A stretch of 64,000 bases of DNA from Raillietiella orientalis (lineage: Eukaryota), in contig JAYWIR010000087.1 of the NCBI GenBank assembly GCA_036172245.1, positions 62,001 through 126,000 of the forward strand, written 5' to 3'. Shown in pieces: positions 1 through 64,000 of this stretch. The notes beneath the pieces were generated by a model. That model had not been told where the DNA came from, made no database searches, and saw only the letters and a program-made list of their open reading frames with translations. A program made the position numbers and the translations under genes. Every line of letters begins with the position of its first letter. Within the stretch, counting starts at the first letter, position 1.

Positions 1-1501
1 GCGCTCCCGGAAACGATGCTTCGCTGCCTATTACAGTGTAATGCACAATGTAAAAAGAGCAGCACATCTTGTTTCCACTTTAAGGGGAACACGGAGCTGT
101 CCAAACAAACGGGGGGAACCACTATCTCTCAGGGGGGCACACTTAAATATTCGCTCCACCGAAGTATACCCTTCGCCCGATTCGGAGGAGCGGCGGCTTA
201 CACCAGCTCCTTTGTCGTCCAACTGCCGAGGAGCTTACTGACTGCCGCCATTTTGCAGGAGAACTCCCATTCCGCCGGTAGACAACCGTGGTTGCTTGCA
301 CTGAGGGCAGACAGCGCTGCGGCGAGTATTGTGGCGGGCAGACGATCCGACAACTTCTTGTCCTGCATGACTTCGTCCATTCGATGACTGAGGAGAAGTC
401 GCAGGCGCCGAAGTTCTTCCGGGCGCGTTCCTTTGGAAGCTGCCTACGATGAAAAACATTCCTGCCGCCATGCATTAATGTTCATAAGGCGGCAGGAGAT
501 CCAGCTTTGGGCTCCCAGTTGTGACGACAGCTGCCTCAGCGGGAAGCCAAACCCTATTCTGGTGTGCCGAAAGTGGGGTAGCAACGACAGCAGTCCCTCG
601 CTTCCCGTGCAGCGCCTCAGTATAAGGCGTGCGGGTAAGTACCACGGCGTTCACTACTGTTTGGCACAGAGGCGCAGTATCCGAAACTGGACCTGCAGTT
701 CGATGCTGTTTAAGTCGAGGATGCCCAAGCCTGCATCCTGACGCGCCGCCACCAAGTCTTTAAGTCTTACGCGGGATCTTGCAGCGCCCCGCAACGCTTT
801 GCGTAAAAGGCGCTGCGCCTAGACTTTGACTTCCTGGGGAGTGGACAAACAAAATACAGGGGGCGGAAGAGGGGGGCAACGTAGGTGTTCCAGATGCAGA
901 CCCGTTCCGGCAAGACGAACTCGCCTTCTGAAAACGGGCCAAGTGCACGCTCTGCCTTCCGAAGGCAGTCCGACCACTCTTCTGTGATGCAGAAGTCGCC
1001 CAACGGCACGCCAAGGTACCTGAGGTACCTGCCCGTGGAAATGCCTAGGTCGATCTAGTCGAACTGCCCTTCCCACGTCGCACCTACCGGAACAACCATA
1101 CACTTACTCCTGTTAACGCTCACGCCCGCACCGAGACGAATCAACTCAAAGTCTTCAAGCGATGTTGCCGGGGTGGACATGGGCAACAGGAGAAGCAGGT
1201 CGTTGGCATAGGCTGCCACGGCCGGCGTACCTGGACAGGATCTCGGCAGGTTGGCTAGCGTCAGCCTGTAAGCCTCCAGCACCAATTCAAAATAGATGCT
1301 GAAGAGCAGCGGGCTTCAGCTATCACCCTGCCCAATTCCTCGTCGTACCGGCACTCCATACACGCGACAGCCACTGAAAACAATGGATGTAATCGCATAG
1401 CGCCAGCAGGAGCGCAAGTTCGCCAACATGGATGTCGGGAGATTCAGACGTTCCAAAAGCTCAAGAAGAAGCTTTTGGTTCACGCAATCGAAAGCTTTGC
1501 G
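1..1501 (-). mobile_element. Decayed L1/Tx1-type LINE ORF2 fragment (family B), RT motif A through thumb and downstream region
   Basis: Minus-strand frames give RKAFDCVNQ, RRGIGQGDS, AAYANDLLLL (degenerate YADD) and WNTYVAPLFRP, broken by stops and frameshifts. Runs off the window start. Confidence 0.9.
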
Positions 1502-2264
1502 CCCTTGCGGTCGCAATTAACTTGCGGAAAGCATTCGATTGCGTCCACTAGAATCTTCTTCTGGTGCTTCTGGAACGCTTGGGCTTCCTGGCCTCTTTAG
1601 TGGCCTATCTGCGCTCCTGCTGCCGCGACGCGCTCATCAACGTTACTTTCAGCGGGCAGTCCGTGTACGGCGTGCCGTTTCGGCGTGGGATACGGCAAAG
1701 AGACAGCCTGAGCCCCTTGCTCTTCAGTACGTACTTTGAGTTGGTACTGAGAGCGTACAGGGGATCTCTGGCGCACCTGCCGCACGATTGTGCCAGTACG
1801 CCGGCCGTTTCAGCGTACGCGGACGACATTCTGCTGCTGCTCCCTATGTCCACCCCGGCTGCGGCGGTCGAGGAGTTCTTCGACCTGCTGCATCGGGGAA
1901 CCGGACTTACGGGGAACAGGGTGAAGTCGTCCGTGATGCCAGTTGGTGCGGCGTGGGCAGGGCAGCAGGACTGGGTCCGTTTGGGGATCCCCACAGAGAG
2001 GTAATTCCAGTACCTTGGTGTGCTGTTGGGAGACTACTCCCCTGCGGAAGCGTGGTCCTGCTGCCTCCAAAAAGTAGAGACGGCGATCGGCCCGTTCCGA
2101 GGCGGCAGGTGTTTGCTGCCTGAACGGGCCGCGGTTTGGAACACGTTCGCGGCTCCTCTCGTCCGCCCCCTGCTTTTTGTTTGCCTCCCCACAGAGAGGA
2201 TTAAAAAGTGGACAAAGGACCTCCTCCGTATCGCAGTAGCATTGGATTTCCATAAAGCATTCGA
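1502..2264 (+). mobile_element. Decayed family B LINE RT fragment
   Basis: AVAINLRKAFDCV, RRGIRQRDSLSPLLF, SAYADDILLLL, FQYLGV. At about 2233 it jumps to a second AVALDFHKAFD segment. Confidence 0.9.
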
Positions 2265-3904
2265 TTTTCACCCGGATTTCGCCTGGGCGTTTATTATAAA
2301 ATAAACATTTAGGAAGACGTGCATTGGCTGGACCATTGCTGCAGCCACGCACGAAGAAACAGAGCCTGCCGAGTCAAAAATTCGCAGACCGCTACGGTCC
2401 ACTACGGCAGCAGGGGGAAGGGTGGAAAACAAAAAAAAAAAACAAAAAGAAAAGAAAAAACTGGAAGGGTACGGGAAGGTATCACAGTTGCTGGTGTGGC
2501 CGTTGCATCCTTTGCAGTATACCGGCAAGCTCTTGCTACCTGCTTAGATCTAGGTGGAACCATCGCGATGCCCTCCTTAGGAACTGGGTAGCTGGCTGGA
2601 TGGCACCCTGGTCGTGTGGTCCTCCCGTAGCCTTGCTCCAGGCTACGACCATCCCGCGAAGGCAGCACAGAGCTGCTAACGAGGCCGCTGGCCGAAGGGC
2701 GTCTGCAACGAAGAGGGCTTTCAGTGCGTTCCTGGGGTCGCCGCAGGGGATTCCGATGGCCGCGGCAAAGCGAAACCAAAGGGGCCGAAGGGCAACACAA
2801 TCCACTAGCAGGTGGGGGAGGGACTCCGGTTTCCCACACCTGACGCAATTGGGGTCCACCGCTCCCCAGGTCCAGTGGTGTCGGCGGGCGTTGCAGGGGA
2901 GTCCCCAGTGCTGCAACAGGAGAGCCGACTGCTGCCGTTTTAAGTGGAGGGTGGAAGTGTTAATGAGCACCGGGGGCCACTTCAGATGTTCAATGGCGAT
3001 TGTGCAGAACCTTCTCGCCAGTACAGGGTGCCACCCGCGCGCTGTTCAATTTCGGCAACTTCCGCATCGGAGATGTAATGCATCTCTTGAAGGGTCGCCA
3101 AGTCGAAGTGTCGCAGGGTGTCTGACACGCCGCGTCTCTATCCGTCCCTGCGCAGCCCGTTGACGTTCCAACAGGCTACTCTGAACCGACGAAGAGAGGC
3201 GACTTCCTGCATTAAGGCTGGGAAGGTGAGCACAGGTTTCTCGCCTTGTCCGGTGACTGGTCACGAGACAGACCGGTCGATCTCAGAGACTGGACATCTC
3301 CATTCGAAGCTGCCCTACTTTTTGATGGAAGCTGAGAGGTGCGACCCATTCCCTCCTCTTTGTTCTCCAGCAACAGTTCCTCTTCGGCAACAACTCGTTT
3401 GCGGGTCTTCGGAAGGCAGTTGCGCGGTTTCGGGCGGGTTACGGGCTGTGTGTTCATTCTGGCGTACTCTGAATCGGAATCCGACAGTCGAGCGCTATCC
3501 AGGTGCTGCTTCTCTTTCCCAAAATTGGGAAAATAATTTGCTGCCTGTTTCTTAGCGCTTTCTGCTATTGCGGGTGTGACTTTTGTTCTTTTAGCCGCAG
3601 CAGCAGCTTCCCGCTCCATCCGCGAGAGCACGACTGCACAGGAGGAAAGGATCGCAATCTTTTTTTCGGGATGGTTTCGCAGGTTCCTTTCGCCCACTCA
3701 CCTTCACACTGAACTGCAAGGACCTCGAGGGTTTCTCTTTAATTTTCTCCCTCACCTGCGTCCAGCCGTCTTCCATCGCGTCGCAGTTCTTTTTGCCATT
3801 TTCAGATGGAGCTGCACCCGCGGATGTAAGAGGAGTTGGCTTGGCTGCCTCTTATGGTGCTGCCTCCGCGCATACGAAAGCCGCGACTCCTTCGGCGATC
3901 GCGA
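2265..3904 (-). mobile_element. 3' part of an antisense family B LINE: ORF1 C-terminus, APE N-terminus, ORF2 C-terminal CCHC finger, 3' UTR
   Basis: ORF1 tail stops at 3212. ORF2 begins MQEVASLRRFRVACWNVNGL...LATLQEMH, then jumps at about 3005 to CVRCGKPESLPHLLVDC. The 3' end AATAAACGCCCAGGCGAAATCCGGGTGAAAA lies at about 2265-2295. Confidence 0.85.
3893..3904 (+). repeat. Left target-site duplication of the U4-LINE tandem (CGGCGATCGCGA)
   Basis: Exact 12-mer repeated at 15323-15334, just after the A-tail of copy 2. The flanks on both sides belong to a minus-strand LINE ORF1. Confidence 0.85.
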
Positions 3905-3905
3905 G

Positions 3906-4045
3906 AGCCTTGCGCACGGGCGGTATCGCCGCCGCTGAACTTTAGGGAGGCGCGATTATTGCTAGTTGAAAACTATACCCAATACCCCGCCAAGGCAGTG
4001 ACTAACCATACTGCCGCGGCAATTTTTGAGTGCCCCAAGAGGGCA
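3906..4045 (+). ncRNA. U4: Full-length U4 snRNA-like sequence (140 nt) forming the 5' leader of LINE copy 1
   Basis: AGCCTTGCGCA start, TATCG..GCC..TGA..GAGGCGCGAT 5' stem-loop/kink-turn, TTATTGCTAGTTGAAAACT U6-pairing region, CCAATACCCCGCC, hairpin GGCAGT/ACTGCC, Sm site AATTTTTGA (4021-4029), terminal hairpin TGCCC/GGGCA. Colinear with the U4 consensus as I recall it. Confidence 0.93.
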
Positions 4046-4168
4046 AGTGTGTGAAGAAAAACAAGTGTGGACATAGTGCAACCGGGGACCATCTTCAGCA
4101 CCAGGAGCACCGAGGAGTCCGCGGTGGAAGACCTGCAGTCGTCCCGAGCAGCAAGACCAGCTGCCAGG

Positions 4169-5959
4169 ATGCAGGCACCGAGAGTGGAGAGGCCGTCGAC
4201 CCCCATGGAAACCATGGAGGTAACGTATGGCAACGGCGAGGAGGTGGAGGCGGCGGCGACGCCGAGGATCGCGCCCGCGGCGGGCTTTGCTGCGCCGACG
4301 GCGGCGATGCCAAGGGTCACGCCCGCGGTGGCGACGGTGGAGGTCGTGCCCGCGGCGGCGACGCCGAGGATCGCGCCCGCGGCGGCAACGGCCGCGCCTG
4401 CGGCGGCGATGCCGAGGGTCCCGCCCGCGGCGGCGGCGGCGGCAACATCGAGGGTTGCGCCCGCGGCGGCGTCCCAGGCGGGACCCGCGGGCGTCCACGC
4501 GGCGAAGGGCGCGCAAGATGCGGCGCCATCTTGCTCGGCTGCGGCATCTCAGCCGTTCTCCTACGCGTCGGTGGCGGCGGGGCAGGTCAGTGTCCACCCG
4601 CCAAGGAAGTTTGGAAAGCCCCTAAGGGGGAAAGTAGAAAGGGTGGACCGTCCGGTTGTCCAGTTAGGCCCGGAGGTAAAACCCATTATGTTTCGCACGG
4701 GGCTGATAAAGTTCAGCAACATTAGGGAAGTTTATCTGTCCCTAGATAAAACGGATTTGGACTTCGATCGCATTCAGGCGATCATTCCAAATAATTCAGG
4801 ATTCACAGTCTTTACAGACTGTGAAAACATCAGGGAGAGGTTGATCCAGAAAGGGATCAACATCCAAGGGAGGATGATCTGTGGTGTCGGCGAGATGCCG
4901 TACACCACGGTGTACATGAGCGGTATTTCCATTTACACGCCACAACTAACAATGTGGAAATACCTTGAACAGTTTGGAGAAGTTCTCGACCTCGAATTCG
5001 AGAACTTCTCTGGAAAAATCTTTTCCGGCGACATGATCGCCAAGATAAAGCTGAAGGAAGGAGCGCAGATTCCCGGGATAGCCGTCATTGACGAACCATC
5101 CCACTGCGTAAATGTACGCTACCGGCAGCAACCGGTATTTTGCACCGTGTGCAAGCAGTTCGGCCATAGGGCCGGCGCTTGCCCTACATCGAGATGCTAC
5201 CGCTGCGGCAAGATTGGGCATCAAGTCCGAAACTGCCCGCAGCCGGAGGTTTGTTCCTTCTGCAAGAAGCACGGACACGCGAAATGGAGCTGTCCGGACT
5301 TCGCAAATTGCAGAAGGATTCGTGGACTCTCTCCCGTGAGAGAGAGGAGTGTGAGGGAGGCGGAACAGCCTCAGAAGATGGCAGGAAGGCCGAAGAAGAC
5401 GAGGGAAGTCGCCCCGGCATCGGCGGACGGCTTCATAGAAGTCGGAAAGAAGGGGAAGAGGAGGATGCTCGTCAAGGAGCAGGAAGCCTCTCTTACCCCA
5501 GAAGTAGCGGAAGAAGGCGAAAAAATGGAGAAGGTACAGGAGGAAGAGAAAGCAGCGAAAGAAGTCACTCCGGAGTCGCAGGAGGCCCTGCAGTCCACCG
5601 AGGAGTTGACGAAGCTTTCAGAAGAAGTGATGGAGGTGCAAAGCGGGCCCCAGCAGGTGCAAATCCTGAAGAAGATCTGCGATGCACAGGAAACTGTGAA
5701 CCAGGTGGTGGAGGTGGCTGAACGAGAGAAGCTGGAGGAACAGCTTCTTGAAGTGAAGGCCAACTTCTGCGCCAAGGTCGAGATAGAGGCTCTATCTCGG
5801 AAACTAATAGCGCGAGCCGAACACTCTACAGAAGAGGCGGAAATAAACGACCTCACTGGGACGGAGAGTGACGCGGCAAGCGATAAACCCGCTCCTTCTT
5901 CAACGTCTGGGAGATCACGCTCTCCCAGACAGAAGAAGCTCAGGAAGGCCAAAAAGTAG
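4169..5959 (+). CDS. LINE ORF1 nucleic-acid-binding protein with three CCHC zinc knuckles
   Basis: Open frame from 4067 (GTG); first ATG at 4169. Ala/Pro-rich N-terminus, SYASVA motif, RRM-like block (YLEQFGEVLDL), CTVCKQFGHRAGAC, CYRCGKIGHQVRNC, CSFCKKHGHAKWSC, acidic coiled-coil-like tail, basic C-terminus. Confidence 0.9.
   Translation: MQAPRVERPSTPMETMEVTYGNGEEVEAAATPRIAPAAGFAAPTAAMPRVTPAVATVEVVPAAATPRIAPAAATAAPAAAMPRVPPAAAAAATSRVAPAAASQAGPAGVHAAKGAQDAAPSCSAAASQPFSYASVAAGQVSVHPPRKFGKPLRGKVERVDRPVVQLGPEVKPIMFRTGLIKFSNIREVYLSLDKTDLDFDRIQAIIPNNSGFTVFTDCENIRERLIQKGINIQGRMICGVGEMPYTTVYMSGISIYTPQLTMWKYLEQFGEVLDLEFENFSGKIFSGDMIAKIKLKEGAQIPGIAVIDEPSHCVNVRYRQQPVFCTVCKQFGHRAGACPTSRCYRCGKIGHQVRNCPQPEVCSFCKKHGHAKWSCPDFANCRRIRGLSPVRERSVREAEQPQKMAGRPKKTREVAPASADGFIEVGKKGKRRMLVKEQEASLTPEVAEEGEKMEKVQEEEKAAKEVTPESQEALQSTEELTKLSEEVMEVQSGPQQVQILKKICDAQETVNQVVEVAEREKLEEQLLEVKANFCAKVEIEALSRKLIARAEHSTEEAEINDLTGTESDAASDKPAPSSTSGRSRSPRQKKLRKAKK
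4249..4490 (+). repeat. GC/CpG-rich coding minisatellite (AAATPRIAPAA-like units) in ORF1
   Basis: Repeated GCGGCGGCGA(C/T)GCCGAGG..CGCGCCC units. The homologous array is at about 9950-10195. Confidence 0.8.
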
Positions 5960-5971
5960 GTCTCCCCCTTT

Positions 5972-8900
5972 ATGGCCTCATACCTATCGACCGCCAGGAG
6001 GCTGAACATCGCCTCCTGGAACGTAAACGGTTTGATCGACCAGACCAAGAGGAAGAGAATCGTGCGGACCATCGCACGACAAGATATCGTCTGCCTGCAG
6101 GAGACCCACAAGATGGGTCTCGAGGTTAGTCAGCGGATGGAACGGCGTTTCAATGGGCAGATGTTTGTCAGCGAGGGAGAACGGAACACGCAGGGTGTGG
6201 CGGTCTTAATCAAGAACCATTTGGCCCCCACTATCCTAGAAGTGTTCTGTCCCTTAGCTGGACGCATCATCGGAGTGCGACTGGCCTGGTCCGCTACTGT
6301 TCACCTTATTTTGCTGAGCGTGTACGGACCACACAGGCTAAAACATCGTTGCGCGGAGTCGCTGCATGCAGCACTCCGGGAAAAGGTCGCGCCCAAGGAC
6401 GTCGTGATCGTCGCTGGCGATCTGAACATCCTGGACGAGATTACACATTCCCAGGACGCCAGAGGAAGGTCGGCGTATCGTCGGCCATCCGACGAGTTCG
6501 GATTGTTGTGGCGAACAGCAAGCCACAAGCCGATCGATCACGTCCTCCATAGCACGGAATTAGGGAATCGTATTCTGGGTTTTCGCGACATACCCACCAC
6601 CCTGTCCGATCACCCGCTGGTGCGTTTGTCCCTAAGGACGGAGAATCCTCGGCGAAAGCAAGGCACCAGGGCAGCGCTCATCAGCATGCCCGTCTGGTTC
6701 GAAACACATCCTGGACATCAGGAGGTCCTAGAGGCGATTCTCACAGCGACTACAATTCGAAGAGTCGCCGACTGGGACAGCCTGAAACACAGGATACACC
6801 TGTTTGCGAATATGCAGTTTGGCGATAGACGATTGAGGCAGGAAGCATACCGGGAGCTGAACATCAAAGATCGCTCACTCTCCAAGTATTTCGAGGAATA
6901 CGAGAGTCGGTATGTCTTCCATAATGTAAAAGGGGAAGTCGGCGTGCTGGAGAAGAGGAATCTGGCAACAGATATCTTCTGCATCCAGTACGCCGATCAA
7001 AGTCGGCACACGTCTGAAGATATTGTAGATGCCTTCGAAAGGCACTATACGGAACATTTTCGACGCGAACACCTGTGTTTGACTGCACAAAACACCTTCC
7101 TGGGCTATTTGGAAAAGAAGATTGACGACCTCCAGCGGAAGAGACTGGAGGAGGATATTACTGAAGAAGAGGTGAAGACTGCGTTCGGTCAATTACGCAA
7201 GGATGTGGCAGCAGGCCCTGATGATGTTCCCATCTCTCATTATCAGAGGTATCTGCATGCCTACCTGCGTTTATTCCACCAGTTGACCCTCTGCATCCGA
7301 CAAGAAGGACGACTGCCGGAGTCCTTCTACGAGAGCAGGACGAGATTATTGCCGAAAGGGGGCGATCTGTCTAGGATAGCACAATGGAGGCCAATCTCGA
7401 TCCTTAACTCGGATGCCAAGTGGTTGGCAAAGATCTGGGCCAACCGCTTAGGCAAAGTAATGTCGAGGCTAATATCTCCTGTCCAGACGTGTGCGGTACC
7501 CGGACGTCACATGCTGGACAATGTCAAGTGCGCGCAGGCTATCGTGGGACTCAGCCGATACGTCGGAGAGAACCTGGTGCTTGCGTTCACTGACATGGAG
7601 AAAGCCTTCGACACCGTCGATCACGGGATGCTGCTGAAGATTCTGGAAAAGCTGGGACTCCCAGAATACTTCAGCATCTTCGTGCGAATGATCCTCCGGA
7701 ATCAACGCTTCCGGATAAAGATCAACGGAGTGGAAACGGCAGTCATTCGGATGGAGCGAGGAGTTCGGCAGGGCGACTCGCTAAGTCCGATGCTGTTCGT
7801 TATCTACATGGAGGCGCTCTCTTCTTTCGTCGAGAAGAACGGACGGATGAAAGGAGTAGAGGTAGACAACCAGAAGCTCACCCATCTAGCATACGCGGAC
7901 GATCTCCTCTTCTTCATAAGAGGAAAGAGGGATCAAGAAACGTTCCTGGACGTGGTGGGCCTTATGAAAGATGGATTGGGCTTAAAAATCAACGCCCAGA
8001 AAAGCCAGCTTTTGCCCGTCGGAATACTGGACCTCTCCACACTCATGGGGAGTGGTTTCCGTACGGTAGATACGGCTAAGTACCTGGGAATCCACATAGG
8101 CGACGACTCTGCGTCGAAGCTGCTGTGGACCGAAATCCTGGGGAAACGGCCAACGAAGCAGCAAAATACACTCGAGAGGACTTTGGGATGAAGCGAAGGG
8201 CCAACCTCTGGAACGGAGTACTCCTTCCAAAGGTACTCTTTGGAGCGGCTTTCGCTAGAATGAACAAAGAAACCTCGAGAGAAGTAGAGAAGCTGCAACG
8301 AAAAACACTGTGGGGCCACTATCGCCCAAGAGTCCGTTTAAAACCCCTGTGTCGTCCCAGGGAAGAGGGCGGTTCCGGGATGAAGTCGCCTGCACACTCC
8401 ATGGAAATCATGGATACGCGACACATACTGGACATAGCCTCCCGCTGGGATGACTGGCCGTATGCAGCACACAGGGCCTACGCGTTGTTGCTAAACAACT
8501 CGAAAGGCCTTATGACTGCGCTGCTAGGCCGAGCAGGAGAGTGGATGTCCATCGACCCAACCTGGAGGAGGAAGCAACGGCTGGTGCGCAAGCACAAAAT
8601 CAAGATCGTGCCGCGAAGCAGGGAACTCTGGCAGGAGGAATCCATCCTGGTGATCCCCTGGATGCTTCCGGTCCCTTCGGACACGAGAAGCTGGATCTAC
8701 CGGCGGCCCGGAGTTACCCTGCAACGAATCCAGGAGTGGAGAAGAGGAGGTTACCTACATCATACTCGTATACTTCGGTATATAGAGATGATGTTAGGAA
8801 GGTACACCCATATGACCCGTGAGGTGTGGATCAACCACAACGATCTCGCGTGGTCTAGGGTAACCAAAATTAACCTCAGAAGACTTATTCGTGAAGATGG

Positions 8901-9488
8901 ACAAGACATCAGTGCCCTCCAAGAAGCAGCCGAACGCTACGGGAGCGATCGCATCAACCTGCTAGCGATTGGCACCACGCTCTGGAGGAGTGACCTTCCG
9001 CCGAAGACCCAGGACGACCTCCTGATGTTTTACCATGGAGGAATCCAAAGTGGGTCTAGACTCCAGTATTTTACCGGAAGACGGGAAGATCAAGACTGCG
9101 TAGCATGTGGAGACACCGACACCAGACTTCATGTCTTGACGTGTCCCACATTGTTACACGACTGGCTGATCCTGAAAGGATCATAGGACTTACCAACAAG
9201 TCCGTTATGGAAATCCTCGCCGGGATGTTTCAGGGAGATGGTAATGTTCCCTGTTACAATCCCATGGTGAGGACGACCATAGCTCTCTTCATCACCGCCA
9301 TACTCGTGCGGTGGTGGAAGATGAGGAAAGCCAGAAGAGCCGCACCTCCGATGGAGATCCTTCAAGGACTCATCAAGAAGGAGATAGGCATCAGGATCTG
9401 TGGACGAATCCATGCCTGGACGTACCGGTTCATCCTGAAGAGGATTGAAGACGACGCCCGGGACCAAGCATCCGGAAACTCACCCTGA
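5972..9488 (+). pseudogene. LINE ORF2 (APE endonuclease, reverse transcriptase, C-terminal CCHC) with two frameshifts
   Basis: WNVNG, LQETH, VYGP, GDLN, IDH, SDH; AAGPDD, LLPKGG, WRPISILN, DMEKAFD, GVRQGDSLSP, YADD, KYLG; CVACGDTDTRLHVLTC. Split over ORFs 5972-8191, 8125-9186 and 9105-9488 (shifts near 8150 and 9178). Confidence 0.93.
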
Positions 9489-9617
9489 TAGCAGAACTTG
9501 AGAAACCCCAGAGACTTCAAAGCGGTAATACAGTGCCAGTGGTATGAATGAGATTGTAGTATGAATGTTATAAAATGAAAAATAAATTTACCCCACCCCT
9601 TGTGGGACTTGGGGAAA

Positions 9618-9738
9618 ATCGCCGCCGCTGAACGAAAGGGAGGCGTGATCATTGCTAGTTTAAAACTATACACAATACCCCGCCAAAGCAGTGTTTAAAA
9701 CCACTGCCAAGCCAATTTTTGAGTGCCCTGAGAGCGCA
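9618..9738 (+). ncRNA. U4: U4 snRNA-like sequence lacking the first 19 nt, leader of LINE copy 2
   Basis: Ungapped match to 3925-4045 with about 20 differences in 121 nt by hand count, many in loops. Sm site AATTTTTGA at 9714-9722. Confidence 0.88.
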
Positions 9739-9864
9739 AGTGTTTGAGTGAACGCCAGTGTGGAAAGAGTGCAACCGGGGACCATCATCAGCAGCAGCAG
9801 CAGCGCCGAGAAGTCCACGGTGGAAGTCCTGCAGTCGTCCCGAGCAGCGGGAACAGCTGCCAGG

Positions 9865-11655
9865 ATGCATGCATCTGCAGTTGGAGGAGTGGTGCGGCCA
9901 TCGTCCCCCATGGAAGCCATGGAGGTAACGTGCGGCAACGGCGAGGTGGCGGCAGGCATACCGAGAATCGCGCCCGCGGCGGGCTTTGCTGCGCCGACGG
10001 CGGCGATGCCAAGGGTCATGCCCGCGGCGACGACGGCGGAGGTCGTGCCCGCGGCGGCGACGCCTAGGATCGTGCCCACGGCGGGGAACGTCGCGCCTGC
10101 GGCGGCGATGCCGAGGGTGCCGCCCGCGGAGGTAACGGCGGCAACGTCGAGGTTTGCGCCCGCGGCGGTGGCGTCCCAGGCGGGACCCGCGGGCGACCAC
10201 GCGGTGCAGTGAGCGACGCCATCTTGTTCGGCTGCGGCGTCGCAGCCCTTTTCTTATGCGTCGGTGGCGGCTGGACAGGCGAGTGTCCACCCACCTAGGA
10301 AATTCGGTAAGCCGCTTAGCGGAAAAGTTCTGAAAGTGGACCGACCAATAGTCGAAATGGGCCCCAGCGTGAAGCCCATTATCTTCAAGACGGGGATAAT
10401 AAAATTTCATAACATCAGGGAGGTCTATTTGTCCCTCGACAAGACGGACATAGACTTTGATCGCATTCAGGCGATCATTCCATGGAACAACGGGTTCACA
10501 GTCTTTACAGACTGTGAAAACATTAGAGAGCGATTGATCCAGAAGAAGATCAATATACAAGGACGGATGGTTTGTGGTATTGGCGAGATGCCATACACAA
10601 CCGTCTTTTTAAACGGCATCTCCATCCTCACATCGCACCTAGCAATGTGGAATTACTTGGAGCAGTTTGGGGAAGTTCTTGACCTTGATTTTCAGAACTT
10701 CTCTGGAAACATATTTTCTGGCGACATGATCGCCATGATGAAGTTGAGGGAGGGAACGGTGATCCCTGGATTGGCCGTTATTGACGAACAATCATAGGGA
10801 GTGAATGTGCGTTACCGGCAACAACCGGTATTCTGCACCAAGTGCAAGCAGTTCGGCCACAGGGCCGGCGCTTGCCCAACGTGTCGTTGTTTCCGCTTCG
10901 GCAAACTAGGACATCAAGCCCGAAACTGCCCGCAGCCGGAGGTGTGCTCCTTCTGCAAGAAACACGGACATGCGAAATGGAGCTGTCCGGAGTTTGAAAA
11001 CTGCAGAAGGATTCGAGGTCTCTCTCCCGTGAGAGAGAGAAACATCAAGGAGGCCGAGAAGACTCAGAAGGCAGGAAGGCAGAAAAAAGTGAAAGAAGCC
11101 GTCCCGGTGTCGGCGGACGGCTTCATAGAAGTGGGAAAGAAGGGAAAGAGGAGGATGCTCGTCAAGGAGCAAGGATCTCCTCAAATCCTGGAAGCACCAG
11201 AGCAGGAAGGCGTGAAGATGGAGGTAGCGCAGGAAGGCGCGAAGGAAGAGAGACAGGAAGCCACTTAAGTGTCGCAGGAAGCTCTGCAGACTACGGAGGA
11301 GTTGGCAACACTGGCGGAGGAGATCATGGAGGTGCAGAGCGGTCCTCAGCAAGAGAAAATCTTGCAGAAGATCTGCACTGCACAAGAGAACATCAACCAG
11401 GAGGTGGAGGTCGCTGAACGCGAGAAGTTAGAGGGACAGCTTCTCGACGTGAAGGCGAACTTCTGCGCCAAGGTCGAAATAGAGGCGCTATCTCGAAAAT
11501 TGATCGCGCAGGCGGAACACTCTACGGAGGAGGCGGAAATTACCGACCTCACAGGTACGGAGAGTGACGCCGGCAGCGAGAAGCCCGCTGCTTCTTCATT
11601 GTCTGGAAGAGCACGCTCTCTCAGACAGAAGAAGCTCAGGAAGGCCAAAAAATAG
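9865..11655 (+). pseudogene. ORF1 of copy 2, interrupted
   Basis: Pieces 9748-10212, 10264-10797, 10801-11268 and 11269-11655 are homologous to copy 1 ORF1, with premature stops. One knuckle is mutated (CFRFGKLGH). Confidence 0.9.
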
Positions 11656-11668
11656 GTCTTCCCCTTTA

Positions 11669-14600
11669 ATGGCCTCTTCCCTATCGACCGCCAGGAGGAT
11701 AAACATCGCCTCCTGGAACGTAAACGGTGTGGTCGACCAGGGAAAAAGAAGAAGGATTGTGCGGACCATCGCACAACAAGACATCGTGTGCCTGCAGGAG
11801 ACCCACAGGATGGGTCTCGAGATAAGCCAGCGAATGGAACGGCGATTCAACGGGCAGATGTTTGTCAACGAAGGAGAACGGAACACGAAGGGTGTGGTGG
11901 TGCTAATAAAGAACCACTTAGCCCTTACTATTCTGGAAGTGTTCCGTCCCCAACCCGGACGAATCATCGGCGTGCGACTGGCCTGGTCCGCAACTGTTCA
12001 CCTTATCCTGGTGAACGTGTACGGCTTGCACATGCTAAAACTTCGTTGTGCGGAGGCGCTGCATGCAACACTCCAGCAAAAGGTCGCCCCTAACGACGTC
12101 GTGATTGTTGCTGGCGATCTCAAAATCTTGGATGAGATCATTCATTCGGAAGACGCCAGAGGAAGGACGGCGTATCGACGGCTATCCGAGGAGTTCGGAC
12201 TGATCTGGCGAACAGCAAGCCACAAGCCAATCGATCACGTCCTGCACAGCACCCAACTTGGGAACCGCATCCAGGGGTTTCGCGACACTATGACTACGGT
12301 GTCCGATCACCCCCTGGTGCGGTTTTCCCTAAGAACGGAGAATCCTCGGCAAGGCAATGCATCAGGGCGGCGCTCATCAGCATGCCCGCCTGGTTCGAAA
12401 CCCATCCCGGATATCAGGCTGTCCTGGAGGCGATTGTGAGGGCAACAACAATCCGAAGAGTCGCCGACTGGGACAGCCTGAAACACAGGACACACCTGTT
12501 TGCGAACATGCAGTTCGGGGATAGGCGCTTGAGGCAAGAGGCGTACCGGGAGCTGAACATCCAAGACCGCTCCCTCTCAAAGTACTTCGATCAATACGAG
12601 AGTCGGTACGTCCTCAATAACATAAAAGGAGAAGTCGGCGTGCTGAAGAAGAGAAATCTGGCAACAGATATCTTGTGCATCCAGTACGATGGCCAAAAGC
12701 GACAGTAGTCTGAGGACATCGTGGATGCCTTTCACAGACATTACACGAAACACTTCAGGCGACAACAGCTGTGTCGCTCTAGTCAACAGGCCTTCTTGAG
12801 CTATCTCGAGAAGAAGACCGACGACCTCCAGCGGAGCAGACTGGAGGAGGAGTTCTCCGAAGAAGAGGTGAAGACTGCGTTTGGGCAACTTCGCAAGGAC
12901 GTGGCAGCGGGCCCTGATTGTGTACCCATCACACACTATCAGCGGTACCTGCACGCCTACCTGCGCTTGTTCCACCAGTTGACCCTCTGCATCCGGGAAG
13001 AAGGCAGACTACCTCAGTCCTTCTACGAGAGTCGGATGAGATTGCTGCCGAAAGGAGGCGACTCTACCCAGATCGCCCAATGGGGGCCAATCTCGATCCG
13101 AAACTTCGATGCCAAGTGGTTGGCGAAGATCTGGTCCAACCGCTTAGGCAAGGTCATGTCGAGGCTGATCTCTCCGGTCCAGACATGTGCAGTCCCAGGA
13201 CGACACATGTCGGACAATGTCAAGTGTGCCCAGGCCACTGTTGGACTCAGTCGATACGTAGGCGAGAACCTGGTGCTGGTGTTCACTGACATGGAGAAGG
13301 CCTTCGACTCCATCGACCACGGGATGCTGCTGTAGGTTCTGGAGAAGCTAGGGCTTCCGGAACAATTCAGCAACTTCGTGAGGGCGGTACTCCAGAACCA
13401 GTACTGCCAGATCAAGATCAACGGCCAGGAGACGGCAGCAATCAGGATGAAACGAGGAGTCCTAAAGGGCGACTTGCTAAGTCCGATGCTGTTCGTCATC
13501 TATATGGAGGCGTTGTCGTCCTTTATCGATAAGAGCGGACGACTAAGCGGGATTACCATCGATAGCCAGCATCCTGCCCATCTGGCATACGCCGATGATC
13601 TACTCTTCTTCATCAAGGGAGAGAAAAATCAGCGTGCGTTTCTGGATGTGGTGGACCTGATGGAACAGGGCTTGGGCTTAAAAATCAATTCCCAGAAGAG
13701 CCAGCATTTGCCCGTCGGAATACTGGATCTCTCCACTCTAACGGGTAGTGGATTCCGTACGGTAGACACGGCCAAGTACCTGGGAGTCTACATCGGCGAC
13801 GGCTCTGCGTCGAAGCTGCTGTGGAAGGAAATCCTGGGGAAAACGGCCAAGGTAGCAGCCAAGTACACCCGAACGGACCTTGGGACTAAGCGAAAGGCCA
13901 ACATATGGAACGGAGTACTCCTTCCGAAAGTGCTCTTCGGGGCGGCCTTCGCGAGGATGAACAAGGACACTACTAGGGAGTTCGACAAGCTGCAAAAAAA
14001 AACACTGTGAGGCCACTATCGCGCAAGAGTAAGACTGAAACACATGTGTCGTTTCATGGAAGAAGGCGGTTCCGGGATGAAGTCGCTTGCACATTCCATG
14101 GAAATCATGGATACGCGACACATCCTGGACATTGCCACTTTCTGGGATGACTGGCCGTATGCGGTGCACAGGGCCTACGCGTTGTTGCTTAACAACTCGA
14201 AAGGCCTGATGATTGCGCTGCTAGGCAAAGTAGGGGAATGGATAACAATCGACCCGACCTGGAGGAGGAAGCAACGGCTGGTGCGGAAACACCAAATCAA
14301 GATCGTGCCGCGAAGCAGGGAACTCTGGCAGGACGAGTCCATCCTGGTGATCCCTTGGTTGCTTCCTGTCCCGGCGGACACGAGAAGCTGGATCTACCAG
14401 CGGTCCAGAGTTACCCTACAGCAAATCCAGGAGTGGAGGCGAGGAGGCTACCTACATCAAAGTCGTATACTTCGGTATACAGAGATGATGTTAGGAAGGT
14501 TTACCCACAGGACACGCGAAGTGTGGTTCAACCACAACGACTTCGCATGGTCGAGGGTAACCAGAACAAACCTCCGAAGGCTTATCCAAGAAAACGACCG

Positions 14601-15201
14601 TGACACCAGTGCCCTCCAGGAAGCCACCGAACGCTACTGGAGTGAACGGTTCAACCTGTTAGCGATCGGCACGACGCTCTGGAGGAGTGACCTTCCGCCG
14701 GGCACCCAGGATGACCTCCTGATGTTTTATCACGGAGGAATCCAGAGTGGGTCCCGATTGCAGCACTTCACAGGAAGACGGGAAGACCGAGACTGCGCAG
14801 CATGTGGAGACGACGACACGAGACTTCACGTCTTGACGTGTCCCACACTGCTGCATGCCTGGCTGATCCTGAAAAGGTTCATAGGACTTACCAACAAGTC
14901 CGTTATGGAGATCCTCGCCGGGATGTTTCATGGGGATGGTAATGTATCCTGTTACAATCCCATGGTGAGGACGACCATAGCCATCTTCATCACCGCCATA
15001 CTTGTGCGGTGGTGGGAAATGAGGAAAGCCAGGAGAGCCGCACCACCGATGGAGATCCTACAAGGGCTCTTGAAGAGGGAAATCGGCATCAGGAACTGCG
15101 GGAAGATCCACGCCTGGACGTACCTATTCATCCTGAAGAGGATCCAGGACGACGCCCGGGACCATCCAGCTGGAATTCCCCCCGGAAAAGCAGAACTCTA
15201 G
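11669..15201 (+). pseudogene. ORF2 of copy 2, interrupted
   Basis: WNVNG, LQETH, SDH, DMEKAFD, YADD, CAACGDDDTRLHVLTC spread over five ORF pieces with stops and a frameshift near 12355. Confidence 0.9.
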
Positions 15202-15322
15202 TGCAACCCAAGGACCCCCAAGTGCAAAATGTTCGTATTGAGTGAATGAGAGTGCGAATGTTAATTTTGTAGTTGTATAGAAAAATAAACTTACCCCACC
15301 CCTTGTGGGACTTGGGAAAACC

Positions 15323-15334
15323 CGGCGATCGCGA
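15323..15334 (+). repeat. Right target-site duplication of the U4-LINE tandem
   Basis: CGGCGATCGCGA, identical to 3893-3904. Confidence 0.85.
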
Positions 15335-16791
15335 AAGGCGCTGCCGCTTCCTGATCGGAGGATTCACGTGTTGTCTTTGCGACCGCTGGGAGCGCTGCTG
15401 TAGCTGTTGAACTCGCCGTAGCAATTTCCTCCGTGACCGCGGTAGGCACTGCGTCCGCGAGCGAGGTGTGCGGGCGTAGCGGTTGTTTTTACGAGGCAGT
15501 CTGCGCCTGGGGCACCTTGGCCGCGGTAGGTTTATCCAGCACGGAGTTCTTTGCTTTCGGGCGCGAATTTCTCGTATCGGGCGAGCAACTGCATTCCTCG
15601 CCACTTGCCCAGGCCTTGATAGGAGGATTTGCGGTCGTGATGCCGACAGTAGGACTCTTCTTGCACTTCGGCGCACTTTCTCCTGCGTTGAAAATTTTCT
15701 GCGAGGTCTCGGTGAGATCTCGCATTGCTCGCGAGCTTCCTTCGGCACGGTAGCCTGAGGCTTCGCCGCGACGCGTTTTTCATGTTTTTCTCCCCTGTTT
15801 TATGGAGAAGAGAAAGAGCTTACTGCGCATGCGCGTTCACGGTTTTCGCAATTCTCTCGGAAGTTTTGAGGTTTTTTTCCCTCGATTCGCGGAGTTTATT
15901 CCGCGATGCGATACGCGCTTCGATCTTGCGCTTTTCGTTTTTCAAAAGCAGCTCCGGGCACGTCTCTTTTGTGTGCCCGAGCTCGTGGCAGTAACGGCAA
16001 GCGGCCGAGGGACACTTCCTAATGCGGTGTCCCTCCTGCCCGCATTCCGCGCACGCAAACGTTTGCCCCGCAAACCACAGGCGGACGGTCATCTCATCCA
16101 CCTGCAGTCGTGCGGGCATTGCCCGGCGATCCGTCATCGTCACTGGCACCTAAGCGTGGTGGTCTTCGAAACCCTTAGCAGGGTTTGGCAACCTCCAAAG
16201 CGCGTGAACGGAGGCGAATTTTTCAAGGGCCTCCATGACCTGGCGGACCGAAAGGCCCTTGCCCACTCCAATCTGTCGGACAACGAACGACTGATCAGTA
16301 GTGAATGGGAGTATTTTCTGCCTACGAATAAGCAGCGGCGTGTGCAGCAAACGCTGCGTAAGGAGAGCGTCCTAAGTAGACACCTCCCAGTAGCCGCACC
16401 CACTCATGGGAATGAGGGACTCCAACTGGCCTCTATAAACTCCAATCCGTTGAAGTTCCTGACCAAACTCGCGTCCAGCACGCTCAGGAATAAGGACATT
16501 TACCTTATACCTAAGTGCAGGTATGTAGCCATTTGCTACATGCAAATGGCTACATGGTCGGGAGAAGGTCCTATTGTAGGCGATAGGGCAGCGATCTTGG
16601 CGGACGTCCTCGCCTTCGGCTAGGACAGTGGCTGCTTGCTAGCAGCCGAAACCGCCATCTCAGGAGCAGGTACCATTTTCTTCTTGCAAGTGATGTTCTT
16701 CTTTGCTCCCATTGCGGCACAGAAGCACTGCAGAACAAAAACACACAAGAGACAGCCTACCGCGGAGGGACGCAAAAGCACGTACGTACGC
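15335..16791 (-). mobile_element. 5' end and ORF1 of the family B LINE interrupted by the U4-LINE tandem
   Basis: 5' motif variant CGTACGTGCTTTTG at about 16774-16790; knuckles CAECGQEGHRIRKC and CRYCHELGHTKETC. ORF1 appears to continue at 3904 downward. Confidence 0.85.
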
Positions 16792-19128
16792 GACCGGCGC
16801 TGATACGGGAGACGAGAGATGTTCCCGTTTCTTTCCGCTCAGCAAAGGTGCCGCTCCTGCCAAAAGGCGGGGATTTGCGCCACCCCAGCAACTGGCGTCC
16901 GATCACCTTGGTGAATTCGGACGTCAAGTTGTTCTCGAAGCTATGGTTCGCGCGGCTGGGGAGAATCGCGCAGTCCTTGGTAAGTCCGGAGTAGACGTAT
17001 GCTGTTCCGGGGCGTTCCATGGATGCGAATCTCTTCTTCGCGCAAACATGGTTCGAGTTGCAGCAGCGCGTGGCGCAGCAGAGCCAGGCAGCTGAAATCG
17101 CCGCTGCCTAAGGTAAGTGGCGGTATTCAAGGCACGATGGAACGCCGAGAGCCTTAGTGGTCGCCGTCGATCTCTGCAAAGCGTTCTAAGCGTAAACCAG
17201 GACCTCCTTCTCGAGATTCTGGGACGCCTAGATCTCCCGACGCACCCCATCGCCTACTTGCGCTCCTGCTGGCGCCACGCGTTATGCTGTATCTCTTCCA
17301 GCGGGCGTCACGTGTACGGCATTCCCATACGGCGGGGTATCAGGCAAGGAGACAGCTTAAGCCCCCTGCTCTTCAGCATCTTCTTTGAGTTGGTGCTGAG
17401 GGCGTACAGGCTGACGCTGGCCAACCTGTCGAGCTTTTGCCCGGGAACACCGGCCGTGGCCGCCTATGCTGACGACCTTCTCCTGCTGCTGCCCATGTCC
17501 ACCCCGGCGTCCAGGCTCGAAGACTTCTTCGAGATCATTCGTCGGGGAGCGGTCCTGAGCGTCAACAGTAGGAAATCAAACGCTGTACCGGTTGGATCTA
17601 CGTGGGAGTGGAATTCCGAGTGGATCCCTCTGGAGATCTCGACGGGCAGGTGCTTTAAGTACCTTGGCGTTCCCTTGAGCGCCTTCTGTCCAGCAGAAGC
17701 GTGGTCGGACTGCCTTCACAAGGCCTAGACTGCTCTGGGTCCGTTCCAAGGCGGCAAGTTCCTTCTGTCGTAACGGGCCTTCGTGTGGAACATTTTCGTT
17801 GCCCCTCTCCTCCTGTCCTATTTTTTGTTTGTCCTTCTCCCTACTCGGCTAAGCGTTGGGAGCAAAGTCTGTTGCGAAACGCCTTGTTGGGACCGGAGAG
17901 TTCCAGGATACGCCTTAAAGTCTTAAGGCTCTTCGGCGGGATGCAGAATTGGGCATCCTGACTCTGGAGCGGATCCGACTGCTAGTGAAGCTCCGCATGC
18001 TGGTACTTTGCGCCCAGCTATGGACTACTCCCTGGTATGCTCCAGCGCGGCTGCTGCTGCGGCGCTGCACGGGTGGAGACGGAATGCGTTCGTTGCACCT
18101 GCGCACGCAGTGCTCCCAGAGAGGATTCGGCTTCCCTTTGAAGCAGCTTGCCACGCTTCTGGGAAAGCATGAGTGGATCTCCTGCCGGCCGACGAACTTC
18201 AACGCCTGGTGGCAGGAAGCCTCATCGTCCTGAGCAGCGCAACAGGATGTGTCCCGTTTGGAACTCCGTTGCGTGAACCGTTTTTCATACTGTCCAGTGG
18301 GGGAGCTGCTTGAAGACCAGGACCAGTGGATACGCCTAGCCGCTACGCCCCTTGCCGAAGCACTGTCTGGAATGATGGTGCAAGACGACAGTGATCTGCC
18401 GGCGAGGTGGGAGATCAGTTGCGAAATCGCAGGCGAAACCCGACTGCTGGGCAGCTGGCGGACTTGCGAGCTGGCAGACGCTGCCACGCCTTGCCTTCGT
18501 GCCAAGGGACTTTTCCGAAGGAGCGAGCTCCGCGGGGTGCCCACCGAAGAACTTGTGGTCCCTTCTGCGTGCTTGGACGCGACTGTGTTCCCCCTACAGT
18601 GCAAACAGGACGCTTTTCTGCTGGAGAATTGGGGTCTCTACTGCGACCAGCGCGAGCACCTGGTTTCCGGGGGAGTTGCGTCCCCGAACCGTGCCAAATA
18701 CGGAGCGATGGATTTGCTTCCGCATATGCTGTTTAAATGCGGTGTCCACCAGGAGCTGTGGCGGTGGCTGTGTACAGGTCTCCTGCACCCCGGACTCATA
18801 ACAATGGATTGGATTCGCCACTTCTTCATTCGTGGCGGTCTTTTTCTTGGAGCGGTTGTCCCATTTATCTGCTGCATCCGCGCCATTTTTGGGGCCCGCC
18901 ACGTATTGCAGATGCGAGTGGTCCCAACATCTGTCCCGACATGGCATCCTGCAACCTGCAACTGGCTGCCGGGTGGCACCACCTTAGAGCAGAAGTGAGG
19001 ACGGAGATCGGCGGCACTCACCGCCAGTTCTGAGAATAGGAACGTTTAAACTGGATATCCCTGTCTTCGCCCTCCCATTTAATTTATTTATTCATTGTGC
19101 GCCCCCCGTCATGATCTGATCTCTCAGT
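16792..19128 (+). mobile_element. Decayed family B ORF2 (RT to C-terminus) and start of 3' UTR
   Basis: LLPKGG, NWRPITLVNSDVK, GIRQGDSLSPLLF, AAYADDLLLL, FKYLGV, degenerate C-terminal finger LPHMLFKC. Confidence 0.9.
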
Positions 19129-20525
19129 GTCAGAGCTCTTCCGCGGCATTTTTGAAGGCCACGTCATCGCTGGTGGCGAAGGTTTCCGCGGGCTCCTCAG
19201 TGACCCTATCGAACGCGGCGTCCTCGCTTTCGACGCGCGAGTCTCGCGTATCACCCTCTAATCCTAGAGTGCGCTCGTCCACGCGAGTTTCGATCGCGTC
19301 CCCGTCAGCTGTTTTGTCAACTTTGTCGCAGGCGGCCTCGGCACGAACGGCTACGCGTTCCAATGCCACCGAGCATTGTCGAAGTTCGGCGCGCGGTGGC
19401 GATTTTTTCTTTTTCGCGACGGTAGCCTTATTCTCCGACTTTTTCTCAACTTTCTTCTTTTTTTCTTCCCTGTCCTTTTTTAGCTTCCAGTCCTCTTCGC
19501 TCTCCGTAATTTCCGAATGTGTTTCCTCGGACACTTGTGTCTGAGGCTGAGGATCTGGAGGCAGTTGCCGGCCATTTTCCGCATTAGGTCTTTCAACCTT
19601 TCTCATGAGTTTCTCCTGTGCCTTTTGGGCAACAGGGGACACAGGGGTAAGGCGCTTAGGGCACACGCGTCGAACGTGGCCTTTCTCCCCGCATAAGTGG
19701 CACACAATGTTCGGGCACCTTTATCTCAGATTCCCTACTGCATTGCAGTACCCACAAAATTAGGGTTTACCCACGAACCAGATGTCTACTGGTTCTTGGC
19801 AGACCTCCAGCTTGTGAGGAAGCGCGCCACCCTGTTTCACCGTGACACGCGCTGCGGTTTGGCCTCCAAAAATGCTATTGTAACCTTCAAAAATCGTAGG
19901 CTGCGGCCACAACGCGTGCACTACACCGTGTTCACGCAACTGATCACCAACCGCTGACCGCTTCATGCGGCTGGTGATCCCGGTGAGATGGACCACTACA
20001 GAGCGGTCCATCGTCACCAGCAAGATCTTCCGACCATCAACGATCAGCGGGTCGGTGAAGAGGCGTTGAGCCAAAGTGATATCTTTGCATATCACCTCGA
20101 CACGCTGACCCCCATTGATAACGGAGAAACCTTCAAGATCTTGCTCTTGAATATTTGCTTTCTGCAGCGCCTTCGAGAAGGCGCGTGCAGTCCGCCCATC
20201 AAATAATGGTCCTACCTTATATATGGGCGAGAGTTTATATCCTGCTGCCCGGTAGGCCATTTGTTCCGCCAAGGCTTCTGCGCTGGGCGCTTCCATCATG
20301 GCGCTCCATGTCTTCGCCTGCTGCGGCGAAGACGATTGCGGGGCTGATGCCCACGATCCAGTAGGCTGTAAGGGAGAACTAGCCTCCTCCACGCCTACTT
20401 CCATCGCGGTGTCCTCTGGCATCGTAGCCATCGGGCACCGGCGATGTGAAAAACCACAAACACTCGTAAAGAAAACTGTCCTCAAGCCTCGCTGAGTAAG
20501 CGACGGAAAAACATGTCCGCTCTCG
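19129..20525 (-). mobile_element. Family B LINE 5' end and ORF1 fragment
   Basis: 5' GAGCGGACATGTTTTTCC; MATMPEDTAMEV...TWSAMM, RRM-like VVVHLTGI...HGVVHAL, knuckle CHLCGEKGHVRRVC. Confidence 0.88.
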
Positions 20526-20539
20526 ACGAGCCGGGATTG

Positions 20540-21270
20540 GGGTAGGTACTCGCAACAAAAGGGCGTATTTATACGCCCGTCGTTAAGCGAGGATCACCAA
20601 CGTCCGTCGCTTGGCCGAATACCGAGCGGGGGCTGAGCGCCAGGGCAAGCACTCCGGGCCTCATACCCTGCTCGACGATTAGGACCGGGAACACTCGGCT
20701 TCTGCCGCGATTCAACACATCGGGAAAGAAGTTTATTCTTCCTTGTACGCCAGGGCGCTTTTGGAGCGGGACGCCTCGCGACTGCTGCTCCTGGACGGAG
20801 CCCCGGCCATAGGGGAGGAAGAGAAGTAAAGTCTCTACGAGCCTTTTATTGCGGTGAAGATTTCACCGCTAAGCACCAGGGGAGGATGGCCTGTCCACGG
20901 AGTTTTTTCAAAGCTTTGTGGCAGAGTCGACCCCCTTGGTGCATAAGTTGACACAGATGATCCGGGATGTAGGCGATGTTCCCGCCTCGCTTCGGTCAGC
21001 CAGAGTGAGGCTTCTTCCGAAAGGGGGAAAACTGAGGGATTTAAAGAACTGGCGTCCGTTCACAGTCATGAACACGGACGTCAAGTTGTTCGAGAAACTG
21101 TGGGCTGCGCGGCTCGGACAGGCATCCAAATCCGTACCTAGCCCGGAGCAGACTTACGCTGTTCCTGGACGAAGTACTGAGGCTAACCTTTTCTTCGCCA
21201 GCACATGGTTTCATGTGCGAAGCGAAGTCAAAGAGAATAAAAGATCTCCGCGGCCTTATTGGGACACGGA
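20540..21270 (+). mobile_element. Family B ORF2 linker and RT N-terminal fragment
   Basis: YSSLYAR, APGEDGL.TEFF, RVRLLPKGG, NWRPFTVMNTDVK, QTYAVPGRS. Confidence 0.85.
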
Positions 21271-22482
21271 CTTTCAGAGGCAGTTCCAAGCGCTCCCGCA
21301 CACGGTTTCCCGTGTGTTTTCCTGGACGCGGAAAAGGACGCAGACGGTCCAGCAGCCTTCATTAAGTGCGTGGCCGCACTCTTGGGCTGCTTCGAAGGGG
21401 ACGATTTGCCCCCAGGGCTGCATGGCATTTTTCCCGCCTGCGCGGCTGTCTGGGATAGTGACTTCCCCAAAACAACCGCGCTCTTTTTTGCGGGACTGCC
21501 ACTCTTTCAAGGTTTGCTCTTCGCGCCCGATTTCTCCCGTTGCCACAACGGGGGATCTTTTCGGCGCGGACGGGGTCGATTGTTGGCGGCTTTTCACCTG
21601 CCGTTTGCGCTTCAGCTCGGCGCACCCTTTAATAAAGTGGCCGAGCTGTTTACAATAGCGGCAGTTGCGAGAAGGGTACGTCCACGGACGGTGGCCCTCT
21701 GCGCCGCAAATGCCGCAAGCCGGTCGCTGACCGTCAAATTTAAGGTGGACGATTGCATCGCTTGCCTGCAATTGCGAAGGCATGTCCCTCCGATGTGCCA
21801 TGGTGACGCGCGCCATGGCAAGTCCGCTGTGAGGAGATGCAATCCTTTTAATGGGATTGTCTGCTTTCCACAGCGCGTGCACCGTGGCGAATGCACTAAG
21901 TGCACCGACGAGCACGCGATCGGGCGTGTCCACCTGGACGGCGGACAATCGGACCACGAACGACTGGTCCATGGCCTACGGGACGACCTTCTTCCTGCGT
22001 AGGTTAAGCGGGGTGCGGAGAAAGCGCTGGACTAGGGATGCCCCTTTATAGTGCACCTCCCAGTGTCCTAGCGCGTTAACAGGCATGACGGCCAGGAGGT
22101 CGTCCTGCAGGACCCCGACGCGCAAAAGCTCGTCGCAGAGAATTTCTACAACCCCGTCGGAGATAGTAACACTCACGGGATAGCAGAGAGCGAGCTTGTA
22201 GCCATGGGCTGCATATGTTGGCAGCTCCGCTTCGTCGGGCGATGCTCCGTTTGCTGCGGTCGCCTTGACGACGTTGGCGAGGCTTCTCGCCGGTGGCGAG
22301 ACATAGGCATCAGACATGCCGAACCTCCGGGGTAGATACTCCGTTGCCCGCTGTAGCCTTCACATCCATCTCCTCTGGCACGGGCGCCGTGGACATTTTA
22401 GCGGACGCACGTAAGCATACCACACGCAAAGAAGACGGAAAGGAATCGAGCTCCCGGAGCAACACTGAACACGTCCGTCCAG
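21271..22482 (-). mobile_element. Family B LINE 5' end and ORF1 fragment
   Basis: 5' GGACGGACGTGTTC; MSTAPVPEEMDV, SLANVV, MDQSFVVRLS, CGICGAEGH, CRYCKQLGHFIKGC. Confidence 0.85.
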
Positions 22483-25199
22483 CGTCGTCGATGAGCGGTT
22501 TCCCGCCATCGACGTATGCGGCACAATGGAAGTCGCTTCTGCCACTGCTCAACCCTCTGTTGACAAAGTCGAAAAGGAGGGGAGCTAGGCGGTGACGTCC
22601 GTCATCCAGCTCACGCTCGATGACGTCTCCTTCGATCGCGCCGTGGCGAAATACTCGTTTTGTAATTGAAGGTGGGAACCTATCGGATATGTCAGCATGC
22701 GTCCGTTTGAGTGAAGTAGTCCCCGATGGGTTCATTCGTCGGTCTCGAGTGGCGAGAGCAGCATAGTATTTGATGCTGTATGTGGTTTTACGCAAGCATG
22801 GCATCTTCTCCACACTGGTGAAGAAGAAACGGCGACGACCACTACGATACTACGCTTGAAAGAAGCGTCCATACACCCTGGTCGGGCGCCTGCTCTCAAC
22901 TGAACCGCTTCTTGAGCTAAAGTTGAAATACCAAAGAATCAACCCTTTTTGGTATTGCTGTGTGGACGTCGATTCTCTGTTCATTGTATGCTGGTACATT
23001 CGTGCGCCTTACAGCTTTCGCAATCGATCGGATGAGTGCGCTCCTCCTGAGGGGAAGACTGCAGAGAACTTTTCCCCCAGAGAACACCCCTCTTGGCGGC
23101 ATCTATCGTGAAGGTCACCGCTCCGTAATCTATGCATTGCGTTGAAATGGAGCCATCGTATTGAGTTTCCGTATCGCAGCATCCGATATTCTTGGGTTCC
23201 TTCAAAATGGATACGGAAGGAAAAAAAAGCAGTAATGTGCACTGGAAGATGACGGAAACCGTAGTTTATCTAAAGCGGAGAAGTCCCCAGGTAAAGTGCA
23301 AGTCGAGGGCGCAAGGGGACCCCGGCATGCGTGAAATCGCGCACAAATCGTCAAGCTTCAGGACCTGGAGCACGTGGCTCGTTAGTTGAGGCAACGGAGC
23401 GAATGACCGTTGGCATTCCATCGGGCGTATGCTGCCTACGCAGGATCTTGGCGGCATGCAGCCACGCTGTCGCTGTGTTTTCCACAAATCCACATTGGAA
23501 AATTGCTTGAATGTGGAACTGACCGACGCCGAAAAGAAGATCGCGATCCTTGCGAACGGAGCCTTCTGTTTTCATCGAAAACAGAAAAACATGCTTTCGT
23601 GCAGCAAGATAATTCTGGCCGCGAAGTGGGTTTGCACTGCCGAAGACAGCTGCATCTCGGGAAAAGGCACCAAAGCGCGAACAACTGCACCAATCCTCGG
23701 AAACATCTTTGAGAGCCTTTCACAATAGGAAATCTTTCTCTAATGTTGAACGCCCCAAAGCAAGGATTTGCATTCTGTGTCGATCCAGCGGTTTCGCCGA
23801 AGACGTCCCCTGAAGGCACTTCTCTGCGCTGAAGATAGCAGCAACAGCAGCAGAGCTATTCCATCAACCGAATTCTGCAGGATCTGCGGATGCAATGTTC
23901 CACACTCGAACGCTTTCTTGTATTTCCCAGAGAAGCGGAAACAGCATACGGAAGAAGAAGAAGAATTCCTTATTCACAATGTGGGCAGGATGACGTTCGT
24001 AGCTTCCAGACTTGTGCAGATCACGTTTTCTTCAGGAACGCTTTCGTCACGAAGGGCCAAGGGAGAGAGTAGGTGCGTGATGAGAAAACACACGCCTACA
24101 AATTTTTGTTCTCTCGTGCTCTCTTGTTGCTATTTTCGGTTCTCACGTCTGCAAGCACCAAGGTGCTATACTCGTGGATGGCATCAAATGCAACGTCCTC
24201 CGACGGTGTGTTCGTATTCTGTATGTCTCTGTAAAGAAGAGTGGAGCAAAACATTCTTTGCAATAGGAGCGTGCATTTCTTAGATAAATCGGAATGATTC
24301 TTGCCGCACACAGCCACGAATCTCTTAAAGATCCGACGAAAGTCTTTTGTCCACATCATGCTCCCAGACATGTGGGAATCCGATGCGAACAAGTTTTGGC
24401 ACTTACCAAAGAAAGGGTCACAGTGCTAGTCCCATAGTGGGGGATAATATCGATAACAACGTCGACCGAACGCAGATGCACGATGTTTATCTTGAAGTTG
24501 TATGTCGGACGTATCCCAAGCCTTACGGATGTAGCGAGGACCCTGACCTCTACTCTCGAGCTATGCTCGTTCCCCTCCATCGCTGTCTCCTGGTCCTTGC
24601 ACGATCCGCAAATGTCGGGTATCCAGAGCGTTTGCCAACGGAGTCGTCTGTCTTCCTTCCCCTGATCGTCCCAGGCAGTCACAATTGTCTGCGAGCAACT
24701 TCCCGGGAGGACAAGATGGCCTCCGCCTCTGAGACCATGGCTGGTGGCACGTGCGAGCTGCTCCCTGTGGACATGTGTGCCAGTTCGCACTGTTGCGCAA
24801 CAGCGTAGGAGAGGTGGGCTGCGTTCTTCACGAACAAGATTCGCCGGTCACAGGTGCCTGCCCTGCAGGCGCATAGTGCGGGCGCGTTTGCCTGCCAGGT
24901 GTGCGAGGTGCGTGCGCACTCTGCAAAGCGAATCCATGAGGCAGATCGGTGCTCCTGATCGCCTTGCGGAGGGCGACTGTCTCCATCGTGCTGGCGCGCA
25001 GCAGCACACACGTGCACGCCCCAGCCAGTCAAATCACATGCTGGTGAAACGCGGTCCTGGCACGATCCCCAGTTCGCCCCAATCCGCAAGCTTGCCTTCG
25101 GACCGCACGGTTGCCTTCGCAACTCACTCGGTCCCCGGGTTCTATACGAAAAGACGCCTTCTTGTAAATTACGCAAGTGAATTCTCCTTGGGCTGCCTC

Positions 25200-26030
25200 G
25201 AACGGACGTATTTTTTTTCGTACCGCAGCGGTGCGTTTAGGTTAAGTTTGTATGCCCTTTGCGGTCCTTTGAGAGCTAAGATGCCGGATTACGCGTTTTC
25301 TTCGGCTAAACAGAACGAAGGCATTTCGTTTTCTCAACGTATGGAAAGGACAAGCGCCCCCACGAAATGGTACCCCGCTCCTGCGAGGGTTCGCGGCGCT
25401 TTTGCGGAGGCGGCTCCTCCAGCCTTCTTGCGACGGATCAGCAGGCGTACGAAACCGACGAGTACACCCCGTCCCTACTGTGCGAGGTAGGCATCCTATA
25501 TTCTTCCTCGCTTCTTCCTCTAAAGGCTCAGAAAGCGAAACCTCTCCGAGGATGTGGTAGGTGGTCATTCTTTCTGCGGGTAGCGGGCTGCAGCTTGTGG
25601 AGTTGAACTGCAAAAGCGCCTGGGCTCTCTCGACAGCTTGCAATCGGCTTGTCGCAGGGCATGTGACGTTCCGGGGAGCAGTGGGACACTAAGCAGACTA
25701 GAGATCGGCAAGGTACATGTCGATCTGTGTTGTGTGGGGAAACCGAAATACTGAGGGAACTGCGAAGCCACAGGTTACCTCAAGAAGAGATGTCGTCAGC
25801 ATCCAGCATTCCGCTTCTTGTGTGGAAACAAAGTGCGGATGTCGCGGGTGTGTTCTACGCAAACAGCGTCCTCTCCTGATGACAGCAGGCGATTCAGGAG
25901 AAGCACAAAAAAGCGAAAACCCACGCCCATCGGCAAGCGCACGTCCGCAGTGGCGAAGCAGGCGGAGAGCGAAAGTGTGACCGAGGACGGTTGGCTGCTG
26001 GTGACGAAGAAGAAAGGTGCCTCCTTCACC
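25200..26030 (+). mobile_element. Highly decayed family B 5' end and ORF1 remnant
   Basis: GAACGGACGTATTTTTT 5' motif, FAEAA, EDGWLLVTKKK motif shared with other ORF1 copies. Confidence 0.5.
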
Positions 26031-26939
26031 CTTTTTAATTATTGGGGGGCAGTGGCAGGTGACTTCTTTAGAGATTAAAGTGTTTCTGCTGCATCACTGG
26101 AGTGGGAGACCTCTCAGGCCGTAGCTTCACAAAAGTACTCACAGACGTGTCCACGTTCTGCCTACAAGCGCAAGGGGCTGACCAGTGCTCTGAAACTTCA
26201 AGTGTGCTTTCGGATGTCCTGTGTGTCTCTCTTGTTTGAAGGCTGCTATCATTCTTCCCAGGTGGCAACAAAACATGCTACTTTTTTGCACTTCGATCTT
26301 CTGCAAGTGATTCACGTGATCTTTACAGAGCATATTAAGCAGATCGATATGATCGTATTGATGCGGCTGCTATGATGTCACTGCTCTCTCAGTACCTGCG
26401 AAGTCGCGTTCCTAGTAGAATTATTTGTCCATGGTAGCCATCAAAGATGTACGCTTCTGCTGTGAAGGTTTAGGTGTCTAGCTGATTTTAAAGTGCTGTG
26501 AGTGGATTTACGTCGTCGTAAACAACTGATACACTTCCAACGGCAAGAAACGCGAGTAACGCAGAAGGTGATTCGGAGAGCTGTAGAGCGGATAGTTGGC
26601 TGAGTCATTTGTGCACAGAGCCAACCTAATAGATGGGGATCTCAATCTCCAGCTGTTGTGAGGCGCACCTTATGAGCGAAAGCACGTCACCAACGAGCTT
26701 TTAGGGGCAGTGGTCGCACTTAACATGTTGGAGAGAGCACCGAAAATGGATGACAGTGTGCATCACATGTTTCTTGACCATGACTTGCTTCCAAGTCATG
26801 GTCAAGGAATTAGTGAACGGAAATGAGTGGAATCCATCATTTCTTAGCGTAACCGGCTTGAATTCGATGTGCTTCCGCGCAGGAGACCTCCGTCCAAGGA
26901 GCGGTATCTCCCAACGGACTGGTTGAACCTTCCAGTTGC

Positions 26940-27790
26940 GGCGAAAGATCTTCGCTAATTCCTGGAAGACTTCACCTACCATAATGTTAGCGGATGCTGC
27001 CACCCCGATTGCGCCGCCCAATGGACTTGTGCGCTGCAGCGAGCTACTCGGAATACCTCTGGAGGAGGTGAAGTGGCCTTTAAAGCATTGGAAAAAGGGC
27101 ATCCTCCTTTGAAATTGTCAGAAGACGGCGCTGCAAGTGCTGCATTGTGCTCCTTTGCAGAGCACATCTCTCTCAGTGGGCGTCAGGGAACGTGGATGCC
27201 AATTGTGCAGGGTGCGGGGAACGGGAAACCTTCCCTCACGTCCTCATCGAGTGTGTGGCCCTCCGCCAAAGGCAGGATCGACACTCGTCAATTGTGAACA
27301 TTTTTGTGGGGGACCGAGAAGACATTTTCCGTCGCCTTTAGATGCGGAATGCCCTGCCAGCTACCGCGTTTATTGCATTTCTTCGTTTGATACGCAGAAA
27401 CCTGGAGAAGTGGACTTTGTCGAGAAGAGGACACCAAAACCGGATGCAATTCATTGGGCAGTTATCTCCATGTAGAGGGTTTCTCGATGGCGTTGGCTAA
27501 GAAAACATTTACTGGCATTTGTCCTCATCCAAAATTGGATGCAGAGGCCTTCTCGCGGCGTACCGTGATCTCTTCCTTTCCATCCCCACCCCATAGAACT
27601 TTGTCCCTCCCGGCGTTTTTCTTTCTTTCGTTCGTTTTTTGCTTTCCCGCCTCCTTCGTTGGTGTAGACGACCTCATCGACCTGCAAGTCGGTATGGACA
27701 AGTGAAACTACAAAAAAGACCAGATTTTATTCTCGAGTTTCTTGTAAAATTTTAATATTATAAGCCCTGGCTTATTTGGTTGAAAAACCA
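26940..27790 (+). mobile_element. Decayed family B ORF2 C-terminus and 3' UTR
   Basis: CAGCGERETFPHVLIEC CCHC finger, pyrimidine-rich UTR, degenerate terminal motif near 27755-27788. Confidence 0.7.
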
Positions 27791-30239
27791 TAATCCGTTG
27801 AATGGGAGAGTCCCAAGCAATAGATTCGATAGTCTGCGAGAAGGCGCGGCTGCTTAAAGGATGTGTGGAAAGCGCCTGCTATGCAGTGTGAAACTCGCAC
27901 GTCCAAGAGTGCGAGAGCATCTCAGACGTCCTCCGGCTGGCTAAGCACTGACCTGGTGCGGAGAGTCACACCTGACAGTTTGAATTGGCCATTTTATTGG
28001 GAGACCAGTGCCGGATTGCTACGGTACGATAGTCGTTTCATGGCAACGTACTATTGTTCCGTTGACTTCACACCTTTTCTGAAGCAAGATTTTCCTCACC
28101 TTTTGCTGCCGGTTGACGTCTAGGCGATAAGGGATATATACACATTAGGTAGTCTCGACAAGCCTTTCGCGATCAGTGTGATCATCACCGCTATTAAAAA
28201 TTGCAAGGGAGGGAAGGTGCCAGGCGAGAACGACCTGCTTTTTTGCTGTGTCCGTGTTTCACGGCAGAGTTGACCACCCTGGAGCAGAAGTTCTCCCAGC
28301 TGATCCCCGACGAACGGTGGGCGCTGCAACTGCAATTGGTTTGCTAGTGCGTGCTGTTTGCGACACCTCCGCAGGAGCTGAGGTAGCTCACGTAGTCTTG
28401 GTACAGTGCCACGCCCTTGATGACAGGAGTTGGCGTCGCTGATGCTGCATTGGGAAGCAAAGCACGTTTCCGTCATTGGACACGTGAAACTGCGGTTGCC
28501 AAGTAAGATCGATGCGGGGAAAAAAAAAACCTTTCTGCATTTCCTGTTAGACTGTGTTACACTCCCTTTCTCTGAGGATAGCTTCTCGGCGACTCCAGGA
28601 ATCCCGGCTGGAGACTCAAGAGATATTTGCAAACGCCTTTTCACGCGTGCCGCACTACCTCCAGCTTCCTTTATCGCAGTGAGAATAACTATTTGTGGTA
28701 ATGTACGTGAATTTTGGTTTCGAAGTATATAGTGGTGTTGGTTAGGTTGGTAGTTGTGAGTGTGAGTTTATGAATTATTCTTTGGAATGGAGTAGCATTC
28801 ATGGAATGATCGTCAATGGGGTTGGGGAGAAAGAGAGTGATATGTATTGTTTGTTTTGCAAGATAGGTGTTTTCTGTTTCTAGGATATGTAATGGTTGTT
28901 TCTTTTTAGATTATGGTGTACAAATAGAAATATGTGACCTTTTTGTCTTTGAGGTGTGCTGGCGGCGTGGTGCACAAGCAGAGAAGATAGGAATGGTGAA
29001 GACGCCATCCACTTGGCAGCAATCTTCTTGATCACCTTCTCGAGATGGTCCCAATTGTGAGAGATACGTAAACAACTAGGCTTAATATAAAGGATGCTGA
29101 GATCGTCTCCCGAGAAATGTGTGACCACTTTTACTGTGATCTCTCGCCCCCCGGTGGAACTTATTTCTCCATTGTGCATTCTCTGTTGGTTTCTTGTTTT
29201 CGGGTTTTTTCTTCCCTACTGCTATAGAAATGAGGCTCATCCCTCTACGTGGCGGTCATGGCAACTTGAGTGCACATGATGATGCAACAAACTGCTTCGC
29301 CACATCTGAGCACTTAACATTACTGAATAATATATAGTGCCCCTGCAAAACCGTGCTTAACACTTCCAGACGAAGCTAACGACTTTGCTGATGGTCCTGC
29401 TCTGGATTCTGACCATTTCGTTTTTGTCCCTTCCAAAGCGAAGAGTGCGGGATCGAGAGATGCTCCTGCTGCGTACTCCACACAAACCGCTTTCTGGCTT
29501 GCGAGAGCTGTCTTTATATAAGATCATTTCCCCTGTAGCGGTGCTGATGAGGCAGAGCAATGCCACGACGTTCACGCGATATATTGGGTGCGGTTTCACG
29601 GAAAACTGAGCCTTTTCCATGCCAGTGAGTAGTTCTCCCACAAGGCAGGAGTGCGTTGAAAACGATCCAATTTCATCTGCACGAGGAACCATCGCACGAA
29701 AGCAGCCATTCTTTTCGCAAGGAAAGCGACCGATGCGTCCTCAACCGAGGTGCCAGCCTGAATACAGCGGTTGTACGAACATAATTACCTTCATAGCGGT
29801 TCATTTCTCGCTACAAGAACTCGCAAAGGATATTGGAAGGGCTCCATATTCTGCCGATCCATCATTCTACTTGATACTTTCGGAACGATTTCTCTATTTG
29901 CTGCGTGTCCGCCTGTCACACCAGCATGCAGCACTGCTTGCTCGTTGTCGCCTTCTCTTGTTTTCCAGGAACAGCGAGAAGAGAGCTCATCGTTGACCAA
30001 CGAGTGTTGAAGGAGCTGAAGCAGCCCTGCAGCTCGGTCGCGACCTCTGCAAGCGCTCTGCTGCGAACGTACTTCTCGTACTTTGCCCTAGCGTCCGCTA
30101 TCTCATTCGTACATGTTCGCACACGATTTTTCACGGTGCTTCCACGTCTTCTCAATATCGATGTATTGCTGGTAGCACTCTTCACAGTTCACGACATACT
30201 CTTCGTTCCAATTGTATATCTCCAAAAACTTATTTAAGT

Positions 30240-30384
30240 CGAAAATTTCTAGCATCGCATTTTCTTGTGTCCTCCCTTCGTGTCGGGAGCCTTCTCTCCG
30301 ATCTTTTGTTCCCTTTGCCTGGGACCCATGTCCCCAAATGATCCTAATTGTTAATAAACGTTTCGGGGCAACCGGGTAGGAAAG
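30240..30384 (+). mobile_element. Isolated family B 3' terminus
   Basis: AATAAACGTTTCGGGGCAACCGGGTAGGAAA matches the 3' ends at 48274, 52205 and 2265. The left boundary is approximate. Confidence 0.55.
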
Positions 30385-33300
30385 CATCGCATTTTGAAGT
30401 AGAATGTAAAGAAGGGAATCCCCTTTGTATGCCGACGCTTCAGACGTTACATTCCGACAGCCATCATCATCTGTTTGGGATCTCCTATTTCTTCTTCGTA
30501 AGGATGCTATGTTTTGATACATCGTCTCCTAAGCAAACACCATTGAGTTCGCGTCTTTCCGAGTGATCTTGTTGCACGTGTCAGCGCAATCCACTTCTAC
30601 ATAGTCTTCGGATGTTCTTTTATTGCTTCTCTTGTTTTCTTGTGTTTCATGTGGCCAGGTTGTCGGGATATGAGCCACTTCTCTGCTTTCTACAGACATT
30701 CCTATTCGAAGCAGATAGTGGGCAGACTCTCAGACAGGCATCTCCACTGTGTTTAGCATTTTAACGATTGCTCGTTTGGAAAGATCGGTAGATTCTCGAT
30801 CACTAAATTCTTCCTGCAATCTGACCTGCACTCCCTGATGACGACCTATGCCCGGGCTAGTTTTCATAACGTATTCAGCTACGTGTACTTCGCGTGATTG
30901 CTGCTTCAAAATGATCTGCAAGACCATCTAAAAATTAGAAAGAGTATCAGACGACATTTCCTGGTGTTGCTCCAAGATTCCTTCTTTCGGAACTGTACGT
31001 CGCCTATTGCAGCTCAGGGCTGGAGTCCGACTAGAATGTTGACACTGTTCACAAATATGTAGGCCAAGTTGCTCAACCACGCGTATACTGTTTTCTTATT
31101 TATATATTCCTACGTGCATTTCAATTGACAGATAAAGTCTATCCATGTGGAGTTTCAAAGAGCAATCAGCATGCAGCGCTCCTGCAGCCTGGACACTATC
31201 ATTATCAAGAACACTGCAACGTTGTTCACTCGTCCCACAATGGCGGAGCTGCGTTTTTATTATTTTAAACATCTCAGGTGCATGAACAGAGAGCTTGAAA
31301 AGTGCTATCGCTGACTGATTTGGTCTACAGACTGGCAAGTTTCGAAACTGTGGACTCATTCGTTAAGTGCAAAGGGGGATGAGCTTCAAGCGCGTGAACT
31401 TTTGCATTAAAGACGAAGAAATTTCGGAAAAGAATTGCTAATGCACACTCTGAGCCTTCTCGAAATATCACCTGCCAAACAGCTGGAAGACCACGAATTC
31501 GCGCTTGGAAATCGTTCTGCAAGCACGTTCTTTTGCCGGCGCAACACGCGCATGCGCACCGGAACAAATCTGGCGAGTGGTCCAAGGCTGCTTGACAGTG
31601 AGCCACGCAAGCAGCTCCCCGCGCATTTCTCGTACATTTGCGGCTGAGATGCACTCAAGTGGGGGCGAGAACCGGGGAAGACTTCTGCGGGAACATCGCT
31701 GCTTCCCCTGCCGCACGCTGATCGGACCCCTCCGTGGGAACCTGACGCCGCACGGATTCAAATCATCCCGCATGCTGTACCGTTGATGCCGTAAAACGTA
31801 ACATTTTACAGACAAATTACAGAAGGTCCAGCTCTCTTGAAAATCCGGCTTTTGTCATCCCACGGGATTTTAGCTGCTTAGTAGCTGTCGGTCTAGGATG
31901 AGCATGAAGGCCGTCTCCATGCCATCTTTGCCGGCAAATATCATGTCATCAGCGTGCCCGGGTCAGCGCGCGCTTCTCATGGATGTCCATTTTCAGAGCG
32001 AGTGCCCAGGATGCAGAAGGTTGCGCTTCCTTTGATCGCGTTGCATGATGTAAGGCGTGGCTGGAAAGATCTGTTTCAGGCGCATGATGCAGATAGGATC
32101 CCAAGAGGTGTGCTGCTGTTGTAGAAGAGGATTGGGGAGCAAAAGAGGGCAATCGAGATAAAAAGGAACCAAGAGAGGTAGATAGAGGAGGACGGTGGGG
32201 AAGCAAGGAGAGAACGCAAGAATGAGGGGAGGAGGAGGACAAGACTAATAGTAATTTAGGAGAAGTAATAGTAACCTAGGAGGACCTGCATGAAAGAAAA
32301 GAAGAAGTTGAAAAAGAAAACGCTAAAAGGAATGGACTGTGAAAACAAGGAACAGAAGAAAGGGAATGAGGAAGAAAGGAAAGTGAACGCTTCACGGGAT
32401 TTCGTGCCCCAACTCGTTCTATTTCCTTTGCATTTTTTTCTATTTGTTTTGCAACACAGGCAGCATGGAGGCCGCACAGCGAGGGTTATAATCGGGATGA
32501 GGGATGCGAATTTCAAAAGCGCCACTTGTCAGTCGACGCCGATCCAGACTGAGAAGGTCTCCTTCCAAGCACGCCAGCGACCAAGAAATAAAAGAAGGAA
32601 ACATCTCTTTGAAGAATGGATTCGAAAGTTCCTCCTTGGCAACGCAGGAGTGGAAAAAACAGAGTGAGATAAAAGGGTAAAAAACAGGCTTTGCGAGTTC
32701 CTTTGTTTTTTATGATCTCCCCTTCAAGGAACGCACGGTTCTTGCACAGGGCTCTTGCCGTGCAAGCAAGGGTGGCTTTTACGGGTAAATGAAGGAAAAA
32801 AACACAAGATTGGAGGACGATCTGCTTTCTTGGAAAACGAAGGAACCGAAGGTGATAGTGATCTTCGGCCATCCAGGAAGAATGTAAAACTACAACGCCA
32901 CGTTCTGCATTTGGGGACCACCCGCCATCTCCACAGATCGGAAAGCGCATCCCTCGTTCGAGCCTCTGTTTGTTTGCTTCGGCTGTTTCCTCATCTCGAA
33001 AGCAGCCTCGAAAAAAGAAGAAGCATTCGCGGTAAGGAATGGCCCCTCAAATCCTCCGCAGTCGTACACTTATCCTTCCGTCCTCCGTAGCTGGTTGGAT
33101 GCGTTAAGGCAAAAGGAGCAGTCTCAGCATCAAAACGCATTCTTAGGAGCCTTCCCAGAATCTGCAGGTATCTCTATATTACCGTTGATCGACCTCTTCG
33201 GACTGGTCGCTGGCAGGAGAAGTGGACGTGGCGAACGCAGAAGCCGGATGCAATCACCTGACAGTCCATGCGATCCAGAAAACGACGAGATCGACAAGAA

Positions 33301-36300
33301 TTGCGAGTAGGCTGCAACTGATGGTTCGGTCGGCTGACCGCTCACGCACCTACAAAGAGATGTCTCTATAGTCCGCGACATCCGCACCTCAGTCCACCAG
33401 TGGAGGACAAGAACGAGCACGAGAGAAGAAGAGGGAAGGACTCCCTGTCTCTTCATCCACCCACCCATTTTGGTCTGAACGCCTTCGAAATCGGGAACCA
33501 GTGGACGTAGATGAGACAGCTTTAGCATCTTGTCGCCTGAACCTGGGAAAGTAACGTTGGCAGGTTTCTTGGAGCTTGTTGTTCTCAGCCTGGAGACACT
33601 GATCTTGGGTCATTGACTCAAAGATGCGCATCCAATCTGCATCTCCTTGCTAAGGTCTCTAAGATGGACTGCTGAATCGCGACGTGTGGCTGGATCATCT
33701 CAAAGTGGGCAGCTCGACGTCTACTCGAAGGAAATTGACATTCCCAAGCTTCTGTAGTGCGGGATGACTTCCTGTATGGGAATGAGACCCTCGTCTAGCT
33801 TGTAACGCTGAAATGTCGCTTTCTGAATCCCCTGGTGTTTCCTGCACGAAATCTTGAAGTAATATGGGAACTGTGGCGAACGCCTCGATGGTCTTTCCCT
33901 GGGCTCCAGTTCAACCTGCATTTTAGGTATTCGTCCAACTTCTTCCTCTGGAAACCACTAAAACAGAATTCTAAAACCAAAAAGTAACGGAAGAAGCACT
34001 GTTTCTTTATTGAGAGCATACGCTTCTTTTTTATGGCAGGAAGCCTTCATAGTTTTCACGTCTCAATCCACCTACCATCTGATGTCTAAAGAGAAGCTCC
34101 TGCACTTTGCGTCTACATGGAGGCGTTCCTCAACTTGATGTTCCATTTGTCTCAACAGTCTCTTTCTTTATTTCGAAGTGCAGAATTCTATGAATTCTCA
34201 CTCTCTATTTTCCCTCCTTGTCCAATTTCTGCTCCACCCTCTAGTCCTCCTTGTTCGACAACAATCCTTTTACTCCATCTCTTTCTTTTAGTACGCTTCT
34301 TCTTCTCCTTTTCCATACACCGTCCATCTCTTTCACTCTGCGAGATCTTCCCCATCTTTATTCTCCTCCACATCCTCCTCCTTTATCTTCTACTTCTCCT
34401 TTGCATTGTTGCCTTATCTAGTGATCGACAACTGGAACTGCTTCTAACGTAATGGTTTTACCGGGAAGAGGAGGGTTACAACAAATAGCAACCGTCATCT
34501 TTTGGAGATTGCTGCACTTATCAATGCCCTGATTACCGGATTCTAGAATCCATGCGGGTGTATCCAACGTGAGAGCGTGTGCGAGCAACTCTACATATTT
34601 TCCTTTTCTGCATCGTCGTACACAGTGATTCTATCTTTTCGTGTGTTGATGTTCGCAAGAGAATTCTCTTGCATGCTGATTTACCGGAGTGCCCTTGGTA
34701 TGGCTGAGCACTCATCGAATGCACGTTCATCTTTCGTGATGTTCGCAACATGTGCCTCCCTAAATATAATTCCACCTATTTTTCCGCATTCGTGGCAACA
34801 GGAGAATTCGCATGACCTGTTTCCGATGATCTTTCTGATATCTCGGTTTGCAAGCAGAAACTCTGGTTCCATCTGTCTGTGGCACTGATTGTTGATTTCG
34901 TAAGCATCCAGGAGAAGCGCACGTACTTCTCGAGAATCCTCCTGATGTACATTCCAATTTGTGCTTCCAAGCGCTCTCTTGTCTGCGCGGCGAAAACGTT
35001 GCGAAGTGTGAAAAACGAATGCAAGTTGACGGGTCACTTCGGAGAGGCGTGCGCTACTGAATTCACAGTATGCGAATGTAAAAGGAAGGCAAGCAGCCCT
35101 CTTTCTTCATTGCGTGCGCGCACCTTTTTTTTTCTCAGGATGCACGCCGCTCAGCGCGCTCGTACGCAACTCGTAATCTTCACTTTTACAGACATCCACA
35201 ATCCCGCATACCTCGGATCTTTTATATCCCATTCGGTGTAAGTTTGGGTTGAGTTCTCGGTGTTCCTTCCCTCTTTGCGTCTCCATCATCGTCATTTTAC
35301 TTACGTCTACAGCCTCAGCATCCCTTCGCCGTCGTCCCACCATCGCTCCACAGCGGATTAGCTCATTCATGATCTTCCCCTCCCTCATTTCATGTGCACA
35401 CCTTACTCCTTCCTTCCCTCCTTCGACTATCGTTATCGTTTTAAACACTGTCCTTTTTCTTGTGTTCACCTTTCCATTCCTTCTTCGTTTTCCTCCTGGA
35501 TTTCTTCCTTCTTCTTTTTTCCATTCCAATGTGTTGCTATACCCAAACCATTCTCACTCTCCATTTTGCCTCTTCCTCCGTCGCCCTTCCCTTTCACCCG
35601 TAATCATCCCAGTGTTGCGTCTTTATGCTGTTTTCGCATTTTTCTCCTCCGACTTTTCGTTCCCGCTCTCTTTTATCTTGAATCTCTGCACGCGTTTCCA
35701 AGACAGTGCGTTTCTATTCTTCTGTTTGCCTTTCCTCCGCTTCCCTTCCTCATGATGAGACTGCTTCTTGTCTGCGCATGGATTCCGGATGAATTGGCAG
35801 AGGAAGATGCATAGGAATGTGTGCATATTTCCATGAACAATGAACCCGCGCACTGCATTTTCTATTCTTTCGAAAGACGTCCGCATAAAACTGCGTCACT
35901 CTCCACGATCAAGCGGAACGCGAATTTCCACGACACCCTGGAAGCTCAATTTCCGTCGCATCAGAAGAGATCAAGAAGAGCAGCCGCTGACATGCTGCAG
36001 GCATTTCACTCTGTGTATCCCGATGGGAATTACGTCCCATACAACTCCTGACCGTTTCTGGATTCATTATTGTGGCTCTTCAATTGACACGCGAACGCTC
36101 GTAATGCTGATTGCCAGCAATGGAAGCCCCTTGAAGCCTCCAATTTCCTTTGCACATGTCCTTTCGAGTTCGGAGGTGATGGATTCGCTACCGTTGAAGG
36201 ATTTAATGTGCTTCGGAGGGAACCAAAGTTTCTTCTGGAACGACGTCTTCATTTTGACGGGAAATAGGAACGTGCAGATCCCGTGAAAAACGGAATCCAT

Positions 36301-39300
36301 GCGTTCCCCCTCTTTGGTGTGACAATGCATCTTTGCGCTTTTGTCTAAGTGTTCATTTCTTTGCGACTCCGAAATTGAAATTTTCAAAGGCCTCGAATGT
36401 TTTATCCCGGAAGATTCCATTACGTCGTTGTGATCACAAACCTTCCAAATAGGAATATCACCTTCAGGACATCCCAGGATTCCGACCATAACATCGAACA
36501 CTTTATAGGTGTATTTACGACTCGTATGCCGCGAAACACCGATCCGAGAATTCGGAAATCATTTACGAGGAATCCAATGAACACATGGATGATTTCTTTT
36601 GCTGAAATTGGAATCTTGTATTTCTATGTGAAAACACTGACGAGGGTGCATTTTGTTTGTAGTACTTGCGTGCGAATTACTGCCACGTTTACGGTAAAGT
36701 AGATGCAGCAAAAAGTGCACATTTATCTTGAGAATGCACACAGACCAAGTTGTATGCGTTTCTCCAGAGATCATTCAAAAAATTTCTTTCCACGTGCACA
36801 TTTGTGACAAATGTTCCAGAAAAATCTGATTCACGTGATTCCTGTTTCTTTTTTGCAAGTTGCTGATGGGAATTAATGAGGGATTCATGCAGCACCTAAT
36901 GAAGTTTCCTCGGGTAGTGGCTTTTCGATTACTTGGACTTAACTTTTGGATTCGCCTGCCCCTAACTCACCAGCTGTCTTAGTGATGCAGTTAACCAGAC
37001 AGAGTCAGTTAATGAAACAACACAGTAAACCTGTAAAGGAAAACCAGAAAGTTCTGAATTATGTTTCTCGCACCCTATCAAGGAATTGCCAACAGCACGG
37101 CATGGCTGATGAAATTAATCATAGCTCATGAAATGAACCATCCCCTGGAGCCAATATCAAATTTAACATTGCTGCAAAAACATCATATTACCCAATTTTC
37201 TCCCTCGGGTGTAATCATGCAAGCAAGCGGAATTCCTGGCTGCTGAAATTACAAAGCTCGGTTTTTGCGGTGTCTCCTTTCGAATTCGGGGTCTATGGGG
37301 CTTGCAATCGTTTTCTGCAACAAGTCCACTGTATAAAGCAGACTCAGAAGATGCTTAGAAGTGAACCGTGTGAACGGATGCACTAAGGTAGAAGAAAAAA
37401 TGTTGGCGTGCGAATTGCCCACTTTTGTACGTCTCACTCGCAGACTTGCAGTGACATGGGCACACTACCTTGAGGCAGCCAGCCTTCTAGCTTTTCGTTG
37501 CAAAGCAAACGATGACCAGGAGTGGAAGGTTCGTATGCTGCACTCAGTTTTGTGTTCTCTTTTGAAAGAAAATGCAGTCTATCCTTTATGGGATCACGTT
37601 CAAATCTTCTGCTGTTCACCCGCGTACCCGATGACTGGAACGAATTCTGTTTTTGATGTACATAAATCTTTCCATGTACTTCGCAACTGTCAATGCAACT
37701 CGAGGATACAGCTGAATCGATAACGTTTTAATATACCCACCACCTCGGATTGATGTGAATGAGTCAACCAGAAAGGAGAGCCGAGTGTGCACCAGAGAGC
37801 TGCGATCACTGCCCTAAGCGCCCAGCCGCTGCCACTGAGGACGACCCTAGTCCCGCTTCTTGCAGTTTCTTTCTGCCTCAAAGCAGGCAGGCTACTTCCC
37901 ATTTTGCTGGTTGAGTAGTACCGCTTAAGATGAGGGAGAGCAGCTCTGCAGCAAGTGGTGTAAACGAGATCCTCAGCAGCTTGCGTGGGCTGTGCGTCCC
38001 ATTTCCTGTGGTGGCTGTCGACAGCGCCTCTTTTTCCAGAGCCAGGCGTACTCCGACCTGCTACAGCCGTAAATCTTTCCTTACACAGAAACTGCTTCGT
38101 GAATCCTGGCAGTGCAGTTGGCCAAGATTAGAGGGATCCAGGTGTTCTCTTGCATCAAAGGAACCATTTGCTGCAGCCGATGGCAGTATGGCCTCAGGCT
38201 AATCTCGTTCGCCACGGGAATCGACGAGAATACCTTGCATGAGGACGCTTTTCCAGCGAGACCCTTCTTACTGTGCTCATCAAGGCGTGGTCCATAACTT
38301 CACCACAAGGGCAAGCTCTCTGAACTCTAGCTGAAGCTCCAGTCTCTCGAGCGTAAGGAAGCTGGGTCCACCATTTCAGCGTGCAACACACAATTCTACA
38401 AGTGGAACACGGGACCTTTCTGTGCACCCAGTAGAACTCCCGTGAAGAAGTCTTTAGTCCGCATTTTGATCGCAACTTTGCTCTTCACGCTGAGCACAGC
38501 AAATTGTCAGTGTTAACGACTGAGATGTAAAGCGGTAGCTGCTCAAACATTCCCGGTCGTTCTTTTTCACCAACAGTGGAAAGCTGGCTGATGCGTAGGA
38601 GTCAGGTACTTGACCCGTCTCCCGATCCTTAGAGCCAATCCGTGTGAGCGAGTTCTGCTGCAAAGAGTTTCGCAAATTCTGCGAAGAGCTCGTGCGCGGG
38701 GAAGGAAATTTTGCCTCTCCACCCTCGAATGGCAGCTGCATTCGTTTGATCGGCAAGCTAGCTAGAAGCCCCTTCCACCGTCAGCCTGCGAATGGCTGCC
38801 TCCAGCGGCTCTGTAGCTCATTCCTGATCGAGAGGAGCACTTGTTCACAATGCTGTTTAACCTCTCGACCTGCAAGCCTGGTCGCACATCAGAATTGACC
38901 ATCAGGGTTCTGGATGCCTGCTGCACCGTCTTTCAGGGTTGTTGTCCCGGCGAGACAACAGAACTGGCAACATCTGGCTGCCCCCCAAAAAATGCAAAGC
39001 TCTTGCAAAAAGCTCCACTGACACGCTTTTTTTCCGCGAAAAATGCCACCGGAACAGAATCATTGTAGTCGATCTCTGTCCGTTGCCATGTCGATGGAAC
39101 AGTCCATCTGGATCGTTCGCAATTCCTCTTACCCTTCCAATGGCTGATCCAGATTACGAACATGCTCCGTGTCTTCTTTTCCGCAATAGCCTGAACAAAC
39201 TCGATGCCGTTATGATCTCACGAGGGGGATTTTTTCTGGTCATCTCATTCCCAAACAGAGGTTGGCACCGGGGTATGCCTGGTTGAAAGAGTCGTACCTT

Positions 39301-42045
39301 TCACGCTTCTCTGCCAGCGGATTAGTGACGTGCACCTGCACACATATTTTAACATTTTATTGACTTCTAGGCGCGGACTTGAAAAGCTCTCCTTCTAAAT
39401 GTAGATAAATCAGAAGGGAGTTTTCCTGCCGTATGATGTCATCCCAGAGTGCATTGGCTGCAATGAAGGATCACTTCAACTCCTCCAGAAAGTCAAACTT
39501 GTTCTGATTCTATCGACAGAAGAAGGGAGCGTAGTCTCTCATTATGAGGAGGTTCATTGCGCGAGGTCAGTGGATCGCCGCCGACCTGTCCGTCTGTCCT
39601 CGTCGATGAAAGCAAGTGGCATCACCCAACTCAGGTGAAGATCAGGAATAGGCATGTGACTCCAAAGATGTATGCAAAATCGCACTTTACCTCAAATGAT
39701 TTCTCCTGAGCATTTTTCGACCTCGCAAATGATCTGCATGGAGAGAGAGTGCACCTTCTGCAGGAGCACGAGGTGGGAATTCCGGAGGTGCCCCGCTTGC
39801 ATTTAATTGTTGGTGCTCTTGCACGCAGGCCGCTGATGCTACACGCATTATCGAGGGTTGTGTTGACAATGTTTTTCCACCCGGTTGCGACGGTGTGTAC
39901 ATTACCGTTTTTCAAAAAGGAAGCGTACCTAAGTGGCAGCACGCTCGGTTCTGTCACGTTCATCACATGCAAAAACCTGCCGATATGCCGGGACGCAGAC
40001 CAGACAAATTCACCTCGGCTGCATAGGGATAAGGGGCAAGAAAATGAAACAAAAGCAACAAAAATGCAAATAGGAACACCTTTGCAGGTTCGGAAAGGGA
40101 TAGCCAAAGGTGGCCACAGAGGCTGAACTTCTCAGTGTGTCTGCGAAGAAGAATGTGGCTTGCAAGCCTTTCCACCTGGGTGGTAGGTCGCATAGCCGCA
40201 GGAGGAACAGTAGCCAGGGACTCATCTTCGGAGGGGGCAAGGCTGTGGCCGAACACGATTCCGTCAGATACTCGTACGCTTCCCAACTCTTTCTCACTGG
40301 AAGCCATTTCCTTCCTACGAACCTAGGGGTGCCCTCCCCGGTAAGGTCCAAGCGATTTTGTCGCGCTGAAGTACTTCATTTCCGAGTCAGGCGAGGTTAT
40401 TTGATGCTCCAGAGCCCGTGGGAACCTTTGTGAGGGAATATTTCTCCCTTCGGCCGCGCCAGCTCGCAGAAGGTCGCGTGCAAAGAGAAATATATCAGTA
40501 ATGACTTTATTTGGTTTCCTCCCTAGGCATCGTCTTGGTCGTTTCTGCTCGCATTGCACGTCGTGCACTTTCCTCCTTCGTCCCCTTCGCGGCACCATTT
40601 TCTTCGTCTGCAATGCTCTTTCTGGAATGCTTTTGTCTTTCTGACTTTGGTGCGTTATTTTTTTTAGGCAGTTCACTTCCCAAAGATTGTTTAGCTCCTA
40701 CTTGAGCCCGAAACATCCATTGCATCTTCCAATTCCTTAGGCGAGTTAAGGGCTAGTACCTTTTTTATGCCCACGTTCTTTTTCCTGGGAATTGTGCCTG
40801 TCGTGCATCCTTTTATCTTGCAATAGTTTGCCACGCAGCCTGCAAATGCCAGATTTCGGTAGCTTGACCACATCGAGTGAGCTTGATTTACATTTCTCGT
40901 GACTTTGCAGAGTGCGCAACCTTAGGCCTCGTCTCGTACTACATGTGGGCGATTCCATTGTTGATGTACAGTTATTGTAAGCTGGTAAGCGTGTTTTCTA
41001 CGCGCGTACGCGTTTCTTTCAGCCCACTGATTGTGCTGAGGGGCAATCATAGCACTTCTACGCTAATCAGCACAAACGGAAGCAAACCTTGATAGTTCGG
41101 TCACCACCTCATCCATCTGCACATCGGCAGCAACCTGTCTAGGATGAATCAACACGAATTCGCCCTTGGGGATAGGAAGGGTCACATCCCTGCTTTCTAC
41201 ACACATTGTCGACTTTAGTAGGCGGTGGCCCAAGACTACATTTGTACTTCATAGCTCTGCCCAGCTGCCGCTTGCAGGCGTTACGAGCACTCGTCGAGCG
41301 CACTCGGAAATGTTGAAATTCCTGAGGAACCAAATGGAAAAGGATTTTCATATCAGATCTACTTGCATTTAAGGATAACTGCTGCAGCCATGGAGAAAAA
41401 AGTCCTGGTCAGCAAGCTTATGGTTTTAAACCTGCTCGTTGAAGCAACCACTGCCTCCGGAGAGGTCTCCAATGCGACTTTTGTCACAGGGAATTCGTCA
41501 GGCCCAACTTTTGAAATCTGCAGGAGAGTCGATTCACGTTCAAGGGTAATCCGGAATGTGAAAGCTCTCTACGCTATCCAGGTCTCACTTGGAATAAAAT
41601 GCCGTTTCTCACCCTGTGAGATCAGCCACAGGGAGAGTGATAGACATGCTCGCCGCTCGAAAACAAACTGGTGAAAAGGCGTTACTTGTATAGCACGATG
41701 CAACACTCCCAACCACCAGAGGGGATCCCATTGTCCGAGAATGTGGAATTGCAGCGTTTGCCAGCTCGCTGGCTCCTCGACCGTGAGCTGCTTCCGCACC
41801 TCCCATCATTCGAAAGAACCACTATCTTACCGGCTGTAGGTCTTCCTCTTAGCGCAGGCAGGACTGTAAGGAGCTTCTGCCTAAGTGGTGGAAGAAAAAA
41901 GAAAACTCCAGAGGCTGGTTGTCATAGAGAAGAATCATCAATCCTTCAACGTAAATCCCAACGGAGAAGCTATTTACCACTCTGGTCTGCGCAGCACTTG
42001 GTCTGCTCCTGTTCATAGGAGAAGACCTGGCTCAGCAAGAGCTGA

Positions 42046-42187
42046 AAGTTCGACTGACTCCTTTGAACGTAAAACCTTACAGTAGATTTACTTGCTTGTT
42101 ACACCGTGTGCTTAGAAGTTCGAAGGACTCCTTTGAACGTAGGACCTTACAGTAGATTGACTTGCTTGTTACACCGCATGCTTTGAA
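42046..42187. repeat. 70-bp tandem duplication (2 units)
   Basis: AAGTTCGA..GACTCCTTTGAACGTA..ACCTTACAGTAGATT.ACTTGCTTGTTACACCG starts at 42046 and 42116. Confidence 0.9.
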
Positions 42188-45100
42188 GAACACTTATATG
42201 TCTTTAAGAGAAATTTCATGAGGGCACAACGGAAGCGGATCCCAATACGTGGTGATTCGATACTTTTCGCTCGACCACATTGCAGCGAGGCAAATCTGCT
42301 AGAAGAATTCCTGAAAAGTGAGATCTTCGAAATCCATGTAATGCACCGCGGAATAGCTGGAAAACATATTTTCTCCTTACATAAGGCACAAATCTTCTCG
42401 TTCGTTGATCACCTTCTATATTGGGGTGCTTTGGATGAGTTGCTGCTTTCACGGAACGTGTGAGAGCAGTGCTGCTCCCAGGCCACGCAAAGACAAACGT
42501 TGACCAGCTACGCCAAAAAATGCAGATGTAGACGCGAAACAATTGCGAGGATTGTCTTCAACGAGTAACAAACGCATCTCAGGAAATGCAATTGGCATCT
42601 GTGAAGATGACGCCGGTTTTTTTTTTCCAGCACTTGCGTCCAGGTTTAAGCAATTCGTGATAAGTGCATTTAAGATCACCTTATTACGTAGCCGAAAACA
42701 CGGAAACACCTGCACAACGGCGGAATCTGCATTTATTCTCAAGAAAAAGCGTCACCTCGCAGTTCAACTTCTCAGTTTACGTTGCGTCTTGTTGCTGCAT
42801 TTGAGTCTCCAGTAGGCATCAGTAGGCAATGCACAAGAAATCAAGCAAAATGATTTTTCCAAGGATGCACATGGTGAGAGTCTTTTGCATTACTTACTCT
42901 TCAGTGAGGCAAACGGGAAAAGCCCTCCTGGCCACTCTTCAGAGGAACGAGCTCATGCGAGTGCAGCTTCGGCTGGTCGCTTGGTTGTCCTCCTTTCTTC
43001 CTGAACGACGCAATAAGGGCAAATCCATGCTCCTCGGCCTGCACCTTGGGAGGTTTGCGCAGTAGGAGACTCCTACTTTCAGGCCTGCCAACCGCAATTT
43101 GCGACAGGTGACAGCTCGCTCCTGATTTGCGGATCGGGACTTCAAACCGTTTCTCGAATCGCCGCACGCGTATTGCCACTACTCAGAAGTAGCATCGCGA
43201 GATGCGGGCCGAGCTCATCTTTGTTAATCGATTGCATCACCATGAGCTAAAAGTGTGATTAAGGACGTTTCTTGTTAACTCTCTGGTAAATCCGAAAGGT
43301 GCACTCGCGGGATCAAAGCTGAAGAAGGGAAGCCATTAAGAGCAGCAGACTCATCGCAAAGCAGTCCGATGCTCGCGATGCCTTATCGGTGGAAGGCAAA
43401 ATTTCGGAAGGTTTCTGAGATAAGGGTGCATCTCGGGATGATGTCGTAGGAGTCTCGGAAGCGTAGGGATGCAAAAGTGGACGTCTTACAGAAATTCTTG
43501 CTTTGCTAAAGTGAAACTTCAAGCAATGCTCTGTGCTGCCATATCCACAAGCACTCTTCGTTTCCTTCGGAGATTCCACGCGCATGGGGAATCGAAAAGG
43601 GTGCATGGCAACTGCTTTCTTTTGCTGCAACGAATTGTGGGTCCTTCCAGAGATAGTGCATCACGATAGAAAATTTCGAAACGAGATAAATCATACGTTT
43701 CAGCTGCTTCTGCAGGCGCTAGTTCTTTTCTTGGGAATAAACATGTCTGCAACAAACTCTCTGAAGCCCCGCCTGCACAAAAGTGACTTGAAATTCCGGA
43801 ATCCCACTGGGAACTGTTCATTTGTCCTCGAAATTCCAAGTGGTCACAGTGAGGCTATGGATGTTTGCAAGCAAGGATGGGGCCCCGACGTACAGCCAAC
43901 AGAACGTCTAGAACGATGCTCTGTCGATGTCACGGTAGGATGACAATTCGCTTTGAGAAATGTCATAACCGTTTTGTCAGAATCAACGAGAATCCCCTGA
44001 GGAAATAACCGTCATCATAAGTGGTGGTCCCAATCAGTGTGTTTGCACATTCACACCTGAAAACGGGTAAGAGACTTCCCCATTTCGGCATCGAAGCATT
44101 GGCGTTGCTTCGCCCCCTTCGTACTGATATTTCCTCACAAATGCGACATGCAATTCAAACGGGGACTTTTGTCCGGCGTCTGGATGCGATTTCCATCACA
44201 AGCTGAACGCTCAACTCGGCACTTTCCATCTTCCGCATTTTGAAAGGCATGAAAGAATGTTGCTGATCGGTGATGCGAATTTTTAATGGTTTTTCTATAA
44301 CTGATAAGCTTTCAAGGAAATGGATCCTTGCAACGGTTATCAACTTGACTGCGTGGCTCGGCGTGGCAAAGTTCAAATTACGATTTTTCCTAATCTCAAT
44401 ATAATTTTTGAGTTGCAAATGCAAAAGTCCCAATCCAAGCTTCTCATGAGAATCATCGGTTACGTTCACATGAATCCCAGCACGAAAGCACCCATCCCAC
44501 CATCGATAGAGAGCCTTCTCTTTCAAAAAGCATGTTTTTTATTTTAACGACAACTTTTTTTATTTCAGTCAGTTGACAGAAATGACGGAAATCCGTACAA
44601 TATCAACGCCGTTCAGTTTACAATGTCAATTTCCTTCAAAATCCACTTGCTGGCTGGAATTCACGCCATATGTCTTTACAGACGAATACGAAGACGAGGA
44701 AACGGACTGATAATAAGAGAAGAACTTATCGTTTTTTAAGTTTGCGATGATGAAATAAAGAGTTTATGGTTCTTATTCATTCTCATTTCCTAAATTAGAG
44801 GAACCATTGAGGACCCATATCAATCCTCATAGCTTTAAACGAAAGACCACCGTATCCGTGTCTTTCGTCTCGTGTCCCCACAAACAGCAGTGCACACAAT
44901 GAAGCCAGGTCGCAAGCGCGGTGCGTGCGATCCAAAGGTCATCTGATCATCTGACCTGTTCCTGCACAGAATTCAGTACTGTTGCTGAAAGCTATGTAGA
45001 TGGGCTTAACTGAAGGCTCCCTACGAGGATATTTCTCGGCAGAAGCACAGCGTGTTGCTCGATGAATGGAGAGCGAACTCGCAGCTTCGCCGTTTGGAAG

Positions 45101-45384
45101 CAAACGCGTCGACAGGTACCTTTCCAGAATCTGCAGCTTGCGGCAAGTTGCCCAATAGCAATGAATGGACGGAAGAGAACAAAGCTGATCAGCTAGGATA
45201 ACATCCGCGATGCAAAAGCAGTCACGGCTCTACACTGATGGCAAGCATCTATGAAAATACGTGAATTAATACGAGAAACGCGAATGTTGCATTTTGAATT
45301 ACTTATATTCAAATGCTGATAATGATGTGCTAACAAAAGTGGAGAATAATGGCTTTGGTTTTAAATTCCGTGAGTTGGAGCTAA

Positions 45385-48305
45385 ATCGGTTTGACGATCG
45401 TGTCGGCCAGCGGATTCTCACGTAGTCCGACGCCATCGACATGATCGTTACGAACGTGCACGCCCCGAACGTCGCGGACCTGACGACAAGGGGGGCGAGG
45501 TAAGAATTTTTCCTTGCCCTCCAGCGCGACTAGATGATCAGAACAGGAGGGCGGAATGCTCATCTGGTTTCAGGCGATTTAAACGCGCATGTCTCGACGA
45601 GTCCTCCACAGCAGAGGAAATTTCCTCCGCTTTCGCGGGACTCAAGAGACGAGAAGCCCCAGGTGAGGACGGGCTACCCGCGGAGTTCTATCGGAGCTTC
45701 TCGACGGAAATCGTCCCTCTGGTGCTCAGTCTCTCCTCGTTGATGAGGGTCTTGGGGAATGTCCCCAATTCCTTCCGCTCAGAGAGGGTGCGTCTCCTGC
45801 CAAAAGGTGGAGACGCACGCCATCTCAACAACTGGCGTCCGAACACCCTGGTGAAATCGGACGTCAAGTTGTTCTCTAAGCTGTGGGTTTCGCGGCTAGG
45901 GAGAATCCCGCAGTCCTTGGTAAGCCCGAAGCAGACTTACGCTGTTCCCGGGCGGTCCATGGACGCAAACGTCCTGTTTGCTTACACCTGGATGCAGCTG
46001 CAGGAGCGCGTAGCGCAGCAAAGCCGATCCGTGTCCAAGGCCGCTGCCAAAGGCACACGGTATCGACAGAAGCGGCAGGAAGGTACGCCTGGTGCCTTGG
46101 AGGTCACAGTCGACCTGCACAATGCGTTCAATTGCGTGAACCAAGGGCTCTTATTAGAGCTCTTGGAACGCCTGGGTCTCCCAGGGTATCTCCTAAAGTA
46201 CTTACGCGCTTGCTAGCGCCACGCGCTAACCTGCATTTCTTTTAGCGGCTGCCACGTGTACGGTATTCCCGTGCGCAGGGGCATCAGACAGGGTGACAGC
46301 TTAAGTCCGTTGCTCTTCAGCATCTTCTTCGAGCTGGTGCTGAGGGCGTGCAGGCTGACGCTGGAGTACCTGCCTAGCTCCTGTCCGGGTACGCCTGCCG
46401 TGGCTGCCTATGCAGACGACCTGCTTCTTCTGCTCCCCATGTCCACCTCGGCGGCCGGTGTCGAAAATTACTTCGAACTGATTCGTCGGGGAGCGGGCGT
46501 GAGTGTGAACCGGAAGAAGAGCGTGGTCGTACCTGTAGGAGCGTCGTGGGAGGGGCAGTCCGACTGGATCCGCCTGAGGATCTTCACGGCAGGGTACTTC
46601 AAGTACCTTGGAGTTGCGCTGGGCGACCTCGGTTCTGCCGAGGCGTGGTCCGACTGCCTTCAAAAGGCAGAGTAGGCAGCCAGCCCGTTCACTAACGGCA
46701 AGTTCACCTTGCCGGAACGGGCAACTATTTGGAACACCTTCGTGGCCCCCCTCCTCCGACCCCTTTTTTTTGTCTTTAACCCCCGCTAAGCTGCCTAAAA
46801 GCAAGAAACACGCCTGCTAAGCAACGCTCTCTGGGGTCCGGCGTGATCCAGGATCCGCCTAAAAGATCTCACTGCTCCACGACGGGATGCTGGGCTTAGC
46901 ATCCTGACGATAGAGAGAATCGGACTGCAAGTGCAGTTCTGGATGCTCGAACTTTGTGCCGAGCAATGGACTTCCCCCCTGTGTGCGCCCGCGCGCATCC
47001 TCCTAAGGAGGTGTGCAGGCAGTAAAGAATTCCTTTCCTTGGTGCCTGGCATGCGTCACAGGAAACAGGGATTAGGCTATTCTCTGAGGAAAATCGCCTC
47101 CCTATTGGGAGCCAATGCGTGGATTTTTTGCTACCCGATAAACTACAATGCTTGGCGGCTGGAATCCATAGATTCGTGGGCTGTATCCTTAGGAATGAGC
47201 CGTAAAGATCTCTGCCCCCTGCGTCGATTTCAACCTTGGTCCCTCCAAGATGTCATGCAGGACGAGGTGAAGTTTTCCTCCCTGGCCGCCATGCCCCTCG
47301 CCGAAGCACTGTTTGCACTCGAGGATCAAGATAACAGTAGCCAGCCGGTGAAGTGGGAGTTTGCTTGCACCATTGCAGGAAGAACAAAACCAGTTGGCGA
47401 ATGGGCCACGAGCGAACTTGAGGATGCCGCCACTCCTCGTGCAACACCAAAGGGATTACTTTGGTGAGGAGAAGCACTAGGTGTTGCCACCGAAGAACTT
47501 ACAGCATCTCCATGGTGTTTGGACGGTTCGGTGTTTCCCCTTGCATGGAAGCAAGACGTCATGCTCTTCTTGCACTGGGGCTTGCGCCACCGAGTTTTGG
47601 GTGGGGTGGCTTCTTCCTACTGTGCCCGGTGCGTGGCGACGGAATCGTTATTGCACCTTGTTATGGACTGCGGTGCCCTCCTGGAACTCTAACGGAGGCT
47701 AGCAGCAGCTCTTCCGCTTCCGAGGGACACCGCTCGAGAAGTGCTGCGACGGTTCTTCCAGTCACAAGGACTTTCAATAACTGTGACGATTTCCACTGTT
47801 GGTTGCATCCGCGCCATCGTCACGGTCCGAGACGTGCTGGAGAACACTGGACATCAATGTTGTGTCACCAGGAAGGCAGCCGACTTGATCAGGTCGGCAG
47901 CTGGGTGGCGACACTTATGGAAAGACACAACGGAGCATCTAAGCGGTATCCATCGCCGGATGGGAAACGGCTTAGAACGACGAACCCGGTGATCCGCCCG
48001 CATTTTATTTTTAATTGATTTTTTTGTTCTTGCATTTTTTTCCCTATACGCTCCGCAAGGGTTTTGGTGCTAGAACTTATGAGTTTCCCGGTGACTGCGG
48101 AGCGTCACCAAAGTTCCCTGGCCCACTCCTCCTATTTATAATTTTTTTTTTTTTGGACTCCCCTCAGTATTCCCTTTTCTTCCGTTTTCCTGGCCTGAGT
48201 GCCAGTGGTGAATCTCCGCTGCATGTCTACATAGTCGTGGGCTAAATACAACTGTGTCTAGCTCGTTTATATAAATAAACGTCCCGGCGTGACCGGATAA
48301 AAAAT
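45385..48305 (+). mobile_element. Decayed family B ORF2 (partial APE, RT, C-terminus) with 3' end
   Basis: IVTNVHAPN and VSGDLNAH, then a deletion to APGEDGLPAEFY; LLPKGG, QGDSLSP, YADD, KYLG, CARCVATESLLHLVMDC; end AATAAACGTCCCGGCGTGACCGGATAAAAAA. Confidence 0.9.
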
Positions 48306-48323
48306 TTAAACGTTCGCTTTCAT

Positions 48324-48912
48324 GGGAGACGGATGTGAATTCGTGTCGCTCCGTTGATCTGCTGTTTGGTTGTGTTCATGCGTCCCACTGCCTAGTCCTG
48401 AAGATGAGCAGTGAACAAGGCAACGTGGAAGTAGGAGTGCCGGTGCTTCCTCTACTTCTCGCAGTTGCAACGTTCGCGACAACCTGTGCGAACCCTCTGC
48501 CAGCCGCGAGGAGCTTCGCGGACGTGGCTGCTTCTGCAGCCGTAGAAGGACGCCTCTCCGACTAGGAGAAGTTGCAGGCATATGTAGCCCAGGGCTGCAA
48601 ACCTGCTCTTTGCTATAACGTAAGTGGGGTACGTACACCTTGGGTTGAGTTCGTTGACGAACTATTCCGTGTGGGAGTGCAAGAGGAGGAACTGATTGCA
48701 CTCATGCCTGTTCCATCATTGGGCTATGTCAAGGTGCTATGCAATAAGGCCGCTCTTATGCAGGGGCTCCTTTGCAGAACCTTGTCCATCCGTAAGAAAA
48801 ATGTATTTCCCACCGCGATGGGCGAGTCTTTTGTAGTTGTTCTCTTAGACCTCTAGCCGCAGATCTAAGTCAAACAGCTGATTAATACGTATGCGAAATT
48901 CAAGCCCTCCAC
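48324..48912 (+). mobile_element. Family B 5' end and ORF1 N-terminal fragment
   Basis: GAGACGGATGTG 5' motif; SFADVA, LQAYVAQGCKPALCY, MGESFVVVL. Confidence 0.8.
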
Positions 48913-51010
48913 GCGGTACAGAGGTTGCCACCTGAATACGCCGGAGGGTATATTTAAATTTCAGAAAAGCGAAATACAAGGCTGCGCTCACCGCCATAGA
49001 CACCGCACGTGCAGGGACGCTGGGACGCAACCCGGAGTAACTGTCTACGGCAGTGAAAGGGGATATGGGAAAAAATCAAAAAGAAAAATATACTATAAAA
49101 AAAACAAAAAGAAGTTATAAGGAAGAGAAGAAATCAAAGTTCACTTGGAGGAGGACCCATCCGTCGAAGGAAGCCCTCGATGTCCATTCGCATATTCCCC
49201 AGATGGAGTCATCGTTCAGGTCTATACCGGAAGCATACAGCATGCTGGATGGCGTACCTCTAGTTCATGTTCCGATCTTCGTTGTTGGAGTCGTTCCAAG
49301 CCTCCACGATGCCTAGAACGCAGCAGAATGCTGCTAGGACAGTGACTGGCTGTAGGGCGTCCCACACCAAGAGATACTGGAGAACGTCTCTGGGGGCGCT
49401 GCCCATCGGGATCCCGACGGTCGGCCCAAACCTTTCCCAAAGTGGTAGGAAAGCAGCACAGTGAACGATGAGTTATGGGAGGTATTCCCGCTCCTCGCAC
49501 CTAGCACACGCAGAATCCACAGCTCCCCTTGTCCAATGGAAGAGGCGAGTGTTGCAGGGTGAACTCCAGTGCAACAGGAGCAACGACGACTCTTGCAACT
49601 GAAGGGACAGGATCCTGAATTCTCTTGAAGCCGGTCGCCACTGCAGCTCCTTTATCGGGATGGCGAGCAGCTCTCCCTATCGCAAAAGTCCTGTCGGCTG
49701 GACGCTCGGGGTCGTGGCGTCAGCCAGCTCTCTCATCCGCTCATCATCTTCTCCCGTCCCGCTATGCAGCAGGACACTTTCCACCTTGGCGTTCGAATGC
49801 TGTGAAGCGCCCTTCTCAGGAAGAGTAGCCCCGTAGCTAGGCAGGTTGTCTCTGTCCACGTGCTTCTGGCATGACTCTTCAGAAGGTTCCGCAGAATGTA
49901 GCGGGAGAAGGGGCCACGTCGCAGGTGCATCAATGTCTCGTGTCTCCTCTGGTTTAAAAATGCCCACGGGCCGATGTTCTCCAACAGCCAAGCGGGGGAG
50001 TTGAAGGAGCAGCAAACCATCCACTGTTCTCCTTCGCCATGGCTGCCATGCGTCCGAGCAGTGGGCCGCATCTTCGGATCTTCCGGCATGAACACAGAAG
50101 AAAAGATGCGAGTCTCTCGGTCCGAGATACATGGCTGGCAACGAGTCGAGACGGAATGCACCAAGGTGTCCACCACATCTTCGCTGCGATGGCCATTGTT
50201 CGCCATCGCAGCTGAATCTCCACGCGCTCCAGTGCCGAAATGCTAAGACCGCTGCGACGACGCGAAGCGCACAAGTCCTTCAAAGGGACTCGGGGCTTCC
50301 CCTTGCCCCAAAGGGCGATGCGAAGGAGGTCCTTGGTCCTTTTTTTTATTTCCACGGGTCGAAGCAAACAAAGAGCAGGGGATGAAGGATGGAGGCCGCG
50401 AAGGCGTTCCAAACCGCGGAATGTTCCTGGAAGTAAAACTTACCTTCCAGGGACGGGCCGATCGCCAACTCCATTTTTTGAATACGACCTGACCAAGCTT
50501 CTGTAGGACAGAGGTCTCCTAGCAGGACGCTTAGTTTCTTCAGGTGCCTGGCCAAAAGGATCCAGTGAGGCCGTCCTAACCACGTCGCCCCAATTAGCAC
50601 CACCGATGACTTACCTTGGTTAATCAGCAGTCCGGTTCCGCTAATAAGCGGATCGAAGAAGTCCCCTTCTGTCGCTGCCGTAGTGGACATAGGAAAAAAA
50701 AACAGAAGATCGACGGCATACGCTGAAACGGCGGTAGTGCCAAGGCACGAGCTCGCCAAGGGAGCCAAAGCAGCCCTGTACGCTGTCAGCACCAAAGCAA
50801 AGTAGGTACTTAAGAGCAGGGGACAGAGACTATCGCCCTTCCTTATGCCCCGTCGCACGGAAACGCCATACACCCTTTGTCCACTGAAACAAAGCGTGAT
50901 CAGCGCATTGCGACTGCAGGAGAGTAGGTAGGTAATCATGGTGGGTAAAAAGCCCATGTGACGAAGACCTCCAGCAGGAGATCCTGGTCTACGAAGTCGA
51001 CCGCTTTATG
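48913..51010 (-). mobile_element. Decayed family B ORF2 from RT motif A to the 3' end
   Basis: HKAVDFVDQDLLLE, RRGIRKGDSLCPLLL, SAYAVDLLF, KRTKDLLRIALWGKGK; degenerate terminus near 48920-48955. Confidence 0.88.
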
Positions 51011-51017
51011 CGCTCTA

Positions 51018-52180
51018 GGGCGAACGTTTGTTGTTGGTGCTCCTCGTGCCAGAACCACTTCTCCCTCAGTGCTAGCGTTCAATGGTCCAGTGGTCGATGC
51101 CTGACACGATCACCAGTGAGTGCCAGGGGGCCGCGGGAACGTCGCCCCAAGAGGCGAAGGAGTGCCAGGGGGCGAAGGCAACGTCGTTCTCAGAGGCGAA
51201 GGAGGAGGGGACATCCGCCTTCACAGAATCGATCCCCGCAGCAGCGCGGGCGTGGAGCGCCGTCATGGCGACGCCATTGCTTGCAATTGCGGCGGAATTG
51301 TCTGCCTATGTGGAGGAAGGATATAACTTCTACTGTTCTACAAGGTAGGCAATCTATATTGTTCTGAGAGCGCTCGCCAATTCTCTAAAGGGATGCGTGC
51401 TCTCAATATACAGGAGGAGTAGCTCTGCGCTATGACCATCCGTAGCGGGGGTAGTACGTTGAGCTGAACTGCAAACAGGCAGATGTGGCCCAGCGTCAGC
51501 TCAAAAACACCGTGGCGATGGGGACACGCAGGCTCCTTCCCATTACGGCGGACCCCAGTATGGTGGAACACCTGTTGAATGTTATAGCGCGGATGCGGAA
51601 AGAACAGGTACGCGCCGCTTTAGATGAACATGGGACAGTCCATGCAGTTTGGACCAAGCCTAGTACCTTTGAGAACTACACTAGACTGCAATGCGGCCTC
51701 ACGGCTGACACGTAACCGTCCGCGAGGGCTCCTTCCTACACCACAAACTAATGCTCAGCGGCGAAACCGTCGACCGTTGGTATGTGGAGAAGCCCAAATA
51801 ATGTGGTTTCTGCCACACGTAAGGCCACTTCGAAACGAGGTGCCCCAACGTGCAGTGCTTCGTATGGGGTACGATGGGCCACACGAGGAAGGTGTGCTCA
51901 CAAGCTTCTGTGCGCCTGGTTTCCAAGAGAAACTTTAAAAAACGCGCCCGGCTGCTACAGAAAAAGGCTGGCGGCGAAAGCAGCCGCGACAGCTGTGCCA
52001 CCCGCGTCCATGGTCCAGGCTGCACCCGAGACCCCGGCAAAGAACGCCGAAAATGTGGAGGGAAACGGCTAGAAGCCTGGGTGGCAAGAAGCTACAACAG
52101 AAAATAGATCGAAAGAGAACGCCGACTTGAAAAAAGCTCGCCTACCAAAACAAAAAAAAAAAAGAGGGTAGTGAAATCAT
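51018..52180 (+). mobile_element. Family B 5' end and decayed ORF1
   Basis: GGGCGAACGTTTG 5' motif; AWSAVM, HGTVHAVW, CGFCHT*GHFETRC, CFVWGTMGHTRKVC; 42-bp internal duplication near 51118-51201. Confidence 0.8.
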
Positions 52181-52199
52181 AAAAAAATGCAGCGTCGTT

Positions 52200-54636
52200 G
52201 AAAATTACCCGGTTGCGCCGGAACGTTCAGTAATAATGTCATCTGGGAACTGCCTTCCATGGCAAGGGAAACAAAAGATGCGGAGTAGGGTTCCCGGCAC
52301 GCAGGCCAGGCACACTGAGAGTTCGGAACGGAAGGGGGGAACAATAAATAAATGAATAAGGTGGAAGGGTGGAGATAGGTTACCGCTGTCCTCTTAGATC
52401 CGACTGTGAATGCCGCCAATCACTGCCCTTACTTCTGCTCTAAGGTGGGGCCACCCGGCAGACAGTTGCAGGTTGCAGGATGCAGTGTCGGGACACATGT
52501 TGGGACCACTCGTATCTGCAATACGAGGCAGGCCCTGACAATGGCACGGACGCAGCAGATAAATGAAACCACCGCTCCAAGAGAAAGACCGCCACGCGTG
52601 AAGAAGCGGCGCATCCAATCCATTGCTGTGCGTCCGAGGTGCAGGAGACCTTAACACAGCTCCTGGTGGGCACCGCATTCAAACAGCAAATGCGGAAGCG
52701 ATTCCACCGCTCCGCATTTGGCACAGTTCGTGGACGCAACTCCCCCGAAAATCAGGTGCGTCCGCTAGGTGCAGTACAAACTTCAATCCACCAGCAGAAA
52801 AGCGTCCTGTTTCCAACGAAAGGGAAAGAGAGTCGCGTCCAAACATGCAGAAGGGACCACAAGTTCATCGGTGGGCACCCCTAGGAGCTCACTTCACAGG
52901 AGAAGTCCCTTGGCACGAATGAGAGGCGTGGCAGCGTCTGGCAGCTTGCGATTACTCCAGCCTCCCAGCAGTCGTGTTTCGCCTACGATTCCGCAAGAGA
53001 CCTCCCACCTCGCCGGTAGGGCACTGTCGTGTGGCACCATCAGTGCAGACTTTGCTACTGTAAGATGCTTAGCGGCTAGGCATGTCCACTGGTCCTGATC
53101 ATTGAGCACATCCCCCACTGGGCAGTATGGAGAAAGGTTCACGCGACGAAGTTAAAAACGGGACAAATCCTTTTGCGCTTCCCAGGAAGATAAGGCTTCC
53201 TTCCTCCAGGCATTGATGCTCGTCGGCCGGCAGGAGATCCAAGTATGCTTTCCCAGAAGTGAGGCGAGCTGCTTCACAGGGAAGCCGAATGCTCGCTGAA
53301 CGCGCTCCGTGCGCAGGTGCAGCGAAAGAAGTCTGTCGCCACCCGTGCAGCGCCGCAGCACCAGCCGCGCTAGAGCAGACCAGGTCCATAGCTGGGTGCA
53401 AAGTGCCAGAATGCAAAACTGCACTAGAAGTCCGATCTGCTGCAGCGTCAGGATGCCGAATCCTGCATCCTTCTGAGGAGCCGTTTAGTCCTTTAGGTGG
53501 ATACTGGACTTAGCCAGTCTCCAAAATGCGTATCGCAAGAGGCGTTTTGCCCGACGCTAACTGAGTAGGGAGAACATCAAACAAAAAAAAAGGTGACGGA
53601 GGATAGGGGCAACGAAAATGTTTTACACGAAAATGTTACACAGACTGCTCTGGGCCCTGTCCGACGGGAAGAAACTGCAATCTTGGAACGGGCCCAGAGC
53701 AGTCTCGGCCATAGGAATGCATACCGACCACGCTTCTGCTTGACAGAAAGCGCCCAAGTAAACGCCAAGGTAATTGAAGCCGCTGCTTGTTGGGATCCTT
53801 AGGCGCTTCCAGTCGGACTGCTCCTACCACGTAGAGCCAACCAGTACAAAGGTAGATTTTTTCCTCTTGACGCTCAGGCCCGCTCCCCGACGATTGAGCT
53901 CGAAGAAGTTTTCGAGTCTGCACGCCGGAGTGGACATGGGCAGCAGGAGAAGGTCGTCACGATAGGCGGCCACAACCGGAGTTTCCAAGCAGGAGCTCGG
54001 CAGGATGGCCAGCGTCAGCCTGTTCGCTCTGAGCACCAACTCAAAGAAAATGCTGAAAAGCAGGGGGCTTAAGCTGTCTCCGTGCCTGATACTCCGCCGT
54101 ATAGGAACACCATACACCTGGCGCCTGCTGAAAGAGATACAACATAACGAATGGTGCTCGCAGGAGCGGAAGTAGGCGCTGAGGTGCGTAGGGAGGATGA
54201 AGCGTCCCACAAGCTCCAAAAATAGGTGCTGGTTTACGCTGTCGAACGCTTTGCAGAGAACTTCCTCGACTGCTAAGGCCCTCAACGTTACATCGTGCCT
54301 TGAGCACCGCCGCTTATCTTTGGCAGCGGCACTTTTGGCTGACTGCCTCTGCTGCGCCACGTGCTGCTGCAACTCCAACGATGTACGCGCAAAGAACAGA
54401 TTCGCGTCCATGGACCGCTTCGGAAAAGCTAACGTCTGCACCGGACTTACCAAGGAATCTGCGATTCACCACAGCCGCGCTACAAAAACTATCGAGAACA
54501 ACTGGAGGTCCGAGTTTACCAAGTTGATCGGACGCCAGCTGTTGAGGTGGCGCAGATCCCCGCCTTTCGGTAGGAGCCGCACCTTTGTTGAGCGGAGAGA
54601 AGCGGCAACATATCCCGTCTCCCGCATCAGCGCCTG
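52200..54636 (-). mobile_element. Decayed family B ORF2 (RT to 3' end)
   Basis: LLPKGG, CKAFDSVNQ, HGDSLSPLLF, AAYRDDLLLL; 3' hairpin TCCGG-CGCAA-CCGGG near 52207-52222. Confidence 0.9.
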
Positions 54637-55740
54637 CTACGCACGGACGTGCTTTGGCGTCGCTCTGCGGTAGGCTGACTTTTGTGTGTTTGTGTTCTGC
54701 TGTGCTTCTGTGCTGCAATGAGAGCAAAGACGAACATCAGCCGCAAGATGGGAACGGTATCTGCTCCTGAGAAGGCAGTTTCGGCTGGTAGCAAGGAGCC
54801 ACAGTCCTTGCAGACGGCGAGCACATACGCCCAGGTCGCCGCACTCACGGCTACGATGAGAGCTTCGTCCGACAGCCCTGAACTTCAGGCGTATGTAGCA
54901 ATAAGCTACACGCCTGCACTTCGATATAAGGTAAGTGTCGTTATTCTTGAGCGTGTTGGGCGCGAGTTTGGTCAGGAACTCCAACGGATTGGAGTTCAGA
55001 GAGGCCAGCTGGAGTCCCTCATGCCCATGAGTGGGTGCGGCTGCTGGGAGGTGTCCAGTAAGGACGCTCTTCTTACGCAGCGTTTGATGCACACGCCGTT
55101 GCTCATTCGTGGGCAGGAAATACTCCCTGTGTTAACGGACCAGTCGTTCGTTGTCCGGCTGAGTGGATTGAGTGAGGGCCTTTCGGACCGCCAGGTCGTG
55201 GAAGCCCGTGAAAAATTCGCCACCTTTTGCGCGCTTTGGAGGAGCCAAACGCTTCCGTGGGTTTCGAAGACCACCACAGAGGGCTCTTCCAAGTGCGAGT
55301 GACGATGGCGGATCGCTGGGCAATGCCCACGCGACTGCAGGTAGATGGAATGACCGTCCGCCTGAGGTTTGCGGTAAAAACGCTTGTGTGCGCGGAATGG
55401 GGGCAGGAGGGTCATCGCCTGAGAAAATCCCACTCGGCCGCTTGCCGTTGCTGCCACGAGACCGGACACAGAAAAGAAACGTGCCCGCAGCTCCTTTTAA
55501 AAAACCAAAAGCGCAGTAACCAAGCGCGTATAGCATCGCGAAATAAACGCCGCGAATCGAGAGAAAAAATCCTCAAAACTTCGCAGAGCGTTTTGAAAAC
55601 CGCGAGAGCACATGCGCAGAAAACTCTTCCTCCTCTCCTGAAAAAATTGGAGAAAAACAAAAATACGCGACGCGGCGAAGCCTCAGGCTACCGAGCCGAC
55701 GGAAGCTCGCGAACAATGCGACCTTCCACCGAGACCTCGG
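54637..55740 (+). mobile_element. Family B 5' end and ORF1 fragment
   Basis: GCACGGACGTGCTTTGG; TYAQVA, DQSFVVRLSG, CAEWGQEGH, CRCCHETGHRKETC. Confidence 0.88.
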
Positions 55741-55741
55741 T

Positions 55742-57772
55742 GGGGGCGGACGTGTTTTTCCTTCGCCCCCTAGAGAGTCGTAGGAAGGCGTTTTTTTCTT
55801 CCGTGGTGTGTTTGTGTGGAACATCGTTGGTGTCCGATGGCATCCTTGCCTGTGGACACCACGATGGATGTAGGAGTGGGGGAGGCTTGTCCACCCCTGC
55901 AGGCTACTTCATCAGGGGCATCAGCCCCGGAATCACCCTCGTCGCCCAAGGCGAGCAGCTGGAGCGCCATGGTGTCCGCGCCTAGAGCGAAAGCCATATC
56001 CGAGATGGAAACCTACAAGGCAGCGGGGTATAAACCCTCGCTGATATACCAGATAGCCAACCTTTTTGATATGCGAACTGCACACGCCTTTACGAAGGCG
56101 CTGCAGCACGCCAATATCTTGGAGAAAGATGTTGACGGCCTCTCCGTGCTCAGCGGAGATCAGCGCGTCGAGGTTGTATTTAAGGATATTACCTTGGCGG
56201 AAATTCTGATCACCACCCCGCTCAACATGGACGGGCGCAATATCCTGCCATTCACAATGGACCGCTCCGTAGTGGTCCATCTGAATGGCATCACAAGCCG
56301 AATGACGCAGTCTACGGATGGCGAACAGTTAGGGAAATACGGTGGGCTACACGCGCTGTGGCCTGAACCCACGATTTTGAACGGCTATGATAGCCTTCTT
56401 GGGGGACAAGCTGCGGCGCGTGTCACCTATACAGAAAATTGTGGGTTTCATCACAAACTTGAGGCTGCGGATGAGAACGTCGATCTCTGGTTTGTAGGGA
56501 AGCATCGGTATTACAGGCATTGTAATACCGTGGGACACCTAACGCAAGAGCTGTCCCAATATACAGTGCCACCTGTGCGGAGAGCAGGACCACGTTCAGC
56601 GCGTGTGCCCTAAACGCCCCACCCCGGTTCCCCCAGCCGGAAAAAAAGCCCAGAAGAAACGCACCTTAAAGGAAGCAAAACCCAAGGCGGACACTAGCCG
56701 GCAGAACCTGCCAGCACCACAACCACCGGCGCAAGAGCCGGAGGATAAACCTTCCGAAGTGGTGAAAGGAGAAGAGGGCTGGAAACTTGTTGTGGCCAGA
56801 AAAACAAAAAAGACTTTCACCACGGAGAAAAAGGAGCAAAAGCCGGAGGGTACGTCGAGAAAACGCGGGCCGCGCTCGAAAACTGTGCGGGAGTGCACGG
56901 TGGCACTTGAACGGATTGCCGTTACGGAGACTGCCACCCTGGTGGCTTCCCTCGCCGTTCCCGACGAACACGAGGTTCACGACGGCGAACCATCTGTTCA
57001 CCTAGAGGGTGAGCCGCACGACGCGCGCGCCGACGGCGAGCACGCCGCATTCGCGAAGGCGGCAGAGGAGCTCGCGGCCACGCTGGCTGAGCATCAGAAC
57101 CCGTCACGCAAGGCAGTGCGAAGGCCGGCTCCGGCAAAAAAGGTCCCCACAGGTAAGTCAGACCTACGGGCTTGAACTTTATCTTCCTCCGCTGAGGCAC
57201 CCCCGAGGAAGTCGGGACGCAAGTCCCAGAAGCCCAGGAGGCGCCTCCCCTCCACCAGTAAGGAGGAGAAGACGGATTCCGTCACCGGCGTGGGAATCCC
57301 GGAAAGGGGAACTTCAAAGCCTGGAAGCCGTCGAACAGCCCACCCCAATGGAGGAGGGTGAGCAAAGGGGTGAAACCCTTCCTGCAGTCGCCGATCCTAA
57401 ACAGCCCGCCCCCATGGAGGAGGGCCAACAGATTGGCGCGACACCACGTGAAGGTAACTCGCTCGACGCTCCGTCACCGATGGAGGAGAAGGACCTGATG
57501 CCATCAGCACCTGTCCCTCATCGTCCTCCTAGCGTCCCGTCCCAGCAGTTGGCGGACGCTGCATAGCCATCTTCTCAGGATTAACACCTGAACTCGCCAG
57601 TCGCCGTCGGATTCGCGCGGTCTGTTAGAATGTCAACGGGCTGCGTGACGACGGCAACAGGCAATATATAGCCGACACCCTGCGTGAGCTCGACCTGTTC
57701 CTGCTGCAGCACATCCACGTGATCACCGCGGCAGACGTCCAGGAGATCGAGTCGATCGCAGGGGGTTGACTG
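55742..57772 (+). mobile_element. Family B 5' end, ORF1 and APE N-terminus
   Basis: GGGGGCGGACGTGTTTTTCC; MASLPVDTTMDV, SWSAMV, knuckles, PMEEG repeats; RRIRAVC*NVNGL...LFLLQHIH. Confidence 0.88.
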
Positions 57773-59268
57773 TTTATCACTCGACTGCGCCGGGGCGTTC
57801 ATTAAAATTTATCCGGGAACAGAGTTCCTGGACAAAGCGAAAATCAAGAGATGGAGGGGGCGGGATCCCCGACACGCAGGACGGTAAACCGGAAGTCCTG
57901 AACGGGAGAGAGGGGACCAAAAATGCACTACCATAAAAAAATAAAATAAACATACAGAGTGCAGGGGAGAAGAGTCTTTATTTCGGCCGTTCCTTCCTTT
58001 CAGAACCGTAGATGGATGCCGGCGATCTCTCTTCTCAAGTCCTTTGGCAGAAGGGCCCACTCGGCAGCCAACAACATGCTTGCGCTGGCTAATCCTGTGG
58101 GATGACGCAGAATGACCAGCTTCTCCAACTCTCGGTGGGCCTTGTCGATAGAGCGGGTGCAACAAACGGTTGCAACGACAGCACCCAAAGACAGGCCACC
58201 TGGCGTGAAGAAGCAGCGCATCATGTCCCTCGCAGTGTTCACCTGGTGTAGAAGAGCTGAGGCCAACCTTCGCCAAAGTCCCAAAAGAATACCGCAGTCC
58301 AGGAGCAGGTGCGGAAGCGTTTCCACTTCCCCGCACCGCTTACAGTTTGGGGAGAGAACTCCCCCGGAAACACGGTTCGTCCGCTGGTTGGAGTGAAAAC
58401 CCCAGTGCAACCTGCACCTGTCCTGCTTATACGAAATAGAAAACACAGAAGTGTTCAAACAGAAGGGAGGGACCACAAGTTCTTCGGGGGGCACACTCAA
58501 GTGTTCACTACACCAAAGGAGACCCTTCGAGATGTGGCGAGGCGTGGCGGCGTCTGCCAGCTCGAAAGTCCTCCAGCCGCCAATAGGTCGTGTTGTTCCT
58601 GCAATGGTGCAGGCGTCCTTTCATCTCGCCAGTTCGCAGCTGTCATCTGTTGCCCTGAGGGTTGACAGTGCGTCGGCGAAAGGGGTAAGGGCCAGGCCGG
58701 TCCACTTCTCCTGGCTGCTGCAGACCTCATCCACCGTGCAATACGGAGAGTGGTGAACGCAACGGAGTTTCAGGAGGAATATATCCTAATGCTTTGCCTA
58801 GCCATCCAACGGTTCCTGCAGTTAGGCTTGAAAGTTCGTTGGGCGTCAGGAGATCCATTCCTGAGCTGCCAAGAGCCAGTAGAGCGGTTTCAAAGGGAAA
58901 CCGAAACTTGTCGTGGGGTTCTCCGTGTGTGGACGCAGCGACAGAAGTCCGTCGCTGCCGTTACAGCGCCGCAGTAGCAGACGCGCAGGAGCGCACCGCG
59001 GAGTGGAACAACGGTTGGCGCACAGGGCCAACATTCGAAGCTGCACCTGCAGCTCGATTCCCTCCAGCGTCAGGATGCCTAAGCCAGCATCTCGACACGG
59101 CGCCGCCAAGTCTTACAAGCGGAACCTGGAACTCGCAGGACCCCACACAGCGTTCCTCAACAGGCTGTGCGCCTGGAGCTTCGGCGAGTAGGGAAGCGGC
59201 AAACAAAAAACAGTGGGCGCCAGAGGGGAGCAACAAAGGTATTCCATATCGCGAACCCCTCAGACAGA
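57773..59268 (-). mobile_element. Family B ORF2 C-terminal half and 3' end
   Basis: DAGLGILTLE, CKRCGEVETLPHLLLDC; terminus AATGAACGCCCCGGCGCAGTCGAGTGATAAA. Confidence 0.88.
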
Positions 59269-59280
59269 AGGAACAGACTT

Positions 59281-61592
59281 AACCCGGAACAGACTTACGC
59301 TGTTCCTGGACGAAGTATGGAGGACAACCTCTTCTTCGCGAGCACATGGATGCACGCGAAGCGGAGTAGGAAAGAAGGGAGAAAGAAAATTTGCAACCCC
59401 AATTTGGGGCAGTCAGTGGGACAGGTTAGGGAATCCTATGCCTGAAAGTCGGCCTTAGCGACCGCAGTCGACCTCCATAAGGTATTCGACAGTCTTCACC
59501 AGGAACTCCTCTTGGAGCTCCAGGGTCGAATGTGCTTCCCACCCTCCTTGATTACCTACCTGCGCTCTTGCTGGCATAACGCGATAATGTCGATTACTTT
59601 CAGTGGTCATAAGGTCTTTGGCATGCCGCTGCGGCGAGGCATGAGGCAGGGCGATAGCCTCAGCCCCCTGCTCTTTAGCACCTACGCTGAGTTGGTGCTG
59701 AGAGCGTACAGGGTGACTTTGGCTCCCTTGCGGAGCTCGTGCCCCGGCACGCCGGCCATGGCGGTGTATGTCGACGATCTTCTGCTCCTCTTACCTGTGT
59801 CCACCCCGGCGACGGCGGTCGCCGATTTCTTCGACCTGCTTAGCCATGTTGCCGGATTACAGGTTACCAGGGCGAAGTCGTCGGTGGTACCAGCTGGAAC
59901 GGCGTGGTCAAGGCAGCAGGACTGGGTCCGTCTGGGGATCCCAACGCTGAGGTGCATCAAGTACCTTGGTGTGCCGTTGGGAAACTTCTTCCCTGCGGAA
60001 GCGTGGTCCAACTGCCTTCAAAAAGTCGAGACGGAGATCGGGCCCTTCCTGGAAAGCAAGTTTCACTTGCCAGAACCGGCTGCGGTTTGCAACGCGTTCG
60101 CGGTTCCCATAATCCGCCCCTTACTTTTTGTTTGCCCCGCCCCCTTGGAATTTAAAAAGCGGACGAAGGACCTCCTCCGCATAGCCCTTTGGGGCAAGGG
60201 GAGGCTCCGAGTCTCTTTGAAGTACTTGCGCGCTCCGCCTCGGGATGGCGGTCTCAGTATCCTGACGCTGAAGCGCGTGGAAATCCAGCTGCGATGCGGA
60301 ACCCTCGCCATCGCAGCGAAGATGTGGGGATCCGCTTCGTGCATTCCGGCCCGCTTCCTGGAAAGGCGTGTGTCTCTATACGAAGGACTAGCGTAGTTTC
60401 TTTTGTGCTTTCCCCGGAAGATTCGAAGATACGGTCTACTGCTCGTCCGCATGGCAACCCTGGCGAAGGACAACGGCTGGATGGTTTGTGGCCTTGCCAA
60501 CTCTTCTGCATGGCTGAAGGAGACTGCTGGCACCTGGGCCAAGCAGAACCAGAGGTGTGAAGACTCGATGGACTGCCTGCGATTCGGCTTCTACGCATGC
60601 CGAACTCTGCGTGAAATTCTTGAAATTCCACCGAGTTGCACGTAAGCGGAAGGGACAGCCCTTGCTACGGCGATACCGTTCCTCCAAAGAACGCTCCGCG
60701 AAAGCCGGAAGCCAAGGTGGCAAGTCCGCTGCTGTATCGCAGGCAGAGAGAAGATGATGAGCGGCTGGACCATAAGAGAATTGACAGATGCGACGACCCC
60801 TAGTATGCAGCCGCGTGGATTACGAAGATGGGGCCAGTTGCTCGGCATTCGATTGGATGACCTGAAGTGGCCCCCGGTTCTACTTTGATATAGAATTCTT
60901 TTCCTGATGTGGCAAGAATCCGCTCTTCTGTGGCCGCATTGGGGTCTACCCTGCAATGCGCGCGGCTTCCACTGGACGCAGGGAAGGGTAAATCCTCCGT
61001 GTGCCAGGTGTGGGGAGCGAGTGTCGCTCCCCCACCTCTTAGTTGATTACCCTGCCGTCCGGATTCTTAGCGATCGTCTTAAAATGGCCCTTGGGATACC
61101 AGATAAGGGCAACTTTATAGGCGTTTACGGTCTTGTCTTCGTGCGGGACCCCCTCAGTCCAGCCGCAGCCCTGGCAACACTTTGCTGCATTCGTGGTATC
61201 GTGGCGGCCTGGAGTGATGCCGAAGATGAAGATTCCATTGTGAGGGACGTCTTCAAGTATGCTTTTCGCCTCCTGCAGAGAGCTTAGCGATGGCACCATC
61301 TAGGAAAAATGAAAATGGAAATCGAAGGCATCCTGGAAAGGATGAGACCTCTTAGCAGTTGTCTGTGATCCCTTCCCGGCCCTCCAAACTCCTTGTGTTG
61401 TTTGTTTTTCTCTTTTTATTTTATATTTGTTTTCTCCCTCATCCCCTTTCACTTTCGAGGAGAGCCACACCGGGCTGCTTCCCGGTGTCCCGGAAATTTC
61501 GGTATTGCGTGGCCGTGAGTGGGGCCTTGTACCACGTTCCTTAATGACTAAAGAAATGTTTTTCAAGAAGCGTTTTCGCGTACCCGCGTGGA
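59281..61592 (+). mobile_element. Family B ORF2 from RT domain 2 to the 3' UTR
   Basis: QTYAVPGRS, VDLHKVFD, GMRQGDSLSP, YVDD, KYLG, CARCGERVSLPHLLVDY. Confidence 0.9.
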
Positions 61593-61607
61593 ATCGCCGA
61601 AACCTGT

Positions 61608-64000
61608 GGCGAGCGGACGTGTTTTTCCTTCTCTCCCGAGTAAGTCGACAGGAAGCTGTTTTTTCTGTGGTTTTTTTTCTGTGGAACATCGTTGGTGTCC
61701 GATGGCATCGATGCCTGTGGACATCACGATGGATGGTGTGAAGAAGGCTTGCCCAACCCCACAGCCTACAGAATCAGGGGCGTCCGCCACGAAATCGCCG
61801 TCTCCGCTCAGAGCGAGGAGCTGGAGCGCCATGGTGTCCTTGCCTAGCGCGGAAGCCATAGCCGACATGGCAGCCTACCGGACAGCTGGGTACAAGCCCA
61901 ACCTTTTGTACCAGGTAGGCAATCTCTTTGACGGGCGAACTGCACATGCATTTTCGAAGGCGCTGCAGAACGCTATCGTGTTAGAGAAGGATCTTGACGG
62001 TCTATCCGTGCTTAGCGAAGGTCAGCGCTTCGAGGCTGTCTGTAAGGAAATCACCTTAGCGGAAAGCTTGATTACTACTCCGCGGAACGTGGAAGGACGC
62101 AAGATCCTGCAAGTCACGATGGACCGCTCCGTAGTGATCCATCTTTCTGGGATCACCAGCCGCACGACGCGGTTCTCGGTTGGTGATCAGCTCAGAAAAT
62201 ACGGCGAAGTACACGCGCTATTGCCAAAGGCCACAATCTTCGATGGCTACGATAGCATTTTCGGAGAGCAGGCTGCCGCGCGTGTGACCATTTAGAAGGA
62301 TAGTAGGATTCCCGACTAACTAGAGGTCAATGACCAGGACGTAGACCTCTGGTACGTATGGAAACACCGCTATTGTGGCTACTGCAATGCAGTAGGACAC
62401 CTTCGTAAGAGGTGCCCGAACATAGTGTGCCACTTATGCGGGGAGAAGCTCCACGTGCGCCGCGTGTGCTCTAAACGCCCCACTCCGGTGCCGCCTGCCG
62501 CAAAGAAAGCGCAGGCAAAACGCGGAAAATTGGTCGAAAGACCAAAACGAGATACTGGCCGGCAGCAGCCGCAAGCCCCCGTTCCTCCCAAACAGGCGTA
62601 GGAAGAAAAACCTTCCGAAGACGCGGGAGTCCAGGACGGCTGGCAGTTGGTTAAGGAAACAAAGGTAAAAAAGGTACCCCCCGGAAAACCCATGAAAGCG
62701 GTAAAAAAGACAGCCGACAAGGCGAAAACACCTGGGCTGCGCTCCAAGTCCATGCGGAAATGTAGAGTGGCACTGGAACGCATAGCTGTTCCCGAGACTG
62801 CCATTCGGGTAGACGAGCCTCCCCTCGCCAATTCCGCCGCGCCAGAGGTTCTGGACGGCGCACCCTCTGTTTGCACAGAGGGTGAGACGCGCGAAATAGC
62901 GACGGTCGAAGCCGAGGACGCCGCGTTCGCGCAGACGGCGGAGGAGCTCGCGACCACGCTGGCCGAGCGTGAGAACCCCTCGCGCAAGGCCGTGCGAAGG
63001 CCGGTTCCGCCTAAGAAGGCCCATGAAGGTCAGTTCGACCTGGGGGTCTGAAGTGCATCCTCCTTCTCGGAGGCACCCCCCAGGAAGTCGAAACGCAAGT
63101 CCCAGAAACCCAGGAGGAGCTTCCTCTACACCAGCGAGGAGGAGAAGCAGGAAGGTAGCGGTAGCGTGGGAATCCCGGAGGGGGAACTCCCACGCTCGGA
63201 AGCCGTCGAGCCGGCCACACCCATGAAGGAGGGTGAGCTGGGGGGCGAAGTCCTCTCTGCAGTCGCCGAGCCTGAACAGCCCGCCTCCATGGAGGAGGGC
63301 AAACAGGTATGCGCGACCCCAACTGAGGGTGACCCGCTCGACGCGCCGTTACCCATGTAGGAGGGGAACCAGGTGCACTCAGCTCCTGACCCTCCTTCTC
63401 CACCTAGCGACCCGCAGGTTGCGGACTCCGCATCGATATCTTTCCAGGAGTACCACCTGGGCACGCCAGTCGCCGTCGGATTCGCGCCGCCTGTTGGAGC
63501 GTCAACGGGCAGCGCGACGACGGTAACAGGCGAGATACGGCCGACACCCTGCGTGAGCTCGACCTGGCTCTGCTGCAGGAGATCCACGTGATCACCGCGG
63601 CAGACGCTCAGGAGATCTAGACGATCGCGGGGGGTCGGTTGTATTGGCGATGCGGCCTCCGCTACACCTGCGGGGTCGCGTTCTAGCGGTGGTATTATTA
63701 TCGTGCGGCATTATTATTCCTCCCTTTACGCCAGGGCGCCCCCGGAGCAAGATGCCTCTCGGCGCTTGCTTCCGGTCGGCGCTCCGGCAATAAGTGTGGA
63801 GAAGATGCAAAGCCTCGACGAGGCTTTCACCACCGGCGAAGTTCACGCCGGTATCAAAAGGCTCAAGAGGCGGATAGCACCAGGCGAGGACGGCCTGCCC
63901 GAGGAGTTATTTCAATGCTTCTCGGCAGAGTTGGCACCCCTGTTGTTTGAGTTGACAAGGCTGATCCGAGATGAAGTCGATGTACCCGCCTCGTTTTGTT
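61608..64000 (+). mobile_element. Family B element: 5' end, decayed ORF1, APE N-terminus, internal deletion, RT N-terminal region
   Basis: GAGCGGACGTGTTTTTCC; SWSAMV; CGYCNAVGHLRKRC, CHLCGEKLHVRRVC; ACWSVNG...LALLQEIH...CGVAF then YYSSLYAR...APGEDGLPEE. Runs off the window end. Confidence 0.88.

Follow-up and report, generated by a model that had tools for sequence, protein, structure and literature searches.

Positions 3893 to 15334 of the window, the whole 64-kb stretch of DNA that was analysed, hold two copies of a LINE in head-to-tail order, each beginning with U4 snRNA sequence and both enclosed within one target-site duplication (TSD). The features of this dimer are, from left to right:

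3893..3904: left TSD, CGGCGATCGCGA, with one base, G3905, before U4 nt 1
3906..4044, + strand: complete U4 snRNA, the head of copy 1 (RF00015, 97.9 bits)
4045..4168, + strand: spacer or 5' UTR of copy 1, from U4 to ORF1 (85.5% identity to 9737-9864)
4169..5959, + strand: intact ORF1 of copy 1 (596 aa), which includes a CCHC zinc knuckle (PF00098, E 6.7e-06)
5972..9488, + strand: ORF2 of copy 1, with APE endonuclease, RT and a weak zf-RVT (Pfam domains)
9489..9618, + strand: 3' UTR of copy 1, with a terminal hairpin (9591-9614) and an AAAA tail (9615-9618)
9619..9736, + strand: U4 nt 21-139, the head of copy 2, directly on the copy 1 tail (48.1 bits alone)
9737..9864, + strand: spacer or 5' UTR of copy 2, delimited by alignment to copy 1
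9865..11655, + strand: ORF1 of copy 2, with premature stops at 10210, 10795 and 11266 (78% amino acid identity to copy 1)
11669..15201, + strand: ORF2 of copy 2, with one frameshift (about 12352-12439) and stops at 12706, 13333 and 14008
15202..15320, + strand: 3' UTR of copy 2, with a terminal hairpin (15295-15316) and an AAAA tail (15317-15320)
15323..15334: right TSD, CGGCGATCGCGA, after an extra CC at 15321-15322

The ORF2 protein contains an APE domain (PF03372, E 2.5e-18) followed by an RT domain (PF00078, E 2e-33), and the closest solved structure is that of human LINE-1 ORF2p (E 7e-50), compared with about 1e-23 for R2; the zf-RVT match (E 0.039) falls under its cut-off. ORF2 of copy 1 has no premature stops and two frameshifts, one near 8188 and the other within 9105-9186. 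Both copies end in ...CTTGGG(G)AAAA, and the 3' terminus of copy 1 recurs at 15295-15320. The relatives of the ORF2 protein share only about 25-34% identity with it (the best about 30%), and ORF1 has no homologue of near or shorter length in a set of 5.8 billion proteins. In metagenomes, the ORF2 search returned two distant loci (28-31% identity), neither of which has an Rfam match at E<=0.1, and the exact 3'-terminus pattern of the LINE had 0 matches. The spacer of this family (family A) shows only scattered matches to the 5' ends of family B. The features typical of L1-like elements are present, namely, an N-terminal APE followed by RT in ORF2, an exact 12-nt TSD, and a shared 3' terminus ending in AAAA, and the element is probably an autonomous L1-like non-LTR retrotransposon family whose unit starts with U4 and a 124-nt leader.

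An earlier note on this DNA had claimed that both family A copies start with U4 sequence, and a covariance search with the Rfam U4 model (RF00015; gathering score, 46 bits) confirmed this, as both heads exceed the gathering score. The copy 1 head matches the model over its full length (3906-4044, 97.9 bits, E 6.7e-21, model positions 1-138), and its alignment includes the 5' stem-loop, the Sm site, and the 3' stem-loop. The copy 2 head matches at 9596-9736 (54.9 bits, E 1.6e-09), and these two heads are the only Rfam matches in the window, both at the gathering score and at E<=1. The initial 22 nt of the copy 2 match (9596-9617) belong to the LINE 3' terminus that is repeated at the end of copy 2, and the true U4 start in this copy lies at 9618/9619 (U4 nt 20/21); searched alone, 9618-9736 scores 48.1 bits (model positions 20-138). 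The LINE 3' terminus resembles U4 nt 1-19, but the roughly 7 bits that it adds to the Rfam match are too weak a basis for any conclusion.

The Sm site AATTTTTGA and the GCAGT/ACTGC stem, both said in the earlier note to be kept, are identical in the two copies, and copy 1 retains 23 and copy 2 retains 20 of the 28 base pairs of the model. The UGA...GA internal loop in the 5' stem-loop of the heads is presumably the Snu13-binding K-turn. Two stem positions (3953 and 4036) differ by a change from G-C to G-U, and three conserved U4 positions (3957, 3968, and 3979) are altered in the copy 2 head, so the head is not strictly constrained. Gap-free alignment of the heads gives 20 differences over 120 positions, as the earlier note had estimated, although its description of them as lying largely in loops holds for only half: 10 fall in the terminal loops (3941-3943 and 4001-4009) and 10 fall elsewhere. 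The two terminal loops of U4 are where snRNA paralogues tend to differ from one another. The homologous spacer claimed to link U4 to ORF1 in both copies is likewise present, with 18 differences over 124 positions plus three gap columns, and the two copies share one U4-spacer-ORF1 junction without indels. The minimum-free-energy fold of the head plus spacer is no better than those of shuffled sequences (z -0.35) and is hence uninformative.

The TSD flanking the whole dimer is exact over 12 of 12 bases, or 14 of 15 when the next three bases are counted, and adjoins U4 nt 1; an equal match was obtained in 0 of 5000 shuffles and in 1 of 5000 random window pairs. U4 is therefore the 5' end of the retrotransposed unit; this unit begins at U4 nt 1 and entered its site by target-primed reverse transcription, which left a TSD of 12-15 bp. 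The position of the TSD beside U4 nt 1 also argues that the DNA upstream of the copy 1 U4 is not a U4 promoter. Double insertion into one target site was rejected, as no copy of the TSD lies between the two elements. Of the two 3' junctions in the window, one lies at U4 nt 20/21, whereas the outer one, at the end of the dimer, lies in non-U4 DNA, which indicates that integration is not strictly U4 specific. The two 3' junctions share no clear nick-site motif, and the window contains no empty-site paralogue.

The two units (3925-9617 and 9618-15320) are 81.8% identical over 5.7 kb in a full-length comparison that comprises only these two copies, which are neighbours. The dN/dS ratios between copy 1 and copy 2 are 0.173 for ORF1 and 0.167 and 0.176 for ORF2, with dS values of 0.51-0.68, whereas a ratio of about 1 is expected when DNA duplicates decay neutrally. 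These values indicate two long-separated active lineages and no local DNA duplication; the copies represent two lineages that split long ago while under purifying selection, both of which carry U4 and the same leader junction. Divergence amounts to 0.167 in the head, 0.145 in the spacer, and 0.28 in the 3' UTR, against a pooled pS of 0.426, and the differences of the head and the spacer from synonymous sites are significant (Fisher p 1e-8 and 2.5e-10, respectively). Copy 1 has no premature stops and copy 2 has six, from which post-insertion decay is estimated at about 0-1.8% for copy 1 and 1-6.5% for copy 2, too little to explain the 16.7% difference between the heads. Had both heads been the same at the time of insertion of copy 1, this copy should by now have acquired 9-17 stops, and the probability of finding none is at most 8.5e-05. 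A long-TSD model, in which nicks at nt 20 and after the spacer would make U4 nt 20-139 a duplicated target, was rejected on the same count of 0 stops versus 9-17 expected. The argument that copy 2 is the older one is statistically weak, with a p of 0.03 for stops (6 versus 0) and of 0.18 for lesions (7 versus 2).

Further junctions were sought in X1, a single DNA run with short contigs, with results from 8 of 18 contigs; the runs X2 and X3 yielded no contig for this region. In two of the six loose ends listed, U4 nt 20 immediately follows the LINE 3' terminus, which adds two more sequence variants of this joint beyond the window: in one the head is 98% like that of copy 1 and runs on through the spacer to 4117, and in the other the head is 88% alike and has a differing 5' stem-loop. 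The copy-2-type loop GAA (3941-3943) is present in three contigs among those listed. In one contig that is 91% alike, the sequence upstream of 4111 is unrelated, which means that at least one relative either has no head or is 5'-truncated. The X1 joints could reflect inheritance instead of independent events. That the LINE 3' end repeatedly meets U4 nt 20/21, a point which the earlier note had not considered, makes U4-directed integration or template jumping an equally likely function of the head, and it also raises the alternative of a Utopia- or R1-like element.

The best reading of these observations, which we consider likely, is that the U4 head is heritable and that new copies join at nt 20/21 of older heads. 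The proposal of the earlier note, a head fixed in the element and inherited with it, gains support from the TSD starting from U4 nt 1, from the junction common to two lineages under purifying selection (dS about 0.6), and from a head that is more conserved than synonymous sites. Read-through from a U4 promoter, the origin suggested in the same note, may have produced the head. The head would be passed from parent to daughter through RNA, under constraint. In such a scheme, the older copy 2 may have inserted first as a full U4-headed element, and the younger copy 1 may then have been primed at U4 nt 20/21 of the copy 2 head. The cDNA end of copy 1, being complementary to U4 nt 1-19, could have annealed to the upstream remnant to leave a seamless complete U4 ahead of copy 1, by analogy with R1, whose transcripts can include 28S sequence from upstream, and repetition of this cycle would produce head-to-tail arrays. 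According to the available portion of a study of R1 in Drosophila, LINE RNA with upstream-target tags gives precise 5' joints, also at off-target insertions (Stage and Eickbush 2009, PMC2718515). Conceivably, the element is aimed primarily at genuine U4 genes, where each insertion would rebuild an intact U4 before the element and the external promoter of the U4 gene might drive the element from U4 nt 1. The promoters of snRNA genes are external (PMC4494074), so the U4 head supplies no promoter by itself.

We tentatively suggest, as a possibility with a modest chance of being correct, a target-restoring LINE, which would insert into genuine U4 genes at nt 20/21 and carry a U4 nt 20-139 of its own, with an intact U4 rebuilt behind the host promoter, the element transcribed from U4 nt 1, and the host gene repaired. 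Such an element would account for both the complete, constrained U4 and the array joints at nt 20/21, and its head, if this is true, would be a promoter trap, an integration homology arm, and a host-gene patch together. Phages that integrate in tRNA genes bring a replacement 3' end, which is a parallel to this arrangement.

Alternatively, the heads may be host sequence and the LINE a U4-gene-targeting element of the Utopia/Keno/R1 type, which we regard as unlikely. The element proper would then begin in or after the spacer and insert at nt 20/21 of U4 genes arranged in tandem, the 5' fragment and the intergenic DNA being lost, and the dimer would be an off-target retrocopy of read-through RNA extending from a host U4 promoter to the end of the second element. 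Owing to that loss, an intact upstream U4 gene would precede each copy, and an intact snRNA upstream together with snRNA sequence that starts from a fixed internal position downstream is the pattern reported for Utopia in the U2 arrays of Phytophthora, in which several diverged Utopia families lie within one array (PMC4640811). At 97.9 bits, the copy 1 head has the look of a functional U4, and the copy 2 head looks decayed. Half of their differences lie in the two variable loops, and the non-loop difference of 9.3% is barely over the upper bound of ~8% for neutral decay of the two copies. However, the heads are too different for a young copy 1 if they come from one homogenised gene array, the TSD encloses a complete U4, which was thus copied into DNA together with the LINE on at least one occasion, and the final 3' junction is outside U4. 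Moreover, the same indel-free junction in two lineages (dS 0.6) would require two exact deletions to have occurred independently, and the 3' end of the first element would have to be bypassed by the read-through RNA.

A further proposal, which develops the functional reading of the earlier note (Sm core, cap hypermethylation, and nuclear import) and is compatible with a heritable head, differing only in the purpose assigned to it, is that the head has been kept for snRNA-like behaviour of the RNA, namely, binding of Snu13 and the Sm ring, a trimethyl-G cap, and nuclear re-import or retention, with the head-to-tail joints as a by-product of template jumping. We consider it improbable. Judged from the nucleotide sequence, the retention of the Sm site, the UGA...GA 5' stem-loop, and the central stem in both copies may suggest such a function, as may the two G-C to G-U stem changes and conservation above synonymous sites, but integration homology predicts equal conservation of the head. 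No true compensatory change exists between the two sequences, copy 2 keeps only 20 of 28 pairs, and copies internal to an array are without U4 nt 1-19 and hence without a native U4 5' end. That a one-off U4/LINE template-switch chimera (cf. U6/L1) was duplicated in place as DNA and then decayed is highly improbable, for although the two copies adjoin and snRNA/LINE chimeras with a full-length sense 5' snRNA and TSDs are known, U4 included, the dN/dS of 0.17 at a dS of 0.5-0.7 is incompatible with neutral decay, the duplication boundary is the exact 3' terminus of the element, more variants of the same joint occur in X1, and the known chimeras, in the available part of the source, contain variably 5'-truncated 3' parts of LINEs and not full-length elements (bioRxiv 10.1101/2025.02.02.635956).

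What is already known is snRNA heads in dead one-off chimeras and in one group of non-coding SINEs, as well as LINEs that target U2 genes; no U4-headed or U4-targeting LINE was found in the literature, and no autonomous LINE has been so described there. The chimeras (U6/L1 and others) resemble the element in having a full-length sense snRNA 5' of a LINE inside one TSD, but each is unique and dead on arrival with a variably truncated L1 3' fragment, whereas the element is full length and its junction recurs unchanged in two lineages under selection as well as in one further contig. The crocodilian SINEU elements, with U1/U2 heads, also have a 5' head derived from a Pol II spliceosomal snRNA, inherited within subfamilies, and L1/Tx1-type mobilisation, and their transcription start is likewise unexplained because snRNA promoters are external (Kojima 2015, PMC4494074). 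Unlike the element, which has a complete U4 on a 5.7-kb unit encoding ORF1 and ORF2, SINEUs are <500 bp, non-coding, and mobilised in trans, and fragments of U1/U2 were added to them recurrently at varying positions (PMC4494074).

A similar comparison can be made with R1/R2 transcripts carrying upstream 28S sequence (Drosophila melanogaster type), which, in the portion of the source available, share with the proposed mechanism a 5' target tag, cDNA annealing upstream of the nick, and precise 5' joints; R1 also resembles the element in having the tag at off-target insertions and in forming tandem arrays (PMC2718515). The R1 tag described there is 6-28 nt long, arises from co-transcription, and is renewed at every insertion, whereas that of the element is a whole 139-nt structured snRNA plus a leader and diverges along with the element. 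An inherited, constrained snRNA 5' module on an autonomous LINE would, if true, be a new solution to the promoter and 5'-junction problem of retrotransposons, and a U4-headed LINE would link template-switch chimeras, snRNA-headed SINEs, and snRNA-gene-targeting LINEs, which have hitherto been separate.

The transposons reported to target snRNA genes are Keno, Utopia, Dada-U1, and Dada-U6 only (Kojima and Jurka 2015, PMC4640811). Utopia and Keno, which target U2, are like the element in that the 3' ends of these LINEs lie at a fixed internal snRNA position, and Utopia in Phytophthora also has an intact snRNA upstream and diverged lineages sharing one array (PMC4640811). They differ in that their target is U2 (nt 39) and not U4, in the restriction-like endonuclease of Utopia, and in that the snRNAs beside the elements are interpreted as host genes, with no TSD-bounded unit at snRNA nt 1 reported (PMC4640811). 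A U4-headed LINE may prompt re-examination of the unexplained oomycete arrays in which intact U2 precedes Utopia.

The two copies of family A, a LINE with a U4 snRNA head, are arranged head-to-tail, and their units (3925-9617 and 9618-15320) show 81.8% identity across a 5.7-kb alignment. The Rfam U4 model RF00015 matches 3906-4044 with 97.9 bits (model 1-138) and 9596-9736 with 54.9 bits, both above the gathering score of 46, and the whole window gave no other match to Rfam. The U4 that the earlier note had read in both copies is thus confirmed by a covariance model, and the U4-headed LINE is a real observation. The second match opens with 22 nt that belong to the LINE itself, as its 3' terminus ...ACCCCACCCCTTGTGGGACTTGGG(G)AAAA, rather than to U4, and the same terminus is seen again at the end of copy 2 (15295-15320); the weak alignment of these 22 nt with U4 nt 1-19 adds about 7 bits. 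From 9618/9619 the match is U4 proper (starting at nt 20/21, with one A assignable to the tail or to U4), in agreement with the proposed start of the copy 2 head near nt 20, and 9618-9736 alone scores 48.1 bits. The spacer said to lead from U4 into ORF1 in both copies was likewise recovered by alignment.

Anatomy of one family A unit, 5' to 3' on the forward strand
U4 head: 5' start of the unit, RF00015
Spacer: 124 nt, homologous in both copies up to the U4 3' stem-loop, junction without an indel
ORF1: 596 aa, CCHC knuckle
ORF2: about 1,170 aa, allowing for the two frameshifts of copy 1; APE endonuclease, RT, sub-threshold zf-RVT
3' UTR: ends in a small conserved hairpin and AAAA

At the sites of both copy 1 frameshifts, copy 2 keeps a single ORF2 frame. 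The ATGA overlap with the next open frame at 8188-8191 in copy 1 reflects a frameshift lesion rather than an ORF boundary by design, because copy 2 is continuous there. Among solved structures, human LINE-1 ORF2p is the closest to ORF2 (E value, 7e-50), with R2 far behind (about 1e-23), and we call the element L1-like, a designation that stops short of an L1 or Tx1 placement by phylogeny. The conserved terminal hairpin, CCCCA.CCC....GGG...TGGGG (9591-9614 and 15295-15316), lies directly 5' of the AAAA tail and probably serves as the recognition element for the RT. In its N-terminal part (4234-4571 and 9933-10168), ORF1 has an internal direct repeat (period, 102 nt) that codes for an Ala/Pro-rich motif.

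Nei-Gojobori rates for the aligned copies, in the reading frame of copy 1, gave dN/dS values of 0.173 for ORF1 (dS, 0.68) and of 0.167 and 0.176 for the first and second parts of ORF2 (dS, 0.64 and 0.51). Neutral decay of two DNA duplicates leads to dN/dS near 1, and values this far from it show that the copies descend from two element lineages that have long been separate and remained under purifying selection. In both lineages, U4 meets one and the same leader, and the joining base is identical. Between copies, U4 nt 20-139 differs at 20/120 positions (0.167) and the spacer at 18/124 (0.145), compared with 35/124 (0.28) in the 3' UTR and a pooled proportion of 0.426 at synonymous sites (Fisher P versus synonymous sites: head, 1e-8; spacer, 2.5e-10). 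The statement that the head differences lie largely in loops holds for half of them: two terminal loops (3941-3943 and 4001-4009) contain 10 of the 20, and the other 10 fall among the remaining 107 positions. The Sm site and central stem are unchanged, as had been noted. Two stem changes turn G-C into G-U and one (4009) turns G-U into G-C, which, in two sequences only, would not be proof of structural selection. In the copy 2 head, conserved U4 positions are altered as well, and only 20 of 28 model pairs remain. The function proposed for the U4 head is putative.

The 12-mer CGGCGATCGCGA occurs at 3893-3904, one base upstream of U4 nt 1, and again at 15323-15334, past the copy 2 tail and two extra bases; the match is 14/15 when the next three bases are included. 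An equally good match was obtained in 0 of 5,000 shuffles and in 1 of 5,000 random 40-mer pairs drawn from this repeat-rich window, so that the stretch from U4 nt 1 to the copy 2 tail is a block bounded by a target-site duplication. U4 was retrotransposed together with the LINE, and the DNA upstream of U4 nt 1 is target, not a U4 promoter. With this duplication enclosing U4 and the junction shared by two selected lineages, the earlier proposal of an inherited head is well supported for a sample of two copies.

The scheme that fits best has three steps. The older copy 2 would have inserted at a non-U4 site as a full U4-headed element, generating the target-site duplication; copy 1 would later have been primed at U4 nt 20/21 of the copy 2 head; and the copy 1 cDNA end, complementary to U4 nt 1-19, would have annealed to the remnant lying upstream, yielding a complete U4 with no seam. 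The third step follows the precedent of Drosophila R1, in which upstream-target tags similarly give precise 5' joints: in the portion of the source cited, the tags on R1 transcripts are 6-28 nt long and come from 28S sequence upstream, and they are also present at non-28S insertions (PMC2718515). Alternatively, the joint may have arisen through template jumping to a second RNA from a 5' end at nt 20. snRNA promoters are described as external in the relevant part of PMC4494074; if the element inserts into genuine U4 genes, this would supply head transcription and rebuild the gene.

The main rival reading, which is unlikely, takes the heads as host U4 genes with deletions. The part of PMC4640811 cited here describes the same picture for Phytophthora Utopia in U2 arrays, where the upstream U2 is intact and the downstream U2 begins at nt 39 (U4 from nt 20/21 in family A), interpreted there as host genes with deletions. 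For family A, however, this reading requires a pair of precise and identical deletions across two lineages, host U4 paralogues differing by 9-17%, and a dimer that is an off-target retrocopy of read-through RNA, and it offers no explanation for the outer 3' junction, which is not in U4. Literature searches of article full texts returned no U4-headed or U4-targeting LINE. The snRNA-gene-targeting transposons listed in that part of PMC4640811 are only Keno, Utopia, Dada-U1, and Dada-U6, and U1-U6 snRNAs with L1 3' ends are reported only as one-off chimeras in the cited portion of a preprint (bioRxiv 10.1101/2025.02.02.635956).

Duplication of target DNA at insertion was rejected as the source of the heads. 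Stops arise from about 3.8% of random substitutions, and the premature stops (0 in about 1,770 codons of copy 1, with two frameshifts; six in copy 2, with one frameshift) bound decay since insertion to 0-1.8% and 1-6.5%, respectively. Had the U4s flanking copy 1 been identical at its arrival, 9-17 stops would be expected in copy 1 (P of none, ≤8.5e-05), so the copy 1 head arrived together with copy 1. A one-off chimera followed by local DNA duplication is made very unlikely by dN/dS and by the inter-copy boundary, which falls exactly at the LINE 3' terminus and points to reverse transcription.

No family A members were found in protein and metagenome collections. Of the sequencing runs, only the DNA run X1 contains the region, with no RNA run among the matches and no contigs from X2 and X3. 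In X1, 18 short contigs lie on 3600-4800, and the details here come from 8 of them. A 232-nt contig matches 3925-4117 with three differences and is preceded by the LINE 3' terminus; it adds a third joint of the head-to-tail kind at U4 nt 20, with a head that runs on into the spacer seen in both copies. Another contig, of 455 nt, aligns to 3947-4049 with 12 differences; upstream are the 3' terminus, TCG, and next a 5' stem-loop that is different. The copy-2-type loop GAA at 3941-3943 occurs in three contigs among the 8 of 18 listed. One contig, about 91% alike, speaks against a universal head: within the spacer, the sequence immediately upstream of 4111 is A-rich and unrelated, and this relative is either truncated at its 5' end or from a subfamily that lacks the U4 head. 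A 124-nt contig carries flank and U4 nt 1-35 at about 90% and comes from a copy of this insertion that is either paralogous or allelic. The presumed unique 5' flank, including its junction with U4 (contigs at 3821-3940 and 3600-3736), reaches only about 88-90% identity, whereas some element contigs are 98-99% identical; the flank divergence suggests a diverged haplotype, strain, or segmental duplicate sharing the insertion. Summed word depth, which is not copy number, is 36-41 at U4 nt 23-145, about 8 at nt 1-22, and 8-18 at ORF1, a hint that most heads are without U4 nt 1-19.

The dimer sits among LINE-derived DNA, and its insertion site (3893-3904) has no other match in the window. Several other LINE families have left fragments that crowd the window in both orientations (938-2234, 15702-22104, 45578-46995, 48975-54632, and 59278-60185) and give RT and ORF1-like tblastn matches with 20-45% identity to family A. 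A second LINE family, B, whose ORF1 is about 24% identical to that of family A and whose 5' ends have no Rfam match, also forms a head-to-tail pair (55729-61596 and 61597-64000; about 74% identity over 2 kb, spacing about 5,870), so pairs of LINEs in tandem may be frequent in this genome.

Follow-up and report, generated by a model that had tools for sequence, protein, structure and literature searches.

Exactly two copies of one LINE family lie head to tail, in the same (+) orientation, within the window, the whole 64-kb stretch of DNA that was analysed. Unless stated otherwise, the features described below are on the + strand. Copy 1, the upstream unit of the dimer, extends from 3906 to 9617/9618 and is headed by a U4 snRNA sequence. 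Copy 2 occupies 9618-15320 and aligns by blastn with nt 20-5712 of copy 1, showing approximately 81.8% identity over 5,728 columns. The 5' head of copy 1 is a complete U4 sequence (3906-4044), which matches RF00015 over the full model (1-138) with 97.9 bits, compared with an Rfam gathering threshold of 46. This match stands for U4 sequence and fold and is not proof of a working gene. The rest of the copy-1 5' UTR (4045-4168) is collinear with 9737-9888 of copy 2. ORF1 (4169-5959) is open and encodes 596 aa, with CCHC zinc knuckles (Pfam zf-CCHC, E = 6.7e-6) and a repetitive N-terminus rich in Ala and Pro. In the 5' part of ORF1, 4228-4471 contains tandem repeats of some 100 nt that have diverged to 77% identity and encode the Ala/Pro-rich repeats; matching Ala/Pro-coding repeats are located at 9961-10141 in copy 2.

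ORF2 of copy 1 (5972-9503) encodes an APE endonuclease, a reverse transcriptase and a Cys/His C-terminal part; single-A deletions near 8144 and 9181 divide it among three reading frames. The N-terminal APE domain (Pfam Exo_endo_phos, 2.5e-18, residues 14-214) is followed by the reverse transcriptase domain (RVT_1, 2e-33, residues 462-709). The Cys/His part scored 15.1 bits (E = 0.039) against zf-RVT PF13966, under the cutoff of 27.5; PF13966 is present in the top database relatives. The closest solved relative of ORF2 is human LINE-1 ORF2p (7e-50), with R2 at 2.1e-23. Database relatives, comprising 29 proteins with E ≤ 0.001 among 7,996 scored, reach an identity of about 30% at most, and the majority of them are unnamed. 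Based on the ORF2 domains, LINE-1 ORF2p as the best solved relative and the remoteness of the database relatives, we classify the element as a distant L1/Tx1-type LINE with an APE endonuclease and two ORFs, where "Tx1" is a provisional label taken from the original prediction.

The 3' ends of the two copies are organized alike. An AATAAA (9583-9588) lies about 30 nt ahead of the 3' end of copy 1 and has its counterpart at 15285-15290 in copy 2. The terminal hairpin and tail of copy 1 (ACCCCACCCCTTGTGGGACTTGGGGAAA) span 9590-9617, and the motif is kept in copy 2 at 15294-15320. After each AATAAA, a conserved GC hairpin motif is followed by three or four A; the 3' terminus motif reads GTGGGACTTGGG(G)AAAA. 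The fold of the tail hairpin was not better than that of shuffled sequences (z = -1.34 and -0.81). Matches to the tail motif in metagenome_contigs (16 loci) and genome_contigs (11) were dismissed as chance, since at all 27 loci the likeness to the element extended over no more than 21-27 bases at the seed.

Fragments of other LINE families crowd both strands of the window, at 938-3203, 15949-22104, 45578-46666, 50589-54627 and 59278-63680 (tblastn with the ORFs of the element, 25-45% identity). A reverse-transcriptase family is present in four copies, near 1541, 17190, 46134 and 59492. A composite unit of LINE pieces, approximately 5.6-5.9 kb in length, occurs twice in tandem (52672-57766 and 58291-63635) with 65-74% identity and no match to U4 or any other Rfam model. 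The region 28000-44000 has a lower G+C content (about 0.475, compared with 0.52-0.57 elsewhere) and no match to the proteins of the element, and may be the sole non-LINE part of the window. A permissive-threshold Rfam scan of the window revealed no other U4 or snRNA pieces; the other LINE families there therefore show no snRNA heads.

The U4 head and the joint between the two copies

The head of copy 2 (9618-9736) begins at U4 nt 20, where the 5' stem-loop starts, and matches RF00015 model positions 20-138 with 48.1 bits when scanned alone. The same part of U4 scores 72.3 bits in copy 1, and this loss of 24 bits, together with the missing nt 1-19, marks the copy-2 head as 5'-shortened and decayed. 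A full-model match at 9596-9736 gains just 6.8 bits (54.9 compared with 48.1), and we do not claim the tail as a relic of U4 nt 1-19. The heads of copies 1 and 2 are identical at 100 of 120 positions, which is similar to the identity of about 81.6% overall. The joint between U4 and the UTR is common to both copies and collinear in them. Since the same head-to-body junction is found in two copies approximately 18% apart, we regard the U4 head as an inherited part of the element.

The two copies differ in a manner typical of coding sequence. The first 8 indels between them, 1 in the 5' UTR and 7 in ORF1, are multiples of 3 throughout. Synonymous differences outnumber non-synonymous ones among the differing codons of ORF1 (140/123) and of two parts of ORF2 (179/137 and 71/60). 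Because the indels preserve the frame and synonymous differences are at least as frequent as non-synonymous ones, the copies are best understood as members of two lineages that diverged while active. Independent one-off U4 chimeras, which would carry variable joints, are ruled out by the same, collinear U4-to-UTR joint in two such lineages differing by 18%.

At the inner joint, the A-run of copy 1 directly abuts ATCGCCGCCGCTGAAC (9618-9633), which is identical to 3925-3940, that is, to U4 nt 20-35. The original prediction had been made from this 16-mer and from the divergence of the copies right after it, and both observations were confirmed: ATCGCCGCCGCTGAAC has two exact matches only in the window, a third match having 3 mismatches, and the copies read TTT (3941-3943) and GAA (9634-9636) past it. 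The predicted end of copy 1 inside U4 at nt 19/20 is likewise fixed by the RF00015 alignment (model 20-138), with the qualification that the last A of the A-run (9615-9618) may also be read as U4 nt 20, placing the break at 19/20 or 20/21. The predicted duplication of about 16 bp fared worse. Perfect runs of at least 16 start at 469 of the 5,709 alignment positions between the copies (8.2%), so the 16/16 identity is no proof alone and is indistinguishable from chance identity. Sixteen identical bases followed by three mismatches are compatible with either a short target-site duplication or an annealing tract, for both of which the 16-mer is a candidate. U4 nt 14-25 (GGCGGTATCGCC; window 3919-3930) form a 10-of-12 palindrome, with GGCGGT and ATCGCC on the two sides of the 19/20 break on which it is centred.

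Recurrence of the joint was assessed in sequencing contigs. One public run (X1), a single run that is possibly the source sample of the window, contains 74% of the sampled words, and 253 of its contigs match the region at a likeness of at least 80%. In one contig (depth 11.8, with 39 letters on its shorter side), 9617 is joined to 3925, and the tail thus runs into nt 20 of a head of the copy-1 type. Another joins 9621 to 3947; here 18 other letters replace the tip of the stem-loop and the 3' UTR is 76 nt shorter (depth 25.9). Three of the four distinct 3' junctions among those listed (2 in the window and 2 in contigs) are located at U4 nt 19/20, and the recurrent break occurs in three different head backgrounds, namely the window and the two contigs. 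Every U4 junction seen joins an element tail to an element head, where joints are detectable only with both sides on the reference, which biases detection to tail-to-head joints; joints to other flanks would appear as loose ends, of which 10 of 140 were listed. The variant head of the contig with depth 25.9 is less U4-like by eye and is probably an element head, not a gene. All U4 sequences seen are element heads, and no genuine U4 gene was seen in this material. Contig depth drops from the 3' end toward the head, as for ordinary 5'-truncating LINEs. Runs X2 and X3 gave one unrelated short match each, and no RNA run was present among the listed holders of the sampled words.

The outer duplication and the order of events

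A 12-bp direct repeat, CGGCGATCGCGA, encloses the entire dimer (3905-15322) and marks a site unrelated to U4. The left copy (3893-3904) and the right copy (15323-15334) are exact repeats of each other. A word of at least 12 is shared by 5.7e-4 of 100,000 random 25-mer pairs from the window, an empirical null figure that is itself inflated by repeats in the window. The 12-bp repeat is a target-site duplication, and the family is thus able to integrate outside U4. One extra G (3905) is located between the left duplication and U4 nt 1, and two filler bases, CC (15321-15322), separate the A-run of copy 2 from the right duplication. Since the duplication and one G directly precede it, U4 nt 1 is the 5' end of the RNA behind the outer insertion. 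The extra G may be a copied cap; extra G residues matching m7G occur in retrotransposition products, according to the available part of PMC4038843. The complete U4 (3906-4044) lies inside the outer duplication and hence without a native upstream region.

The surroundings of the insertion provide further information on the landing site. The flanks of the dimer at 3009-3203 (- strand) and 15702-16299 are similar, in opposite orientation, to the 5' portion of a LINE family present at 55135-57766 and 61597-63680, and the dimer therefore probably lies inside an older LINE copy of another family. Only weak collinear tblastx matches between the flanks and the related LINE copies (about 55.1-57.8 kb and 61.3-63.7 kb) cross the insertion point, with 28% identity over 53 aa. 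The outer 12-bp duplication contains a perfect 8-bp palindrome, GCGATCGC. The outer site contains GGCG--ATCGC; in two tests, the latter of which was post hoc, 4.3% and 4.7% of background windows resembled the U4 site equally well. This likeness is a weak hint of residual specificity, comparable to the off-target Utopia copies described in the accessible text of PMC4640811.

The reading we favour, tentatively, is that copy 2 was inserted first, off target, and that copy 1 then entered at nt 19/20 of the copy-2 U4 head, with its 5' end resolved inside the U4 homology. The transcript of the element would start at nt 1 of a complete U4, carried as the inherited 5' head. As judged from the anatomy, a full-length copy 2 would have retrotransposed into a non-U4 site inside another LINE, leaving as traces the 12-bp target-site duplication and, before U4 nt 1, one extra G, possibly from the cap. 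Copy 1, belonging to a different and still-active sublineage, would subsequently have integrated into the copy-2 U4 head. In this second step, the endonuclease would nick the bottom strand at U4 nt 19/20, reverse transcription would be primed at the nick, and the upstream U4 DNA would anneal to the cDNA of the copy-1 head, resolving the 5' end within the U4 homology. One complete U4 would be rebuilt upstream and U4 nt 20-139 would be left downstream; nt 1-19 (possibly 1-35) of the copy-1 head may thus derive from the original head of copy 2. Repetition of such events would generate head-to-tail arrays with the younger units upstream. Counting against this reading are the position of the one outer insertion observed, which lies outside U4, the absence of genuine U4 genes from this material and the contig depth gradient.

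The decay of the two copies bears on their order. Copy 2 carries 6 in-frame stops and 1 frameshift, and copy 1 carries no stop and two single-A deletions in A-runs of ORF2, located, relative to copy 2, near 8144 and at 9174-9181. All 3 contigs covering 9174 have the extra A, and for this reason the copy-1 frameshift at 9174-9181 may be an assembly error. In one-sided binomial comparisons, the disabling changes (7 vs 2) gave p of about 0.09, and the stops alone (6 vs 0) about 0.016. The original description of copy 1 as far more intact therefore holds for the stops and has to be tempered for the two ORF2 deletions. The upstream unit looks younger, not decisively. The later insertion of copy 1 into the copy-2 U4 head, which the original prediction had also proposed, draws support from the fixed joint, its recurrence in contigs, the lesser decay of the upstream unit, the inherited U4 head and the start of the outer RNA at U4 nt 1; the 16 identical bases fit it but are no proof alone, and the p of about 0.09 counts against it.

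The main alternative, which we consider unlikely, is that a single insertion produced the dimer. Having reached the 3' edge of U4 nt 1-19 on a copy-2 RNA, the reverse transcriptase would have halted, switched to the 3' end of a copy-1 RNA and continued to the capped 5' end of this second template. Pairing of nt 1-19 in a helix, for example U4/U6 stem II, could have caused this hypothetical stop, or the RNA could have ended there. One outer duplication enclosing both units and the one-base overlap (A) at the joint are consistent with a jump, as is the position of the joint, at which the separate structural unit of nt 1-19 gives way to the first base of the 5' stem-loop. A fixed stall would likewise yield recurrent junctions, and snRNA template switching by Tx1-type and L1 enzymes is described in the available portions of PMC4494074 and 10.1101/2025.02.02.635956. 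The state of the copies nevertheless weakens this alternative. As the first template, copy 2 should encode the enzyme and the units should be equal in age, yet it is copy 2 that has the 6 stops and the decayed head, and copy 1 that lacks stops. The 16 identical bases past the joint would also be left without a cause (a weak point). If a template jump were the correct explanation, its fixed position at the boundary of U4 nt 1-19 would serve as a natural indicator of how a structured 5' head halts a LINE reverse transcriptase.

Still less probable, in our estimation, is the landing of a ready-made dimer, in which an 11.4-kb read-through RNA starting at U4 nt 1 would have been inserted whole, its joint having already been formed by U4-site integration in a source array, possibly one located at a real U4 gene. 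Such an event fits the single outer duplication and the start at U4 nt 1 behind one extra G, copy 2 could be a defective passenger, and other arrays are present in the same run X1. Transcription would have had to pass the AATAAA and tail of copy 1, a mild objection (AATAAA precedes each tail, which makes read-through past copy 1 less likely), and 11.4 kb would have had to be copied in full length; within the window, this explanation makes no prediction that separates it from sequential insertion. The reverse order is very improbable: for a copy 2 shortened by 19 nt by chance and inserted later between the copy-1 tail and the right duplication, nothing specific speaks beyond the fact that 5' truncation is common in LINEs (compare the contig depth gradient), copy 2 is the more decayed unit, no separate duplication lies between tail and nt 20 and the same break recurs in other contigs, and in-place tandem duplication, considered with it, is ruled out by the divergence of about 18%, the frame-preserving indels and the excess of synonymous change.

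Sequential insertion of copy 2 and then copy 1 can be extended to a broader proposal, which is possible but on the whole doubtful. The element would represent a LINE lineage of U4 genes that nicks at nt 19/20 and whose own U4 head rebuilds a complete U4 behind the external promoter. This promoter would make both U4 and a read-through, capped element RNA, and off-target copies would serve as landing pads on which arrays form. Genuine U4 genes as the normal target, with their promoter driving the element, are an extrapolation, as is the restoration of the target by insertion. If the proposal is true, the gene struck by an insertion would be mended, the element would rely on a promoter external to itself, and it would offer a compact system of sequence-specific endonuclease and reverse transcriptase for a small conserved site.

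Comparison with known target-specific and snRNA-linked elements

Target-specific LINEs are known for rRNA, 5S, U2, telomeres and microsatellites. Among the papers searchable, none lists U4 as a target or describes an autonomous LINE that has inherited a complete snRNA as its head. Literature searches on U4 with retrotransposon and non-LTR terms, with Repbase Reports and subscription journals outside their scope, returned no paper on a U4-targeting or U4-headed LINE. At the level of sequence, what is new here is that an autonomous LINE possesses a complete, inherited U4 head and that the break at U4 nt 19/20 recurs.

Transposons targeting snRNA genes are limited, in the available text of PMC4640811, to Keno and Utopia (U2), Dada-U1 and Dada-U6. 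The systems closest to the present one are Keno (Tx1 clade, APE-type) and Utopia (RLE-type), whose 3' ends both adjoin one fixed position of U2 (PMC4640811, available text), as may hold for the present element at U4. Occasional tandems and occasional off-target inserts at partly target-like sites are described for them as well, as observed here (same source). The present case differs in that the snRNA is U4 and not U2, the whole snRNA is carried as a 5' head, and it is seen only in element heads, not in genuine U4 genes.

R2 and R1 of the rRNA genes, which are co-transcribed with their target, interrupt that gene and bring along no more than a short stretch of upstream sequence. The head of the present element, in contrast, comprises the complete gene, and thus also the portion that lies downstream of the break. 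The idea common to both is that target sequence at the 5' end of the RNA anneals the cDNA to the upstream target and yields a seamless 5' joint, as mentioned in PMC4494074, which cites Eickbush 2000 and Fujimoto 2004. Mutsu, a Tx1-clade family of 5S rRNA genes, has subfamily-specific sites in a small multicopy RNA gene and a 5'-shortened gene remnant directly downstream (PMC5340908, as far as its text is available). Mutsu differs in its target, a Pol III gene arranged in long arrays, and that text does not describe the element as containing a complete copy of the gene.

Chimeras of U6 and other snRNAs with LINE-1 place a sense, full-length snRNA 5' of the LINE inside one target-site duplication, as at this locus (10.1101/2025.02.02.635956, available sections). 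These chimeras differ in that they are one-off products with a 5'-truncated L1 and variable joints according to those sections, whereas the U4-to-UTR joint here is heritable, being common to lineages 18% apart.

SINEU and Tx1-Mar of crocodilians (Kojima 2015, PMC4494074) also carry snRNA-derived 5' heads, from U1 or U2, without an internal promoter, and form sequential tandem insertions around a shared target, as described in the accessible text. Flank-driven transcription and co-transcription with the target are discussed there as aids to specificity. Transcription of a snRNA-headed retroposon, a question left open for SINEU in the same text, would be explained if the U4 head is indeed rebuilt behind an external promoter. 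In that account, the elements with such heads are short and have no coding capacity, a Mariner transposon is their target, and template switching added the heads repeatedly (PMC4494074). Here, by contrast, the element is an autonomous two-ORF LINE, the U4 head is inherited, and the break falls within that head.
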